A program made the translations under genes and the position numbers. The notes beneath the pieces were generated by a model, which did no database searches, was not told the origin of the DNA, and saw nothing but the letters and a program-made list of their open reading frames with translations. Below, piece after piece: positions 1-64,000 of a stretch of 64,000 bases of DNA; position 1 is the stretch's first letter, and each line of letters opens with the position of its first letter. The stretch is from an uncultured delta proteobacterium (GTDB lineage: Bacteria; Desulfobacterota; Binatia; UBA9968): assembly GCA_963804165.1 (NCBI GenBank), contig CAWDPO010000001.1, positions 1 through 64,000 of the forward strand, given 5' to 3'.

Positions 1-3
1 CGA

Positions 4-1215
4 TCAACTGGCATTCGGCACAGAAACCTGATGGGAGAGAGTAATTTCCCGCCGCTCCGCAGCCGATTGCAGAATCGCGAGACAAACTTCCAGTGTGGCT
101 TGGCCCCATCGGCCATCGTGGAAGATCCGCCGATCATTCACAATGCCTTCGTAGAACTCCTGCAACTCGGCTTCTCTGGCGTCTATCCCCTTGGGAATAT
201 GTATTTCTCTCTTGCCGTCTTCATCGTAAATGAAAAGACCGTCGGGCGATTGGCGGATGTCTCCTCTTTCACAGGTCACAACCGTGAGGCCGAAAAATGG
301 TTGATGCTGTTTGCGCGGCCCGCTGTCGCCGCCGACCCACGCTCCCGGTTTCGAACCTCCATAGCGCCATTCTTCGAGGCGGCTCTCGAGTTGCTTGGCT
401 CGATCGGGTCCGCTGCCCAGGGACTTGAAAAATTTCCTGGCTTTGACGTGTCTCTCCGGATCTTTCTGTTCTCCGCCTTCGCCGATCCCCCAAGTCAACT
501 CACCGGTATCGAAGTAGGCGTAGCCGCTGTACACCAAATTAGCGGGCACACTGTCTTCGAACTCTAGGTAACAAGCGTAGTGTCCCTCGCCGGGACGAAA
601 AGGATTGCCGATGGCGGTCATGGCGCGCACGGTTTTTACCATGCCGCCGCCTAGAAGCCGAACGATGTCGACTTGATGGGGCCCCTGATTCAAAACCACC
701 CCTCGACTCATTTTAATATCGTGATCGGGAAACGGCCTGTAGATGTGGTCCTTGTAATAAGTAGTGCTGATCATCAGCAGCCTGCCGAGTGCGCCGCTCT
801 TGATGATCTCGCGCATTTTTCTGATCGGCGGATCGAAGCTGTGCGTGTGACCCGACATGAGCTTGACGCCGTTTTCTTCGGCTGCCGCATTCATCGCCCG
901 GGCCTCATCAATCGAGATCGCCATCGGCTTTTCCACGATCACGTGCTTACGCTTTTGCAGCGCCGCAATGGAATGGCGTGCATGAAACTCATGCGGCGTG
1001 GCCACGTAGACGGCATCGACGTTCGGGCTTTCGCACATCTCCTCGACGCTGTTATAGACATCGGCTTTGAATTCCTCGTGAAAGCGTTCCAGCGCGTGCT
1101 CGCGCAGGTCCGCCGCCGCGGTAAGCTGTATATAAGGTAGCCGCGCGATCTCCGGGATGAGCCGGCCGGCCGCCATGCCGAGTCCGGCAAAACCTAGTCT
1201 TAGGATTTCAGACAC
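4..1215 (-). CDS. Gfo/Idh/MocA oxidoreductase, phthalate cis-dihydrodiol dehydrogenase (OphB/Pht4)-like
   Basis: GxAGLG Rossmann start, VYVATP, VEKPMA, GHTHSFD and HDGRWG..TLEVC motifs; GTG start at 1215 after GGGAG; paralog at 38055. Confidence 0.85.
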   Translation of the reverse strand: MSEILRLGFAGLGMAAGRLIPEIARLPYIQLTAAADLREHALERFHEEFKADVYNSVEEMCESPNVDAVYVATPHEFHARHSIAALQKRKHVIVEKPMAISIDEARAMNAAAEENGVKLMSGHTHSFDPPIRKMREIIKSGALGRLLMISTTYYKDHIYRPFPDHDIKMSRGVVLNQGPHQVDIVRLLGGGMVKTVRAMTAIGNPFRPGEGHYACYLEFEDSVPANLVYSGYAYFDTGELTWGIGEGGEQKDPERHVKARKFFKSLGSGPDRAKQLESRLEEWRYGGSKPGAWVGGDSGPRKQHQPFFGLTVVTCERGDIRQSPDGLFIYDEDGKREIHIPKGIDAREAELQEFYEGIVNDRRIFHDGRWGQATLEVCLAILQSAAERREITLSHQVSVPNAS

Positions 1216-1312
1216 GAACAACTCCCAAATTATTTTTTACGATCTCGGACGCGAAATTTGCCCTCACGAAGGAAATCATTTCTAGAGCTGAAAAATCATG
1301 TCGGAGCAAAAA

Positions 1313-2773
1313 TCAAATTCCTTCAAACAAATCTTTCCACTTTGTGAAAATTCGCTGCCGCAGCTCCGGGCTATTGACGGCCACCGGCGGAAAATCATTC
1401 AGCCACTCGTAAGGCCGGCAGGCGTTGATCACGAGATTGTGCGCGCTGTAGCGCTTTCTTCCGGCTTTATCTGGGCTGGAACGGTCTTCCGGCGGGATCC
1501 TGGGATCCAGCTGCCAGACCGCTGTGCCGGGGATGACCTTGACGGCATGCTCCGGGATGCAGCGGGTGGCCAGCGCCCACAACACTTCTTCTGTATTGGT
1601 GATGTCAATGTCGTCGTCGACTAGGAACCAGATGTGATTGCCGCTGTACTGGTCGCCGCCTGGAACAAGAACACGAATCACGTCATCCACATGACCGGCG
1701 TACATCTGTTTTAAGCCCAAGACGCGCAGCCGCGGCTTGGCCAGAGTAAAGATCCCTTTGACACCCGGCACGCCTGCTCGTTTCAACTGTGCCATCGAAT
1801 CGAGATCCTCGTTTCCCAAGATGGCAAAATAATCGCCCCCGATGGGTCTGGAAGGCGGCGCGCCGAAAATGATCGGATCGTTTCGATGATAGATTGCTTT
1901 AACCTCGATAATAGTTTCCGGGCGTCGTCCATGAGCGTAATACCCGGTCCATTCACCGAAAGGCCCTTCCGGCATCATCACCTCGTCGGCCGAGGGAATG
2001 AAGCCTTCGATGGCGATTTCGCCAAAGGCGGGAATGGGGAGACCGGTGAACTCTCCGCGAACAATCGGATAGGGACTCTTATGCAGATAACCGGCGACTT
2101 CGAATTCCGAGACGCCGTCCGGCGAGTAGAAAAATCGTGAACCGGCCAGCACCGGCAGGATCGGCTCCTGGCCGACCGAAATGACCACAGGACATTTCTT
2201 TCCTCGCGCCCAGTACTTGCGGCGGATGACATCGCCGTGCTTGCCGTGTTCGATAAAAAGCGCGCCGGTTTTCCGGTCGTGGATGGCGACGCGGTAAGCT
2301 CCGACGTTGACGAAACCGCTGTCCGGGTCTTTTTGAATCACGCAGCATCCGGTGCCGATGTAGCGACCGCCGTCGTTTTCATGCCACTTCGGCGTCGGAA
2401 ACCGGTAAAGGTCGATGGCATCGTCCTTCAAAATGTTTTCCAGGATCGGTCCCGAACTAACTTCTTCGGGCGCCACCGGGCGGAACTCGGCCATGACCTT
2501 TGCGGCTCGTTCGGTCAAGCTCGTCGCGCCAGGCTCCAGATCCAGACCGAACGCGATGCCTGTCCGTTTTACGGTGTTGAACAAGTTCGCGGCCACCCGG
2601 TAGCCTTTGGGATAGTCTCGAATCTCATCGAAGAGGAGCGCCGGTCCGCTCCGCTCGACCATCAGCTCGGTGATGCCGCCGATGTCCTCCTCCCAACCGG
2701 CGCCGTTGATTCTTTTCAGCTCGCCCAGTCGGTCCAGAGTATTTAAATAATCGCGCAGGTCTCTCCAAAGCAT
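1313..2773 (-). CDS. UbiD family (prFMN-dependent) decarboxylase
   Basis: DLRDYL start, PALLF, DGGRYIGT, NVGAYR, EGPFGEWTGYY and VDDDID motifs. Confidence 0.9.
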   Translation of the reverse strand: MLWRDLRDYLNTLDRLGELKRINGAGWEEDIGGITELMVERSGPALLFDEIRDYPKGYRVAANLFNTVKRTGIAFGLDLEPGATSLTERAAKVMAEFRPVAPEEVSSGPILENILKDDAIDLYRFPTPKWHENDGGRYIGTGCCVIQKDPDSGFVNVGAYRVAIHDRKTGALFIEHGKHGDVIRRKYWARGKKCPVVISVGQEPILPVLAGSRFFYSPDGVSEFEVAGYLHKSPYPIVRGEFTGLPIPAFGEIAIEGFIPSADEVMMPEGPFGEWTGYYAHGRRPETIIEVKAIYHRNDPIIFGAPPSRPIGGDYFAILGNEDLDSMAQLKRAGVPGVKGIFTLAKPRLRVLGLKQMYAGHVDDVIRVLVPGGDQYSGNHIWFLVDDDIDITNTEEVLWALATRCIPEHAVKVIPGTAVWQLDPRIPPEDRSSPDKAGRKRYSAHNLVINACRPYEWLNDFPPVAVNSPELRQRIFTKWKDLFEGI

Positions 2774-2845
2774 GGTTCAACCCACTCGGAAACAGTCATT
2801 CGAACGCCTATCATTGCTCCGTCCTTGATCACTGCTGAAACCCAA

Positions 2846-4111
2846 TCACCGCGCTGCTTCCGCTTCCAGATGCTTGCAGTGCTCGCGCCAGTCTGTCGTG
2901 TTGGACACGACGCCATACCAGACAATCATGTCGGCGAAATGATTCAGCTCATTATCTCGAATCACATGTTGCGGATCGCGGCCTTCCCGGACGTCCGTGA
3001 TCGCCTTCAACAAGAGCTTACGCGCCGCCACGATCACTTTGTCGGATGAGACGAGATGTTCCCGTGTTCTATCCTGAATCGGTCCTTCACCCTCAACGAC
3101 GCAGGTGTCTTGGGCCGCGAAGCCGCCAATGCCGCTGTAGCTTTCCGTCGCCATCAAGCCGCGATCCTGCAGGTAGCGATTCGCCTTGCTGCGCGTCAAC
3201 TGGTAGTCCGGGGTCATCTCGGGGCGCGACCGATTGACGATTTTCATATCCAATGGCGCTTCTCTGTTGAACATGAAACTATATTTCCAATGGTGCGTGT
3301 CATCGATCGGCACGTGCCAATTCACCGAGTAGCCTGCTCTGGATTGTACCCCGCCGGGGAAGACCGTTAGGTTAGGTAGGACAAAATTCCAGATGCGCAG
3401 ATCTTTCTTATCATTTCCGACGGGGCAGCTACGGCAAAGCCTCACGCCAAATCCGGTTACTTCGGCGTTGATCGATTCGATTTCCGGAGCGACGCCTCTG
3501 CCGCCGCGAAAGCCCTGATAATCGGGAACTCCCGTGTGCCTTAAATTGTAGTTGGGATGGTGTAGAAAAGAACCATGAATCGGATCGATATTGCCTTCGT
3601 TGGCCTGGAGGTAATTGCAGGATTGCAAATATTTCGTGACCGAGCGCTGCTTTTCCGGAACCGAGAGAAACTCGTAGTTCGGCAGGAACGGTGGCTTGCC
3701 GTGACCCATATAGGCGAAGATCACTCCTCCTCGCTCCTCACAAGGATATGCTTTGTGACGAATCGAATCCCGAAAATTCTCTTCTCCTCCGGCCTCTCCG
3801 GGCATGTCGATGACCTTGCCGTGAATGTCATACAGCCAGCCATGATAGATGCATCTGAGCCCGCCATCCTCGACACGCCCGTAGCTGAGATCGGCGCCTC
3901 GGTGGGAGCAATGAAGAGCGAGCAACCCCGCCACGCGCTGTGAATCACGAAACAAGATCAGCTCTTCACCGAAAAGCTTGAGGCTCAGGGGCGCGCCTTG
4001 CGGCGGCAGTTCCGCGGAGAGCGCAGCGGGTTGCCAGTAGCGACGCAACATCTCGCCGCAAGGGGTGCCAGGATCGGTCTGGGTTAGTAGATCGTTTTCC
4101 TCTTTGATCAT
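2846..4111 (-). CDS. Rieske non-heme iron oxygenase alpha subunit (phthalate 4,5-dioxygenase-like)
   Basis: GTPCG.MLRRYWQP; Rieske CSH-x16-CIYH; mononuclear Fe motif EGNIDPIHGSFLH and AQD. Confidence 0.9.
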   Translation of the reverse strand: MIKEENDLLTQTDPGTPCGEMLRRYWQPAALSAELPPQGAPLSLKLFGEELILFRDSQRVAGLLALHCSHRGADLSYGRVEDGGLRCIYHGWLYDIHGKVIDMPGEAGGEENFRDSIRHKAYPCEERGGVIFAYMGHGKPPFLPNYEFLSVPEKQRSVTKYLQSCNYLQANEGNIDPIHGSFLHHPNYNLRHTGVPDYQGFRGGRGVAPEIESINAEVTGFGVRLCRSCPVGNDKKDLRIWNFVLPNLTVFPGGVQSRAGYSVNWHVPIDDTHHWKYSFMFNREAPLDMKIVNRSRPEMTPDYQLTRSKANRYLQDRGLMATESYSGIGGFAAQDTCVVEGEGPIQDRTREHLVSSDKVIVAARKLLLKAITDVREGRDPQHVIRDNELNHFADMIVWYGVVSNTTDWREHCKHLEAEAAR

Positions 4112-4120
4112 CGTCGCTCT

Positions 4121-4137
4121 ACCTCATTAAGTGAGAC
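4121..4137. promoter_or_regulatory. Weak copy of GTCTCA-N5-TGAGAC operator overlapping the Rieske gene RBS
   Basis: acctcattaagtgagac; no clear matching promoter upstream. Confidence 0.4.
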
Positions 4138-4217
4138 CTGGGTCATTCGTCTTTGTAACGAGTCTTGACCAATCTTGAGTCCACGTATTGAACGACTTGA
4201 ACCCATTTCAATCATTC

Positions 4218-5234
4218 TCAGCGCACTTGCCCTATGCCTTCTTGTTGGACACGGCGCACAAAACTGTTATCGACGAATTCCGCAAGATTGAGATCGCGCA
4301 GTTTTGGATTGCTTTCAGCCAACCCCGCGAGGTTTGCCTGCAGGTCATCCATGTTGGTGTAGGGGAACAATGGCATCGGATCGATATAAAGTTTGTAATT
4401 GAGCTCCAGCACGGAGGTGTCCTCCGTGCGCAGGTAGCGGCTGTATATGCGAATGACCTCCGGACGATTCTTCGGGTCCTTGCTCCACTGGGCGGCTTCT
4501 ATGAGAGCACGGGCGAATTTTTGTAGGACTTCCCGGTTCTGATCCCGGAAGCGGCGCGTCGTCATGAAAGAACTGCCGATGACGCGGATGCCCATTTCAA
4601 CGGCGTCACCCAGAGAATGGTAGGGAACCTTCGCGCGCTCGAATCGCTCCACCGTCGAGGCGACCGCGCTGACCATGCCAGACCGGAAGGCTGCCACTCT
4701 CTCCGACCCGCCGCCGGCAATCGACAAAAGCTCCACGTCGGCAGGTTTAAGGCCAAGCTTCTCCAGCATGCGTCGCGTCGCATAGTGACTTGAACCGCCG
4801 ATGCGATCGATGCCTATCCGCTTTCCTTTGAGCTCCTGCACGCTCTTGATCTGAGGCTGGACGATGAGCTTGTATTGCGTAGGTTCATTGCTCGCGATAA
4901 TGACCAAGTCCCCGCCGCCTGCGGCGGCCTGAGCCGCGGTCTCGGGACTGCCGGAATAAAGCGCTGTCTCTCCGGCGATCAACGCGGGAATTCCCGCCGC
5001 GGAGCTGGCGATGAAAATCAGTTCCGGCTGCAGTCCGTTGCGGCTGAAAAATCCTTTCTCCTGAGCGGTCCAAAGCGAGATCCGATTGCCGGTAATGGAC
5101 GCGTAGCCGATCTTGAGGCGGTCCGTCTTGGGCGCGCTCGCGGCAAAGAGCTGTGAAGTGCGCTGTAACGACAGGACCGCGATCAGGACGAGCAGTAAAC
5201 GACCGCTTGGCCGAAGCACTTTAATAAGCGTCAT
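4218..5234 (-). CDS. ABC transporter substrate-binding protein, SsuA/NMT1/THI5-like
   Basis: Signal peptide, LWTAQEKGFF..NGL, ELKGKRIG; ATGA overlap with the upstream gene. Confidence 0.8.
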   Translation of the reverse strand: MTLIKVLRPSGRLLLVLIAVLSLQRTSQLFAASAPKTDRLKIGYASITGNRISLWTAQEKGFFSRNGLQPELIFIASSAAGIPALIAGETALYSGSPETAAQAAAGGGDLVIIASNEPTQYKLIVQPQIKSVQELKGKRIGIDRIGGSSHYATRRMLEKLGLKPADVELLSIAGGGSERVAAFRSGMVSAVASTVERFERAKVPYHSLGDAVEMGIRVIGSSFMTTRRFRDQNREVLQKFARALIEAAQWSKDPKNRPEVIRIYSRYLRTEDTSVLELNYKLYIDPMPLFPYTNMDDLQANLAGLAESNPKLRDLNLAEFVDNSFVRRVQQEGIGQVR

Positions 5235-6184
5235 TCTAAATCCCAATAGCCGACACCCATGCCCATGATGGCGCTGTAAAATGCTTCATAGACGAGGTGT
5301 TGGGGTGCCGCTCCCGCGATCGCGCCGAGCAGAACGAGCCAGTTCTTCATTTCGAGTCCGCCGTTTTCGAGCAGCTCCTGCGCGCTCAACTCAACCAGTT
5401 TGGCGCCGTCGCCGCGTGAGATCAGCTGGATTGCGCTCTGATCAAAATCTACGCAGATAGAGCCCAAAGTATGCGAGCCCCGATAATGATGGAACGGGTA
5501 ACTCGATGGAAAGTGGGAGAGACCTCCCGAAGCGTACAGCGTAATGCGCTCGTGGCAGGGCAGGCCATCGACGATTTCTCTGATCGCCTCGCCCAGCCGG
5601 TAGCATCGCCGGGGCGTGATGCCGGGTAAATTAAATGCATTGACGAAGAGCAGCACCACCGGGATATCGGCGTCTCCCACTATAGTGCGCAGAATCTGGC
5701 AGTGAGCATGCGAGAGCAGCTCGTCATTAGGAAAAGAGCGCGAGAACGCGACGTCGAACTCGCGCTCCAAAAGACCGTTCAACAGTTTCTCGGCAAGCTC
5801 AGTGTGACAGCGATATACGGCGCCACGCTTGGTTCCGTTTTCACCCCGCTCGGTCAAAAATACTTTGTCGCCGAGGTAGAGCGATATCTGGGGCAGGTTG
5901 TCTTCGTGAAAGTTCTCCTCTTGATCGTCACCGATCAGAATAAGCGCGTCGGGTTTCTTTTCTCGGAGCCGTGCGCGCAGCAGGTCCAAACCTTGTCTCA
6001 CCCGGCCGTATCGTTGCTCGCAATCCTCCAGGCTTTCTTTGGCAATGTTCGGATTGACCGGCGCATCTTTGCCATGACGGCTTCCAAACCTCGCCCACGT
6101 TCTTTCCCGCATTTTGTCCCAGCCGCGTGGTTCAACCAATGCGTAAGCGTGGGAGGAGGCGAAGCCTGCGACGATTCGAGCCAT
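5231..6184 (-). CDS. LigB-fold (class III) extradiol dioxygenase, DesZ-like GDDQ subtype
   Basis: ASSHA, IGDDQ.ENF, SHAH, ASGGLSHF and E.KNW motifs. Confidence 0.8.
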   Translation of the reverse strand: MARIVAGFASSHAYALVEPRGWDKMRERTWARFGSRHGKDAPVNPNIAKESLEDCEQRYGRVRQGLDLLRARLREKKPDALILIGDDQEENFHEDNLPQISLYLGDKVFLTERGENGTKRGAVYRCHTELAEKLLNGLLEREFDVAFSRSFPNDELLSHAHCQILRTIVGDADIPVVLLFVNAFNLPGITPRRCYRLGEAIREIVDGLPCHERITLYASGGLSHFPSSYPFHHYRGSHTLGSICVDFDQSAIQLISRGDGAKLVELSAQELLENGGLEMKNWLVLLGAIAGAAPQHLVYEAFYSAIMGMGVGYWDLE

Positions 6185-6193
6185 GGGCCGATC

Positions 6194-6367
6194 TTACCCC
6201 GAGCGGTTCTGGCGTGAGCGGACGGGCCTGCCGGCACGGACGTCCTCGGTGATTTTGCGAGCGGCTTCAAGAATGCCGGCCATGGAATAATCGTACGCCG
6301 TCATGATGACGATTTTTTTCTTTTCTGCTTTCATCCTTTGAAGATCAGTGATTTTGACTCTTGCCAT
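6194..6367 (-). pseudogene. Internally deleted PanB-like gene (57 aa)
   Basis: N-terminus (KITDLQRMK.EKKKIV.MTAYD) fused in frame to the C-terminus (EAA...DVR.G.PVRSRQ) of the paralog at 14139. Confidence 0.8.
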
Positions 6368-6544
6368 AGGTGTTCTTCTTGCCGACAAACCGATTTCGCC
6401 TCCGCTATACCACGGGCGGTTTATATTAAAAAGTCGGACGCTGGTGCAATTTTGTCTTCTGCGCCATCGCCGGTTCAGGCCTATCCGTCAGGCCCGGCCG
6501 AGTGTGCGCTGATTTTTCTCCGTCCACAAATAGCGCTGGCTAGA

Positions 6545-7489
6545 TTATAAGTAGCCGTTCCTTTCGTAGTATTTTTTTGCGCCACGATGAAGAGGAATGG
6601 TGAGAGGTCCGCCGTCACTCCCTTGACAGAAATCCCGCATGGTCATCGGCCGCCGATCGAAGTGATCCACGGGAATCTGCTCGTGACACGAATCGATCGC
6701 CTCAGCCATTTTATAGGCGAAGTCCGGCGCAAGATCGCTTCGACACAGCAAAGGCCAACCGCTGAAGTCGACGGTAGCGATCGGCTCTTTGAGACCGGAA
6801 AATTCTTTGTTCGTTACCGGCGCGCTGGTGAAACCTAAGCGTTCCAACCTCTTGAGGACGTCCGCGCGGATCGGCAGAAAACGCATACCCGACTCGAGGG
6901 CTAAATCACCCCAACTCTTCAAGCCCTCGTCGAATACCGCGTCCGCTTCGCTGGAACGAAGGTGATGGCCGCGCTCCGGACTGCTCGGATTGCTCACGCG
7001 CATTATTTTACCACCCCATGATTTTATGTCGGACAACGAAAAACCGTATCCCTTCAACACTTCGTCGATGATGAACAGCGTCGACAAGAGACTTCCCGTC
7101 ATTCGCGTCGAGACTCGCAGCGGAAAGCGCTTCGCCTTGATCTCCTCGATCGAGTGAATCCCCGTATCCGCGCGGATCGCAAACACGAGACGGTCCCACG
7201 AAGGAAACACGCCGATGGCGCGCAGCGCCATCTTTTTCTTGTAGGAGCCGCGTCCCAGGTACGCCATTCTCGCCACGCCGGAAGGATTGGCAAAACCAAA
7301 ATGGAATTTTCCTCGGTCCACATTCACAGGAGCGTCGATTCCCGCTAATCGCCCATAGCCCATTGCCACGGTTATTTGCGAAGGTTCCGGTAAACGAAAT
7401 CGCGTATAAAAAGCGACCGCGATGCTCGCCGCGATCGCGGCTCGGCCTTTCGACGCGGTCGCGATAGAAAGCGAGATGTTTTTTGTCAC
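6545..7489 (-). CDS. TAXI-family TRAP solute-binding-like protein
   Basis: LRAIGVFPSWDRLVFA..ADTGIHS and C-terminal IPLHRGAKKYYE; GTG start after AAGGA. Confidence 0.7.
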   Translation of the reverse strand: MTKNISLSIATASKGRAAIAASIAVAFYTRFRLPEPSQITVAMGYGRLAGIDAPVNVDRGKFHFGFANPSGVARMAYLGRGSYKKKMALRAIGVFPSWDRLVFAIRADTGIHSIEEIKAKRFPLRVSTRMTGSLLSTLFIIDEVLKGYGFSLSDIKSWGGKIMRVSNPSSPERGHHLRSSEADAVFDEGLKSWGDLALESGMRFLPIRADVLKRLERLGFTSAPVTNKEFSGLKEPIATVDFSGWPLLCRSDLAPDFAYKMAEAIDSCHEQIPVDHFDRRPMTMRDFCQGSDGGPLTIPLHRGAKKYYERNGYL

Positions 7490-7511
7490 GGTTATGATTC
7501 CTTTTATCGTG

Positions 7512-8636
7512 TCAAGGCGCCTTGAGAATATTTTCCACACGCTTTCTGGCCTCGGCTCTGCCGCTGACCGCCCATTGCCAGTCGGCGTCGTCGAAATACT
7601 TCACCTCGGGGCGCGGAACGGTCTCGGATCTTAAAAATGACTCATCCGCGTCCGTACGTAGCGTCGCATATCCGCTCGCGCGTGAATAAATCTCCAGCGC
7701 CTCTTTGGAAACGATCCAGTTGGCGAAGACCCGCGCCGCGTTGAGATGAGGCGCTTGGTTTAGCAGCGTGAGCAGCCACGGCGCGCTCGTGAGCGTGCCC
7801 GGCATGTCCGTTAACTCGAAAACTTCTAAAAAATTGAAACCCTCCTGCTGCAACACCTTGAGGTCGTCGTCGCGACAGTCGAGGCAGATCGGATAAGTAC
7901 CCCGCGCGAGCCAATCCGCCATCTGCCTGCGTTCGCGCGACAGCACCAGTTTTTGTTCTTTGTAAAATTTACGCACGAACTCCTCGCCCAACTGTACATA
8001 TAACCTAGCGGCCTTGTTGGCTCCGCCGCCGCCCAAAATCGGATCCTCGGCCGAGATCTTTCCTCGCCATTTGGGATTCAGGAGATCTTTCGAACTACGC
8101 AGTTCTGCCGGCTTGACGTGATCGCGGTTGACGTGGAAAAGGCTGGCGATGCTATTGAAGGGACGCAGAACGTAGCGCTCTTCGGGATCCGGAAACCAGA
8201 GTCTACCCTTCTTCCATTTGGACGAATCGACCACCTCGGGCAAAATCAGCGCGGGCTTCAACGGATCGAGCATCTTGTTCGGATAGAGAATGTTGGCAAC
8301 GGTGTTGATGCCGGCCATGAAGATATCCGTCGAATAAAGTTTGACATTTCTTTCCGTACCGAGCCGGGCCACGATCTGGCTCGCGCCGCCGGCGGTGTAC
8401 TGCACCGGGATGCCAAAACGCGCGGTAAATTTCGGGATGATCTCATTGCGCATCACGGGATCCGGAGAGCCCGCCACCACGACCGTGCCTTCCTTCTTGG
8501 CCGAATCGACCGTGCGCTTCCACTCCGCTTCGCCGCCCGGCTTTGAATCAGCTGCGCCAAGCGAGAGCGTCGAGTGAAGAAGCAAGGTCCCAAAGAGGAT
8601 TGCGAAAAATAAATGAACAGCAGCGGCGATTTTCAT
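7512..8636 (-). CDS. Extracellular solute-binding protein (Fe3+/thiamine/polyamine cluster type)
   Basis: Signal peptide, AKKEGTVVV, DLLNPKWRGKI, APH.NAARVF.NW. Confidence 0.8.
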   Translation of the reverse strand: MKIAAAVHLFFAILFGTLLLHSTLSLGAADSKPGGEAEWKRTVDSAKKEGTVVVAGSPDPVMRNEIIPKFTARFGIPVQYTAGGASQIVARLGTERNVKLYSTDIFMAGINTVANILYPNKMLDPLKPALILPEVVDSSKWKKGRLWFPDPEERYVLRPFNSIASLFHVNRDHVKPAELRSSKDLLNPKWRGKISAEDPILGGGGANKAARLYVQLGEEFVRKFYKEQKLVLSRERRQMADWLARGTYPICLDCRDDDLKVLQQEGFNFLEVFELTDMPGTLTSAPWLLTLLNQAPHLNAARVFANWIVSKEALEIYSRASGYATLRTDADESFLRSETVPRPEVKYFDDADWQWAVSGRAEARKRVENILKAP

Positions 8637-8782
8637 GGCTCGGGCTCCACAGTAGCTATCCAATCCATGATGGGCTGTCAATTGGATCTCGTGAATGACC
8701 TGCAAAATACTGCAAACAGCAGACGGTTTGCATGTTTTTTAGATGCGACTCGGACTTTCTGTGCCGGGACAATCAGCGATGC

Positions 8783-8840
8783 TTGACAGTTTACGGAAAG
8801 CCGAAGTAGTGTTGTGATACTCTGTCTTAGATTGTGAGAC
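8783..8840 (+). promoter_or_regulatory. Sigma70 promoter plus palindromic operator
   Basis: TTGACA(8783)-N18-TAGTGT(8807)-N11-gtcttagattgtgagac(8824-8840). Confidence 0.7.
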
Positions 8841-8997
8841 ACACATTCCGTACTGCGACAAGCAGAACGAGGCGGTTCAAGCACCGGACCTTTTGTAGAC
8901 GCAATCTAGATGTAGCCGAGCGCGAGCAGCAGCGCTCGCCGCGTCGCCGGACGGATGAGCACAGCGAGGGCTTAAAGCGCCCTGGGAGGAGTTTGCT

Positions 8998-9810
8998 ATG
9001 GGAACATTAGCCGAAGACATCGAAAGAACGCGTGGCCTATACCAATCCATCAAGACACCTTGGAAGCGGCCGCGTTTCCCCGATCCGCCAACTGAATTCC
9101 TCGCGCCGGAAAAATTTCTCGAGCTCGCCAAAGAAGCCGTCCTGGTGCACCATACGAAGATCAATCATCCCTTCTGCGTCAAATTATTTCGCGGCGAGTG
9201 GACGGTGAAGCAGCTGCACGGTTGGATCAAGCAGGAATATCACGCCGTCATGCAGACGCTGAGAAACGACGCGAATATCGTCGCCAACGCGGGAACGCTG
9301 GCCGAGATCCGCGAGCAACTGGGCGTGCTGATCGAAGAAGCGGGCGAAGATATCTGCGGCGGTAAGTACCCGGCGCACCCGGAGCTCTTTGTCAGAATGG
9401 GCGAGGGACTCGGTTTGAAGCGAGAGGTGATTATCAACTCCGAGCCGTCCGCGCTGATGCAGTTGATCATCGATGAAGAGCGCTATCGAGGGTTGCGCCT
9501 GACGATCGGAGGCTTGCCATCCAATCTGCGCCTCGGCGAAAGGATTAACGCTCTGGTTTTCGCGATTTGGGCGGAGGTTTTACGCGATAAGTATCATGTC
9601 CCCGAGAAGGCCCTGGATTTCTTTCACGCTCACGCGGTCGATGAGGAACATGGAAAAGTCGGCGAGCGGGTTATCATGAGCCGGGCCACGACCAAGGAAG
9701 CTCAAACCGACATATGGATGAGACTGAAGAAAGGCCAGGCTAAGCAATGGATCAACTACGACGCTTATTATGAAGCGGCCGAGATGGCCGACGAAGAAGT
9801 CCTCGGATGA
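8998..9810 (+). CDS. Heme-oxygenase-like diiron oxidase (PqqC/CADD/TenA fold)
   Basis: NHPF, W.KQEY, LIEEAG...PAHPELF..MGEGLGL, FFHAHAVDEEHG (E/H and H/D/H ligand set). Confidence 0.75.
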   Translation: MGTLAEDIERTRGLYQSIKTPWKRPRFPDPPTEFLAPEKFLELAKEAVLVHHTKINHPFCVKLFRGEWTVKQLHGWIKQEYHAVMQTLRNDANIVANAGTLAEIREQLGVLIEEAGEDICGGKYPAHPELFVRMGEGLGLKREVIINSEPSALMQLIIDEERYRGLRLTIGGLPSNLRLGERINALVFAIWAEVLRDKYHVPEKALDFFHAHAVDEEHGKVGERVIMSRATTKEAQTDIWMRLKKGQAKQWINYDAYYEAAEMADEEVLG

Positions 9811-9841
9811 TTTTCTGCGGTACGGCGCACTCGTGAAGCTG

Positions 9842-10852
9842 ATGAAAAAAACAATTCTAACAGCTACTCTGCTGTTAATTCTTGCGCCATCGGTTTCGGC
9901 GCAAGAGAAGAAACTCGAACCTCTGGTTGTTTCCTACGCCTCTGTGTCCGGCAGCCGGGCGCCGTTGTGGATCGCCAAAGAGATGGGACTTTTTGAAAAG
10001 TATGGCCTGGATGGTAATCCGATTTTTGTGCCTGCAGGCTACCCTTCCATAAGCGCCTTGATCAGCGGCGACGTTCACTTCATCGCTACCGGCGGATCGG
10101 TAGTTGCGGCCGCGTCCGCACAGGGCGCGCCCGTGGTCATGGTCGCGACCCTCGGTTCGATTGCGTATAAGCTCATGGCTCATCCGTCAATCTCGTCCGT
10201 TAAAGAACTCAAAGGCAAGGTGATCGGCGCGTTGCGGCCGGGCACGACGACGGACTTCGTGTTGCAGCGGATTCTCCTGAAACTTGGCCTCGTGCCGGGC
10301 AAGGACGTCACGATCATGCCGACCGGTCTGAGCCGATCAGACGAGAGGCTGCTGTTGATGTTTCAAGGTAAGATTCATGCGACCATCGGAACGGTGGACA
10401 ACCTCGCGCAGTTGGAATTAAGAGGCTTGAAGGTGAACGTATTGGCTGATCCAGTTGAGTTGGGTGTCGCGACTCCCGCCAGCGACATCTCCTCGACGCG
10501 ACAGTTTTTAGCCAATCATCGCAATCGGGCAAAAGCGTTTCTCAGAGCTTTTTGCGAAGCGATCTGGCTGGGAAGGAATAATAAGGAGATCGCCTTCCGC
10601 GCTTACCGTAAATATATGAGGATCGACGAGCCCAAGCTTTTGGAATCGATGCATCGAAACTATTTGTTAACCTCTATCCCCGTTAAACCTTATCCGATTG
10701 AAGATGCGATCCAGGCGGATATTGAAGACTTGAGCGCGAGCATCACCGAGCTGAGGGGCAAAAAAGCCGCTGACTTCATGGACCGATCGCTTTTGAATGA
10801 ATTGGAAAGCGAAGGATTTTTTGCCCGACTGCATGGGCAAAAGACGAAATGA
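9842..10852 (+). CDS. ABC substrate-binding protein, SsuA/NMT1-like
   Basis: Signal peptide, RAPLWIAKEMGLFEKYGL, LGLVPGKDV. Confidence 0.8.
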   Translation: MKKTILTATLLLILAPSVSAQEKKLEPLVVSYASVSGSRAPLWIAKEMGLFEKYGLDGNPIFVPAGYPSISALISGDVHFIATGGSVVAAASAQGAPVVMVATLGSIAYKLMAHPSISSVKELKGKVIGALRPGTTTDFVLQRILLKLGLVPGKDVTIMPTGLSRSDERLLLMFQGKIHATIGTVDNLAQLELRGLKVNVLADPVELGVATPASDISSTRQFLANHRNRAKAFLRAFCEAIWLGRNNKEIAFRAYRKYMRIDEPKLLESMHRNYLLTSIPVKPYPIEDAIQADIEDLSASITELRGKKAADFMDRSLLNELESEGFFARLHGQKTK

Positions 10853-10919
10853 TCGGCCTCCAGGAAACCAAGAGTGTTTCCGCTCGGAAACTGATCCAGT
10901 TTTCGCGCTAGTTTCACTT

Positions 10920-11843
10920 ATGCAAACCTTACGACTCGCCTACCGTGATGAAGACCGTACGCCGGTCATCTTCTGCATCAAGGAGATGGCGCAACGCCAC
11001 TACGACGTGAATGTCGAGGTCATCCTGATCAAAGGAACAAAAGATTACGAAGCGGCGCTGTTCAACGATGCGTGCGACGTGATCATCGAGCACTTGGAGT
11101 ACCTCTACCCCGCGGCCGCGCAGGGAAAGAGGGTCACCATGTTCTGCGCGCCGAGCCTCGGGCGTGGTTTGGAGTTGGTCGTCCCGGCTACCGTGCAAAG
11201 CGTGGAAGCTCTCAGAGGGAAAAATCTGGCAGTCCGCACTTCCGGCAGACCTCACGCGCTCGTGCTGTGGCTCAGAATGATGGGGCTGGAACAGGACGTG
11301 AAGATCGTCATGGTCGATGACCATGAGGTTGGCAGATGGGGCCAATGGAAAAAAGTCCTGAGCGGCGAATGCATTGCCGCCTTCCTGTCCGATCTGTACT
11401 TGCCTGACGCGCTTGCTGGCGGTTTGAAAGTTTTGCCGGTTTCCGATCTCCCGGTGGTCGCTCATTATGCCCAGGCTTGTCTGTCGAAGTTTGCAAGAGA
11501 GAGGTCAGATCTTCTTAGGAACTATACCAAAGCGGTAATTCATGCTGTGTGTTTGATGATCCTAAAAAAGGCAGAAGCTTTGAAAATCGTCGCCCAGGAG
11601 CCGATGAAGCGGATGAAGATTACCGATCACCGTGAGTTAGAAAGGCAATTCGATTCGATTGTAAAGCTTCTTCAGCTAAAACCCTATCCGACACCCCAGG
11701 CGATCACCAATACTTTTGCGATTGCCACTGAGGAATTCGGCGCCGGCGACATCAATCCTTTGACCCTTTGGGATCTCCATTGGGTGAAAGAGCTCGATGA
11801 AAATGGCTTTATCGATGGCTTAATAACCCAAATGAAGCGATGA
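10920..11843 (+). CDS. SBP-fold (NMT1-like) protein without signal peptide
   Basis: LRGKNLAVR and KPYPT motifs; no hydrophobic N-terminus. Confidence 0.6.
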   Translation: MQTLRLAYRDEDRTPVIFCIKEMAQRHYDVNVEVILIKGTKDYEAALFNDACDVIIEHLEYLYPAAAQGKRVTMFCAPSLGRGLELVVPATVQSVEALRGKNLAVRTSGRPHALVLWLRMMGLEQDVKIVMVDDHEVGRWGQWKKVLSGECIAAFLSDLYLPDALAGGLKVLPVSDLPVVAHYAQACLSKFARERSDLLRNYTKAVIHAVCLMILKKAEALKIVAQEPMKRMKITDHRELERQFDSIVKLLQLKPYPTPQAITNTFAIATEEFGAGDINPLTLWDLHWVKELDENGFIDGLITQMKR

Positions 11844-11890
11844 TGGGCGGAGCGAAGCAAAATGGAGCGTCGTAAAAATTCGTTCCGGAG

Positions 11891-11980
11891 TTCCCCCCTT
11901 TGCGAAAAGGGGGGTCAGGGGGGATTTCGAACTTACCGCGATAACAAATCCCCCTCAATCCCCCTTTTTCAAAGGGGGAG
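11891..11980. repeat. Inverted pair of CCCCCTTT..AAAGGGGG hairpin units (REP-like)
   Basis: ttcccccctttgcgaaaaggggggtcaggggggattt ... aaatccccctcaatccccctttttcaaagggggag. Confidence 0.75.
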
Positions 11981-11995
11981 ATCAAGATATTCAAA

Positions 11996-13021
11996 ATGAA
12001 AAAAAAGAAAATCTCTGCCGTCAGACTGACAGCCTTCATTCTGCTTTTACTTTCAATCTCCGCGGGCTCAACTGCCCAAGACAAGAAGCCTGAAGTTCTA
12101 AACGTTGCCTACACCTCAGCCACCGCGACCCGCGCTCCCCTGTGGATCGCCAAGGAAACCGGACTGTTTGAAAAACACGGAGTCGATATCCGACTCATTT
12201 ATATTCGGGCGGGCAGCCCGTCGATCAGCGCGCTCGTTTCCGGAGACGTTCATGTGAGCTCGGATCCTGCCGCCGCCGTGGCTCTTGCCGGGGCGCGTGG
12301 CGCTCCTGTCGTCGTGATCGGCACCTACGGCTTGGCTAGCTACCGTTTAGTGGCTCATCCCTCGATCACTTCGGCGCAACATCTAAAAGGTAAGACCATC
12401 GGGAGCGTTCGTCCCGGCAGCGGCCCTGACGCCCTGCTGCACCGGTTCCTGCCAAAGCTAGGTTTGGTGCCGGGCAAGGATGTCGTGCTCCTACCCACTG
12501 GCATTTCGGAATCGAACAAGCGAATAACCGGGATGCTGCAAGGTAACTACGACGCCACTCTCGCCAGCTTGGATAATATCGTTCAAATGGACCTCCTGGG
12601 GCAGAAGATTAACGTCATTGCCGACCCCGCCGACTTTGGGGTGCGCACTTCGGTGAGTGATTTCAGTTCGACGCGGCCGGTCGTCAGGGAACGTCGAGCC
12701 GCGGTGAAGGCCTTCTTCCGGGCTTTCATTGAAGCTGCTTGGCTGGGGCGGAAAGACCGCGATCTGGCGTTTCGCATTTTTCGCAAGTATCTCAAAGTCG
12801 AAGATCCGAGGCTGTTGGATTCCATGTACAAAAACTATTTGGGAGTGAGAAATCCCTTGAAGCCCTATCCCTTGGAGGATGCTCTGGACGCGGATATTGA
12901 GTATCTGAGTAAGACTCTGGTTCCTGAGCTAAAGGGCAAAGGCGCCGCCGATTTCATCGACGCATCCGTGCTGCGAGAAATTGAAAACGAAAATTTCTTC
13001 ATCCGTCTGGAGCAGCGATGA
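11996..13021 (+). CDS. ABC substrate-binding protein, SsuA/NMT1-like
   Basis: Signal peptide, RAPLWIAKETGLFEKHG; paralog of 9842 and 20586. Confidence 0.8.
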   Translation: MKKKKISAVRLTAFILLLLSISAGSTAQDKKPEVLNVAYTSATATRAPLWIAKETGLFEKHGVDIRLIYIRAGSPSISALVSGDVHVSSDPAAAVALAGARGAPVVVIGTYGLASYRLVAHPSITSAQHLKGKTIGSVRPGSGPDALLHRFLPKLGLVPGKDVVLLPTGISESNKRITGMLQGNYDATLASLDNIVQMDLLGQKINVIADPADFGVRTSVSDFSSTRPVVRERRAAVKAFFRAFIEAAWLGRKDRDLAFRIFRKYLKVEDPRLLDSMYKNYLGVRNPLKPYPLEDALDADIEYLSKTLVPELKGKGAADFIDASVLREIENENFFIRLEQR

Positions 13022-13063
13022 GGTCCCGCTCTTAAAAGGCCGCGCGACGAAGGAGTTGTATCT

Positions 13064-14101
13064 ATGGGAGAAATTCTCGGCATCGGCATGACCCACGCGC
13101 CGCACCTTCAGTTCACCGACGAGAACATGGCCAACGTGCTGCGCCGCTTGCTCAAGAGCGAGCGCACGCCAGAAGCAATGAAAAACCCGCAGAACTGGCC
13201 GGCGGGCATGCGCGCGGAATGGGGCAATGACGAGGGACTAACCGCCGCGCGCAAGCATCGCGCCGCGCTCCTAGAGGGAGTGCGCGCCGCGCGCGCCGCG
13301 CTTGACGCCTTCCAGCCGGACTGCATTTTAATATGGGGCGATGACCAGTACGAAAACTTTCGCGAGGACGTGATTCCGCCCTTCTGCGTTTACGCTTTCG
13401 ATGAAGTCGACTGCGCGCCATTTAAAGCGAGCGACGGCCTCGGCGCCGACACCAACGTCTGGAACGAGCCCAAGGATACAGTCGTGAAAATCAAAGGGCA
13501 TCGGCAGGCGGCGAATCTGCTTGCCGAAAAGTTGCTCGAAAATGGCTTTGACGTTACCTGGTCCTATCGATTGCATCACGCCCAAGTGCTCAGCCACGCC
13601 TTTGCACGGACAATTCTGTATCTCGACTACGATCGCAAAGGTTTTCCCTATCCGATTATCCCTTTCCACGTGAATTGTTATGGCAGCAATCTGCGCATCA
13701 AAGGAAACTCTATCGAAGGCCGGCCGCCGCCTTCGCCGGCGCCTTGGCGTTGCTACGATCTGGGGAAACAAATCGCACGCATCGTCGAGGAAAGCCCGTG
13801 GCGCGTGGCCCTGATCGGCTCATCGAGTTGGTCCCACGGCACGCTCACGGCCAAGCATCACTTCTTGTATCCCGACGTGGAGGTGGATCGCCAACGTTTT
13901 GCGGAACTACAAGCCGGGAAGTTGCGACAGTGGCGCGACCTGGATGCTGAGCAGATGCGCTCCTCCGGCCAGCATGAAATGTTGAATTGGCTCTGTCTGG
14001 CGGGCGCAATGGAAGGGCGCAAGGCTTCACTGCAGCTTTTCGTCGAGTCTTATATTTTCAATTCGGACAAGGCGATGGTTTTGTTTCCACCCGCGCTCTG
14101 A
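13064..14101 (+). CDS. LigB-fold extradiol dioxygenase
   Basis: GIGMTHAP, WGDDQYENF, SHAF, SSSWSH, GQHEMLNW. Confidence 0.8.
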   Translation: MGEILGIGMTHAPHLQFTDENMANVLRRLLKSERTPEAMKNPQNWPAGMRAEWGNDEGLTAARKHRAALLEGVRAARAALDAFQPDCILIWGDDQYENFREDVIPPFCVYAFDEVDCAPFKASDGLGADTNVWNEPKDTVVKIKGHRQAANLLAEKLLENGFDVTWSYRLHHAQVLSHAFARTILYLDYDRKGFPYPIIPFHVNCYGSNLRIKGNSIEGRPPPSPAPWRCYDLGKQIARIVEESPWRVALIGSSSWSHGTLTAKHHFLYPDVEVDRQRFAELQAGKLRQWRDLDAEQMRSSGQHEMLNWLCLAGAMEGRKASLQLFVESYIFNSDKAMVLFPPAL

Positions 14102-14138
14102 CAAATAGGCGCGAATTCAAATCTTCAAGGAGCGATGT

Positions 14139-14945
14139 ATGAAGAAAGTCACCGTCGTGGACATTCAACGCATGAAGCAGGAGAAGAAAAAGATCGTCAC
14201 GATGACCGCCTATGATTTCCAGATGGCGCGCATCATCGACAAGGCCGGCGTCGACATCATTCTCATCGGCGACAGCGGCGGACGTTACTTGTTAGGGCAC
14301 GAGGACAACAACTCGGTGACGATGGACGAGATGGTGCTGATGGCGCGCTGCGTCAGCCGCGGGGCAGCACAGGCGCTGGTGGTGGCGGACATGCCGTTTA
14401 TGTCCTATCAAGTGAGTCGCGAAGACGCGCTGCGCAATGCCGGCAGGTTGATTCAGGAAGCCGGCGCGCAAGCGGTCAAGCTCGAAGTGGGCGCTGCCTA
14501 TGCGCCGACCGTCGAAGCCGTGGTCAAAGCCGGTATTCCGGTCATGGCGCACATGGGACGCACGCCCATGACGACGATCGGCAGCGACTATCGTTCTGGA
14601 TCGGCCGACGAAGCGCAGGTTATCCGCGACGCCGAAGCGCTCGAGGGCGCCGGAGCTTTCTCTTTGCTGCTCACCGGGATTTCGCCGGAGCTCGCCGAGA
14701 GAATTACTGCGAAGGCGAAGATTCCCACGATCGCGGGCTTCGGCGCCGGCGACCGCTGCGACGGCCAGATCGGCGTTACTCACGGCGTCGTGGGATTTAC
14801 CTTGGAAGAGCTCGAGCGGCCACGCTCCGCGTACGGTCCGGTGGCGGTGTCTTTGTTCGAGGCGGCGGAGCGGTTTACCGCCGACGTACGCTCCGGCAAG
14901 CCGGTGCGCTCGCGCCAGGACCAGAGCGTTAAGGACGCCAAATAA
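14139..14945 (+). CDS. PanB-like (ketopantoate hydroxymethyltransferase family) protein with divergent active site
   Basis: TAYD, IGDS, VADMPFMSY, AVKLE and DGQ retained; LVLE replaced by LLLT. Confidence 0.8.
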   Translation: MKKVTVVDIQRMKQEKKKIVTMTAYDFQMARIIDKAGVDIILIGDSGGRYLLGHEDNNSVTMDEMVLMARCVSRGAAQALVVADMPFMSYQVSREDALRNAGRLIQEAGAQAVKLEVGAAYAPTVEAVVKAGIPVMAHMGRTPMTTIGSDYRSGSADEAQVIRDAEALEGAGAFSLLLTGISPELAERITAKAKIPTIAGFGAGDRCDGQIGVTHGVVGFTLEELERPRSAYGPVAVSLFEAAERFTADVRSGKPVRSRQDQSVKDAK

Positions 14946-14997
14946 CAGCTTGCTTAAAGTTTGTTGGCAAGGATCGCGCGATGCGTGTGAGCGAAGC

Positions 14998-15068
14998 GGA
15001 GTGATGGAGTATTGGAGTACTGGAGTGTTGGGTCTTAAATGCATCACTCCATTATTCCATCACTCCAA
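14998..15068. repeat. Inverted arrays of 8-bp TGGAGTRN / ACTCCA units
   Basis: ggagtgat ggagtatt ggagtact ggagtgtt ... catcactccattattccatcactcca. Confidence 0.75.
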
Positions 15069-15139
15069 ACTCTGCCGAGGTTATCGTATGCAACGAAGCA
15101 TCTGACGATACTTCGGCAGCCTGCTAGATCGGAGGAAGA

Positions 15140-15997
15140 ATGGCAGAGCTTGTAGAAATCATGGGCATCAGCCACAGTCCGAATTTTCCGGGGCAGATAG
15201 CGGAGCCTAACCCTGAGCCGGCGATCGTCGAGGGGGCGCGCGATTACGAGCTGATGAGGCAGCGAATGGCAAGCACCAAGCCGGATGTTTTGGTGGTGAT
15301 CGCCAGCGACCACCTCAATCAGTTTTTCATGGATAATATGCCGGCGTTTCTGGTCGGCAAGGCGCCAAGGGCGGAAGGGCCGTTTCCGCATGAAATGCGC
15401 ACCTTCGGTATCGCGCCCTATCGCGCTGACGTCGAAGTCGACGTGGCGAAGAACATGCTTCAGTTGGCGCCGAAGATGGGCGTCGACTTTTCGTTCTCCG
15501 ATGAGTTTCGCATCGACCACGCGTTCACCGTGCCACTCAACTTCATCCGGCCGGAAATGGATCTGCCGATCGTCCCGATTTTTACCAACGTGATGGCTCC
15601 GCCCGTTCCGCCGGCCCAGCGCTTCTATGAAGTCGGCAAAGCCATACGAAAGATCATCAATGAGCTGCCTTCGAACAAGCGCGTGGGCGTGTTGTCGAGC
15701 GGCCATCTCGCCATTGAGATCGGCGGACCGAAGGAAGGACGCTCTTCTTCAGACCCGGAGTTCGATCGGAGGATGATGAACCTGGTCGGCCGCGGTGACG
15801 TGGAAAACGTAATCGAGGAAGCGACCTGGGATCGGATGATGGCGTCTGGCAATGTGACTCCCGGGTTTTTGAATTTCGTATTGCTGATGGGATTGGCTGA
15901 TGGGAAGCCCCCTAGCGTTTCGGGAGTTCGCTTTCCGAAATCCAAAGGCTCGGTCCCGTACATGGCTTGGGACAGTCAGCCGGGAGTGCTGCCATGA
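15140..15997 (+). CDS. LigB-type dioxygenase beta subunit, atypical C-terminal ligands
   Basis: GISHSP, ASDHLNQFF..NMPAF, IDHAFTVPL; SGHLAIEIGG in place of GGxSH. Confidence 0.8.
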   Translation: MAELVEIMGISHSPNFPGQIAEPNPEPAIVEGARDYELMRQRMASTKPDVLVVIASDHLNQFFMDNMPAFLVGKAPRAEGPFPHEMRTFGIAPYRADVEVDVAKNMLQLAPKMGVDFSFSDEFRIDHAFTVPLNFIRPEMDLPIVPIFTNVMAPPVPPAQRFYEVGKAIRKIINELPSNKRVGVLSSGHLAIEIGGPKEGRSSSDPEFDRRMMNLVGRGDVENVIEEATWDRMMASGNVTPGFLNFVLLMGLADGKPPSVSGVRFPKSKGSVPYMAWDSQPGVLP

Positions 15998-16281
15998 GCA
16001 AGTTTCAGGTGGACAAGGTGATGCGCGAAGCGATTCTAGACCCCAAAGTCGCGAGCGCGTTCAAGGCCGATACGGAGAAGTTTCTCGAAGGCCGCGACCT
16101 GACGGAAGCAGAAAGAAAAGCATTGATCGATGTCGATTACGCCACGCTCTATCGCCTCGGCGCGCACCCCTTTCTTCTCAATGGATTCACGCGATTGGTG
16201 TGGAAAGGCGACAAGGCGGCCTTGAACGCCGAGTACAGAAAAAATATTGCGCCTTTCGGTTACCCGGACTTTTCGACATAA
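15994..16281 (+). CDS. LigA-like small subunit
   Basis: LTEAERKAL...DYATLYRLGAHPFLL; ATGA-coupled to the LigB-type gene. Confidence 0.7.
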   Translation: MSKFQVDKVMREAILDPKVASAFKADTEKFLEGRDLTEAERKALIDVDYATLYRLGAHPFLLNGFTRLVWKGDKAALNAEYRKNIAPFGYPDFST

Positions 16282-16283
16282 AC

Positions 16284-16319
16284 GGTTCAAACAGTTAAAG
16301 TCGTTCAACGTGTTCAAAT
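16284..16319. repeat. Short GTTCAA-type tandem repeats
   Basis: ggttcaaacagttaaagtcgttcaacgtgttcaaat; similar tracts at ~4188-4211, ~55033-55100 and ~62169-62256. Confidence 0.5.
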
Positions 16320-16362
16320 TGTCCGGACTTGCAATGTCGTTGAAGCGTAGAGAGAGGGTGTT

Positions 16363-17121
16363 ATGGCGAAGAAAGACAACAAAACAATTCAAGATCTAAA
16401 GCGGCGCCTCTTGGAGGCAATCCGCATTCTGAGCGCAGAAGGCGTGCTCGACGGCTCCGGCCATTTGAGCGCAAGGATCCCCGGCACCGAAACTTTTATT
16501 ATCAATCCGCGTTACGCGGGCGTGCTCGCCGATCCCGCCGATTTGTGCGTCGTCGATTTTTCCGCAAAACGCGTCGCTGGGACAGAGCCGATTCCCTTAG
16601 AAACCGTGATTCACAGCGTCATTTATAAGTCGCGCACCGACATCGGCAGTGTTCTGCACTGCCATCCTCGATTCAGCATTCTCGTGGGTCTGCAGGAGTC
16701 CAGTCTTATCCCATTCAATCGCGACGCCAGGTTGTTTGCCGACGGCGTGCCGATTTTTCCGAACAGCGCCGGCATCAATTCCGAAAAGCTCGCTGCGCAG
16801 ATGTTGGAAGCGATGGGCGACCACTACGCGGTGTTTCTCAAAGGCCACGGCATCGTCGTGTCAGAGCAAACCATCGAGGGCAACGCCGTCTCGGCGATCC
16901 GGCTGGAAAGGGCCGCGCGCGATCAAATCTTGCTCTCATCGTTCAGCCAACCCAAACCTCTGTCCGATGGCGGAAGAAGTCGACTCAGATCTCGCATGGA
17001 TCATCCCTACCGAATATGGCCCTACCTTTTATATCAACACGGGATCAAATCGAAAAAGGATGCGCGGAAACTCACCCGGTCGATGTTGAAGCAAATTTGG
17101 CCGGACGAAATCAAGTTATAA
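16363..17121 (+). CDS. Class II aldolase/adducin family protein (possible decarboxylase)
   Basis: GHLSARIP, PLE..IH..IY..R.D, VLHCHP, LKGHG. Confidence 0.85.
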   Translation: MAKKDNKTIQDLKRRLLEAIRILSAEGVLDGSGHLSARIPGTETFIINPRYAGVLADPADLCVVDFSAKRVAGTEPIPLETVIHSVIYKSRTDIGSVLHCHPRFSILVGLQESSLIPFNRDARLFADGVPIFPNSAGINSEKLAAQMLEAMGDHYAVFLKGHGIVVSEQTIEGNAVSAIRLERAARDQILLSSFSQPKPLSDGGRSRLRSRMDHPYRIWPYLLYQHGIKSKKDARKLTRSMLKQIWPDEIKL

Positions 17122-17217
17122 ATGGCGGACATCTAGTCTGATGTGCGATTTGAGCTCGACGCGACGTCGCTTGAATGCCAGGCGTCTCAGATTTTCTGAG
17201 ACCGTAAATTTCTCCAA

Positions 17218-18171
17218 TTAGTAACCTAGGTCTTTATTAATCAGCGGAATCGGCTCGCCCGAGAGAAATTTTCTCAAATTGTTTTGGAAAATCGGAATCA
17301 AGCGCTGCCAGCGCTTGGGTGTAAAGCCGGCGATGCGCGGCGTGATGATCACATTTTCGAGCTGCCATAATTCAGAATCTGGCGGCAGCGGCTGACGCGG
17401 TAGCGCGTCCAGTAGCGCGCCCGCGATCCATTTTTCCCTCAACGCCTGCGTCAGATGGTCTTCTTTGATCGCCTTTCCAGCCGTGAGGTTAATGAGAAAA
17501 GCGGACTTCTTCATCAGCCTGAGTTCCTCCAGGCCAAGAATGCCAAACAAGGCTGGAGTCGACGGCAGGGTAATAACGAGAAAATCGGATTGGCTGAGCA
17601 AATCTTTGAGCCGATCGGCAGTCCAAAGCTCGTCGACGAAATCAGGTTTGGCGGCCGCGACTCTTTTCACGCCCAAAACTCGCATGTCGAACGCTTTGGC
17701 CCGGCGCGCCACCGCGGAGCCGATCGTGCCGAGACCGAGGACACCCAGGGTCATGCCGGAAATTTCCAGAGGCATGGTTCGCTCCCAGCGTGATTCCAGT
17801 TGGGCATGGAAGAAGTGCGGAAACTTTTTCGCCAGGAGGAGAACGCTGCCTAAGGCAAACTCGGCGAATTGCACGCCGTCCAGCGCGGGAACGACGCTCG
17901 CGACAACGTCACTATTCCGCAGCTTCGGATCAATCAGCTCATACGCCGTGCCGCGCGTAAACTGAACCCACCTTAAATTAATCAGCCGCCCCATCAAATC
18001 GTCGGTCACTTTCGCGTCGGTAAACACGACGTCGACGCTCGCAAGCCAGGCGGAGTCGGCGTCCTCGTCCTTGCCGCACCAAAACTCCGCCCGTGGCTCC
18101 CGGCGTTTTAGCTCTTCCACCCATTGATCGGGTAAGTTTTCGATCCGAATCCAAACGCGTCTAGTTTCCAT
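17218..18171 (-). CDS. D-2-hydroxyacid dehydrogenase family protein
   Basis: GVLGLGTIG, SDFLVITLP, IAGALLD, NVIITP; usual Arg/Glu/His catalytic positions appear substituted. Confidence 0.8.
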   Translation of the reverse strand: METRRVWIRIENLPDQWVEELKRREPRAEFWCGKDEDADSAWLASVDVVFTDAKVTDDLMGRLINLRWVQFTRGTAYELIDPKLRNSDVVASVVPALDGVQFAEFALGSVLLLAKKFPHFFHAQLESRWERTMPLEISGMTLGVLGLGTIGSAVARRAKAFDMRVLGVKRVAAAKPDFVDELWTADRLKDLLSQSDFLVITLPSTPALFGILGLEELRLMKKSAFLINLTAGKAIKEDHLTQALREKWIAGALLDALPRQPLPPDSELWQLENVIITPRIAGFTPKRWQRLIPIFQNNLRKFLSGEPIPLINKDLGY

Positions 18172-18344
18172 ATTTCAATTTTCCGTACGATTAGAGACGG
18201 CCTCTATCGTAGCGCTGTTTTCTTGTCAATCGATGCGATCGCACGCGCTGCTGAATTTGACAACCCGCCGTAGCATCGATAAAAACTGAAAGCGAATTTC
18301 AGCTGTGTAAAAGTTTGGTGCAGTCATAGAAAAGAGGTGCCGCT

Positions 18345-19323
18345 ATGGGTCGCATCGTCGCCGGTTTCGCGTCTTCTCACGCCAACACCCTCGTCGAACC
18401 CAGCCGCTGGGATGAACGTCGGGAACATAACCGGGTCGGCTATAAAAAGCGCTACGGCGTGGAACCTCCGATCCATCCGAAGATTGCCGAGGAGCCTCAT
18501 TGAAATAAGGCAGCGGCGGTACCAGCCGATTCGCGACGGCTTGATATTTCTGCGCGATCGCCTGCGTGAGAAGAAGCCCGATGCGTTGATCCTGATCGGC
18601 GATGATCAGAACGAAAATTATCGCGAGGACAACTTGCCGCAAATCGCCATTTTCGTCGGCGATCAGCTCATACCCGTAGATCGCCACAACGAGGGCAATC
18701 AGGGCCAGCGTGTTTCCTATCGCTGTCACAAGGAACTTGCGAAGTGTTTGTTAAATGGATTGGTCGAGCGCGACTTCGACGTCGCCTCGAGCAAGTCCTT
18801 TCCGCGCGAGGAATTGCTCGCCCATGCCCATGCGCCGATCTTGCGCCGGATCATCCCCGACGCCGACGTTCCCGTGGTACTGATATTCGTCAACGCGATT
18901 CATGTGCCGACCATCAGCCCCAAAAGATGTTATCGGTTGGGGCAAGCGATCAAAGACATCATCGATCATGAACGTCCCGCGGGAGAGCGCTTCGCGATCT
19001 ACGCTTCCGGCGGTCTCTCCCACTTCACCGCGGGTTATCCGTGGGCGCACTACAAAGGGTCGCACGCCTATGGCTCGATTTGCGAGGAATTCGATCACAA
19101 ACTCATCGATTGGATGAAGCGGGGAGAAGGAAAACAATTTTCCGGCTTTTCGTCCCAGGATCTTTTAGACAACGGCGAAATCGAGTTGCGCAGTTGGATT
19201 ACGCTATTGGGCACCGTAGGGCAAACTCCCGCACAAGTTCTCGCCTACGAGCCGTTTTACAGCGCGAATATGGCAATGTCCGTCGCATTCTGGAATTTGG
19301 AGGAGGTGCGGGAAGAAAGTTAA
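18345..19323 (+). CDS. LigB-fold extradiol dioxygenase (GDDQ subtype), frameshifted near 18498
   Basis: ATG 18345 reads MGRIVAGFASSHANTLVEP...KIAEEP, then continues in another frame as IEIRQRRY...IGDDQNEN...GGLSHF...ELRSW; a single extra base explains the shift. Confidence 0.8.
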
Positions 19324-20156
19324 GCGACTTGAGTTTTGTGCGCGTTGTTGTCCAGCCAATACTGGGCGAAATCGGTGCTGGTCACGAACCAGACATCGGC
19401 GAACGAAGTCGCGTAAGTCAGCATCTGCTGCAACACCCAGGAATAGGCCGGCAGTCCCATCATGGTGGCGTGGGAGCCAAACTGAAAGCACAGAGGTTCG
19501 TATTGCGCCGCGCCGCGTAGCGCATCGATCTGACTCTGGAAGAACTCCAAAATTTGCTTGCAACTGAGCGGCGGCCCTTTGCCATCCATTCCTAAAAATC
19601 TCCGCTCATCGACATTCATGTAGCGGTTAATCGGGCAGTCCAGGATCAGTTTGCCGTCGACGTTGACGACCGAAGGCAGATCTCCCCGATCGTGATTGCT
19701 GTGCCAGAGGAGCCCTTCTTCGGCAAGAATCCGCACCGTATTTTTGCTGGTCCTCCGCCCGGTGCAGACCCAACCACGCGGGCGAAAACCGCTGGCGCTT
19801 TCAATCGTCGCCAGCGTCTTTCGTACCGCTGCCCGTTCTTCTTCAGCGGCCGCCAGCCGTTGAGGAGTGGACTGATCATAGCCATGTCCGGCGACATCGT
19901 GGTCACGTCGGAGGATCTCGCGAACGAGTGCGGGAAAAAGCTCGGCGACCATGCCGCTCAGATGGCACGTGCCTTTGACGCCGGCGCGATCGAAAACATC
20001 GAGCAGTCTCCAAGCGCCGACCTTCGCCCCGTATTCATGATAATAATTTTTCTGATCGTCTTCGTCTCGCTGGCTCCACCATTCGACGGGAAAATGAACG
20101 GTCACCGCAAGCCGTTTCCCCGGCGGAAACGAAATCTGACTATTTTCTCTCATCAA
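19320..20156 (-). CDS. Polysaccharide deacetylase / PuuE-like hydrolase
   Basis: FPPGKRLAV, EYG.KVG.WRLL, GHGY, GFRPRGW, DVWF motifs. Confidence 0.75.
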   Translation of the reverse strand: MMRENSQISFPPGKRLAVTVHFPVEWWSQRDEDDQKNYYHEYGAKVGAWRLLDVFDRAGVKGTCHLSGMVAELFPALVREILRRDHDVAGHGYDQSTPQRLAAAEEERAAVRKTLATIESASGFRPRGWVCTGRRTSKNTVRILAEEGLLWHSNHDRGDLPSVVNVDGKLILDCPINRYMNVDERRFLGMDGKGPPLSCKQILEFFQSQIDALRGAAQYEPLCFQFGSHATMMGLPAYSWVLQQMLTYATSFADVWFVTSTDFAQYWLDNNAHKTQVA

Positions 20157-20183
20157 TTTTGTCTCCCGGTTGCGCTTGGGATT

Positions 20184-20552
20184 CTACTCGGCAAATTTGA
20201 TGCTTTGCCGAGCGGCTGCGACAACTCGCTCAAAATCGCTTGGCTTTAAGCCCTTGGCGCCGTAGAAGTTCGCGCCGCTCAGGTTGGCGCCAGTGAGGTT
20301 AGCGCCCGTGAGATTGGCCCAAAAGAGGTCGCACCAGCCCAGTTGCGCCCGCGTCAAATCGGCGTCGCTGAGATCGGCCCAGCAAAGGTCCGCGCCTCTG
20401 AGATCTACTCCCTGAAAGTTCACTCCGCGCAGGTTCGCGCCGCAAAAGTTAGCTCCGCTGAGATCGACCGTACCGGCAGGATTCGCCGCACGGTAAGCAT
20501 TGAATTCCTCCAGCGAGCGTTTGATCGTATCGACCATCTTGTTATCTGCCAT
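20184..20552 (-). CDS. Pentapeptide repeat protein
   Basis: Tandem A(N/D)LxG repeats. Confidence 0.85.
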   Translation of the reverse strand: MADNKMVDTIKRSLEEFNAYRAANPAGTVDLSGANFCGANLRGVNFQGVDLRGADLCWADLSDADLTRAQLGWCDLFWANLTGANLTGANLSGANFYGAKGLKPSDFERVVAAARQSIKFAE

Positions 20553-20585
20553 GAACGTCATCCAAGAAATATTATTGGGGTTTTC

Positions 20586-21596
20586 TTAGCGGTACAACCG
20601 CGCGAAAAATCCTTGACTTTCAATCTCTTTAAGCAGCGTCGAGTCGGCAAAGTCGCCTGGTTTTTTACCTTTGAATTCGGGAACGATCGTGCTGAGATTT
20701 TCAATGTCCGATTGTATCGCGTCTTCCATGGGATAGGGTTTGGGCGGAATTTGCTTGATCATGTAGTTGCGGTACATCATCTCAAGCCGTTTGGGGTCCT
20801 CCGTCCTCATGTACTTGCGAAAAATCTTGAGGGCAACGTCTTTGTTGGTTTTACCGATCCAGATCGCCTCGCTGAAAGCCATCAAGAATGCCTGCAGTTT
20901 TTTTCGATCGGTTTTTACAAATTCCCGCGTGGTCGAAAGGTCGCTGATGCTCGTGTGGATTCCCAAATCGACGGTGTCTGCGAGTTCATTGACTTTGCCG
21001 CCGCGGGACTCCAATTCGTAGATTGTATCCGGGGTCGCGAGGGTGGCGTCGAATCTTCCTCCTTGAAGCATCAGAGCGATCCGCTTGCCGGACTCGGTGA
21101 GGCCGGTACCGAGAATATTGACGTCCTTGCCCGGCACCAACCCGAACTTTAAAAGCAAACGCCTAACGGTAAAGTCATCGGTGTTCGTCGGCTGACTGAT
21201 GCCAACCGTTTTGCCTCTGAGATCCTGGGGCGACGTAATCGACGGATGACTGACCAGCTTGAAGGTGGACGGCCCGAAAGTGCCGATGACAACCACGGGT
21301 AAACCGCGCGCCGCCGCCACCATCGAGCCCGTAGCCGGTGCGGCAATGACTTGGATGTTGCCGCTCGCCAAGGCGGTAATCGGTAATTGTGCGCCACGAA
21401 TGACGACGAGGCGCGCGTCCAGGCCGTATTTTTCATAGAGTCCCATTTCCTGGGCGATCCACAGCGGCGCGCGCGATGCGGAAACCGAAACGTAGGAAAT
21501 ATGCAGAGGCTCCAGTCGTTTTTCCTGAGTCCGCGCGGCGGAAGCGACAAGAAGTAGCAATATCAAGAATAGTGAGCTCACTGACGGACGATTCAT
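20586..21596 (-). CDS. ABC substrate-binding protein, SsuA/NMT1-like
   Basis: Signal peptide, RAPLWIAQEMGLYEKYGL, FGLVPGKDV. Confidence 0.8.
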   Translation of the reverse strand: MNRPSVSSLFLILLLLVASAARTQEKRLEPLHISYVSVSASRAPLWIAQEMGLYEKYGLDARLVVIRGAQLPITALASGNIQVIAAPATGSMVAAARGLPVVVIGTFGPSTFKLVSHPSITSPQDLRGKTVGISQPTNTDDFTVRRLLLKFGLVPGKDVNILGTGLTESGKRIALMLQGGRFDATLATPDTIYELESRGGKVNELADTVDLGIHTSISDLSTTREFVKTDRKKLQAFLMAFSEAIWIGKTNKDVALKIFRKYMRTEDPKRLEMMYRNYMIKQIPPKPYPMEDAIQSDIENLSTIVPEFKGKKPGDFADSTLLKEIESQGFFARLYR

Positions 21597-21608
21597 GTTG
21601 TTACCCCG

Positions 21609-22679
21609 TTACCGCAGATTTCGCTGATGACCCCACTTGCAAATCGGCGGCAGGTTGGTTGCGATCTTGTTCCAGTGCTCGCCCTCGTCGTCGCTCTGGA
21701 ACACATCCCCATCGCTCGTGCCGGCGAATAACGCCGTGGAACCGTTCCAAACTTCCATCGCCAACGCCTCGACGTTGCCGCGTATATGCTCCGGTAATCC
21801 CTGATGGAGGATCTGCCAATTCTTTCCGCCGTCCCGGCTGCGCCCGATCCTCGAGTCGGCGGTATGGGTCTTGCGCCAAGTTCCCGGCGTGCTGATCGCG
21901 CCGGCCATAAAAAGCAGACTTTCATTCTTAGGATGAATCAGCAGAGGATCGGGGTAAGCGATGCGCATCGCGTTGGTGGTGAGATGGTCCCAGTTGAGTC
22001 CGCCGTCGCGGCTGTAATACATTCCGTCACCGGTGCATAGATAGATCCATTCGGGTTCTGATGGCCGGATCACCACCCGGTGCACGTCGGCATAAAATCC
22101 ACTCAACTCCTTCCAGGATTGACCGCCATCGCCGCTTTTGAAAAGTCCGCCGACTTCTACCCCGGCATATATTTTTCTTGGATCGCGGGGATCGATGGCA
22201 ACGTTTTTGACGTGGGCATGGTGCGGTGGCGCCGGAAAAGTCCATTCGCAAGCGCTGGGAACGGCGCCGAGCGTTGTCAACTCGCGCCAAGTCCCACCCA
22301 GATCGTCGCTCTCGAAGAGACGGGCCGGCTCGGTTCCGGCGTAGAGTTTGACCCCGTCGTCTGTTCGCGCCGCGTTGATGCAATACACGTCCTTCTCCGT
22401 GAGGCCGTGGTCGCGTCGCTCCCAGCTTTTTCCCGAATCCGCGCTGGCGAAGATACCGTTTTTATATGCGCCCGCGAACATGAGATCACTCGCAGGTTCA
22501 ACGAAGAGAGTACTGACATGACAACCGTCAAGAGTTTTTTCAGTCAACCGCCACTCTTGCGGACCTTCTCGTTGCATGGCGTAGACCCCATTCGCCGTTC
22601 CGATCAGCAACTTATTCGCGGGAGAGTTGGAACTGTACGTTGCGGTGCCGGCATGAGACAAACAGATAGTCATGATCAT
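21609..22679 (-). CDS. BNR/Asp-box beta-propeller protein
   Basis: Six SxDxGxxW repeats; YAGTEPA and WTFPAPPH motifs. Confidence 0.8.
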   Translation of the reverse strand: MIMTICLSHAGTATYSSNSPANKLLIGTANGVYAMQREGPQEWRLTEKTLDGCHVSTLFVEPASDLMFAGAYKNGIFASADSGKSWERRDHGLTEKDVYCINAARTDDGVKLYAGTEPARLFESDDLGGTWRELTTLGAVPSACEWTFPAPPHHAHVKNVAIDPRDPRKIYAGVEVGGLFKSGDGGQSWKELSGFYADVHRVVIRPSEPEWIYLCTGDGMYYSRDGGLNWDHLTTNAMRIAYPDPLLIHPKNESLLFMAGAISTPGTWRKTHTADSRIGRSRDGGKNWQILHQGLPEHIRGNVEALAMEVWNGSTALFAGTSDGDVFQSDDEGEHWNKIATNLPPICKWGHQRNLR

Positions 22680-22819
22680 GTGTCCTTTGCTATAAGATCC
22701 ACGTTTCGCCAGCGCTCATCGCTGGTTCTTATCTACGTGCGCGCCTGGTTGTCAAGATAGAGTGGCGACTATTAGCAAGCGACTCGACAGACAATGGGTA
22801 TTCGCAAGCGTATTGATTA

Positions 22820-22875
22820 TTGACAGGATGAACACCCTTTACTAGTATCCGAAACACGGTCTTAGGATATGAGAC
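22820..22875 (+). promoter_or_regulatory. IclR gene promoter plus operator (probable autoregulation)
   Basis: TTGACA(22820)-N17-TAGTAT(22843)-N10-gtcttaggatatgagac(22859-22875). Confidence 0.7.
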
Positions 22876-23738
22876 AAGCAATCAATTCCGCCCCAATGGG
22901 GACAAATGCAGCGCTGCAACGGTCGTCGAAGGCGTTATCCGATCGCTACCGCATCCATGTAATCGACCGGGCCGCACAAATTCTCGACTGCTTCGGCTTC
23001 GATCATCAAGAACTGAGCGTGAGCGAGATCGGCGCCAAAACCCATTTGCATCGCAGCACGGCGCATCGCATCTTGATGGCTTTAGAATATAACGATCTGA
23101 TCCAACAGAATCCTGAAAACGGCAAGTACCGCTTGGGCATCAAGCTCTTCCGACTCGGCCATCAGGCGGTGTCGCATCTCAATTTGCGCGAGATTTGCCG
23201 GCCGTTTTTGACGCGCATCATGAACGAGACCAAGGAAACGGTCCATCTCGCGGTGTTAGACGAGGATCAAGTGCTCTATCTGGACAAAGTCGAGGGACCT
23301 CACGCGCTCCGCATGCCTTCTCGGGTCGGCCGCCGTATTCCGACTTATTGCACGTCCCTCGGCAAGGCGATGTTGTCGTGTTTGGACGAGCAGGAAGTGA
23401 AGAATATCTTTCGCAATCAGGTTTTGCGGCCCTATACTGCAAACACCGTCAAGACACTCAACCTATTGCTGACTGAGCTGCGCATGATCCGCAAACGCGG
23501 TTATTCGATCGATAACGAAGAGATCGAGATCGGCCTGCGTTGCGTCGGCGCGCCGATCAAAGACTACACCGGCGCCATGGTGGGCGCGATCAGCGTGGCC
23601 GCCCCGTCGGCTCGTTTATCCACTCAGAAGATTCACAGCGCCGGCAAGCTCGTCGTGGCGACGGCGGAAGAGATCTCGACAAAGCTCGGTTACGAGAAAC
23701 CCGATAAAAACCAAAGCCCAGTGAGATCGGAGCGTTGA
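22869..23738 (+). CDS. IclR family transcriptional regulator (true start may be 22896 or 22907)
   Basis: VIDRA..IL, HTH LHRSTAHRIL, ETVHLAV, TSLGKAML, GYSIDNEE..GLRCVGAPI. Confidence 0.92.
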   Translation: MRQAINSAPMGTNAALQRSSKALSDRYRIHVIDRAAQILDCFGFDHQELSVSEIGAKTHLHRSTAHRILMALEYNDLIQQNPENGKYRLGIKLFRLGHQAVSHLNLREICRPFLTRIMNETKETVHLAVLDEDQVLYLDKVEGPHALRMPSRVGRRIPTYCTSLGKAMLSCLDEQEVKNIFRNQVLRPYTANTVKTLNLLLTELRMIRKRGYSIDNEEIEIGLRCVGAPIKDYTGAMVGAISVAAPSARLSTQKIHSAGKLVVATAEEISTKLGYEKPDKNQSPVRSER

Positions 23739-24534
23739 CCGTGCAGGGACTGACTCAAGAACAAATTCATCACGAAGCGCGCGAACTGTATCGCGCGGAA
23801 AAAGACAAGAGTGTGCTCCGGCCGTTTACGGAAAAATACTCTGCAGATCGCCCCCGAAGAATCGTACCGGATTCAACTGGCGCTGATCGAAATGAAAAAA
23901 GCCGATGGCGCCAAAGTGGTGGGGAAAAAAATCGGTCTCACCAGCAAGGCGATGCAAAAGATGCTCAACGTCGATCAGCCCGACTACGGTCACATCCTCG
24001 ATAACATGGTGTTGCAGGACGCGGCGGTTTTCCGGGTCGGTGAATTGATCCAGCCGAAGATCGAACCGGAGATCGCGTTTATTCTCGACCGCGAATTGAA
24101 GGGACCGGGAGTTACACCAACGCAGGTTCTTGCTGCAACCCGCTTTGTCGTGCCGGCGCTGGAAATCATCGATAGCCGAATCGAGGGTTGGAAAATCAAG
24201 CTTTGCGATACCATCGCCGACAACGCGTCCTCCGCTCGCGTCGTCCTCGGCAACTCGCCGAAGCGCATCGACGCAGTTTGATCTCAAGCTTGTCGGAATG
24301 GTGCTCGAAAAAAACGGCGACATCGTGCAGACCGGCGCCGGCGGCGCCGTGTTGGGCCATCCCGCGGTCGCCGTGGCGTGGCTGGCCAATGCGGTTGGAC
24401 AGTTCGGCGTAAGTCTCGGCGCGGGCGAAATCGTCATGCCGGGAGCGCTTTGCGCGGCCACCGACGTGAGCGCGGGCGACTTGCTGCAAGCATCCTTTGA
24501 TGGCCTCGGCACGGTTTCAGTTCGATTCGCATAG
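23735..24534 (+). CDS. mhpD: 2-keto-4-pentenoate hydratase, two frameshifts (~23840, ~24273)
   Basis: GKKIGLTSKAMQ, PKIEPEIAF, ALEIIDSRI, DTIADNASS, GAVLGHP..AVAWLAN spread over three frames. Confidence 0.8.
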
Positions 24535-24543
24535 GGGAAAACG

Positions 24544-25447
24544 ATGGAACAAGTCCGCGCAGCGATCTTGGGTTCCGGCAATATCGGCACGGACCTCATG
24601 TACAAACTCAAGCGCAGTAACCTACTGCGCCCCGTGCTGATGGCTGGCATTGTTCCCGATTCGGAAGGTTTGGCGCGGGCGCGCCAAGAAGGATTGGCCA
24701 TCACCAGCCGAAGGCATCGACGGCTTACTCAAACAGAAAGAAACTTTTGAAATCGTCTTCGATGCCACCACGGCGGCGGCTCACAAGAAGCACGCGCCAC
24801 TTTTGCGCCACGCGAACAAGATCGCCGTCGATCTAACTCCCGCCGCTGTCGGGCCCTACGTCATCCCGCTGGTCAATCTCGACGAGCATGTCGGCGCGAG
24901 CAACGTCAACCTGGTGAGTTGCGGTGGCCAGGCCACCGTGCCGCTGGTGAGCGCGCTCGACGAAGTCGCTCCGGTAGAGTACGCCGAGATCGTCGCGACC
25001 ATCGCGAGCAAAAGCGCCGGCCCCGGCACCAGGCAAAATATCGACGAGTTCACTGAAACTACCGCTCGCGGCTTAGAGAAGATCGGCCACGCGGCGCGCG
25101 GCAAGGCGATCATTGTCTTGAATCCCGCCGAGCCGCCGATCCTGATGCGCAATACCGTGCACGGCATCCTACTGGATGCCGACGCGGTAAAAATCCTTCG
25201 CTCGATCGAATCCATGGTCGAGCGCATCAAGCAGTATGTACCCGGCTATCGTCTGCGCGCGAAGCCGTTGATTCAAGAGCTGGCGAACGGCGAGCACAAG
25301 AAGAAAGTAACTCTTTTTGTTGAAGTCGAGGGTGCGGGTGATTTTTTGCCGAAATATGCCGGCAATCTCGACATCATGACCTCGGCGGCGGTCAAGGTCG
25401 GTGAAGAAATTGGCCGGCACCTGCGCGCCGGCACTTGGAAAAAGTAA
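24544..25447 (+). CDS. mhpF: Acetaldehyde dehydrogenase (acylating), frameshift ~24706
   Basis: [48 protein letters not shown]. Confidence 0.88.
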
Positions 25448-25464
25448 GCAGCGGAGGCTATACG

Positions 25465-26493
25465 GTGAGCGAGAAAACCTTCATCCATATTTTGGACAGT
25501 TCGCTACGGGACGGCAGCCACGCGCTAAGTCACCAATACACCGCGGCGCAGGTCAGCAGTGTGGCGCGCGGCTTGGACGACGCGGGAGTCGAAATGATCG
25601 AAGTCTCCCATGGCGACGGTTTGGGCGGCTCAACCATCACTTACGGATTCTCGAAACAATCCGAAATGGAGTTGCTGCAAGCGGCATCCGAGGTGATTAA
25701 GCATGGCAAGCTCGCCGTGTTGCTGTTGCCCGGGATCGGCACCAAGGACGATCTCAAGATGGCGGCGGACTACGGCGCCAAGGTCGCGCAGATCGCCACC
25801 CACGTCACCGAAGCGGACATTGCCGAGCAGCATATTGGCTTAGCGAAGCAAATGGGCATGGAAGTGATCGGCATGCTCATGCTGTCGCATATGGGGTCGC
25901 CGGAGACGATCGCCGAACAGGGAAAGCTCATGGAAAGTTACGGCGCGGACGTGGTCCTAGTCACCGACTCCGCGGGCGCGCTCATGCCCGAAACGGTAAA
26001 GCAACGGGTCGCGGCGCTGCGCGCCGCGTTGAAAATCGGCGTCGGCTTCCACGGCCACAACAATCTCTCGCTCGCCGTCGCCAACAGCGTTGCGGCGATC
26101 GAAGAAGGCGCGCGCTGGATCGACGCTTGTACCTGCGGCTTGGGCGCCGGCTCGGGCAACACGCCCACGGAGGTGCTCGCGGCCGTCTTGGATAAAATGG
26201 GCTACGAGACCGGCATCGATTTGTGGAAGATCATGGACGTCGCCGAGAACGTCGTGCGCCCGATCATGCCGAAACCGGTGCGCATCGGCAAAGTCAGCCT
26301 GACGATGGGCTATGCCGGCGTCTACTCGAGCTTTCTGCTCCATGCCGACAAAGCCGCCGAACAGTTCGGCGTCGATGCCCGCGATATTTTAGTCGAGCTC
26401 GGCAAACGCAAGGTCGTCGGTGGCCAGGAAGATATGATCGTCGAAGTGGCGATGATGCTCGCCGAGAAGCAGAAACAGAACGCGAGCGCCTGA
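25465..26493 (+). CDS. mhpE: 4-hydroxy-2-oxovalerate aldolase (DmpG/MhpE)
   Basis: LRDGSH, EVSHGDGLGG, LLLPGIGT, GFHGHNN, GYAGVYSSFLLHA, VGGQEDMI. Confidence 0.92.
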   Translation: MSEKTFIHILDSSLRDGSHALSHQYTAAQVSSVARGLDDAGVEMIEVSHGDGLGGSTITYGFSKQSEMELLQAASEVIKHGKLAVLLLPGIGTKDDLKMAADYGAKVAQIATHVTEADIAEQHIGLAKQMGMEVIGMLMLSHMGSPETIAEQGKLMESYGADVVLVTDSAGALMPETVKQRVAALRAALKIGVGFHGHNNLSLAVANSVAAIEEGARWIDACTCGLGAGSGNTPTEVLAAVLDKMGYETGIDLWKIMDVAENVVRPIMPKPVRIGKVSLTMGYAGVYSSFLLHADKAAEQFGVDARDILVELGKRKVVGGQEDMIVEVAMMLAEKQKQNASA

Positions 26494-26540
26494 AACACCG
26501 GCGAGCCAGCGAATCCAATCCATCGACACGGAGCGTTGCA

Positions 26541-27491
26541 ATGGGCAAACTTATCGCCGCCATGGCCTCATCCCACGCCTACACATTTCTCGAGCCTAAA
26601 GTTTGGGACGATCGCCGCGGACAGACGCGCTCGCACTACAAGCATCGATTCGGCGTCGAACCGCCGGATCAACCGCAGGTCGCCGAGGAAACTCTCGAAG
26701 CCAACGAGGCTCGCTACGGGAAGATCCGCGACGGCTTGAATTTTCTCCGCGAAAAGATCGATGCGCTGCGCCCGGATGTCCTGCTCGTGATCGGCGATGA
26801 TCAGAACGAAAATTTCCTGGAGAATAACCTGCCGCAGTTCTCCATTTATGTCGGCAAAGAGCTCGTCGCCGCTTTTCGCGATGGCCGAACCGGCCGACGC
26901 TATCGCTGTGACGCAGACGCTGCTTGGACGATGCTCGAAGAATGCGTCGAATCCGGCATCGACCTCGCCTACTCGACGAAATTTCCCAAGGATCATCTCA
27001 TTTCACACGCCCATCGCGAGCCGCTGGAGTATCTCCAGCTCAACGGCAACCTGGCCATCGTGCCGATCTTCATCAACGCCATCCATGTCCCCGCACCGAC
27101 CCCGGCGCGCTGCTACCAGTTCGGCGAGACCTTAAAAAAAGTGATCGGTTCGTTGCCCGCGGAAAAACGCGTGATGATCTACGCCTCCGGTGGTCTCTCT
27201 CACTTCAGCGCGGGTTATCCTTGGAATCATTATAAAGGTCCCTGCACTCTCGGATCCATTTGCCAGGATTTCGATCGAAAAATTCTTGCATGCATGCAGG
27301 ATGGCCGGGGCCGCGAGCTCGCGCGATTGTCCAACCAAGACTTGATCCAAAACGGTGAGATCGAGCTGCGCCAGTGGATTACGTTGATGGGCATGATTGG
27401 CGACCGCAAGCCCGAGCTGCTCACCTATGAACCGTTTTACCGCGGCCTGCTCGGCATGGCCGTGGGTTACTGGGATCTGGCGTCGGCTTAG
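26541..27491 (+). CDS. LigB-fold extradiol dioxygenase (GDDQ subtype)
   Basis: ASSHAY, IGDDQNENF, SHAH, ASGGLSHF, EIELRQW; paralog of 5231 and 18345. Confidence 0.82.
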   Translation: MGKLIAAMASSHAYTFLEPKVWDDRRGQTRSHYKHRFGVEPPDQPQVAEETLEANEARYGKIRDGLNFLREKIDALRPDVLLVIGDDQNENFLENNLPQFSIYVGKELVAAFRDGRTGRRYRCDADAAWTMLEECVESGIDLAYSTKFPKDHLISHAHREPLEYLQLNGNLAIVPIFINAIHVPAPTPARCYQFGETLKKVIGSLPAEKRVMIYASGGLSHFSAGYPWNHYKGPCTLGSICQDFDRKILACMQDGRGRELARLSNQDLIQNGEIELRQWITLMGMIGDRKPELLTYEPFYRGLLGMAVGYWDLASA

Positions 27492-27550
27492 TTCGCATAA
27501 CGTCTCAAGCAATTCACTTCGATTTTCGACGTGCCAGGAGGAAACTGATT

Positions 27551-28408
27551 ATGACTGATACTGTTTTGCGTTCTCGAAACGTGATGGCGGGAAGGATTCG
27601 CACCCATTATACCGAGTGCGGTAACAACGGCGCCGCCGTTGTGCTGTGTCACGGCGGCGGTCCGGGCTCATCAGGTGAAGCCGGTTTCGCTCAGTTGATG
27701 CCGACGTTGGCGACAAAATTTCAAGTTTATGCTCTCGACAGCGTCGGCGGCTTTGGTGAGACCGATCCCTACTATCCAGCGAGCGAAGGCGTGCAAAGCC
27801 GGGTCGATCAGCTCGAAGCGTTCATGGACACGCTTTGCATTGAAAAGGCCGTGGTGGGCGGAAACTCCCAGGGCGCATGGGTCGCGGCGAAATACGCTCT
27901 CGAACATCCCGATCGTGTCGACAAGCTCGTTCTCATCGCCAGCAATACAATCTCCGGCGCCATGGGGATGGAAATCCCGATGACCGAGGGCATGCGCGCG
28001 ATCCGCGCCTATGACGGCACAGAGAAATCTATGCGCGCTTTTCTGCAAACCATCGTCTGGAACAAAAACCTGATCACCGACGCGTTGGTCAAAGTGCGCA
28101 ACGACTGCGCCAATCGTGCCGGCGCCGAAGACGCGCGAAAAATCTTTCAAGAAGGCCAGCAGAGATTGACGAAAGATCCCAACCTGCGGCTGAAATACGA
28201 CATGCGCGACACGCTCCCCAAGCTGACCATTCCGACGATCTGCATTTGGGGCGAGGACGACGGCTTTGCGCCGGTGGAGCTCGGCAGGCAATTGGAAAGT
28301 ATGCTGCCGAAGGTCAAATTTCACTATGTCGCCAAAGCCGGTCACCAGGTGCAGAACGATCAGCCCGAATTGGTGAGCAAGCTGATCATGGATTTTCTCG
28401 GCGCGTGA
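27551..28408 (+). CDS. Alpha/beta hydrolase, meta-cleavage product hydrolase (MhpC/BphD)-like
   Basis: HGGGPGSSG, GNSQG nucleophile elbow, WGEDD, GHQVQ.D. Confidence 0.8.
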   Translation: MTDTVLRSRNVMAGRIRTHYTECGNNGAAVVLCHGGGPGSSGEAGFAQLMPTLATKFQVYALDSVGGFGETDPYYPASEGVQSRVDQLEAFMDTLCIEKAVVGGNSQGAWVAAKYALEHPDRVDKLVLIASNTISGAMGMEIPMTEGMRAIRAYDGTEKSMRAFLQTIVWNKNLITDALVKVRNDCANRAGAEDARKIFQEGQQRLTKDPNLRLKYDMRDTLPKLTIPTICIWGEDDGFAPVELGRQLESMLPKVKFHYVAKAGHQVQNDQPELVSKLIMDFLGA

Positions 28409-28453
28409 ACACCCGCGGCGATCGTGATCGAACCGGCGCGACTTCCGGTATCC

Positions 28454-29548
28454 TTATCGACCCAGCAGCTCCGCCAGTTTCCGGCTGATCTCTGGCCGTT
28501 TCTTCGAATAAAATTCGAACGTGTAGCTGTCGAGGTAATCCGTACCTGGAACCGGTATGCGATGACTCGGCACTCCCTTCGTGCCGACGTCGGTGCGCCG
28601 GCTCGGGTGTCCGGTGGATTGAGAAAAAATTTCCTGACCCTCTTTTGACGCCAACCAGTTGAGCAATATCGTCGCGCCATTCGGATGCGGCGCGTCTTTG
28701 ATTACTTTGATAACGCTGCTCCCGCCGGTGATGTAGCCCGGCGCGTCCGCCAACGAAGCGACAATGCCGATGGGTAATCCCTCATGGCGCAGGGGCTCGA
28801 CGTTCCGGTCAACGCTGCCCAGACCGACAAGGTAAACGCCGCGCGCGATCCATTCGGCAAGTTGTTGATGATCCGAGGTGTAAACGACTTTCTGATCGAC
28901 GAAGAGCCGGGTGACAAACTCTTCGCCCACCGCCGCATACCAATAGGTCGCATCCGATTGACCGGCGCCGCTTTTGCGCGGATCGTAGCCGGCGATCTTC
29001 CCTGAATACTGCGGCTTCAACAAATCCTTGAGGGAGATTATTTCTTTGGCTTTGACGAGATTGGAATTGACGATCAGCGAGCCGTAGACTTGATCGGATG
29101 TTTGCAAGAAATATTGGCCGTCGGGGTCGGACCATTTGAGCGCACCGCCCTTCCAGTTTTTTGGGTTGGCGGCCTCCTCCAGAATCAGGCGGGGTTTCGC
29201 CGGCGCCAGGCAACCCTTAGGGAAGACTGAGATCAGCTCGCTGAGGCCGCCCAGAAGAACGTCGATACTCGGCCGTCCGGCGGCACACTCTCGCCCCACG
29301 ACAGTGGTCAACTCGGCCCCCTCGAGCACGCGCATTTCAACGTCGAAGCCGAAACGTTTCGCAAAAGCGGCGACCGTGCCCTGGCGAAACGCCGGAACGC
29401 CGACGCCGCTGCCGAGCACGACCTTGCCCTCCGGTTTGGCCTTGATTAGAGTCTGCTGCCAAATTTCCGGGGCCGCCGACTCCGCGCGGGTTGGAAGCGC
29501 GAACCCCATGAATAGAATCGTTACGCTCACGGCGAAGAACGCTTTCAT
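28454..29548 (-). CDS. Extracellular solute-binding protein
   Basis: Signal peptide; DAPHPNGA..LLNWLASKEGQ; close paralog of 32768. Confidence 0.8.
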   Translation of the reverse strand: MKAFFAVSVTILFMGFALPTRAESAAPEIWQQTLIKAKPEGKVVLGSGVGVPAFRQGTVAAFAKRFGFDVEMRVLEGAELTTVVGRECAAGRPSIDVLLGGLSELISVFPKGCLAPAKPRLILEEAANPKNWKGGALKWSDPDGQYFLQTSDQVYGSLIVNSNLVKAKEIISLKDLLKPQYSGKIAGYDPRKSGAGQSDATYWYAAVGEEFVTRLFVDQKVVYTSDHQQLAEWIARGVYLVGLGSVDRNVEPLRHEGLPIGIVASLADAPGYITGGSSVIKVIKDAPHPNGATILLNWLASKEGQEIFSQSTGHPSRRTDVGTKGVPSHRIPVPGTDYLDSYTFEFYSKKRPEISRKLAELLGR

Positions 29549-29575
29549 ATGTTTTCTCTTGTTCCTGATTTTGGT

Positions 29576-29810
29576 CTAGCGCCCAAGGAGATCGATCACG
29601 CGTTTGATCACCTCGGGCCGTTTCTTGGCGTAGAATTCATAGCCATACGAATCAAGATATTTCACCCCAGGCTTTGGAATTAAATAATCGGGAATCTCTT
29701 TGACGAGAACATCGGTTCGCCGGCTCGGTTGTAAGACGTTCTGTGCGTAGATCGTTTGCGCCTCCTTGGTTGCGAACCAATTCAAAATCTCCCATGGATT
29801 TGAAGCTCAT
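29576..29810 (-). pseudogene. Internally deleted solute-binding protein gene
   Basis: GAGGAG-ATG (29810) joined out of frame to the last ~70 codons (LNWFATKEAQ...KKRPEV...LLGR) matching neighbouring SBPs. Confidence 0.75.
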
Positions 29811-29905
29811 CGATCTCCTCCTGCCGGCAAGAATTGTTTCGGTTAGCCTTCGAGCTTATTTCGCCACCGGCAAGCACCGTCTATCATTTGTCGAGCAAAC
29901 GTCCT

Positions 29906-31609
29906 TTAGGCGGCGCTGCGCAAACCGATTTTTCTGGAAACCAGCGCAATCACGATGGCGAATAAGCTCAAGATCACCCCAAGGATCGACGCCGCCTGCA
30001 TCTCGCCGGCCATGGAATACTCCATCATGAGAATCGACAACGGCCTGGTGCTTGCCGTGCCGACGAGAATGATCGTGTCGATGTCGCGCACCGCGCCCAT
30101 AAATACGATGGCGAAGACACTGACCAACACTGGGGAAATCAGCGGCACAACGATACGGCGGAAATTATAAAACCATGGCGCGCCGCAGACCCGTCCGACC
30201 TGCTCGAGCTCTTCGGATATTTGCACGAAGGCCGTTTTGGTCATGTGCACGCCGATAGGCATCTCTTTGATCAGCAGCACCAGCACAAGACCCAGATAAC
30301 TTCCATACAGAGGCGAAAACATCGGCGCCGATAGGAATAACCACAGAAATGCCAAACCGAGCAGGATGCCTGGAATCGCCCAGGGCAACCAGACCAAAAG
30401 ATTTACCAGCGAGCGGCCGACGACCTCTGTCCTGACTAACACGTAACCGAGCAAACAATAACAGAACAGACCGATACTCGCGGTGCCAACGCCGAGAACG
30501 ATCGAGTTGCGTATCGCCGAGAGAAATACGGGATCACCGAGCACCAGTGTCCAGTGACGCGTCGAGAAAGGATCCTTGATCGCAAAGAAACCGAAGAGCT
30601 TCATCAAAGATCCGACAACCAAAACCACGAGAGGAAGGTAAACGCTGATGGCAACGAACACAATCAGCAGCGCGGCGATCACGTAACGGATCCGGCCGAT
30701 GTCCATGAGGCGAAAGGAAACCCCCCGGGCGGAAATCGTCGCGAACGCCCGCTTGCTGGTAAAGCGCTGATAAAACAAAGCAAGCACGAAGAGCAGTCCG
30801 AGAAACAACGTGCTGAGCGCCATGGCCTGAGGAAACAATGGAGGCTCCCACTGGATGAGATCGTAAATTCGTGTAGCGTAAACGAACACGCCGATGGGTT
30901 TGCCGAGCAATAACTCGACCTGAAAGGCTTCGAGACCACGGATCAATGAAGCCAAAAACACAGTGAACAATGCCGGACTTAGCAGCGGGATCAAAACGCG
31001 CCGAAAGGTTTGCCACGACCCGGCGCCGCACATGCGTGCCGCCTCTTCCAGCGATGCGTCGAGTTGGCGCAGTACGGGCGCCAATAAAATCGTCATGATT
31101 GGAATTGTCGTCGCCGTCAGATGAATCCAAGCGATACCGAAAAGGGAATAAATGTTGAAACCGATCCCCAACGGTTTGAGAAATTGATTGATCAGACCGT
31201 AATTCGGATCGAGCAGCAAGATCCAGCTCAAGGCAAGCGGCAGCGACGGCAGAAAGTAAGCGATCCAAAGCGAGAACTCGATGAAATTACCGCCGGGAAT
31301 TCGCACCCGCACGAGCAACCAGGAAAACAGAAACGCCACCGCGATCGCCACCACGGATCGTATGTTGAGGATAAATGTGTAGCCGATAGCGGCCAGCGTA
31401 CGTGGGCTGCCGAAGGCTTCGCGCCAACCGTCGAATCCGAAGCGCCAATCTTCACTGGGAGGGGCGGCGTTGAAGCTGTTGAAGATGATAAACAGGACCG
31501 GAGTCAGCGTGAGCGCGGCTATGATCACGCACAATCCTAATCCTGCCCAGATGAGGGAAGGCTGCCGCCAAACCGCCCGGCTCGGCGCCGAGATGCTTAC
31601 ATCGGCCAT
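29906..31609 (-). CDS. ABC transporter permease (FbpB-type, two membrane domains)
   Basis: Two EAA-like loops (LEEAARMCGA, LEQVGRVCGA); many TM segments. Confidence 0.88.
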   Translation of the reverse strand: MADVSISAPSRAVWRQPSLIWAGLGLCVIIAALTLTPVLFIIFNSFNAAPPSEDWRFGFDGWREAFGSPRTLAAIGYTFILNIRSVVAIAVAFLFSWLLVRVRIPGGNFIEFSLWIAYFLPSLPLALSWILLLDPNYGLINQFLKPLGIGFNIYSLFGIAWIHLTATTIPIMTILLAPVLRQLDASLEEAARMCGAGSWQTFRRVLIPLLSPALFTVFLASLIRGLEAFQVELLLGKPIGVFVYATRIYDLIQWEPPLFPQAMALSTLFLGLLFVLALFYQRFTSKRAFATISARGVSFRLMDIGRIRYVIAALLIVFVAISVYLPLVVLVVGSLMKLFGFFAIKDPFSTRHWTLVLGDPVFLSAIRNSIVLGVGTASIGLFCYCLLGYVLVRTEVVGRSLVNLLVWLPWAIPGILLGLAFLWLFLSAPMFSPLYGSYLGLVLVLLIKEMPIGVHMTKTAFVQISEELEQVGRVCGAPWFYNFRRIVVPLISPVLVSVFAIVFMGAVRDIDTIILVGTASTRPLSILMMEYSMAGEMQAASILGVILSLFAIVIALVSRKIGLRSAA

Positions 31610-32706
31610 ACTCGTATCCTCGCGCCGTCGACGGCGAGCAAAACCAGTTCGCCAACGTGCACACGGTGCCGCTTCGAGACTTCGAGGACGAATTCCGTGT
31701 CGCAAGCCTTCAATGCCAGCTCGTAGCGGTCGCCGAGATTGATGACATCGCACACTTCAGCTTCGATTTCATTTTCTTCCGGCGGACGACGTTCTTCGAC
31801 GATCTGCAAATCTTCCGCCCTGAGCGCGGCAAGCGCTCGCCCTTCGACTGCAATGCTCTTGGCCCTGTCGCTGAGAGCGTTGGGTCTCAAGCGATAGCGA
31901 TTCATCAATTCGAGATGAGGGCTTACGCCGTCTTCTCGCCACTTGCCTTCGAAGCGGATGCTCGTGCCGAGAAAAGTATGAACGAATAGACTCTGCGGAT
32001 TGTCATAGACCTCGTCCGGGCTGCCCAATTGCTCGATTTTTCCGTCTCGCATCAACGCCACCCGATGCGCCAGCGTCATCGCTTCATCTTGGTCGTGGGT
32101 CACGAAGATGAAGGTTGTTCCCAACTGCCGTTGTAAGTTTTTCAGCTCCAACCGCATTTGCTGGCGCAGTTGCGCGTCGAGGTTGCTCAAGGGCTCGTCC
32201 AAAAGCAAGATATCAGGCTCGTAGACGAGCGCTCTGGCCAACGCCAATCGCTGCTGCTGCCCGCCGCTCAGTTGCGTGGATAAGCGTTTTTCCAGTCCTG
32301 ACAGACCGACAAACTCTATGGCTCTACCGACCTTCTCGGTGATCTCGTTCTTCGACCGGCGCCGAACCAGTAGCGGGAAAGCGACATGCTCTTCCACCGT
32401 CAAGTGTGGCCAGACGGCAAAGGCTTGAAAGACCATTCCCATGTTGCGCTTTTCGGCGGGGGTGAAGACACCTGATTGAGCGTCGACGACAATATTTTCT
32501 TTCAGCCGAACGACTCCGCCGTCAGGCCGCTCCAATCCGGCTACCAAACGCAGCGTCGTGCTCTTGCCACAGCCGCTCGGTCCCAACAGCACGAGTATCT
32601 CGCGCTCGTAGACGTCAAAGCTTACCTGGTCGAGCACGCAAACGCCGCTGTAATATTTGCTGAGACCGTCGACGCTCAGTATGACCTTGGCAGGTGATTG
32701 CGGCAT
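31597..32706 (-). CDS. ABC transporter ATP-binding protein (FbpC/PotA type)
   Basis: GPSGCGKS, LSGGQQQR, LLLDEP, VTHDQ, C-terminal TOBE-like region. Confidence 0.92.
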   Translation of the reverse strand: MPQSPAKVILSVDGLSKYYSGVCVLDQVSFDVYEREILVLLGPSGCGKSTTLRLVAGLERPDGGVVRLKENIVVDAQSGVFTPAEKRNMGMVFQAFAVWPHLTVEEHVAFPLLVRRRSKNEITEKVGRAIEFVGLSGLEKRLSTQLSGGQQQRLALARALVYEPDILLLDEPLSNLDAQLRQQMRLELKNLQRQLGTTFIFVTHDQDEAMTLAHRVALMRDGKIEQLGSPDEVYDNPQSLFVHTFLGTSIRFEGKWREDGVSPHLELMNRYRLRPNALSDRAKSIAVEGRALAALRAEDLQIVEERRPPEENEIEAEVCDVINLGDRYELALKACDTEFVLEVSKRHRVHVGELVLLAVDGARIRVWPM

Positions 32707-32767
32707 GAATCGCGCCAAATGGATGCGAACTCTATACGACGCTCGATCAGCCTTGTTGGGCGCGGGT

Positions 32768-33904
32768 CTACCGCCCCAGAAGATTGTTTAAGACTTTCAT
32801 CACTTCGGGGCGCTTCTTGGTGTAGAAATCGTGGGAATAGGTATCGAGGTATTTCACTCCGGGTTTGGGATAAAGATAGGATGGAACGTCATCCAATTGC
32901 ACATCGACACGGCGGCTCGGTTGATCGACCGTACGGGAGCAAATTTCTTGACCTTCTTTGGAAGCCAGCCAGTTTAGCAAGACGATAGCCCCGTCAGGAT
33001 GAGGCGCGTCCTTCATCACCTTCACCACGCCCGATCCGCCAAGCAGATAACCGGGTGCATCGTCGAGACTGTTGAGAACCTTCAAGGGAAAGCCTTCCTT
33101 CATGAATGGTTCGAAGCCTCGCTCTTGCACGCCCAGCGCCATAAAATACGTTCCGCGCGCAATCCAATCTGAGAGCTGACGGTGATTCGTGGAGTAAACC
33201 AGAGACTGACCGAGATATAGTTTACGGACATAATCTTCGCCGAACATCGTCAGCAAATATGCCGCGGTGGCCTGCCCAGCCCCGCTGATTCGAGGATCGA
33301 ATCCCGCGATCTTGCCTTTGAATTTGGGGTTGAGGAGGTCCACGGTGGAGCGTAACTCCTGAGGCTTGACTTGATCGGTGTTGAACAGCAGTCTTCCGAA
33401 GGATGCAAATTCTGAAAGCTGCAGCAGATACTGCCCTTCGAGATCGTTGAATTTCAGACTGCCGCCGCGCCAGTACTTTCCATTAGCGACTTCGGGCAGA
33501 AGCAACTTGGGTTTCACGGGCGCCAGGCAACCCTTTGGATGGAGCGTGATCAATTCACTCAATCCGCTCAGCAGAACATCCATACTTGCGCGGCCGGCGG
33601 CGCACTCTCGTCCGGCTACGGCTACGAGCTCCGCGCCTTCGAGCACGCGGATTTCCACCGTGATGCCATACCGTTTTGCGAACGCCGTGGTGACGCCTTG
33701 CCGAAACTCCGGCGTACCGACGTTTGACCCCAGAGTGACGCGGCCATCCTGACGCGCCCGAGCCAAAACTTTGTCCCAGTCATCCGCCTGGGTTTGGCGC
33801 GCTTCCCCCGCATACGACAAAGCCGCAGAAAGGAGGACCGACGCCGCAACGAGTAGAAGTTCGAGTATTGCTGTCTGTGATGATTTAAACCGTCTCAACC
33901 CCAT
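32768..33904 (-). CDS. Extracellular solute-binding protein
   Basis: Signal peptide, DLLNPKFKGKI, DAPHP.GA..LLNWLASKEGQ. Confidence 0.8.
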   Translation of the reverse strand: MGLRRFKSSQTAILELLLVAASVLLSAALSYAGEARQTQADDWDKVLARARQDGRVTLGSNVGTPEFRQGVTTAFAKRYGITVEIRVLEGAELVAVAGRECAAGRASMDVLLSGLSELITLHPKGCLAPVKPKLLLPEVANGKYWRGGSLKFNDLEGQYLLQLSEFASFGRLLFNTDQVKPQELRSTVDLLNPKFKGKIAGFDPRISGAGQATAAYLLTMFGEDYVRKLYLGQSLVYSTNHRQLSDWIARGTYFMALGVQERGFEPFMKEGFPLKVLNSLDDAPGYLLGGSGVVKVMKDAPHPDGAIVLLNWLASKEGQEICSRTVDQPSRRVDVQLDDVPSYLYPKPGVKYLDTYSHDFYTKKRPEVMKVLNNLLGR

Positions 33905-33978
33905 TCACGACCTCGTGGCTCGCAATGAACACAACACGCGCCAAGCAAAGTAGACCGAGTTTTGCCGACCCTAATACC

Positions 33979-34851
33979 TTATTGCCAATAGAGCTTCCGA
34001 TAAGTGTCAATCATAACCGAATCCTGACTGCCTTCGAGGAATTCCAACAGCGTGCGGTTAAATATATCGGCGCGCTCATACTGCGGCCAGTGACCTGACT
34101 TGTCGACCAGCACGAATCTCGACCCGGGCACGGACTGATGAACCTTGTCGGCCACCGGCCAAGGGCAAGTCGGATTGTGGGTCGTCCAGAAGAAAAGTAT
34201 CGGCACTTGCAGCTTGGGGATCTTGTCGATCAAATTATAAATCGTTCGATCGCGGGTCTGGAGCACATGCTGAAAATCCGGCTGGCTGTAGATTTTGAGC
34301 CTGATATCGACCAATTCGTCCGGTAAGGTCTTCGGATCGTGAAACAACCATTCCATCCGCTTGCGGATAGTTTCCTTCGTCGGCATGCCAGTCGCTTCGC
34401 GGTTGAGTTCCTGGAGACGATTCTGCCCCGACATGTAGCCGTGCTCGTTGGACGGAATACCACCGACGATAAGACCCAGCTTGTCGACGCGCTCGGGATG
34501 CTCATGGGCTGTCAACACGCTGATTTGGCCGCCTTGGGACTCGCCCACCAGGTGCGCTTTCTTGATGCCCGCCGCGTCCATGAAGTCCACCAGATGTTTG
34601 GAAAATGCATCGAGATTGTAGGTGATCTTCGGCTTATCCGTGTACCCATGACCGAGATAATCGATCGCCAGAACACGAAATTTTTCCGACAACGGGATGA
34701 GATTGCGCACCCAGGTTTCAGCGTGGCCGCCGCCGCCGTGCAAAAGTATCACCGGTTTTCCCTCGCCTTTTTCAAAGCAGCGCGTGCGAATTCCAGCCGC
34801 GTCGTAATAGCGCTCATATTTTGCGTACGTTTCCAGCTCTTTCGCTGACAT
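33979..34851 (-). CDS. Alpha/beta hydrolase (ring-fission product hydrolase-like)
   Basis: LHGGGGHAE, GESQGG, WTTHNP, GHWPQYE; GAGG RBS. Confidence 0.8.
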   Translation of the reverse strand: MSAKELETYAKYERYYDAAGIRTRCFEKGEGKPVILLHGGGGHAETWVRNLIPLSEKFRVLAIDYLGHGYTDKPKITYNLDAFSKHLVDFMDAAGIKKAHLVGESQGGQISVLTAHEHPERVDKLGLIVGGIPSNEHGYMSGQNRLQELNREATGMPTKETIRKRMEWLFHDPKTLPDELVDIRLKIYSQPDFQHVLQTRDRTIYNLIDKIPKLQVPILFFWTTHNPTCPWPVADKVHQSVPGSRFVLVDKSGHWPQYERADIFNRTLLEFLEGSQDSVMIDTYRKLYWQ

Positions 34852-34889
34852 TGAGGAGTTCCTTTCGTAATTCAATGCGATTTCTAGTT

Positions 34890-34948
34890 GTCTCACACCG
34901 CAGGACGATGTCTCAGCGACACTACTCCAGCCGCTTTCTTGGTGTCAA
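34890..34948 (-). promoter_or_regulatory. Sigma70 promoter plus operator for the hydrolase-ABC operon
   Basis: Minus strand TTGACA-N18-TAGTGT-N12-gtcctgcggtgtgagac. Confidence 0.7.
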
Positions 34949-35121
34949 GAACTCGCATGAGCTTACCGATGATCATCAGCCCGTCTTGGCGCAATCAAAG
35001 ATCGCAGCATCCTCACGACTGCTGAGTCGGATCGACTTTGATGTCTTTCATGAATGCGAAACTCAGCGAGCTCACCGAGAGCCCGCCAACTTGTTTTTGC
35101 AAAAGAGTCGACGCACATTTC

Positions 35122-35179
35122 TTGACAAGGGAGAAAAGCTTGGATTAGTGTATCGAGATGATGTTTTACGATATAAGAC
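35122..35179 (+). promoter_or_regulatory. Sigma70 promoter plus operator for the UbiD-Rieske operon
   Basis: TTGACA(35122)-N18-TAGTGT(35146)-N11-gttttacgatataagac(35163-35179). Confidence 0.7.
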
Positions 35180-35264
35180 GTCATTTTTTAATGATCTGCG
35201 GCGTGGCGTCGGTGAGTAATCGCCGGCAACGTTCCGCCAGGAAACAAAACGTCTGGAGGCAGCT

Positions 35265-36698
35265 ATGATTCCCGACCTTCGTCAATTCTTGGATCGATTA
35301 GAGACCCTCGGAGATCTTCGGCGCGTCAGCAATGCGGCGCTGAAATACGAAATTGGCGCGATTTCGGAAATAGCATTCGAAAAGGGCGGGCCGGCGCTTC
35401 TTTTCGATCGCATCGAAGGATATCCACCCAACTTTCGCATCGCGGTGAACGTCTGTTCGACGCAGCGCCGATCCTTGTTAGGCGTGGGCATGGACCCGGA
35501 TTCGTCCGAACTAGACGCGATGAAGACTTGGCGGGCGCGATGGGATGCTTATCGACCGATCCCGCCAAAAGTCGTCGCCGATGGACCGATTCTGGAAAAC
35601 GTGCAAAACGGCGCCGATGTCGATCTTTTCAAAATTCCCGTGCCGATTTGGCACGAGCTCGACGGCGGCGCATACATCGGCACCGGCTTAGCGGTCATAT
35701 TGAAAGATCCCGACAAGGGTTGGGTGAACCTCGGCAGTTATCGGCTGCAGCGTCATGATCGAAACACCACCGGATTTTTCTGCGAGCCGGAAAACGACGG
35801 CGCCGCGATCGTGCGCAAGTACTGGAAGCAGGGCAAAGCAGCGCCGGTTGCTGTTTCTTTGAGTCCCGAACCGATAATTTTTCTTACGGCATCGGGTTCC
35901 ACTGGATGTCCACCGGGCGTGCCGGAATACGATTTCGCCGGATTTATCATGGGGGAACCCATCGAAGTTATCGAAGGACCGGTCACCGGCTTGCCGATTT
36001 CGGCGCGCGCCGAAATCGCCATCGAAGGCGAAGTCATGTCGCCGGAAGTCGAAACCCGACCCGAGGGACCCTTCGGCGAATGGACCGGTTATTACGCTCC
36101 CGGCGGCGTCCTGGAACCCGTGCTGCGAGTGAAAGCGCTCTATCATAGAAACGATCCGATTCTTTTCGGCGCTCCGCCATTCAAACCGCATCGCGACGCC
36201 TATTCCTTTTCGCTCCCCATGCGCACCGTTACTCGGCTCGGCGACCGGCTCCTCAAAGAGGGATTGCCGGTGCGGCGTGTCACCGACACGGTAAAAATGG
36301 GCGCGGTGGTGATCAGCGTGCATCAGGAAAGCGAGCATGACGTCACGAACATCATGAAAGTCATCGACAAGGTGAAGCCACCGAGCCGGTTGTTTATCCT
36401 GGTCGACGAAGACGTTAACCCGGAAGATCCCTTGGAAGTTCTCTGGGCCATCGGCACGCGCTTCGATCCGATCACCGGTGTGCGCGTCAGCGTCACGCAG
36501 AGCGCCTGGTTGTTGGATCCGATGCGGACGACGGACCAGAGAGCGGGTCACTCCGCGCAGCCGTACAAGCGGCTGATCATCAACGGCTGCCGGCCGTTCG
36601 AACGGTTGAAGGACTTTCCGACGGTCAACAAGTTGAGCGACTTGCGCCGCAAAGAGACTTGGCAGAAGTGGAATATGTCCGAGTGGTTATCTAAATGA
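35265..36698 (+). CDS. UbiD family decarboxylase
   Basis: PALLFD, DGGAYIGT, NLGSYR, EGPFGEWTGYY, VDEDV. Confidence 0.9.
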   Translation: MIPDLRQFLDRLETLGDLRRVSNAALKYEIGAISEIAFEKGGPALLFDRIEGYPPNFRIAVNVCSTQRRSLLGVGMDPDSSELDAMKTWRARWDAYRPIPPKVVADGPILENVQNGADVDLFKIPVPIWHELDGGAYIGTGLAVILKDPDKGWVNLGSYRLQRHDRNTTGFFCEPENDGAAIVRKYWKQGKAAPVAVSLSPEPIIFLTASGSTGCPPGVPEYDFAGFIMGEPIEVIEGPVTGLPISARAEIAIEGEVMSPEVETRPEGPFGEWTGYYAPGGVLEPVLRVKALYHRNDPILFGAPPFKPHRDAYSFSLPMRTVTRLGDRLLKEGLPVRRVTDTVKMGAVVISVHQESEHDVTNIMKVIDKVKPPSRLFILVDEDVNPEDPLEVLWAIGTRFDPITGVRVSVTQSAWLLDPMRTTDQRAGHSAQPYKRLIINGCRPFERLKDFPTVNKLSDLRRKETWQKWNMSEWLSK

Positions 36699-36738
36699 TC
36701 CTAATTCACGACGGTCACAAAGCCCCGAGATCACGTTT

Positions 36739-38010
36739 ATGAACGAAGCAGAAAATGAATTATTGACAAGAACCGGACCGGGAACTCCCTGCGGCGAGTT
36801 GATGCGCCGCTACTGGCAGCCTGCGGCTCTCTCTGAAGAGCTGCCGCCAGGCGCTCCTCCCCTGCCAGTTAAATTATTTGGCGAAGAGCTCGTCCTGTTT
36901 CGCAACGATCAGGGGAAGCTCGGTCTCATCGACCTTCACTGCGCGCACCGTGGCGCCGATCTGAGCTACGGCAGACTCGAAGACGGCGGGATCCGCTGCA
37001 TCTATCATGGCTGGCTCTACGATGTGGACGGCAAGGTCATCGACATGCCGGGAGAAATTGATGGAGGCAAAGGTTTTCGCGAATCGATCTGCCACAACGC
37101 GTATCCGGTGGAAGAGCGGGCCGGCGTGATCTTCGCCTACATGGGGCCCGGCAAACCACCGTTGATTCCCAACTACGGCTATCTCACCGTGCCCCTCGAT
37201 CATGTCTACGTCACGAAGATTTACCAGGAATGTAACTATCTGCAGGGCAACGAGGGCAACATCGATCTCATGCACCTGTCCTACCTCCATTTTAACAAGT
37301 ATCGCGATACCGGCGGGCCGGGCGTCGAACCGGTAAAATTCTCCGGGCAAGGCGGCGCTCCGGGTGGTATCGAGACCACTGAAGCAGATCTCACGGATTT
37401 CGGATTGCGCGTTTGCAAGACCAGAAAAGTCGGCGCGGACAAAAAATATCTGCGCGTTGGCAATTTTGTCATGCCGAATCTTTCCGCTCCTCCCGGACAG
37501 TTCAACGGTCACGAAGGCTACCTGATGAACTGGCATGTGCCCATCGACGACACGCATCATTGGAAATACATCATCATCTTTCACCGCGAGCGTCCGCTGA
37601 ACGCCGAGGAGCAGCGGCGCAATCGCTTGGAGCTCAGCGAAGGCTACCGGCCGGTGCGAAACAAATCGAACCGCTACATGCAAGATCGGGAGTCGATGAA
37701 AGACGAGAGCTACAGCGGCATCGGGCTGGTTTTCCAAGTTCAGGATGTCTGCGTCACCGAAGGCGCCGGCGCGATTCAAGACCGCACCAAAGAGCATCTC
37801 GTGACATCGTCCGATGCCGCCATCGTCGTGGCGCGCAAGCTCATGTTGAAAGGCATTCAGGATGTGGAAGCCGGCCGCGATCCCCAGCACGTGATCAGGG
37901 ATCCCGCGGCAAATAATTTGTCTCATCTTTTCGCCTACAGCGCGGTCGTCAATAAAGATGCTAACTGGAAAGAAATCTGCAATGGCATCGCCGCTGAGGC
38001 GAGAGCCTAG
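36739..38010 (+). CDS. Rieske oxygenase alpha subunit (phthalate 4,5-dioxygenase-like)
   Basis: CAH-x16-CIYH; EGNIDLMHLSYLH; VQD; close paralog of 2846. Confidence 0.9.
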   Translation: MNEAENELLTRTGPGTPCGELMRRYWQPAALSEELPPGAPPLPVKLFGEELVLFRNDQGKLGLIDLHCAHRGADLSYGRLEDGGIRCIYHGWLYDVDGKVIDMPGEIDGGKGFRESICHNAYPVEERAGVIFAYMGPGKPPLIPNYGYLTVPLDHVYVTKIYQECNYLQGNEGNIDLMHLSYLHFNKYRDTGGPGVEPVKFSGQGGAPGGIETTEADLTDFGLRVCKTRKVGADKKYLRVGNFVMPNLSAPPGQFNGHEGYLMNWHVPIDDTHHWKYIIIFHRERPLNAEEQRRNRLELSEGYRPVRNKSNRYMQDRESMKDESYSGIGLVFQVQDVCVTEGAGAIQDRTKEHLVTSSDAAIVVARKLMLKGIQDVEAGRDPQHVIRDPAANNLSHLFAYSAVVNKDANWKEICNGIAAEARA

Positions 38011-38054
38011 AAGTTTCGGAATACTGAAACACAAAGGAACAACGCGGAGGGATT

Positions 38055-39281
38055 ATGGATGACGTTTTACGTTTAGGATTCGTCGGCGTCGGCATGGCCG
38101 TAACGAGAATTTTTTCCGAGAAACCGGGCATCACAAAACTGCCGTACGTTAAGATCACCGGCGCCGCGGATCCGCGCAGTCACGCATTGGATGTTTTTGA
38201 AAAGGAATTCAACGCGGAGACTTACAACAATATCGAAGATCTGTGTAAGAGCCGAAACGTCGATGCGGTCTACATCGCCACGCCGCCGGAAATGCACGCC
38301 GAGCATACGTTGATCGCGGCGAAACACGGCAAGCATGTCATCGTCGAAAAACCCATGGCGTTGACGATCGAAGATGCGGAAAAAATGAACGACACCGCCG
38401 ACAAGTACAAGATCAAATTGTTGTGCGGTCACACCCACAGTTTCGATGCTCCGGTGCGCAAGATGCGGGAAATCGTCAAGGGCGGCGAGCTCGGTCCCCT
38501 GCGCATGATCAACACCTGGAACTTCAACGAATTCATGTATCGCCCTTGGCCGACCCATGAATTGGTCACCAGCAACGGACTCATTTTCAATCAAACGCCG
38601 CATCAGGTAGACGTCGTGCGCTTGATCGGCGGCGGCAAGGTAAAAACGGTGAGAGCGTGGACGGGCGCCTGGGACAAAATCCGTCCCGGCGTCGGCGCGT
38701 ATTCCTGCTTTTTCGAATTCGAAGACGGCGTTCCCGCGACGATGGTCTACAACGGCTATGGGTTCTTCGACACCGCCGAGCTCATGTGGTGGACCGGCGA
38801 GGGCGGACAGCCGCGCGACCCCGACACGAATCTGAAAATGCGAACCAACCTTAGCGGCATTGGCGGCGACAACGTCGACAAGGTCCTCGAAGAGCAAAAG
38901 GAACAGATGCGCTACGGCCAAAGGTCGGATAAATGGCCGTCGATCTGGCAGATCTGGGGCGCCGGTCACGACGCGCCGGTGCACCACCAGTCGTTCTTCG
39001 GCTTGACCGTGGTCTCCTGTGAAAAAGGCGATATGCGCCAATCGCAAGACGGCATCTTTGTATATGGCGACAACAAGAAATGGGAAGTTTCCCTGGAAAA
39101 AGTGATGCGCGGCCGCCAAGCCGAAGTGACGGAGTTGTATGAGGCGGTGAAGAACAACCGGCCGGTGTCGCACGACGGACGCTGGGGCGAAGCAACATTG
39201 GAAGTTTGTTTGGCCATCGTCGAGTCCGGCAAGACCGGCAAAGAAATCGTCATGAAGCACCAAGTCCCGTCCTGGGAATAG
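38055..39281 (+). CDS. Gfo/Idh/MocA oxidoreductase (cis-dihydrodiol dehydrogenase-like)
   Basis: VEKPMA, GHTHSFD, HDGRWGEATLEVC; paralog of 4..1215. Confidence 0.85.
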   Translation: MDDVLRLGFVGVGMAVTRIFSEKPGITKLPYVKITGAADPRSHALDVFEKEFNAETYNNIEDLCKSRNVDAVYIATPPEMHAEHTLIAAKHGKHVIVEKPMALTIEDAEKMNDTADKYKIKLLCGHTHSFDAPVRKMREIVKGGELGPLRMINTWNFNEFMYRPWPTHELVTSNGLIFNQTPHQVDVVRLIGGGKVKTVRAWTGAWDKIRPGVGAYSCFFEFEDGVPATMVYNGYGFFDTAELMWWTGEGGQPRDPDTNLKMRTNLSGIGGDNVDKVLEEQKEQMRYGQRSDKWPSIWQIWGAGHDAPVHHQSFFGLTVVSCEKGDMRQSQDGIFVYGDNKKWEVSLEKVMRGRQAEVTELYEAVKNNRPVSHDGRWGEATLEVCLAIVESGKTGKEIVMKHQVPSWE

Positions 39282-39287
39282 TTTGTC

Positions 39288-40430
39288 ATGCGGTTTATCG
39301 AGATGAGCGGCGCACTGCTGTTGCGACTATTTGGCTGGGTCGCCCTGCTGGCGTTTTCTTTCACCAATGTGTCGGCGGCGGCTCCGAGTCCCAACTGGCA
39401 AGGTGAATGGGAAAAGGCGGTCGACGCCGCCAAGAAAGAAGCACAAGTCGCCGTTTATACCAAGGCCGGATACGACGGCGTGTTTTTTGCCTTTCAGAAA
39501 AAATATCCCGAGATCAAAGTCATCTCCGTCGCCGGCCAGGCCGCCGATATCACTAACCGGTTGATTGCCGAACGTCGAGCCGAGAAATATATCGCCGACG
39601 TCTTCAGTTTCGGTGTCCGTTCAACCCAGTCGCTGATGCAAATCAAGGGGCTGGACCCGATTCGCCCCCTGCTCCTTCTGCCCGAAGTCGTTGATGAATC
39701 GAAGTGGTACGAAGGACATGTCTACACCGATCCGGAGAAGACCTACATATTGCGCTATCTCAGTGTCGCGGAGCAACAACTGGGAATGAACACGAATCTT
39801 GTCAAAGAGCAGAAAAAAGAGTTCAAATCCTACTGGGATCTCGTCAATCCGAAATGGAGGGGCAAAATCGTCGCCCGGGATGTCCGAACCGCGGGACCCG
39901 GCAATGGCAACATGCTTTTTTGGTATCACAACCCGCAGCTGGGTCCGGCTTTTCTGAAAAAAGTCTTCGGCGAGATGGATCCGACGATGACGCGCTATTC
40001 GCGCCAGGCAACCGATTGGCTCGCACAGGGCAAGTTCGCCATCTGTTTTTTTTGCAGTGAAGACGTCGAAATCGGCAAACGCCAGGGTTTGCCGATCGAT
40101 TCCCTTGACGTCGATTGGAAGGAAGGCGCCGGTCTGGTTTCACAGTCGGGCAACCTGGCCGTCTTGAAAAACGCGCCTCATCCCAATGCCGCGAAGGTTT
40201 TTATCAACTGGTTATTGTCCCGCGAGGGGCAGACCGAATTGCAGCGAGTCTTGGCGAAAGTCCAGCCGGCCGAATCACGGCGAAACGACATCCCCAAGGA
40301 CGACGTGCCGCCCGACATCAGGCGCAAACCGGGAGAGAAATATATGGATCTCGACAGCCGTCCGGAATGGAGCGACATAGAGCCGGTGCGCAAGCTCCTT
40401 AACGAAGTGCTGAAAGAGACAAAAAAATAA
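39288..40430 (+). CDS. Extracellular solute-binding protein
   Basis: Signal peptide, DLVNPKWRGKI, NAPHPNAAKVFINW. Confidence 0.8.
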   Translation: MRFIEMSGALLLRLFGWVALLAFSFTNVSAAAPSPNWQGEWEKAVDAAKKEAQVAVYTKAGYDGVFFAFQKKYPEIKVISVAGQAADITNRLIAERRAEKYIADVFSFGVRSTQSLMQIKGLDPIRPLLLLPEVVDESKWYEGHVYTDPEKTYILRYLSVAEQQLGMNTNLVKEQKKEFKSYWDLVNPKWRGKIVARDVRTAGPGNGNMLFWYHNPQLGPAFLKKVFGEMDPTMTRYSRQATDWLAQGKFAICFFCSEDVEIGKRQGLPIDSLDVDWKEGAGLVSQSGNLAVLKNAPHPNAAKVFINWLLSREGQTELQRVLAKVQPAESRRNDIPKDDVPPDIRRKPGEKYMDLDSRPEWSDIEPVRKLLNEVLKETKK

Positions 40431-40472
40431 ACCGCAGCGACAAGCCAAAATGATTCGAACGAGGAGCCAACG

Positions 40473-40862
40473 ATGACGAAACGGGAAGTGATTAAAGTTC
40501 CGAATGCGCCCAAGCACGGCGACAACCCCATACCGGTTTGCGTAAGAATGGGAAATCAGATTTTTCCCTCGGTCATCAACGGCCGCGACCCCAAAGAGCC
40601 GGGAGTGTCCGACGATCCGAAAAAACAGATCGCGCAGGCCTTCATCAACATGAAAAACATCATCGAAGCCGCCGGCGGCACCACCGACAGCATCGCTAAA
40701 GTGATCGTCTATCTGAAAGATTTCAAGCACCGCGAGTTCGTCAACAAAGAGTGGGCGGCGATGTTTCCCGACGAAGACAATCGCCCCGCACGGCACGTGA
40801 TGAACACTTCGGATCTGCGCGGAAAAACGCTCATCCAGCTCGACGTAACAGCGATGCTATAA
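40473..40862 (+). CDS. RidA/YjgF family protein
   Basis: NPIP, EAAGGT...I.KV.VYL, VN.EW..MFP....RPARH. Confidence 0.85.
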   Translation: MTKREVIKVPNAPKHGDNPIPVCVRMGNQIFPSVINGRDPKEPGVSDDPKKQIAQAFINMKNIIEAAGGTTDSIAKVIVYLKDFKHREFVNKEWAAMFPDEDNRPARHVMNTSDLRGKTLIQLDVTAML

Positions 40863-41102
40863 GGATCGGCGTCGCTCTACGGTGGCGCGTGTTCCGTTCC
40901 AACTGCAGGTTCGATTTCCGTCCATCACGCGATTGATTTCGTAGCGTGGAACCATCTCGCTTTCCGAATAAGGTCTTCACTCATGGTGGCACTGCCTGAG
41001 AAACACGCATGATCGGCGAGATCCTTTCCTGTTCTAGATTTCCAGCGGCCAATCAACTCGCTCATGATCTATTAGGATTCCGTTAGACACGTTTTGGGCA
41101 CT

Positions 41103-41160
41103 CTGATAATGAAAAGCCGCTCAAAATAGCATGCTGATACGTTCTCTCATATCGTGAGAC
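41103..41160 (+). promoter_or_regulatory. Orphan copy of the promoter-operator cassette
   Basis: CTGATA-N18-TAGCAT-N11-ctctcatatcgtgagac; no substantial + strand ORF downstream. Confidence 0.55.
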
Positions 41161-41289
41161 ATCCAATCACAAGCCATGATAATCGAGACGAGCGTAAAAA
41201 CTCCGACTAACATCTTCTGACGTTGGCGTCGTGATGTGACCCGAGATCCGCGGCAAAATGCCGCGATGTGATACCCATCTCACACGGTT

Positions 41290-41412
41290 TGTGACCGCAC
41301 GATTCCGCACTCGCGAAGCGCAAGCTCAACAGTTCCCTCAGCTAGGCACTCCCCACACGCGCCGGGGGTTGTCTGCGGCGGAAAGTCCTCGGGCATAGCC
41401 CCCCTAAATGTG
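41290..41412 (-). pseudogene. Degenerate copy of the UBP-type zinc finger gene
   Basis: Nucleotide match to ~46069-46190 (ccgcacgatt, gcactcgcgaag, cagctaggcactcc, ggaaagtcctcgg) with indels. Confidence 0.7.
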
Positions 41413-41423
41413 TGTCGATCTTC

Positions 41424-42140
41424 CTATTTTGCATCGTGAAAAATAATTCCCAGGGTGTATCGCTCGCCGGAATGCACGGTGCTGACACCGTGACGAAGGT
41501 TGGCGCGATAATAACCTTGCGCGCCGCGAACGGGTCGATGATGAACTGAAAAGATGACCGCATCGCCCTGCTCGGGAGTGAGCACTTCAACACGGGATTG
41601 CCGGCGTGGTTGTTGCTCGGCAAGGACAAATTCGCCGCCGTCAAAATCTTTGCCGCGCTGACTCAAGAAACAGGTCACCTGAAAAGGAAAGACGACTTCG
41701 CCGTATAAATCTTGATGCAGACAATTGAAGTCGTCGGTGCCATATTTGAGAAGCAAGGGCGTTGCACGCTTTTGACCGGCACGATGACATTGGTTAAGAA
41801 AGTCCGCAAACTTTTCAGGATAGCGAGGCGTTTTGCCGCCAAGGCGTTCGTTCCACTGGTTGGCAAGCGGCGCGAGCTGCGGATAAATCGCTGCTCTAAG
41901 CTGTTGCACGAGCTCGGGCAACGGATAATTGAAATACTTATACTCGCCCCGACCGAACGAATAGCGCGACATCTCGATCCGCGAGCGGAATCGATGATCC
42001 TCGGCGTAATAGCCGGCCATTTCTTTGCAGATATTCTTCGTGAGCACGCCAGGGATCAACACAAATCCGCGTTCGTCGAGCTGTGACCGCGAATGTTCCC
42101 AATCAATGTCGCGCTCACCCATTGTCGATGGGATTTTCAT
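41424..42140 (-). CDS. 2OG-Fe(II) oxygenase (DUF2086-like, alkylation repair associated)
   Basis: FGRGEYKYF, LHQDLYGE..FP, GGEFVL.EQ.PR, RHGVS, R.TLGIIFHDA. Confidence 0.85.
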   Translation of the reverse strand: MKIPSTMGERDIDWEHSRSQLDERGFVLIPGVLTKNICKEMAGYYAEDHRFRSRIEMSRYSFGRGEYKYFNYPLPELVQQLRAAIYPQLAPLANQWNERLGGKTPRYPEKFADFLNQCHRAGQKRATPLLLKYGTDDFNCLHQDLYGEVVFPFQVTCFLSQRGKDFDGGEFVLAEQQPRRQSRVEVLTPEQGDAVIFSVHHRPVRGAQGYYRANLRHGVSTVHSGERYTLGIIFHDAK

Positions 42141-42152
42141 CGAAAATTTCTC

Positions 42153-42653
42153 TCAGCAATTCATTGATACAGTGGAACGGGTTTCGAGAGCCAGAAGCGC
42201 GGCTTTCGTCTCGACCCCGCCCGCGAAGCCGGTAAGCGATCCGTCCGCACCAACGACCCGATGACATGGCACGATGATGGACAAAGGATTCTTGCCGTTG
42301 GCAGCGCCGACAGCGCGAGCAGCCTTGGAAGAACCGATCGCCCTTGCGAGATCGATATAGCTCCTGGTTTGACCGAACGGTATTTCTCTCAAGGCCCGCC
42401 AGACTTTTTTCTGAAACTCGCTACCGTCGGGCTGAAGCGGAAGATCGAACTCGGTTCTTTCGCCGGAGAAATATTCCGTAAGTTGTCGCTCGGTCTCCAG
42501 CAATATTGAGTGCTGCGGATCCAACGTCCCAGTATCAAGCTTTATTCGGTTTGGGGACTCGCGTTCCCAGAGAACCGCGACCAAAGCGTTGGAGCTTGCG
42601 ACCAGTTTGAGCTTGCCGACGGGGGATTCGATCTCTTTGTAAAATAGCGTCAT
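42153..42653 (-). CDS. ogt: Methylated-DNA--protein-cysteine methyltransferase
   Basis: IPFGQTRSY, ARAVGAAN..NP, PCHRV. Confidence 0.92.
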   Translation of the reverse strand: MTLFYKEIESPVGKLKLVASSNALVAVLWERESPNRIKLDTGTLDPQHSILLETERQLTEYFSGERTEFDLPLQPDGSEFQKKVWRALREIPFGQTRSYIDLARAIGSSKAARAVGAANGKNPLSIIVPCHRVVGADGSLTGFAGGVETKAALLALETRSTVSMNC

Positions 42654-43587
42654 CGTTTTTCTCCTTTTTGCGTTTGGACAGACTTTGAGTGAATTCCTTC
42701 CACAGATAAGTTGCCGCGTAGGATCGCCAAGGTTTGATCGGTTCCAAATCCAGATCAGGATGAAGCAAAAGAGCGCGCTTAAGAATCAAATCCGTCTTGG
42801 GAAACGCATCCGTGTCACCGATGGCCCGAAGGCTGATATACTCAGCGGACCACGGGCCGAGACCCTTCGTGTCGAGCAGCGACTTGCGAAACGCTGCGGG
42901 ATCTTGAGATTCGGAAAGAGAAATAGCGCCGCTCAGCACGCGCCGGCTGAAGTCGCGTATCGCCTCGCGGCGCGCGATCGTGGTTCTAACCGCGCTCAGA
43001 TCGGCCTTCGCCAAAACGTCGGCTTCGGGGAACAATCGCATGTTTTCTCCCGACGATGGATGCGCGATCGCCACTCCATAGTTGTGGACGAGTTGGCCGA
43101 CAAGATTTGCCCTTTGCTGTGCCGAAACCAATTGCCCCAGGATCGAACAGATTGCCGTTTCGAACGGATCCCATCCTCGCGCCAGTCGTAAACCCGGATA
43201 GCGGTGGCAAAGACTTGCGAGCAGAGGAATTCGCCTAAAGCTCCTCTCGATCAACATGGGATCACAGTCCAAATCGAACATTTTTCTTACTCGCTGCACG
43301 ACATCTATTTTTATCTTGGGCTCATCAGGCGCGATTCGAATTTTGAGCTGCGGCACGCCGACCATCGTTTCTATGCGAACAATTCCAGTCTTGCCTTCGC
43401 TGTAAAACACTCGCTCGAACGACTTTGCCGTGACCCGTTCCAACCCGGGAATCAGATGCGTCTGGTAAAATCGAATGATCGTCTGCCAATCATACGGTGA
43501 CTTAAACGGCAGATTGATCTCGATGCCGTCCGTGTCACCGGTCTTGGAGCGCTTCGCTCGTCCTGTCCGTTGCAGTCTCAAGGCCAA
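42535..43587 (-). CDS. alkA: DNA-3-methyladenine glycosylase II (HhH-GPD); C-terminus probably extended by an A-run frameshift
   Basis: PGLRL...WDPFE, ILGQLVS, GLGPWSAEY, DAFPKTD, PWRSYA..YLW. Confidence 0.85.
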   Translation of the reverse strand: MALRLQRTGRAKRSKTGDTDGIEINLPFKSPYDWQTIIRFYQTHLIPGLERVTAKSFERVFYSEGKTGIVRIETMVGVPQLKIRIAPDEPKIKIDVVQRVRKMFDLDCDPMLIERSFRRIPLLASLCHRYPGLRLARGWDPFETAICSILGQLVSAQQRANLVGQLVHNYGVAIAHPSSGENMRLFPEADVLAKADLSAVRTTIARREAIRDFSRRVLSGAISLSESQDPAAFRKSLLDTKGLGPWSAEYISLRAIGDTDAFPKTDLILKRALLLHPDLDLEPIKPWRSYAATYLWKEFTQSLSKRKKEKNDDAILQRDRIPRRQAQTGRKLQRFGRGSLGTRVPKPNKA

Positions 43588-43590
43588 TCT

Positions 43591-44406
43591 CTAGGCTGGC
43601 TGACAGATTTTGCACGGGCGCATGCCTGCTTGTCTCGCTTCCGTAGCGTCAGCGAAAATCAAGATGCGCGCCCGGTCGACGCGCGCAGCGGTCCGGCAAG
43701 TGACCCGACAATAGATTTTGGTTCCCTTGTGGCCCCAGACGACGTTGTCGGGAAGGCGCACAGCCGCCTCCGCCAGGACAAAACCTTCGCTCCGCAGCAA
43801 TTGCAACTTACGCGGGATGCCGCCGCCATATCCACCGATCCTGCCGCCTGAAGCGATCACACGATGGCACGGAACGTAGATCGGCACCGGATTGTTGTGC
43901 ATGGCATTGCCGACGGCCCGCGCTCCCTTCGGCGCTCCGGCTGCGGCGCCCAAAGCTTGGTAGCTGACCACAGCGCCGCGCGGGACTTCCTGGAGCTTAT
44001 GCAAAACTTTCTTTTGGAACGCACTGGCCACCAGAGTGAAGTCGACTTTCTGACGCAGCGCTTTTGCCTCTCCGGCCAGATAACGGCGAATCTCCTCGCT
44101 GACTTCATTGATCGTCCGTCGATCGTCGACGAGATCCAGTTCGACTCGAAGTTTTGCAATCGTAACTGCGAGGTCGTCACCGTCCAGCAAGTAATGATTG
44201 AGCACGATGCCGCGGCCCGTCATGGCCACGAGCAGATCACCCAACGGTGATTTTACAATGCCCACTGCCGCGTCAGGGCGCCGAACATGCTTCAGCGCAT
44301 GATCGACCCGACTGCGAGAGCGACGCAACAATGCGTCGATTCCATGTTCTTCGAATTCCCTGCCGATTGACCCGATAATTTTTTCGATTTTCATAAACAT
44401 CACCAC
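43591..44406 (-). CDS. O6-methylguanine methyltransferase with C-terminal Ada-type Zn-binding domain
   Basis: RAVGNAM..NP, PCHRV; C-terminal IYCRVTC...GMRPCKICQP; no AraC HTH. Confidence 0.85.
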   Translation of the reverse strand: MVMFMKIEKIIGSIGREFEEHGIDALLRRSRSRVDHALKHVRRPDAAVGIVKSPLGDLLVAMTGRGIVLNHYLLDGDDLAVTIAKLRVELDLVDDRRTINEVSEEIRRYLAGEAKALRQKVDFTLVASAFQKKVLHKLQEVPRGAVVSYQALGAAAGAPKGARAVGNAMHNNPVPIYVPCHRVIASGGRIGGYGGGIPRKLQLLRSEGFVLAEAAVRLPDNVVWGHKGTKIYCRVTCRTAARVDRARILIFADATEARQAGMRPCKICQPA

Positions 44407-44919
44407 ATTGACTTAATTTTTCTTATCGCCTGGGAAACATTCGCCCGCGCCCCCTGTTCTGAGCAGTCCATCGCGGCGGCTATCTCCGCGTAGTTCAGAC
44501 CGGCGAAGCAGCGCAGATGCAGCGCTTCGCGTTGTTTCGGCGGGAGTGAAGCCATCAGCTCGCGCATGCGCACAGCCGCGTAACCTTCGTTTTCACTAAA
44601 CCCACGATGGGCTTTGCCCGATCCGCTCCCCTGCCGGACTTTTCTCCTCAACGGCCACGATCACGCGCGCTCGGCGCGCACCGTCACGTGCCCGATTGCG
44701 GCATAAGTTGACCGCGATCGCGTACAGCCACGGCCTGATCTCGCTCTCCGGCTCAAGGCGCGGATAGGCGCGATACGCGCGCAGCCAGGTTTCTTGAAAC
44801 AAGTCCGCAGCGTCCGCGCCATTGCCTGTCAGGCGCAGCAAATAGCGCAGGATCTCCCGTTCGTGGCGTTGCATGATTTGCTCGAAGGGAAGCGGTATTT
44901 GCAACTTTTTGGGCGCCAT
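44400..44919 (-). CDS. ECF RNA polymerase sigma factor, frameshift ~44630
   Basis: Region 2 (DLFQETWLRA, WLYAIA.N..RN..R) in 44596..44919; region 4 (LPPKQREAL.L....GLNYAEIA) in 44400..44651. Confidence 0.85.
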
Positions 44920-44925
44920 ATGTCT

Positions 44926-45027
44926 CTTAAAACCCCGGGGGCGGGCGATTGTGAAAAGTCTGCGTTTGAATATTAAATATTAGCGCGCTGGTTCGATTTC
45001 ACAAATCACGCCCGTTGGGGTTCTAAG
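44926..45027. promoter_or_regulatory. Twin divergent 31-bp motifs TTTCACAA-N12-GGGGTTYTAAG (putative ECF promoters)
   Basis: Minus copy 44926-44956 ends 6 nt before the sigma ATG; plus copy 44997-45027; identical spacing. Confidence 0.6.
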
Positions 45028-45085
45028 CAATAGATCGCTTCAAACCGATGTTACAACTGGGCCGTAGAAGAAAGGAGAAACGATC

Positions 45086-45799
45086 ATGCATATCACCTGC
45101 GAACTCTTCGATTTTGTACTTTGGTACGCCCGTCGTGCTGATCAGCAGCGTCAACGAAGATGGCTCGTACAATCTGGCGCCGATGTCATCGGCGTTTTGG
45201 CTCGGCTGGCGCTCGATACTTGGTTTGGCCGGGGTATCCAAAACGCCGCAAAACATAAGACGCACTGGCGAGTGCGTTCTCAATCTGCCTTCGGTCGACC
45301 TCGTACAGTCGGTCAATCGCCTGGCCCGTACCACCGGCACGAATCCCGTTCCCGAGACAAAAGTGCGCCGTGGCTATCGCTATGAACCAGATAAGTTCGG
45401 AATCTCGGGGTTAACGCCTGTTCGATCCGAAACGGTTGTTGCACCCTGCGTCCTCGAATGTCCCGTGCAGCTCGAATCCAAGGTCGAAGCGATCCATAAC
45501 GTAGCGCAGGACGATGCAGCACAGCGCGGACGGATCGTCATTTTCGAAGTGCGGATTCCGCGGGTGCATCTCGATGCATCGATTTTAATGGACGGAGATC
45601 GCAACCGAATCGACCCGAACAAGTGGCGGCCGCTCATCATGAGCTTTCAGCAATTCTAGGGCTCGAGTCGCATCAGCTGCACGATTCGACACTGGGACAA
45701 ATTCCCGAACGTTTGTACCGGGGCCCCGACATAGAGCAGGCACGCCGCGCGTCAAGGGCCGAGCGATATAATGGAATCAAGCGTGACGTTGGATCGTAG
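45086..45799 (+). CDS. Flavin reductase family protein, two frameshifts (~45105, ~45659)
   Basis: MHITCE(P)SILYFGTPVVL, NLAPMSS, ECVLNLPS, WRPLIMSFQQF(Y)GL reconstructed across frames. Confidence 0.75.
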
Positions 45800-45931
45800 C
45801 TTTGTTGACTTACCAACGTCTGACCGGATTATGCCCTGACTCGCAGAGTTTCCAAGTGGCTACAGCGATTACACCACGCCGGGAATCGGTCTCAAGCAGT
45901 GGCTGACACCGCGTCGCCCGGTAATTGAAAG

Positions 45932-46207
45932 TTAATTGAGGATTCCCTGCGTCTCATGGACATAGCACCAGATCCAAGCCGCCGGCGGGACAGCGCGCAT
46001 GACGGGATGTTGCGTCTCATGGAAATGTTTCGTCGCGTGCTTGCCCGTCGAGGAATCGCAACAGCCAATGTGGCCGCACGATTGGCACTCGCGAAGGGCC
46101 ACCCAAACAGTTCCTTCAGCTAGGCACTCCTCACACGCTCCGGGGGTTTTCTGCGGAGGAAAGTCCTCGGCAGTTAGTCCGTCCAAATGTTCACATGACG
46201 TTGCCAT
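45932..46207 (-). CDS. UBP-type zinc finger protein
   Basis: CEHL, CEECL, LRECQSCGHIGCCDSS..KHATKHF, WCY. Confidence 0.88.
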   Translation of the reverse strand: MATSCEHLDGLTAEDFPPQKTPGACEECLAEGTVWVALRECQSCGHIGCCDSSTGKHATKHFHETQHPVMRAVPPAAWIWCYVHETQGILN

Positions 46208-46242
46208 ACGTTCCTCCTGCCGCGTCTGATCGTGTGGGTCAC

Positions 46243-46704
46243 TTAAAATTGAGACAGCACCCACAAGCTTCCGACGATCGCCACGAGATCCTCGACTAGA
46301 GCGATGTAAATATCCTGCGTGCCCAGCGCTTTCACGAGTCCGGTCCGAGCCTGGTAGCCGAGAAAACAACCCGCGACGCCGCCGACGGCGCCGAGGGCGG
46401 CGCCAAGAAAAATTCCTTGCGCTCCGCCGGCGGCAACGCATGCGCCGGTCAACCCGCCCATCACAATGCGCGCGATCAAACCGGGCGGCGCCGTGCGGCT
46501 CGGTGTCCGCGGTAGCTTGTCGGCAACCAGCTCGACGACCGCGAGCAGTGTAAAAATAACGACGGCGGGCAGTGAGCCGATGAGAGACAGCGGGTGCTCG
46601 AGTTTCAGCCAGCCCAAATACACAGCCCACGCTGTTGCGGCGGGAGCGGTCAGCGCGCGCAGCCCGCCAAAAAATCCGATGAGAAAAGCAAAAAGAAACG
46701 TCAT
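46243..46704 (-). CDS. Membrane protein (DUF4126-like)
   Basis: GLRALTAPA, ELVADKLP.TPSR, ALVED. Confidence 0.7.
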   Translation of the reverse strand: MTFLFAFLIGFFGGLRALTAPAATAWAVYLGWLKLEHPLSLIGSLPAVVIFTLLAVVELVADKLPRTPSRTAPPGLIARIVMGGLTGACVAAGGAQGIFLGAALGAVGGVAGCFLGYQARTGLVKALGTQDIYIALVEDLVAIVGSLWVLSQF

Positions 46705-46866
46705 GAAATGGTCATTCGTTCATCCGTCTATTTTCGCTAAAGACATTGTTCCGGCCCGTCTTGGAGACCTCATGGGCAAGCGCTCATTCCTGCCATCTTC
46801 CGCGAGAGCTTGTCCAGACTCCGCGATCGAGCAGTGCTGCCCTGATCGCTTAGTGTCTGTGGCCTA

Positions 46867-47565
46867 TCAAGCCAAATCGAATACAAGGATCTCGGCGTGA
46901 TCGAGGGCCCTGAGCTCCAGAGTGCTTTCTTCGCTGATAGCCGCGCCATCGCCTGCGTTCAGTGACATGCCATTAAGGGTAACGGCACCACGCGCCACTT
47001 GGGTCCAGATATTTCGACTCGGCTTGAGGGGCAAACTTGACTGCTCTCCAGGAGAGAAACGCGTGGCCCAGACATCCACATCCTGATGCACGGTGACGGA
47101 ACCGTCGCGACCGTCTTGCGCAGCGACAAGAGTCCATTTGCCACGATGGTCATCGAGTGAAAAAGCGCGCTGTTCATAACCCGGTGCCAAACCTGTCTTG
47201 TCCGGAATGATCCAAATCTGCAGGAAGTGCACGGGCTCGGTTTGCGACGCGTTGTATTCGCTGTGACTGATTCCTGTTCCCGCGCTCATCCGTTGGACAT
47301 CACCGACGCGAATGACCGAGCTCGCCCCCGTGCTGTCTTTGTGCGCCAAAGCGCCTTCGAGCACGTAGGTGATGATTTCCATGTCGCGGTGCGAGTGGGG
47401 CGGAAACCCGGCGCCGGGAACCACCCGGTCTTCGTTAATGACTCTGAGATCACTGAACCCCATCTGCTTGGGGTCGTAATAGTCGCCGAAAGAAAATGTA
47501 TGACGGCTGTCGAGCCAATCGAATTTAGTATGCCCCCTACCCTCACGGCGACGGAGTTTGATCAT
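46867..47565 (-). CDS. Pirin family protein (YhhW-like)
   Basis: WLDSRHTFSF, LRVINED, HSHRDMEI, MSAGTGI.HSE. Confidence 0.92.
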   Translation of the reverse strand: MIKLRRREGRGHTKFDWLDSRHTFSFGDYYDPKQMGFSDLRVINEDRVVPGAGFPPHSHRDMEIITYVLEGALAHKDSTGASSVIRVGDVQRMSAGTGISHSEYNASQTEPVHFLQIWIIPDKTGLAPGYEQRAFSLDDHRGKWTLVAAQDGRDGSVTVHQDVDVWATRFSPGEQSSLPLKPSRNIWTQVARGAVTLNGMSLNAGDGAAISEESTLELRALDHAEILVFDLA

Positions 47566-47648
47566 ATCGGCCTCCTAAATTCTGACGGCGTTTACCTTTC
47601 CTGGCCGGCGACAGCTCTACTAGCAGAAGCCTAAAAACAATTGGGAAT

Positions 47649-47728
47649 GCTTCGAGTGCCTCAGCATGAACGGAAAACCCTCGTCGAGATCAAAAGTTTT
47701 CCGTTCGTCCTGAGCTTCGTCGAAGGAC
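47649..47728. repeat. Inverted REP-like pair (CTTCGA..CTCAG / CTGAG..TCGAAG)
   Basis: gcttcgagtgcctcagcatgaacggaaaa ... ttttccgttcgtcctgagcttcgtcgaagga. Confidence 0.6.
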
Positions 47729-48016
47729 TCCGAGAGAGTTTTTCAGCATCCTACTTGTGACCCGGCCGCTGTTGCCGGTGTTCTCGTTCCGGCCGAACAG
47801 CCATGCGTCCAACGACCAGGGACCCCGCTCCGCTGTAGTGCATACTGTTTCTCCTCAAGCTAATTTGAAGGTTTCACTCACGTCTTGATCAACGCAGGCA
47901 GATATTCCTTGACCTCTTCCCTTTGAGCAAAGCACCGGCCGCCCGGTATGTGATCTCTGCTGACTGGCGCCACGATTTTTTCTCCCGACGATTTCATCCT
48001 CCATGCAGATGGCTTC

Positions 48017-48700
48017 TCAGCCGATGAAGCCACGCCTGCGGGCGGCTGCCTCAACCAACGCAGCTGGCATTTCTTGTTTGAGAATCGACTCCGCTGTCGC
48101 CAACGTCTCGGCCGATGCAAGCTCCGGACGGCCTACACCGAAGGGTGGCTGCGGCGCGTATTCGATGAGCAGCTCGGCCAATCTTCCCGTTTCTAAACCT
48201 TCCCATTTGCCGATCATCGCAAGCGCGAAATCGACCCCGGAAGTGACGCCGCCACCACTCGCACGATTGCGATCGATCACGACGCGAGCATCGTCCGGGA
48301 TTGCGCCAAATATCGCCACATGAGGTCGGGCGTACCAATAGCATGCGGAACGATAGCCCTTAGTCAGCCCCGCTGCACCCAACAACAATGCGCCGGTGCA
48401 CACGCTGGTCACCCACTTGGCCTGGCTGCCGATTCGTGCGATGGCGTCAAGTAATTCATCGTCCTGCAGCGCGTTACAGACACCCTGTCCGCCACCAGGT
48501 ACGAACAGGACATCGGGAGCGGACCAGCAGTTGTCAACGCTATGGGTTGCGACAACCTCGAGACCCATGTCGACCTTCACCGGCCCCGCCGTGCGTGCGA
48601 CGGTTTGGAACTCCGCGCCGGGCATAAGGCCCCAGACGGTTGTCGGCCCGATTAGATCAAGTGCCGTGAAACCTGGAAACAGAAATGACAGGATCTTCAT
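48017..48700 (-). CDS. DJ-1/PfpI family protein (isonitrile hydratase-like)
   Basis: TALDLIGP, LFVPGG, TSVCTGALLLGAAGL, EYAPQPPF. Confidence 0.88.
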   Translation of the reverse strand: MKILSFLFPGFTALDLIGPTTVWGLMPGAEFQTVARTAGPVKVDMGLEVVATHSVDNCWSAPDVLFVPGGGQGVCNALQDDELLDAIARIGSQAKWVTSVCTGALLLGAAGLTKGYRSACYWYARPHVAIFGAIPDDARVVIDRNRASGGGVTSGVDFALAMIGKWEGLETGRLAELLIEYAPQPPFGVGRPELASAETLATAESILKQEMPAALVEAAARRRGFIG

Positions 48701-48996
48701 GCTTTCACCCCGCCGGCTCCGAAAGCCTGCCCGTGATGCAGCAATATCTTTCGCGTCTGTTCAGGATTGCCTGAAGCCATATTGGAATCCCTTAATGGGT
48801 TTCGTTCACACCGTGAAGGATGCAAGCAAATCCTAGCCGCTCCGCGTTTTCCTAGTCCGTTGACTCGGCCAGCGCGCAACGCTTTACGATTACACGCGGC
48901 GGCGGCAACGGCGTCGCCGCATGCAAGCGCCGCACGAGCGATTTCCAGGCCGAGCTCGCGCGACGCGTCCGTAATGAACCAGACAATGGGTTTCAT
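48697..48996 (-). pseudogene. SDR family oxidoreductase N-terminal remnant
   Basis: VWFITDASRELGLEIARAAL..GD.V is a degenerate TGASRGLG; similarity lost after ~40 aa. Confidence 0.6.
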
Positions 48997-49024
48997 TTAG
49001 ATTTTCCTCGCTGCAATACGCCGA

Positions 49025-50077
49025 TCAAAAACCGTTGACTTCTACGACAGCCTTGGCAAAGGCCTGCGGCGCTTCCTGAGGCAGATTGTGCCCTATGCCA
49101 CCCTTGATAATCCGGTGCGAATACTTGCCGGAGAATTTCTTGGCGTAAGAACTGGCGTCGGGATGCGGCGCACCGTCGGCATCACCTTGAAGCGTAATCG
49201 TCGGCACGGTGATCACCGGAAATCCGGCAAGCCGCTTTTCCAGATCATCGTACTTCGATTCGCCTTCAGCCAGTCCGAGCCGCCAGCGATAATTATGGAT
49301 AACGATGCTGACGTGATCCGGATTGTTGAAAGATGCCGCAGTGCGCTCGAATGTGGAATTATCGAACTTCCACCTTGGCGAAGCGATCTGCCAAATGAGC
49401 TTCGCAAAGTCGTGCCGGTATTTGTCGTAGCCGGCCCGGCCGCGTTCCGTGGCAAAATAATATTGGTACCACCATTCGAGCTCATTCTTCGGCGACAACG
49501 GCATTTTGCCGGCCTCCTGGCTGCCGATGAGATATCCGCTCACCGACACCATCGCCTTGCAGCGCTCTGGCCAAAGCGCAGCGATGATGTTGGCTGTCCG
49601 CGCTCCCCAATCAAAACCGGCAAAAACGGTGGTCTTGATCTGGAGAGCATCCATGAGCGCGATGGTATCGACGGCCAGTGCCGAAGGCTGGCCATTGCGC
49701 AACGTTTCGGCTGACAGAAATCGCGTCGTGCCGTAGCCGCGGACAAAGGGAATGATCACTCGGTAGCCCGCCTTCGCCAGCAACGGCGCGACGTCAACGA
49801 AGCTGTAAATATCGTAGGGCCAGCCGTGCAGCAGAATGACCGGCGGCCCATTGATCGGGCCGGCTTCAGCGTATCCAACATTCAAGAGGCCGGCATCGAT
49901 TTGCTTCAGAGGGCCGAACGACGTGTTCGTGCCCGGTTTAATCTTAGGTAGGTCCGCCGGTTTCGTGCTGCCGGATTGTGCGCCCGCAGAGCTAATGACG
50001 CCGAGTTGGACGGACGCGAGGCTCATGAATGCAGCAGTCAAAAAATGCCGGCGATCACGGTTGATTTCTTTGGACAT
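49025..50077 (-). CDS. Alpha/beta hydrolase (epoxide hydrolase-like) with Tat signal
   Basis: RRHFL Tat motif, LHGWP, GFDWG, GHNLPQEAP. Confidence 0.85.
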   Translation of the reverse strand: MSKEINRDRRHFLTAAFMSLASVQLGVISSAGAQSGSTKPADLPKIKPGTNTSFGPLKQIDAGLLNVGYAEAGPINGPPVILLHGWPYDIYSFVDVAPLLAKAGYRVIIPFVRGYGTTRFLSAETLRNGQPSALAVDTIALMDALQIKTTVFAGFDWGARTANIIAALWPERCKAMVSVSGYLIGSQEAGKMPLSPKNELEWWYQYYFATERGRAGYDKYRHDFAKLIWQIASPRWKFDNSTFERTAASFNNPDHVSIVIHNYRWRLGLAEGESKYDDLEKRLAGFPVITVPTITLQGDADGAPHPDASSYAKKFSGKYSHRIIKGGIGHNLPQEAPQAFAKAVVEVNGF

Positions 50078-50114
50078 TTATCTGCCCTCCGCCTGGAGTC
50101 AAAGCATGATGGAA

Positions 50115-50765
50115 TCAGTACCGCACATGATCCGTTGGGTTTAGAGAAGCGATCGAGTCGACGACTTCATCTGTCGTCACAATGGCGGTGGCGTAGTTCG
50201 GGATATTGACGTCGAGAGCGGCGTGCATCTCCTTACCCGAATAGCTTGCGGTCGCGTCCTTGACCATCGTGACCTCGTAGCCGAGCTCAGCCGCATAACG
50301 AACAGTCGCCTCCACACAGGTGTGTGCTATGAGTCCCATGACAATGAGCTGATGGATGCCGTGTTTCTTGAGCTGCAAATCAAGATCGGTGTTGGCAAAG
50401 CCACTGGAACACCAATGCTCAAGCGCCACGATGTCGCCCGGCTGAGGCGTGAACTCGCTACGGATCTCGCCACCCCACGTTCCGTATTCAAACGTCTTTC
50501 GCGACCAGGCTGCTTTTTGAACTGGCGCAATGTACTTCCAACTCTCGTAGTCGCCAGGGCGATAGCGACGATGCAGCGCGTAGAAAACACGAATGTCCGC
50601 CTTTCGCGCAGCGTCCAAGACCTGCATCATATGAGGGACACACTTGTTCGCCTCAGCTACACCCTTTAAGCGATCCCATACTTTGCCGCCCTCGGAAATA
50701 AAATCGTTATACGGATCGATCACAAGAAGTGCAGCGATCTCCTTGTCAAATGTCACTTGCACCAT
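50115..50765 (-). CDS. Isochorismatase family cysteine hydrolase
   Basis: LLVIDPYNDF, SGFANTDL, HTCVEATVR, DATA. Confidence 0.88.
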   Translation of the reverse strand: MVQVTFDKEIAALLVIDPYNDFISEGGKVWDRLKGVAEANKCVPHMMQVLDAARKADIRVFYALHRRYRPGDYESWKYIAPVQKAAWSRKTFEYGTWGGEIRSEFTPQPGDIVALEHWCSSGFANTDLDLQLKKHGIHQLIVMGLIAHTCVEATVRYAAELGYEVTMVKDATASYSGKEMHAALDVNIPNYATAIVTTDEVVDSIASLNPTDHVRY

Positions 50766-50865
50766 GATCTACCTTCCCGGCGACGACGTTGTCAGCCATC
50801 CATGACGAAACTCTGAAGTAATGCGGCCACAATGACTCGGCGTCACTGAGCGCTCACTTTTCCGA

Positions 50866-51789
50866 TCAACGGTCGGTCAGCTCGCCCAGCAGGCGGCCCA
50901 AGGACATTTCCGCATCTCGAGTCTGGAAGCCGCGCTTGATCGCGGCTTGGATTAGCTTTTGAGCCTCGGGAGTGCGCACACCCTCGCCGAAAAGATCGGA
51001 ATCGCGACGGAAGTCCTCGGTCGGCGCGAGCGCGATCGCATTGACTCGCTCCTTTACCGCGACTTGGCCGGCGGCCGGGAACCCGGCGATCCGATGAGCG
51101 AGCGATCTCACGAAACCGTCGAGATCTTTGGCAGGCAGCGCTCGATTGATCCAACCATAGCGTTCAGCCAACTCCGCGTCGTAATCGTCGGCGCTCAACA
51201 TGACCTCGAGCGCCCGGCCTCGGCCCATCAGGCGCGTAAGATGTTGGACGGCGCCGCCGCCGGGAATCACACCTAACCCAGGCTCGGGCTGACCGAAAAT
51301 CGCCGACTCGCGAGCGGCGAAGCGCATGTCGCAGGCCAACACGAACTCGCTGCCAGCGCCGCGTACGCGCCCCTCGATTTGTGCGATCGTGACGAGGCGG
51401 CTTGCGCTTAGATGGCGAAACAGGAGGGCGATCGATGGTTCACCGGCCAGCCTTGCCGCCTCCTCCCGGTACTCTTTGATCCGGGTCACATCGACGTGTG
51501 AAATGAAGTAGTCAGGGTCGGCGCTCTTGAATACGAGCACCTTGAAAGCGTCGTCGGACTCGGCCTGCCTGATTAGGGAGACCAGATCGCGCACCAGTTC
51601 GGGCCCGAGGAGATTCATGGGCGGGGCCGCGATTTCCGCGAACAGAACAGCCCCATCCTTACGCACCCTCAGCGTCTCGAAAGCCATGGCGCCATCGTCG
51701 GTCGCCGCGTTAGGGGAGGAAATGCCGCAAAGCCCGAAGGCGATTGCTGCCACCATGGCCGCGACAAGTCTGCATAGTGGTTTCTTCAT
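50866..51789 (-). CDS. Enoyl-CoA hydratase/isomerase family protein
   Basis: PPMNLL, IEGRVRGAGSEFVLACD, GQPE.GLG.IPG; AAGGA RBS before MKKPLC. Confidence 0.85.
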   Translation of the reverse strand: MKKPLCRLVAAMVAAIAFGLCGISSPNAATDDGAMAFETLRVRKDGAVLFAEIAAPPMNLLGPELVRDLVSLIRQAESDDAFKVLVFKSADPDYFISHVDVTRIKEYREEAARLAGEPSIALLFRHLSASRLVTIAQIEGRVRGAGSEFVLACDMRFAARESAIFGQPEPGLGVIPGGGAVQHLTRLMGRGRALEVMLSADDYDAELAERYGWINRALPAKDLDGFVRSLAHRIAGFPAAGQVAVKERVNAIALAPTEDFRRDSDLFGEGVRTPEAQKLIQAAIKRGFQTRDAEMSLGRLLGELTDR

Positions 51790-51815
51790 CGTCGTTGTTC
51801 TTCCTTTTTGCGCGC

Positions 51816-52217
51816 TCACTTGACCACCGTGACAAGCGGCTTGCCTTTTTCGACGATATACGTGGCGAGCTCCGCTGCGCGGCCGCTGCCGACGTTCTTC
51901 GCCGAGTGGATTGTTCCGGCCGGGATGAACAGGACCTCGCCGGCTTTGAGGGTCACTGGCGGCTTGCCCTCCACCGTGTATTCCCAAGTGCCTTCGAGGA
52001 CATAGATGATCTCTTCGCCCGGATGCGTGTGCCTCGGGGCAGTCGTTCCCGGCGCGAGCTCGACGCGCACCTGGATAACCTCACGTCCCGGGACGCTCAG
52101 ATCATGCCGCTGGAGATCGATGCGCCGGGCTCCCACTTGCTGCGAGTGACCCACGTGGAGCGTCAAGCCGGTTGTGACGACCAGCGCCGCTACCATCATG
52201 ATTCGGGTCGTTTTCAA
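51816..52217 (-). CDS. Cupin domain protein, secreted
   Basis: Signal peptide, HTHPGEE, IPAGTIH. Confidence 0.85.
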   Translation of the reverse strand: MKTTRIMMVAALVVTTGLTLHVGHSQQVGARRIDLQRHDLSVPGREVIQVRVELAPGTTAPRHTHPGEEIIYVLEGTWEYTVEGKPPVTLKAGEVLFIPAGTIHSAKNVGSGRAAELATYIVEKGKPLVTVVK

Positions 52218-52302
52218 TTGGACATCCTTTGTCCTTCAAATGGGCCGCTCATGGTTGTTGTTTACCTCGCAAACGTCTGGTCCCTAGAAACACCCCCGCG
52301 AA

Positions 52303-53310
52303 TCAGAAATCCGCATCCAGTACGATGCGGTAACGGGCCTTGCCCGATTCGAGTCGGGCGAAGGCCTCATTGATCTGACTCATCGGGAAGTGCTCGGTCT
52401 GCGGCGCGACATTGTGCCGTGAAGCAAAGTCGAGCATTGTCTCGATCGCCACTGGCGAGCCAGTCGGCGAACCCGAGACACTACGCTGCTGCAAGATGAG
52501 CGAGAATGCCCCCACCGGGATCGGTTCCAGCACAGCACCAACCATATGTAACCGGCCGTTCGGAGCGAGCGTGCCGATCATCGCATCCCAGTCGAGCTTC
52601 ACGTTGACGGTGCTGATCAGGAGGTCAAAGCTGCCACCGAGTTTCTTGATCGCCGCCGAGTCCTTGCTCGAGACGACCTGGTTTGCCCCGAAACCCTTCG
52701 CTTCATCGAACTTGCTCTCGCTCGAGGTGAACGCTGTCACGTCGCAGCCGTACGCGGCGGCGAACTTCAGCGCCATATGCCCCAATCCGCCGATGCCGAT
52801 GATGCCTACCCGATCGGTCGGCTTGGCGTACATGGTCAGTGGCGCGAAGACGGTGATGCCCCCGCACAGGAGCGGGCCGGCTTCGGCCCTGTTTAGTTTC
52901 TCCGGCAGCGGGATAGCCCAAGCCCAGTGGGATCGGATGTGGGTCGCAAACCCGCCGCGATGATCAACAATGGTCGGTTGCACTTGCGGGCAAAGGTGAT
53001 GGCTTCCCGACATGCACTGGTGACAATGCATGCAGCTAGCCGAGTACCATCCGACGCCGACGCGCTGTCCGACCTTGAGTCCTTTGGCATTCGGACCTAC
53101 GGCCGTGATCCGACCGATGACCTCGTGGCCAAGAACCGCGGGGTACTGCGAAATACCCCATTCATTTTGCCAGACGGAGAGATCGGAGTGACACAAACCG
53201 CAGTGTTCGACAGCGACTTCAACGTCCTCGGCCCCGAGCGGTCCAAGATCAACGGTTTCGAGCGCCATCGGCTGTTTCGCCGCCTTCGCAACCCATGCTT
53301 TATAATTCAT
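52303..53310 (-). CDS. NADPH-dependent Zn aldehyde reductase/alcohol dehydrogenase (Ahr/YjgB-like)
   Basis: CHSD, GHEV, CMHCHQC..C, GIGGLG, ARYRIVL. Confidence 0.9.
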   Translation of the reverse strand: MNYKAWVAKAAKQPMALETVDLGPLGAEDVEVAVEHCGLCHSDLSVWQNEWGISQYPAVLGHEVIGRITAVGPNAKGLKVGQRVGVGWYSASCMHCHQCMSGSHHLCPQVQPTIVDHRGGFATHIRSHWAWAIPLPEKLNRAEAGPLLCGGITVFAPLTMYAKPTDRVGIIGIGGLGHMALKFAAAYGCDVTAFTSSESKFDEAKGFGANQVVSSKDSAAIKKLGGSFDLLISTVNVKLDWDAMIGTLAPNGRLHMVGAVLEPIPVGAFSLILQQRSVSGSPTGSPVAIETMLDFASRHNVAPQTEHFPMSQINEAFARLESGKARYRIVLDADF

Positions 53311-53389
53311 CGCGTCTCCTATTCTAAAACTTGGGCCGGATTGAAGACGGAGTGAACCCCACCTTCGAACCCCGCCGCGAATACAACCG

Positions 53390-54226
53390 TCACGGAGCCT
53401 TAAAGAACGCGAGTAGATCCGCGTTGACCTCGTCCTTTTGCGTCGTGCACATGCCGTGCGCGCCGCCCTTGTAGATTTTCAACTGCGCATTTTTGACTAG
53501 CTTGGACGAGAGCATGGCCGATGCGCCGATCGGCACGATCTGATCGTCGTCGCCGTGCAGGATGAGCGTCGGCACATCGAATTTCTTCAGATCTTCCGTC
53601 AGGTCGGTTTCGGAAAAAGCCTTGATGCAAAAGTAGGACGCGGGGAAGCCGGCCATCATTCCCTGAAGCCAGAACGATTCGCGCACGCCTTCCGAGACCT
53701 TTGCGCCCGCCCTGTTGTAGCCGTAGAACGGCAGGCTGAGATCCTTCCAGAACTGTGAGCGGTCGGCGAGGACGCCGGCGCGAATCTGATCGAACGTTTC
53801 CATCGGCAAGCCGCCGGGATTGGCAGCCGTCTTCAGCATCAGCGGCGGGACGGCGCCGATCAGCACGGCCTTGACCACACGCTTGGTGCCGTGGCGGCCT
53901 ATATAACGGGTGACTTCGCCGCCGCCGGTGGAATGGCCGACATGGATCGCGTTTTTTAAGTCGAGTGCTTCGACCAACTTCGCCAGATCATCGGCGTAGG
54001 TGTCCATGTCGTTGCCGCTCCACGGCTGGCTCGATCTCCCATGGCCGCGCCGATCATGGGCAATGCAACGGTAGCCGCGGGAGGCCAGGAAAAACATCTG
54101 GTCCTCGAAGGCGTCCGCGCTGAGTGGCCAACCATGACTAAAAATCACCGGCTGTCCGCTGCCCCAGTCCTTGAAATAAATTTCGATGTCTTTGGAATTT
54201 TCTTTACCTACTGTGACATAGGGCAT
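53390..54226 (-). CDS. Non-heme haloperoxidase/arylesterase
   Basis: [28 protein letters not shown]. Confidence 0.9.
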
Positions 54227-54377
54227 GGCTGCTCTCCTTCTGCAGAGTTGAAATCAATTCGTGTTTCCGTTCTTGCCAGGTGCCATCAACCAATAACGAG
54301 TGCGTCACACCCTGCTCCAGTAAGCGGGCGAGGAAAAAATCCCTCACCCATTCGATGGGAGCGAGCCGGGATATTCA

Positions 54378-54998
54378 TCAATTCCCGCCACCGCTGCCGC
54401 TATCTGAGCCTCCGCGTCCTCGCGCCTGATCGCGGCGCGCTTTGTCGATCTCCTCGTCGAACTGACGCCCGACGTATTCGCCCGCCATGATAAGCTGCGC
54501 GTCATCCAGTTTGACGGCCAATGTTTTTCGAACGTCGTTGCGAATTTGCATGCCGGGATCCCAAAAGACCCCGTACACGCGGTCCTCGGAGAAATATTCG
54601 AGTGTGTCATCGATCAACTTGAGCCCCGCTTCGATTTCTTTGCGACCGCGCTCGCGATCACCGGTTTTCAACATCGCGATCCCAAGATAAAGATGCGCGA
54701 ATGCATCGTCCTTATCGACATTGACCGCCCTTTCCAAAGTTTGCCGCGCTTCTTTGTCTCTGCCGGTTTCTAGGTACGCCCGTCCCAGCAACGCCAGAAC
54801 GCGGGCAGGAACCCGGTAGGGGAGCCTGTAGTTTGGATCGAGCTCGGCTGCTCGGGCCAGATAACCTACGGCATCGTTGGGGCGTCCGGTTTGTAGCGCA
54901 TTGCGGCCCGCTTGAACGTCGCCCCCGACGCTGGAGCAACCCGAGATGTACAACAGCCCTGAAAGGGCGATAGAGCCGAGGATGTATTTTAAGATCAT
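54378..54998 (-). CDS. TPR-repeat lipoprotein
   Basis: Lipobox ISGC; TPR-like helices (LLGRAYL, AHLYLGIA). Confidence 0.7.
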   Translation of the reverse strand: MILKYILGSIALSGLLYISGCSSVGGDVQAGRNALQTGRPNDAVGYLARAAELDPNYRLPYRVPARVLALLGRAYLETGRDKEARQTLERAVNVDKDDAFAHLYLGIAMLKTGDRERGRKEIEAGLKLIDDTLEYFSEDRVYGVFWDPGMQIRNDVRKTLAVKLDDAQLIMAGEYVGRQFDEEIDKARRDQARGRGGSDSGSGGGN

Positions 54999-55117
54999 AA
55001 AATTATCTCCGCTGTTCCCGTGTTGTCCTCGCCTTGAAACGTTCAAGGACCACACGTGGTTTCTCATGGATCTCGAACATTGAACCTTGAAGTTTGAACT
55101 GACCGCTAAAATACCCA

Positions 55118-55288
55118 TCATTTATCGAAAGTCGTTAGCTCCGCGCCGTCGTCAGCGACGAAAACAGCCAGCAAACTCGCCGGCTCTTTAGCGCTGACGT
55201 TTTCGCTGACCAGATGCTGGCTGCCGGGCGGCTCGAAGAAGCTTTGCCCCGTCGAATTGTCGGCAAAAGAACAGTCTCTGCGACACAT
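55118..55288 (-). pseudogene. Cupin C-terminal remnant
   Basis: GQSFFEPPGSQHLVSEN.SAKEPASLLAVFVADDG; N-terminal half missing. Confidence 0.65.
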
Positions 55289-55343
55289 CGGAATAAATCA
55301 CAGAGAGCTTAAGATAAACAAGCGTTGGGCCGGCCTGCATGCG

Positions 55344-56015
55344 TCAATCCTTTGAGGGCTCCGTTAGCTTCGCAAGTCGATGCCGGAAATAGCTCTTCCA
55401 GCTTTCGGGAAGCGTTGCCACCTCAAGGGCGCGGCGAAGCAATCCGATGTTGTGCTTCTCGTGAGTATAGAGCGCGGTGATATCGCTGAGTCTGAGACTG
55501 TCTTTGCTTCTTTCAATGAGTTCGATCGGATCACCGACTCCGACTTCGCCCTCTTGCAGCACCGCAAAATAGCAGCCCGTGCGCTCGCTCGCCAAGAATC
55601 TTTTGACGACGTCAGGGCGGCCGAATCTGATGCCGAGCTTGTAACAAGGCATGCGCGGCTCGGTCACCATCACGATGGCAGAGCCGACGCCAAATTTGTC
55701 ACCGACGTTTAGCTCCGATTCAAAAAGTCCCGCAGTCGTGAAGTTCTCGCCGAACATGCCCCAGGGTAATTTCATCTCAGGCAATTCGTGCTTCCAGTAT
55801 TCGTAGTGTTCAGAGGGGTAAGCATAGACTGCCTTGCTGGGCCCACCATGCACGGAAAGGTCAGCCTGCCGGTCACCGTCGAGGTTGAGCGTTCTCAGCG
55901 TGACACGGCCCGCCACCGGCACTTTGAAAATCCCGGTCGATACTGGGTCGCCACTGCTCATGATTACCCGCGGGAGACCGACATTGACGGAGATGAGCTT
56001 CGCGCCAGATTGCAT
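55344..56015 (-). CDS. MOSC domain protein (YiiM-like)
   Basis: GDRQADLSVHGG..KAVY.Y, FGENF, EPRMPCYKL. Confidence 0.9.
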   Translation of the reverse strand: MQSGAKLISVNVGLPRVIMSSGDPVSTGIFKVPVAGRVTLRTLNLDGDRQADLSVHGGPSKAVYAYPSEHYEYWKHELPEMKLPWGMFGENFTTAGLFESELNVGDKFGVGSAIVMVTEPRMPCYKLGIRFGRPDVVKRFLASERTGCYFAVLQEGEVGVGDPIELIERSKDSLRLSDITALYTHEKHNIGLLRRALEVATLPESWKSYFRHRLAKLTEPSKD

Positions 56016-56115
56016 ACGGATATCCTGTGCCGGTAACAACGCCTCGGCGTGGCCGCGGAGGCTGATCGGCGGCGACACGCGCCGGCAAGATCGCGGCGCT
56101 TTATCTAACAGGTTA

Positions 56116-56301
56116 TCAATCTCGGTATTTGGGTCGCAACTGCTTGTGATCGCGCACACGCTGGCGAGTTAAGACGTCATTAAGCACCCATGACACCACC
56201 ATGTAGGCGCCGGCTGGATCACGGATGATCGGCATAAGCTCGTCTGCCACCGCGACGATGAGATCACCCAGGGTAGTCTTGATAACTTTTCGCTGCCGCA
56301 T
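56116..56301 (-). CDS. Small hypothetical protein (61 aa)
   Basis: Strong RBS (GGAGGGAG) and upstream sigma54-type motif. Confidence 0.6.
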   Translation of the reverse strand: MRQRKVIKTTLGDLIVAVADELMPIIRDPAGAYMVVSWVLNDVLTRQRVRDHKQLRPKYRD

Positions 56302-56397
56302 GTTTTACTCCCTCCACGTACATCCGAATAGAAATCCCTTCGTTTACTGCTAATACTGATCTCAGCTTTTTTTTTAGTTTGGTTGCATCAGCATGGC

Positions 56398-56413
56398 AGC
56401 AAGCTGCGTACCA
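56398..56413 (-). promoter_or_regulatory. Sigma54 -24/-12 promoter
   Basis: TGGTACGCAGCTTGCT against consensus TGGCACG-N4-TTGCW. Confidence 0.6.
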
Positions 56414-56785
56414 GACTCGAGCCAAGCCTGGAAAATATCCGTGTCTTACGAAATCGGGATTTTAGGATTTGCGAGGGAGAGATTGTTACGAAGATACGTG
56501 ACTATTTATCGGCAGGTGTCGAAATATCGGCGTTGCCGCGGTGAGAAAATCACAATCTCAACATCCGAGTGTGAAGAAGTTGAGTGCTTCATCGTGAGCC
56601 GAGCGGCGTTGACGGAGGATGTGTTGATGATTCATTTCGGGGGTTGTTTTAGGGTCGTCGTTTTGGGGTCGTGCTCTCTAATCCATAATCCGTTCATTTC
56701 TTGAAACCCTATTGATTCGACAGATACGCTAGATTAGAAAGCCCGACCCTGCGGCCTTCCCCTGGTCTCAGGCGGATGCGGCTCT

Positions 56786-57208
56786 CTAGGCGTGCGAGTG
56801 ATTGATTGCCCAGAGCGTAAGGACCGCCCCGATGATCGCCGGCAGGGTGACAGCAGGAAAATCGCGGGGAATTACCGATGGAGAGCAGATGCCGACGGCA
56901 ACTTCCCACAGGTGGAAAACGGCATGCGCGGTGAGCCACAAGGTCGCGGCGGCCCACAGCCCAACGCGGCGCTCCGGTCGGATCATACCGATGCCGAAAG
57001 CTACGCCGAGGAACAGCTGAATAATCCCAATATCGCGAATGAAGTGCTGATTAAAGAAGCCGGTGTCGATCACACCTGGAACGAACTTATACCACGCCAG
57101 TGGAGCGACGAGCATAAAAAGTCCGTTTACCGATAGAAATATTCCGTTGAACGCCACCATTATGAATACCACTATCAAAATGGCACGACTACCTTCTGTC
57201 ATCTTCAT
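56786..57208 (-). CDS. Hypothetical membrane protein
   Basis: Four hydrophobic segments; TG.FNQHFIRDIG motif. Confidence 0.65.
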   Translation of the reverse strand: MKMTEGSRAILIVVFIMVAFNGIFLSVNGLFMLVAPLAWYKFVPGVIDTGFFNQHFIRDIGIIQLFLGVAFGIGMIRPERRVGLWAAATLWLTAHAVFHLWEVAVGICSPSVIPRDFPAVTLPAIIGAVLTLWAINHSHA

Positions 57209-57387
57209 GATTTATAGCCTTCCCCTATAGAATGAGTTGCGGTTCGACCGCGCTTGGAACACTCTCCCTCGCGAACCGCGTCGCGGATATGAAGGCGTAC
57301 TCCTCGGTAAAGCGTAGGCAGGGTGACGGGCAGCTCATCGCCGGTCCGGCGCTACTTGATCTGGGCGTCGACCCTGCCCTGGCTAAC

Positions 57388-58143
57388 TTACTTTTGAGGT
57401 ACGGAGCGGCTAAGCCAGTTCTCGAAACGCGTCGGGCCGATGCGCGGGTTGTCGCCTGGGGTGAGGCTTTGATCGTTCAACTCTATGCCGAAGTAGAGTG
57501 CGTGGACGTCTGTGGTTACCTTCCGTGCGTCTCGGCGCGCGCTTAAGAATCGTCGGACGAGTTCGTCGAGACGTATCGGTTCGGGACCGGCCAGCTCGAC
57601 CGTGCCGTTCAACGGTGCATCGACTACGACTTGGACCAGTGCGGCAGCGACATCATCCGACACGATGGGTTGCACAAGCGCAGGTGACAACCGAACCGTT
57701 TGCCCGTCGGTGGCCGATTGGGCAATGCCGCCCACGAACTCGAAGAACTGCGTTGCGCGGACGATCGTATATGGAACGGGTGAGGCCTTGATCAGGTTTT
57801 CTTGGGCCATCTTCGCGCGGAAGTAACCACTCGCAAGTAGGCGTTCGGTACCGACAACCGACAGTGCAACGTGATGCCGCACGCCAGCGGCCGCTTCTGC
57901 GGCAAGGAGATTGCGACCCGATGTCTCGAAGAACTCCAAAACTGCCTTGTCCTCCCACGAAGGCGAGTTCGCTACGTCGACGACAACCTGAGCGCCCGCA
58001 AGCGCTTCAGCCAGTCCCTCGCCAGTGATGGTGTTGACGCCCGAGGAGGGTGATGCCGCTACGGCCTCATGGCCCTGCTGACGAAGGTTGTTCACGAGCT
58101 TTGTTCCGATGAGCCCGCTGCCGCCAATAACCACAATCTTCAT
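57388..58143 (-). CDS. NmrA-like / atypical SDR NAD(P)-binding protein
   Basis: MKIVVIGGSGLIG, YFRAK..QE, RATQFFEF; GGAGG RBS. Confidence 0.88.
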   Translation of the reverse strand: MKIVVIGGSGLIGTKLVNNLRQQGHEAVAASPSSGVNTITGEGLAEALAGAQVVVDVANSPSWEDKAVLEFFETSGRNLLAAEAAAGVRHHVALSVVGTERLLASGYFRAKMAQENLIKASPVPYTIVRATQFFEFVGGIAQSATDGQTVRLSPALVQPIVSDDVAAALVQVVVDAPLNGTVELAGPEPIRLDELVRRFLSARRDARKVTTDVHALYFGIELNDQSLTPGDNPRIGPTRFENWLSRSVPQK

Positions 58144-58240
58144 GCCGAACCTCCTAGTTCGTAGCGGATCGATCTTATAAGTCGCTTTCAGATAATTCTC
58201 CTTTTTCTCCCGGGAAGCAACTGTATAACTCCTACCTTTT

Positions 58241-58256
58241 TGCAGTCCGCTTGCCA
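58241..58256 (-). promoter_or_regulatory. Possible sigma54 promoter
   Basis: TGGCAAGCGGACTGCA (GG-N10-GC). Confidence 0.4.
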
Positions 58257-58493
58257 CAGTTGGGATATTGGTGGGACTAACTCACCTTCAACGCCGATGC
58301 ACCATTGCACACGAGATTCTGCGGAGACCCAAAGACCAAACGAAAAAGGCAAACGGGGTCAAGTCTGGAGCTGATTAGATCTGAGGAACCTCGACAGGCG
58401 ACAAGATCAACAATGGAACCACGAGCCGTACAAAGAATCGTTGATCGCTTCCGTGAAACGTTGAGTCCCTTTGGCAGTGCACAGAGTCGACGG

Positions 58494-58724
58494 TCAAGGC
58501 TGAATAGGCCGTTGCTTCAGGTCCGTCATTACCGACTTACGTTTTATCTTTTCGGCTCTTTTCGCCGATTCCATTTTCACTGCGGGAAGCCCCAACTGCT
58601 TCGCCAGCCGCGCACATGAAGAGCATACAAGCATATTAAGCAGAACAACGCCTGCGTCCTCGCTGGTGACGCGATAGAGTTTCTGTTTTGTAATCCGGTC
58701 GCAGCGCCGACAAATGAAGCCCAT
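58494..58724 (-). CDS. Small protein with CxxC...CxxC (putative zinc ribbon)
   Basis: AGGAG RBS; CRRC and CSSC. Confidence 0.55.
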   Translation of the reverse strand: MGFICRRCDRITKQKLYRVTSEDAGVVLLNMLVCSSCARLAKQLGLPAVKMESAKRAEKIKRKSVMTDLKQRPIQP

Positions 58725-59401
58725 GGCCCTTCTCCTTTTATAATCCAAGCGCGAGATGCTTCGAACAGGTTGACGAACAGTTACAGTAAAGTGCGTGAAA
58801 CGTTAAAGCGAAGAGTACCGCAGCGTTAGCACAAGGAGAAGAAAAAAATCAGCGCGGCGGTTTTGTCGGATGCTAGATTATCCACAGCACAGTGTGAATA
58901 AATTGTTTATAAGGTCCGTCAAGCGTTGATTTCGCCAGCCGTTGCGCCATCAGCCTCACATTGCCTAACGCATGAGCGACGACGAAAAAAGTTGCGGCGC
59001 CACTCCAGTTTCTTTCCGGCTGTTCAGCTCGCCCGAGTTTGTGGTCAAATTGACGCACAGCACAAAGTTTCCAAGGTATCAGGGTGAATATTGGTGAGTG
59101 AATATTGCATTGGTGTCTGGCTTTACAGATTGACTGATCGATCTAAAGCTCGCCGACCAAGATCCGACAAAGATGCAGATCAGAGCCGTCAGGTGGGTAA
59201 ACTGAGATACCGCGCTTGACGAGTTCGCCGGCTGCTCCTATAGGGCAGCGAGCCGGTAACCGGCGCGATGGCGCGCAGCGCATGATTTGGCGGCTGACGT
59301 TACCGCATCATCTATTCGACCGCGCATAGCGAAGCATGACGTCACCGGAGGGGTACTGCTTGGACTCGACGAAATCCAGTCTCAAGTTTTGACATGATCT
59401 C

Positions 59402-61094
59402 TTAGGTTGGCACATTCGCGCGACGCTCTGCCGGCTCGTCAGGCTGTCCTGCCGTGATCATGTCGCGGTTGGCGCGCCCCGGTGGCACGATCGGGTAAAC
59501 GTTCTCATCGCCCGCGATCGGCACATTGACGAGACACGGGCCCGGTTGGCGCAGCGCTTCGGCAAGGGCCGCCGAAGGGTTCTCTGCTTGGCCAAGATCG
59601 ATCGCGCGAATGCCAAAGCCACGGGCGATGGCGACGAAGTCCGTGCTCCCCAGGTAGGAACCGTGATAGCGGCCGCCGTAGAAGAGTTGTTGCTGCTGGC
59701 GCACCATTCCCAACTGGGCGTTGTTGAGCAGGATGATTTTAACTTCGACATATTCCTCGGCAGCCGTGGCGAGCTCTTGCAGGTTCATGAGCAAGCTGCC
59801 GTCGCCGGTGAAACAAGCGACCGTGCGGTCGGGGAGCGATGCGGCACGATGGAGCCGGCGGCCGAAGACGATCATGTCTTTGCCGCCGAAGTTAGCCATT
59901 GGCGCGGACGCTTGAAGGGATAGGCCTGCGCTGCCCACATCTGGTGCTGTCCGACGTCGGTGGTGATGATGGCGTCTTCCGGCAAAAGAGCGGCGGCGGC
60001 GCGGATAATTCCGTACGGCCGCAACGGGTCGTCTGCGCCGGGCATCATGAGCGGATAGCGCGCTCGAACAGCGTATGACCCGACGCATCCACTGGCAACG
60101 GCTGTCGCGCGCAACCAGGGGCGCCAAAGCGGCGAGCGCGTCGCGGATATCGGCCACGAGCCCGAGGCTCGGCTCTTATGGTCTGCCGATTCGCGCGGGT
60201 CGAGTATGTGAAGAATTTGACATGCGGGCAGAACTCCGCCGCTTTTCCGGTGGCTCGGTCATCGAAGCGCACGCCCAACCCGACCAGCAGATCGCACTCG
60301 TCGAGCAGCATGTTAGTAAAACGCGCCGCGTGCATGCCGACCATGCCCAGGTAAAGCGGATGGTCGTGCGGCAACGCTCCCAGGCCGAGCAACGTGACCG
60401 CCGCCGGAAGCGCCGCCTTCTCCATCAAGTTACGCAAGTCGCGTCGACGTGCCCGCGGCGATCACTCCGGAGCTGATCGAGAAGAGCAGTTTTGCGCGCG
60501 TTGATCATTGCCGCGGCGCGGCCAAGATCCTCGTCGTGAACTCAGCGGCGGCGGATCGGCGCGGCCGGGCTCGGGAAACGAAGCCCGTCGACCGATTCGG
60601 TCTGCACGTCCTTCGGAACATCGACCAGCATCGTAAGTCCCGGACGGCCCGAAACCGCAAGGCGAAAGGCCCGTGGAATGACTTCGAGCAACTCCGCGGC
60701 GGAGCGCACCAGGAAATTGTGCTTGGTGACGGGCAAGCTCAGCCCGAAGGTGTCGACTTCTTGAAAAGCTCGGTGCCGATCATGTTACGCGGCCTTGGCC
60801 GGTGCTCGCCATCGGGCAGGACCGAATCCAGTTTCCGTCGGCGATGGCGGTGAGCAGGTTGGTCGCTCCGGGTCCCGACGTGCCCAGGCACACCGGCGGC
60901 ACAGCCGGTGGCGCGCGCCATGCCCTGCGCGATAAATCCAGCGCCATGTCGTGGCGCGAGAAGCCATGGCGAATCGTCCTGCCGGCGCGCGTCGTACATA
61001 AGACACCTTCGACGCCGCAGGGGATGCGGGCAATCGTCGTCACACCGTGGCGCTCGAGGAGCGCTGGAAGAATCTGGGAACCTGTAAGTCTCAT
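59402..61094 (-). pseudogene. ilvB: Acetolactate synthase large subunit, many frameshifts
   Basis: Fragments in order: [91 protein letters not shown]. Confidence 0.85.
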
Positions 61095-61152
61095 GGGAGC
61101 TTTCCTCTCTTCGATTTGCTCCCTGCGTAGCTTGCGGAGACGGCAGGCGGGT

Positions 61153-61200
61153 GAAAAAACAAAACCCCCGCCGGCCATCGCGGCCGGCAGGGGTTTTTTA
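61153..61200 (-). terminator. Attenuator terminator upstream of ilvB
   Basis: aaaacccctgccggcc-gcgat-ggccggcgggggtttt followed by a U-rich tail. Confidence 0.85.
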
Positions 61201-61220
61201 AAATTGTTGCTACTTTCCCG

Positions 61221-61319
61221 CTAGGACGCGACGGTGCCGTTGATCAAAACTACTACGACTACGAGGCCTAAAAAGAGCGCGTTCAAAGCCACCGTCTTGC
61301 GCGTCCGAGTCGTGAACAT
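61221..61319 (-). CDS. ilvB attenuation leader peptide (32 aa)
   Basis: MFTTRTRKTVALNALFLGLVVVVVLINGTVAS*; Leu/Val run ending ~20 nt before the terminator; alternative TTG start at 61286. Confidence 0.8.
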   Translation of the reverse strand: MFTTRTRKTVALNALFLGLVVVVVLINGTVAS

Positions 61320-61433
61320 GAGGACGAAGCTAGCATCAATTTCCTCGCGCCGCAAACCGGAACGCGGCTCAGGAACTTGGTGTCGGTCAAAACATTAAAC
61401 GACCGCCGCAACATTAGTGAATCTAATTTGCCG

Positions 61434-62150
61434 TTATCTCCATGTTTGGTGAAAACCCGCGCGCCAAGCCGCAATCTTTTGAGCGGCGCTCACCGAGCGA
61501 TCCTCACCGGCCGAACTCTGTTCCGACGAAATTGCCGCGAAAGCCTCGGCAATGCGCGGCGGCGCGCTCGGGCGGGCGTACATCCGTTTCATGTAGGCAA
61601 GCAGCTGCGGGCATTCGCCGAGCAATTTATCCTCGTTGCCCCAGTCGAGCGTGTACGCCGCCACGAAATCGGCGACCGTCGCGTTATCGCCCGCGACGAA
61701 CTCCCGCCCCTGCATGTGCTTCTCCAGCACGGCTGCCATCTCCTTGAACTCCCGGCCCGCGATGACCACGTCTTCCGGCAAGCGCTGCTCTTCCGGGTAC
61801 AGCGCCGTATGGCGCGAAATGCGCCACAGCGGCTGCTCCAACTCCGTCGCCGCGAAGAGCAACCAGCGATTCACTTGGGCGCGCTGCTCGAGGTCGGTGG
61901 GAAGGAAACCCTTGTCCGAATATTTTTCGCCCAAGTAGAGTACGATCGCCACCGACTCGGTGAGCACCAGGTCGTCGTCAACGAGCACGGGTATTTTACC
62001 GGCGGGATTGATCTTGAGGAACTCGGGGCGCCGGTGCTCGCCGGCTATGAGATTGACGCGGATCGGCTCGAAGTCGACGCCGAGCTCCTGCAGCGTCCAG
62101 CGCGCGCGGATCGATCGGGTCGGGCCGAATTCGTAAAGTTTCATCTTCAT
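61434..62150 (-). CDS. Glutathione S-transferase family protein
   Basis: RSIRARW.L.ELG, INPAGKIPVL, ESVAI..YL, TVAD. Confidence 0.9.
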   Translation of the reverse strand: MKMKLYEFGPTRSIRARWTLQELGVDFEPIRVNLIAGEHRRPEFLKINPAGKIPVLVDDDLVLTESVAIVLYLGEKYSDKGFLPTDLEQRAQVNRWLLFAATELEQPLWRISRHTALYPEEQRLPEDVVIAGREFKEMAAVLEKHMQGREFVAGDNATVADFVAAYTLDWGNEDKLLGECPQLLAYMKRMYARPSAPPRIAEAFAAISSEQSSAGEDRSVSAAQKIAAWRAGFHQTWR

Positions 62151-62277
62151 CGTTCACTCCTTCCTTGATGTTCCGTTCAAATTGTTCAAGTGGTTCGACA
62201 GAGCTCACCATGAGCGGGATTTTAATCGCTGCGCTCCGTTCAAAACGTTCAAGCCGTTATGCAACGTCGGTATGGCG

Positions 62278-62730
62278 CTACGGTTTGAGGTCGACCGCGG
62301 CTTTGAAGCTGCCGTCCATGTAGAAGGGCACGGAGCTGTGCTCATGCGTGATCTTCCACTGGCCGTCGATCTTGCGAAAGCCGAGGGTGTCGCGAAACCA
62401 GAGGTCGACTTTTTCTCCCTTAGTCGTCGTTGCCATCATCCGGTTCAAGCTGTGGCAGAAACCGACGTCGTTGCCTGCCGTGATGTTGAGGTCGCGATTT
62501 TCGTAATCGATCGGTCCTTGGAACGAAGAAAACCATTTCTCGAGGCCGTTTTTGTCGAACGGATGATCTTTCGTGTATTGGAGCGGAGGCGCCAAGGTGA
62601 ACTTAACGTTGTCCGCCGCATATTGAGAGACCACGCCGTCGGCATCCTTCGCACGCATGGCGCTCGCCCATCTATCGATCACCGCGCGGATTGCGGCTTC
62701 TTCATTTGCCTTTGTGCCGGTTGTCGTCAT
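62278..62730 (-). CDS. SnoaL/NTF2-like protein (YybH type)
   Basis: EAAIRA.I..W..A...KD, LAPPL, W.R.T...RK.DG.WKI.HEH.SVPF. Confidence 0.85.
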   Translation of the reverse strand: MTTTGTKANEEAAIRAVIDRWASAMRAKDADGVVSQYAADNVKFTLAPPLQYTKDHPFDKNGLEKWFSSFQGPIDYENRDLNITAGNDVGFCHSLNRMMATTTKGEKVDLWFRDTLGFRKIDGQWKITHEHSSVPFYMDGSFKAAVDLKP

Positions 62731-63177
62731 TTCTGTCTCCTTTCTGCCGATACCAGTGCTTCGATTCGCTGCTTTTGCCCCTTCATTAATACGACGAACC
62801 AAGGAGCCGTCTCGGGACATATTTTTGGGCTCTCTATAATTTAATTGTGTCAAAATCGAGCCGGATCTGAAGGGCGCGTCTGAAAATTTACTGTTGTCGA
62901 CGATCCCGGACTCTGCGCTTTTGTTGTAAAATGTCATCGATTCTCTTAATGACCCGGACTTGGAGAACTATCAGCAGGCAAAAACAAGCCTTAGGTCGGT
63001 GATCGGGCCCGCAGTTTCTTTTCGAGCAATCCGACAGAGCACTTTTGGGGTATGAACCCTCTACCTGGGGGGGATACCATGTAGTAGGAGCTCCACGGAG
63101 ATGGCAGGATATATGGAGGGCCAAGTTAGCCCGGCACCGATGCATTACGCGGGACGCGCCGCAAGAAGGTCGTAACA

Positions 63178-64000
63178 ATGGCTGAAGACGAGGATCAACA
63201 AACCAGACAATACCTGCTCGCACGTTTTTGGGAGGCGGCTCTTGGCTTCTGGCGCAAAGGCGGCGGGCGGACCGCGTGGTTGCTGACTTTCACGGTGATC
63301 ACGATTGCGTTTGTCAATCTCGGTCTTCAGTACCGGCTGAACGTATGGCACCGCGCCATGTTCGATGCGCTCGACAAGCGCGATGGCAGCGAGGTGCTGT
63401 ACCAATCGATGATCTTTTTCCCGCTGATCTTCGCTGGTGTGAGCGTGGCGGCAGCGGCCACCTATGCAAAATTGACGCTGCAGCGCGGATGGCGCGAATG
63501 GCTGAATGCGCACGTGCTCGATCAGTGGCTCACCAACGGCCGTTATTATCAGCTCAACTTGGTTCCGGGCGATCACAGCAACCCGGAACATCGCGTGGCT
63601 GAGGACCTGCGCCTGAGTGTCGACGCTCCGGTCGAGTTTGCGATCGGCGTCTTCTCGGCAGTCATCTCGGCAATCACTTTCATCGGCGTGCTCTGGTTCA
63701 TCGGCGGTGAGCTCGCGATCCCGGTGGGCAGCACGATACTCCACATCCCTGGTTTTTTGGTGATCGCCGCTTTTCTCTACGCGGTGCTGGCCAGCGGATC
63801 GATGGTTAGCATCGCGCGCGGCTTCGTCGTCGTGGCCGAGAATAAGAACCAGGCGGAGGCCGATTACCGATATGCGCTCACGCGTCTGCGCGAAAATGGC
63901 GAGAGCATCGCGATGCTCGGCGGCGAGAATGAGGAACGCGCCGGCCTGGATGCGGCATTCACGACAGTCCGCAGGCGCTGGCGCGAACTCATGATGCAGT
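63178..64000 (+). CDS. ABC transporter permease/ATP-binding protein (YddA/BacA-like), 3' partial
   Basis: Open frame from ATG 63178 to the window end: LNVWHRAMFDAL, QRGWREWL, NPEHRVAED, EADYRYAL.RLRENGESIA. Confidence 0.85.
   Translation, partial: MAEDEDQQTRQYLLARFWEAALGFWRKGGGRTAWLLTFTVITIAFVNLGLQYRLNVWHRAMFDALDKRDGSEVLYQSMIFFPLIFAGVSVAAAATYAKLTLQRGWREWLNAHVLDQWLTNGRYYQLNLVPGDHSNPEHRVAEDLRLSVDAPVEFAIGVFSAVISAITFIGVLWFIGGELAIPVGSTILHIPGFLVIAAFLYAVLASGSMVSIARGFVVVAENKNQAEADYRYALTRLRENGESIAMLGGENEERAGLDAAFTTVRRRWRELMMQ

Follow-up and report, generated by a model that had tools for sequence, protein, structure and literature searches.

The gene at positions 14139-14945 of the window (the whole 64,000-nucleotide stretch of DNA analysed here) encodes a PanB-family protein that carries a threonine in place of a glutamate of canonical PanB enzymes (EC 2.1.2.11). 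We lean, with modest confidence, towards the reading that this protein is a functional enzyme from a side-branch of PanB, defined by the Glu-to-Thr exchange, that has left pantothenate synthesis and was recruited to aromatic catabolism. A first-pass annotation of this DNA had proposed a repurposed enzyme, and this idea is well supported by the conservation of the Glu-less branch, by other genomes that carry such a gene together with a Glu-type panB and by the linkage to aromatic-catabolic genes. To our knowledge, PanB has been treated as a one-function family.

The PanB-like protein, its active site and its clade

The open reading frame (forward strand) is intact, encodes 268 amino acids and is preceded by a ribosome-binding site, AAGGAG (14127-14132, forward strand), located 6 bases before the ATG. 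Its product matches the Pfam Pantoate_transf profile (PF02548) with 274.1 bits (cut-off 28.7) over profile positions 1-254 of 259. It also passes the cut-off of TIGR00222 (222.6 bits for 207.55), an equivalog model that assigns it the name panB, and just passes that of NF001452 (272.7 bits for 272). Comparison with a 97%-identical ortholog (L049) gave a dN/dS of 0.058, and the gene is therefore under purifying selection. The AlphaFold2 model of the protein has a pLDDT of 95.9 and a pTM of 0.92, and its best Foldseek matches are all PanB structures (1oy0, 1o68, 1o66, 1m3u and 3vav; E values from 1.5e-23 to 1e-21), so that the TIM-barrel PanB fold is kept in the predicted structure. The protein thus shares family and fold with the solved PanBs (1m3u from E. 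coli, 1oy0 from M. tuberculosis, 1o66/1o68, 3ez4 and 3vav), with 37-39% identity, a query-normalised TM score of 0.76-0.85 among the ten best Foldseek matches, a similar length and no extra domain.

The fold had also been attributed to the PEP mutase/isocitrate lyase superfamily, whose barrel has its Mg2+ site at the C-terminal strand ends, in agreement with the Foldseek probability of 1.00 obtained with 3fa3, 2dua, 3b8i, 1ujq and 1pym (E 2e-10 to 4e-9). The TM scores to superfamily members are 0.57-0.68 for an identity of only 15-20%, and the PF13714 profile gives 28.2 bits, below its cut-off of 31.5. We consequently regard 2,3-dimethylmalate lyase (3fa3), the oxaloacetate decarboxylase PA4872 (3b8i), 2-methylisocitrate lyase (1ujq) and phosphonopyruvate hydrolase (2dua) as distant fold relatives. 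These enzymes hold an oxalyl-type group on Mg2+ and break or rearrange the bond next to it, which is the kind of bond chemistry proposed below for the Thr-type proteins. PanB-type proteins are not known to have the Cys-bearing gating loop that the lyases possess.

In a 2003 PanB structure paper, Glu181 is reportedly the catalytic base. As noticed in the first-pass annotation, this residue is replaced: phmmer alignments to three solved PanBs pair LVLECV of E. coli and VVMEMV of M. tuberculosis with LLLTGI of the protein, and Glu181 with Thr179. Thr179 lies at the C-terminal end of the β-strand 175-179, and its codon, ACC (14673-14675, forward strand), would need two or more base changes to become a Glu codon. 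A part of PMC13488298 describes Glu181 (E. coli numbering) as strictly conserved among the homologs compared there. That threonine is no base counts against a repurposed enzyme.

The residues of the Mg/2-oxo-acid site are the same as in PanB. The stretch 14271-14552 (forward strand) holds the codons of D45 (14271-14273), D84 (14388-14390), K114 (14478-14480), E116 (14484-14486) and H138 (14550-14552), all invariant columns of our alignment A1 (124 sequences), and the motifs GDS (44-46), AD (83-84) and VKLE (113-116) are kept, as had been read at first. Six E. coli PanB residues within 5 Å of the ligand are listed in the same part of PMC13488298, including D45, D84, K112, E114 and H136.

Other positions changed along with Glu181. 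GLTPQS became GRTPMT and VMHD became VTHG, the two substitutions that had already been reported; they fall in the conserved motifs named HLGLTPQS and DGQILVMHD in PMC13488298. Comparing 88 Thr rows with 33 Glu rows gave Q144M, D216G, R49 and D205 as clade-specific changes. The Gln of TPQS, present in 97% of the Glu rows, is Met in the Thr-type, and the Asp of HD, present in 100% of them, is Gly. With Glu181, this makes three joint losses of residues whose conservation in Glu-type PanB is 97-100%, and R49 (14283-14285, forward strand) and D205 were gained near active-site loops. The CDGQ motif is largely kept, and one residue is inserted before GxGAG relative to canonical PanB. The GGYKVQG loop was described as lost; rather, it is one residue shorter in the clade and its VQG part is missing. 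Both of its Gly persist in most of the 88 Thr rows (0.90 and 0.70), the present protein having S and D at these positions.

D205 (14751-14753, forward strand) is an acidic residue just after the GxGAG loop. This position is Asp in 91% of the 88 Thr rows and Pro, Asn, Ala or Lys in the 33 Glu rows, and the AlphaFold2 model places it in the loop that joins strands 197-199 and 209-212. Judged by this conservation, D205 is a candidate replacement acid/base. Counting against such a role, the aligned Asn206 of E. coli is not among the six ligand-near residues given in the part of PMC13488298 cited above.

Among the close homologs (at least 230 amino acids, 49-97% identity), Thr is found at the Glu181 position in 113 of 116 sequences, Ser in two and Ala in one, so the threonine is a trait of the clade and not a chance event. 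One Binatia ortholog is 68-70% identical to the protein. Glu occupies this position in 128 of 151 representative search rows. A single branch separates the Glu rows from the remaining ones in both trees: with FastTree (142 rows, 39 of them Glu) its support is 99, and with an IQ-TREE mixture model (52 rows, 20 of them Glu) its SH-aLRT is 99.6. At least two further Thr-type clades were seen in soil metagenomes. That the Thr-type genes form a large, old and conserved Glu-less side-branch of the PanB family is well supported by these phylogenies and residue counts. Two apparent fusions of PanB with an α/β hydrolase, of 570 and 506 amino acids, were rejected as ORF-calling artefacts: in both Dehalococcoidia loci the PanB-like protein starts at the usual site, 45 bases after the hydrolase gene.

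Gene context of the Thr-type genes

The PanB-like gene had been described as embedded between ring-cleavage dioxygenases, and LigB-family genes (class III extradiol dioxygenase family) indeed lie on both sides of it. The first one, of 345 amino acids (13064-14101, forward strand; PF02900, a weak match of 46 bits), ends 37 bases upstream, and the second, of 285 amino acids (15140-15997, forward strand; PF02900, 106 bits), lies downstream. The latter is followed by a LigA-like small-subunit ORF of 104 amino acids (15967-16281, forward strand; PF07746, 30.2 bits for a cut-off of 25.3), which is 97% identical in an ortholog locus versus 78% for the overlapping alternative frame. Further on lies a class II aldolase/adducin-family gene (16363-17121, forward strand) whose best NCBIfam match, the 3,4-dihydroxyphthalate decarboxylase PhtC, is below cut-off.

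A third LigB-family gene (P0002, 317 amino acids; 5231-6184, reverse strand) has orthologs next to or near a PanB-like gene in other Binatia genomes. Matches to it with at least 49% identity were found in 5 of 8 paralog-bearing genomes (6 with a partial match in G020) versus 2 of 33 genomes without the paralog. The ORF directly upstream of P0002 (6194-6367, reverse strand) had been taken for a second copy of the PanB-like gene next to a LigB gene. The adjacency stands, but this ORF of 57 codons is a mere remnant that an in-frame internal deletion has left of a second Thr-type PanB gene: ~36 N-terminal residues continue in frame into the ~23-34 C-terminal ones.

The neighbourhood of the Glu-less clade was then compared with that of Glu-type genes. 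Within about 10 kb of 23 Thr-type loci, Rieske oxygenases were found in 21 loci, LigB in 16, α/β-hydrolases in 15, UbiD in 12 and cupins in 11, whereas each of these families was found in at most one of 56 Glu-type loci. These are six-frame HMM counts, and the contrast is overstated since the HMMs were built from the Thr-type loci, the Glu-type controls were drawn from other taxa and have a smaller mean length (13 kb versus 19 kb), and the loci are not phylogenetically independent. In random 20-kb windows of the present genome, the background was 0.083 for Rieske, 0.027 for LigB, 0.092 for UbiD and 0.083 for the hydrolase. Linkage of the Thr-type genes to aromatic-catabolic genes, those for ring cleavage among them, far exceeds this background and is well supported.

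The most constant neighbour is a Rieske oxygenase with a LigXa_C domain (21 of 23 loci), and the immediate neighbours are LigB, bicupin, α/β hydrolase, UbiD or Mo-hydroxylase genes. The Dehalococcoidia loci have no LigB within 10 kb, so that not every Thr-type gene is tied to one and the same dioxygenase, which counts against the catabolic reading. The recurrent neighbour families of the Thr-type loci include no folate-linked gene. Neighbourhood maps drawn from greedy longest ORFs were discarded; they contained antisense shadow ORFs, and 6 of 9 scanned sequences had no Pfam match.

Proposed reaction and the hydroxymethyltransferase alternative

The retained Mg/2-oxo-acid site and the gene context together suggest that the enzyme may perform aldolase, lyase or C1-transfer chemistry on a 2-oxo-acid ring-fission product. 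Its substrate would be a probably dicarboxylic intermediate, made after ring cleavage by the dioxygenases (LigB- or cupin-type) and hydrolases encoded nearby, and would be bound by its 2-oxo-carboxylate end. This group would be polarised on Mg2+, and the metal-stabilised enolate would serve for C-C chemistry at C3-C4, the bond normally made by PanB, through retro-aldol cleavage, acylpyruvate-type hydrolysis or decarboxylation.

Class II pyruvate aldolases and C-C hydrolases act on 2-oxo-acid ring-fission products via a metal-stabilised pyruvate enolate. The families found in meta-cleavage pathways, such as HpaI/HpcH (PF03328), LigK/RraA-like (PF03737), DmpG/BphI (PF00682 and PF07836) and fumarylpyruvate-type hydrolases (PF01557), sit in the same kind of gene neighbourhood as the Thr-type PanB but are functional analogues only: the protein has no profile match to PF03328 or to the other meta-cleavage aldolase/hydrolase families. 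Such families are encoded elsewhere in the genome, with two PF03328 loci on other contigs, and the window contains no RraA-like, HpcH/HpaI or Amidohydro_2 gene. In the window lies a standard DmpG-type 4-hydroxy-2-oxovalerate aldolase (25435-26493), which together with its acetaldehyde dehydrogenase spans 24650-26493. An argument from a missing aldolase was dropped for this reason; that there is no obvious vacancy of this sort to fill counts against repurposing.

A wider proposal, which we hold only tentatively and consider rather doubtful as a whole, is that the Glu-less superclade, made of this clade and at least two further Thr-type clades, represents a new function of the PanB fold. The proteins would be Mg-dependent C-C lyases or hydrolases for aromatic ring-fission 2-oxo-acids, in which D205, in the loop following strand 7, would have taken over as acid/base from Glu181 at the end of strand 6, with the help of R49.

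The protein could also still be a hydroxymethyltransferase, which we judge unlikely. Here, D205 or a water held by Thr179 would deprotonate C3, and either methylene-THF or free formaldehyde would donate a C1 unit to 2-oxoisovalerate or another 2-oxo-acid; a possible role would be to capture the formaldehyde that Rieske (LigXa-like) demethylases encoded nearby set free. The complete PanB fold with all its metal and 2-oxo-acid ligands, the largely kept CDGQ motif, the score above the TIGR00222 cut-off and the new conserved Asp one loop away are all compatible with this activity, as is the constancy of the Rieske neighbour with its LigXa_C domain. PanB works via a metal-catalysed enol of the 2-oxo-acid according to a section of PMC7770189, and the title of Sugantino 2003, as cited there, names tetrahydrofolate-independent hydroxymethyltransferase and enolisation reactions of PanB. 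However, the joint loss of three residues nearly invariant in Glu-type PanB, the lack of folate-linked genes among the recurrent neighbour families and the presence of a Glu-type PanB in 12 of 13 paralog-bearing genomes, with panC adjacent in both that were checked (G025 and G027), argue against it. Transfer of a hydroxymethyl group from methylene-tetrahydrofolate in particular seems unlikely.

Relation to canonical panB

The paralog is unlinked to panC and panD, unlike canonical panB, and is present in 8 of 41 related genomes. A further five genomes, from three Dehalococcoidia, one Thermodesulfobacteriota and one Alphaproteobacteria MAG, have both a Glu-type and a Thr-type copy. In the 13 genomes that carry the paralog, a Glu-type PanB was identified by residue in 11 and by score alone in one more, the exception being the present metagenome-assembled genome (MAG), which is 81% complete. 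All 30 canonical loci examined have the Glu. In all five genomes checked, panC directly adjoins canonical panB, and in the relatives checked the panC neighbour is the Glu-type panB, never the paralog. The Thr-type gene is thus an extra copy. The first-pass annotation had noted no panC or panD nearby, and this extends to the whole 81%-complete assembly, where neither gene was found, nor a separate canonical panB. These absences point to one unassembled region, because the assembly is incomplete, panC and panD are also missing and panC adjoins panB in relatives.

The lack of a canonical panB in this assembly and the TIGR00222 cut-off still being passed both count against repurposing. They would fit a protein that is the working PanB of the organism, a pantothenate-synthesis isozyme tolerating Thr at the Glu181 site. 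We find this quite improbable: an assembly at 81% that lacks panC and panD as well is likely to miss the panB that panC adjoins in relatives, the other 12 paralog-bearing genomes showed a Glu-type PanB of their own (11 by residue, one by score alone), the paralog is restricted to 8 of 41 relatives and the neighbours of the gene are catabolic. A catalytically dead scaffold or regulatory subunit, which would only bind a 2-oxo-acid or partner a dioxygenase, could account for the loss of a residue taken as essential and for the tight adjacency to LigB genes, but has marginally less chance still, given metal and substrate ligands that are all invariant across 49-97% identity, new polar residues fixed in the clade, the low dN/dS and a neighbour that differs by locus (LigB, cupin or hydrolase), which speaks against one fixed protein partner.

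Returning to the recruited catabolic enzyme, genes of this type are probably routinely mislabelled panB. Provided that the activity of the Glu-less branch is a different one, pantothenate-pathway calls are inflated by paralogs in Binatia, Chloroflexota, Methylomirabilota and other MAGs, the PEP mutase/isocitrate lyase superfamily gains a new reaction with T179, D205 and R49 as candidate catalytic residues, and a step outside current pathway maps exists in the clusters with which abundant uncultured soil bacteria degrade aromatic compounds. Should the C-C lyase/hydrolase superclade be real, thousands of "panB" annotations would be wrong, and an undescribed lignin- or phthalate-like degradation step would exist in uncultured soil phyla (Binatia, Chloroflexota, Methylomirabilota). 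Conservation of the clade and the candidate substrates that its neighbours provide make the question directly testable with recombinant proteins.

A full-text literature search found no Glu-less or catabolic PanB paralog; it returned a nicotine-degradation paper, a naphthalene proteomics paper with a canonical PanB spot and the Haloferax "PanB2", a proteasome ATPase, all irrelevant here. An ESM Atlas search with the protein gave PanB-named clusters only. In a plasmid collection searched in protein mode, 437 records matched, all below 60% identity and none at the identity of the Thr-type clade, so that no annotated neighbourhood from a cultured host was obtained; the top matches listed, at ~45% identity, are at the level of canonical PanB.

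Contigs from three metatranscriptome runs include short near-identical ones over 15552-17120, and the PanB-like gene is thinly covered by pieces 90-95% alike. The 194-base gap after this gene contains a palindromic dispersed repeat, a REP-like hairpin (14998-15067), of which about 30 partial copies occur in the genome; the 85-nt segment 14991-15075 that includes it folds with -43.6 kcal/mol. The metatranscriptome contig depth piles up at 14998-15067, with many loose ends.

Fold and active site of the PanB-like protein

The PanB-like gene (14139-14945, plus strand) is an uninterrupted ORF of 268 codons with a ribosome-binding site, AAGGAG, 6 bases before its ATG. In a profile search, Pfam Pantoate_transf (PF02548) spans the protein end to end (274 bits). 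The protein narrowly clears the NCBI curated panB models (TIGR00222, 222.6 bits for a cut-off of 207.55; NF001452, 272.7 bits, only just above the cut-off of 272), and automatic annotation therefore calls it 3-methyl-2-oxobutanoate hydroxymethyltransferase, a name its relatives also carry in metagenome sources. The structure prediction called for by the first-pass annotation, an AlphaFold2 model with an input alignment of 124 sequences, is confident (pLDDT 95.9, pTM 0.92) and returned a PanB fold: the closest structures are all solved PanBs (1oy0, 1o66/1o68, 1m3u and 3vav; E 1e-23 to 1e-21), with a wide gap down to other PEP mutase/isocitrate lyase superfamily structures (E ~1e-10). By profile and fold, the protein is a PanB family member.

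Phmmer alignment to three solved PanBs puts Thr179 (LLLTGI, codon ACC) opposite the Glu of E. coli LVLECV and of M. tuberculosis VVMEMV, bearing out the earlier reading that LVLEC had become LLLTG at the catalytic position. In the model, Thr179 closes β-strand 175-179, where a catalytic residue of the barrel is expected. The 2003 PanB structure paper reportedly proposed Glu181 as the catalytic base. We call homologs with Thr or Glu in this column Thr-type or Glu-type; the solved PanBs matching the protein are Glu-type only. The GDS, AD and VKxE motifs (here VKLE) are present and GLTPQS and VMHD are replaced by GRTPMT and VTHG, all as first described, but the GGYKVQG loop, described as lost, is instead altered and one residue shorter.

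According to PMC13488298, the residues within 5 Å of bound pantoate in E. coli PanB are D46 (as printed; Asp45 by phmmer alignment), D84, K112, E114, H136 and E181, and these six are strictly conserved across the homologs compared there; the PanB-like protein keeps five of them, the missing one being Glu181. In our 124-sequence alignment, D45, D84, K114, E116 and H138 are invariant in Thr and Glu rows alike. A comparison of 88 Thr and 33 Glu rows showed that the Thr clade is without three residues conserved at 97-100% in the latter (Glu181, the TPQS Gln and the HD Asp) and that it has fixed Arg49 (89%), directly following the GDS loop, and Asp205 (91%), directly following the GxGAG loop. The protein differs from the ketopantoate hydroxymethyltransferase group at Glu181, in the TPQS and HD motifs and in pathway context, and because of these three features we do not file it as PanB. 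NCBIfam has no model separating its clade from panB, and no Glu-less PanB paralog was found by a full-text search, most subscription journals being outside its reach.

The Thr-type branch and its gene neighbourhood

The Glu181 column holds Thr in 113, Ser in 2 and Ala in 1 of the 116 closest homologs (230 aa or longer, identity 49-97%, the query counted in); in a library-wide search (best 150 representatives plus the query), 128 of 151 rows have Glu and 7 Thr, the remainder being gaps or other residues. A FastTree phylogeny of 142 rows places the 39 Glu rows on one side of a single branch (support 99) and 103 rows (99 Thr, 3 Ser, 1 Ala) on the other, and the identical Glu/non-Glu split (SH-aLRT 99.6) reappears when a 52-row subset is analysed with an IQ-TREE mixture model, the tree and alignment rows being a biased sample of the family drawn from the protein's hits and its relatives' genomes. 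Judged from these sequences, the Glu to Thr change is a clade trait and no accident.

The Glu-less branch, as the alignments read, extends beyond this clade. A paralog on contig 46 of the same genome is a member of a second Thr clade, with Gln in place of His138, and 119 of 120 hits in its search have Thr. From about rank 22 on among the rows listed for that search stands a third Thr-type clade, abundant in metagenomes (P0291-P0389), of ~275-280 aa, with KLDG for KLEG, AQFG for the His motif and an LDFT[NH]SG motif. The second and third clades score below the panB cut-offs and the clade of the PanB-like gene above them. Sources still name the third clade panB despite such scores, and one of its members comes from a Betaproteobacteria MAG. 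The Thr-type branch represents a clear, testable functional divergence and a systematic mis-annotation, its activity being predicted.

A LigB-family gene (13064-14101, plus) ends 37 bases upstream of the PanB-like gene. Downstream, after a 194-base gap, lie a LigB gene (15140-15997, plus), a LigA-like ORF (15967-16281, plus) and a class II aldolase-family gene (16363-17121, plus) whose best match is dihydroxyphthalate decarboxylase. The gap contains a palindromic repeat (14998-15067) that looks like a REP-like element: the 85-nt segment 14991-15075 folds at -43.6 kcal/mol, ~30 partial copies are scattered across the genome, and contigs from soil metagenomes and metatranscriptomes accumulate on the repeat, with loose ends to either side. 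A dense aromatic-catabolic island occupies the window's first 40 kb (1-40430), comprising two UbiD/Rieske (LigXa_C)/GFO-MocA triads (4-4111, minus; 35265-39281, plus), six LigB-family genes (of 18 in the genome), two genes for alpha/beta hydrolases (of which the annotated one, 27551-28408, is HsaD/BphD-like), acetaldehyde dehydrogenase and DmpG-type aldolase genes (24650-26493), an IclR regulator and ABC transport genes. The AT skew of 30001-32000, over a minus-strand ABC permease gene, is 0.243, far exceeding the rest of the window.

PanB was typed by residue at 80 loci retrieved with the PanB-like protein (79 typable, one locus being truncated), and context families were counted in the fetched flanks by six-frame HMM searches. 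The Glu-less clade, whose neighbourhood the first-pass annotation had proposed to analyse, has a catabolic context: Thr-type and Glu-type loci differed in Rieske (21/23 vs 1/56), LigB (16/23 vs 0/56), alpha/beta hydrolase (15/23 vs 0/56), UbiD (12/23 vs 1/56), cupin (11/23 vs 0/56) and GFO genes (9/23 vs 0/56), with HMMs built from Thr-type loci, many interrelated loci, and Glu-type controls from other taxa with shorter flanks. Random 20-kb windows of the genome contain Rieske in 8.3%, LigB in 2.7%, UbiD in 9.2%, GFO in 2.1% and hydrolase genes in 8.3%; the presence nearby of NMT1-like binding proteins (47.6%; 379 copies) or of an unnamed family (29%; 164 copies) carries no information, both being so common.

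What lies directly next to the Thr-type gene differs among loci. In the window, as in Binatia and Chloroflexota loci, it is LigB; several Binatia loci have a cupin-domain protein of 390 aa, Dehalococcoidia loci an alpha/beta hydrolase 45 bases upstream, and others UbiD or a molybdenum hydroxylase. A separate 350-aa bicupin, similar to gentisate / 5-aminosalicylate dioxygenases, recurs nearby. Several Binatia loci also have, not far from the PanB-like gene, a TenA/PqqC / haem-oxygenase-like (Haem_oxygenas_2) gene, which lies at 8998-9810 (plus) in the window and at 11869-12693 (minus) in the fetched locus L053.

Predicted activity of the Thr-type enzyme

PanB forms the C3-C4 bond of a 4-hydroxy-2-oxo-acid, and class II pyruvate aldolases and acylpyruvate hydrolases break that same bond. 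For this reason our first choice would be a C3-C4 lyase or hydrolase, followed by a decarboxylase or tautomerase, any single reaction type being a tentative assignment at best. The clade, the extra copy and the catabolic context speak for the repurposing in the first-pass proposal of an enzyme that would act on a 2-oxo-acid ring-fission product (aldolase, lyase or C1 transfer), and on balance we lean towards a repurposed catabolic 2-oxo-acid enzyme, its specific chemistry being a prediction.

PanB forms a metal-stabilised enol of the 2-oxo-acid, as stated in PMC7770189, which cites Sugantino 2003, a paper naming THF-independent hydroxymethyltransferase and enolisation reactions in its title. 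The Thr-type enzyme would still chelate a 2-oxo-carboxylate on Mg2+ and exploit the enolate. Because Glu, Gln and Asp are lost jointly, it has probably abandoned methylene-THF chemistry, and because the Leu after GDS has become Gly and Arg49 has been gained, its substrate is probably larger and likely dicarboxylic. Extradiol or gentisate-type ring-cleavage products and their hydrolysis products would be candidate 2-oxo-acids. If the acid/base has been relocated, Asp205 is the obvious candidate; its E. coli counterpart by phmmer alignment, Asn206, is absent from the within-5-Å list as extracted from PMC13488298. The Rieske genes at Thr-type loci would suit an enzyme that transfers hydroxymethyl or formaldehyde by means of another base and is perhaps tied to Rieske demethylases; the joint residue loss points away from methylene-THF chemistry, and we regard such a transferase as unlikely.

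Copy number and a decayed second gene

The window's genome (G000; 7.5 Mb, 46 contigs, 81% complete) has five PF02548 matches making up four PanB-like loci, all without the Glu: the PanB-like gene, a tandem pair of divergent Thr-type paralogs on contig 46 (326190-327998; 1489-3312, minus, of fetched locus L002) and a remnant. The pair has LDLTW and LDLTM motifs; the first member has Gln for His138, and the second is frameshift-split with in-frame TGA codons.

No panC, panD or Glu-type panB was found in this 81%-complete assembly. The missing Glu-type panB would suit the PanB-like gene being the organism's true PanB, which we consider very improbable from its relatives. Among 41 related genomes (the unpublished G005 being included in these counts only), 36 carry a full-length PanB at 384-403 bits; all 30 translated ones have Glu, TPQS and HD, panC directly adjoins this canonical panB in 5/5 genomes checked, and the 269-287-bit class of the PanB-like gene occurs in only 8. 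Five further paralog-bearing genomes, from other phyla, have a residue-confirmed Glu-type PanB too. The search for a separate canonical panB, suggested at first pass, thus came up empty in the window's genome and succeeded in 12 of 13 paralog-bearing genomes (11 by residue, and G039 by score alone), the sole exception being that incomplete assembly. On the simplest reading, its panB-panC (perhaps panD) region is probably one unassembled stretch, and the PanB-like gene is an extra copy, not the housekeeping panB. That the loss of Glu181 has left a dead scaffold is likewise very improbable, the gene being under purifying selection as indicated by a dN/dS of 0.058 against a 97%-identical ortholog of another MAG.

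The second copy that had been noted at 6194 does adjoin a LigB gene (5231-6184), but it is only a 57-codon deletion remnant (6194-6367, minus). Its first ~36 residues match the Thr-type PanB N-terminus (72% identity, other Binatia families), its last ~23-34 match the PanB C-terminus, and the ORF stops 9 bases short of the LigB start codon. These matches identify it as an in-frame internal deletion with ~200 codons lost. Other Binatia have an intact PanB-like gene next to or in the vicinity of a LigB gene of this type, with UbiD, Rieske and GFO genes as at 4-4111. Together, the remnant and its intact counterparts indicate that the window formerly held two such genes, one of which decayed. High-identity matches (at least 49%) to LigB 5231-6184 occur in 5/8 paralog-bearing relatives (6 with a partial match) vs 2/33 relatives without the paralog. 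The genome also carries outsized paralog families, with 379 NMT1/THI5-like binding-protein genes, at least 150 Amidohydro_2 genes and 164 copies of a ~350-aa family without a Pfam match (for example 10797-11843, plus).
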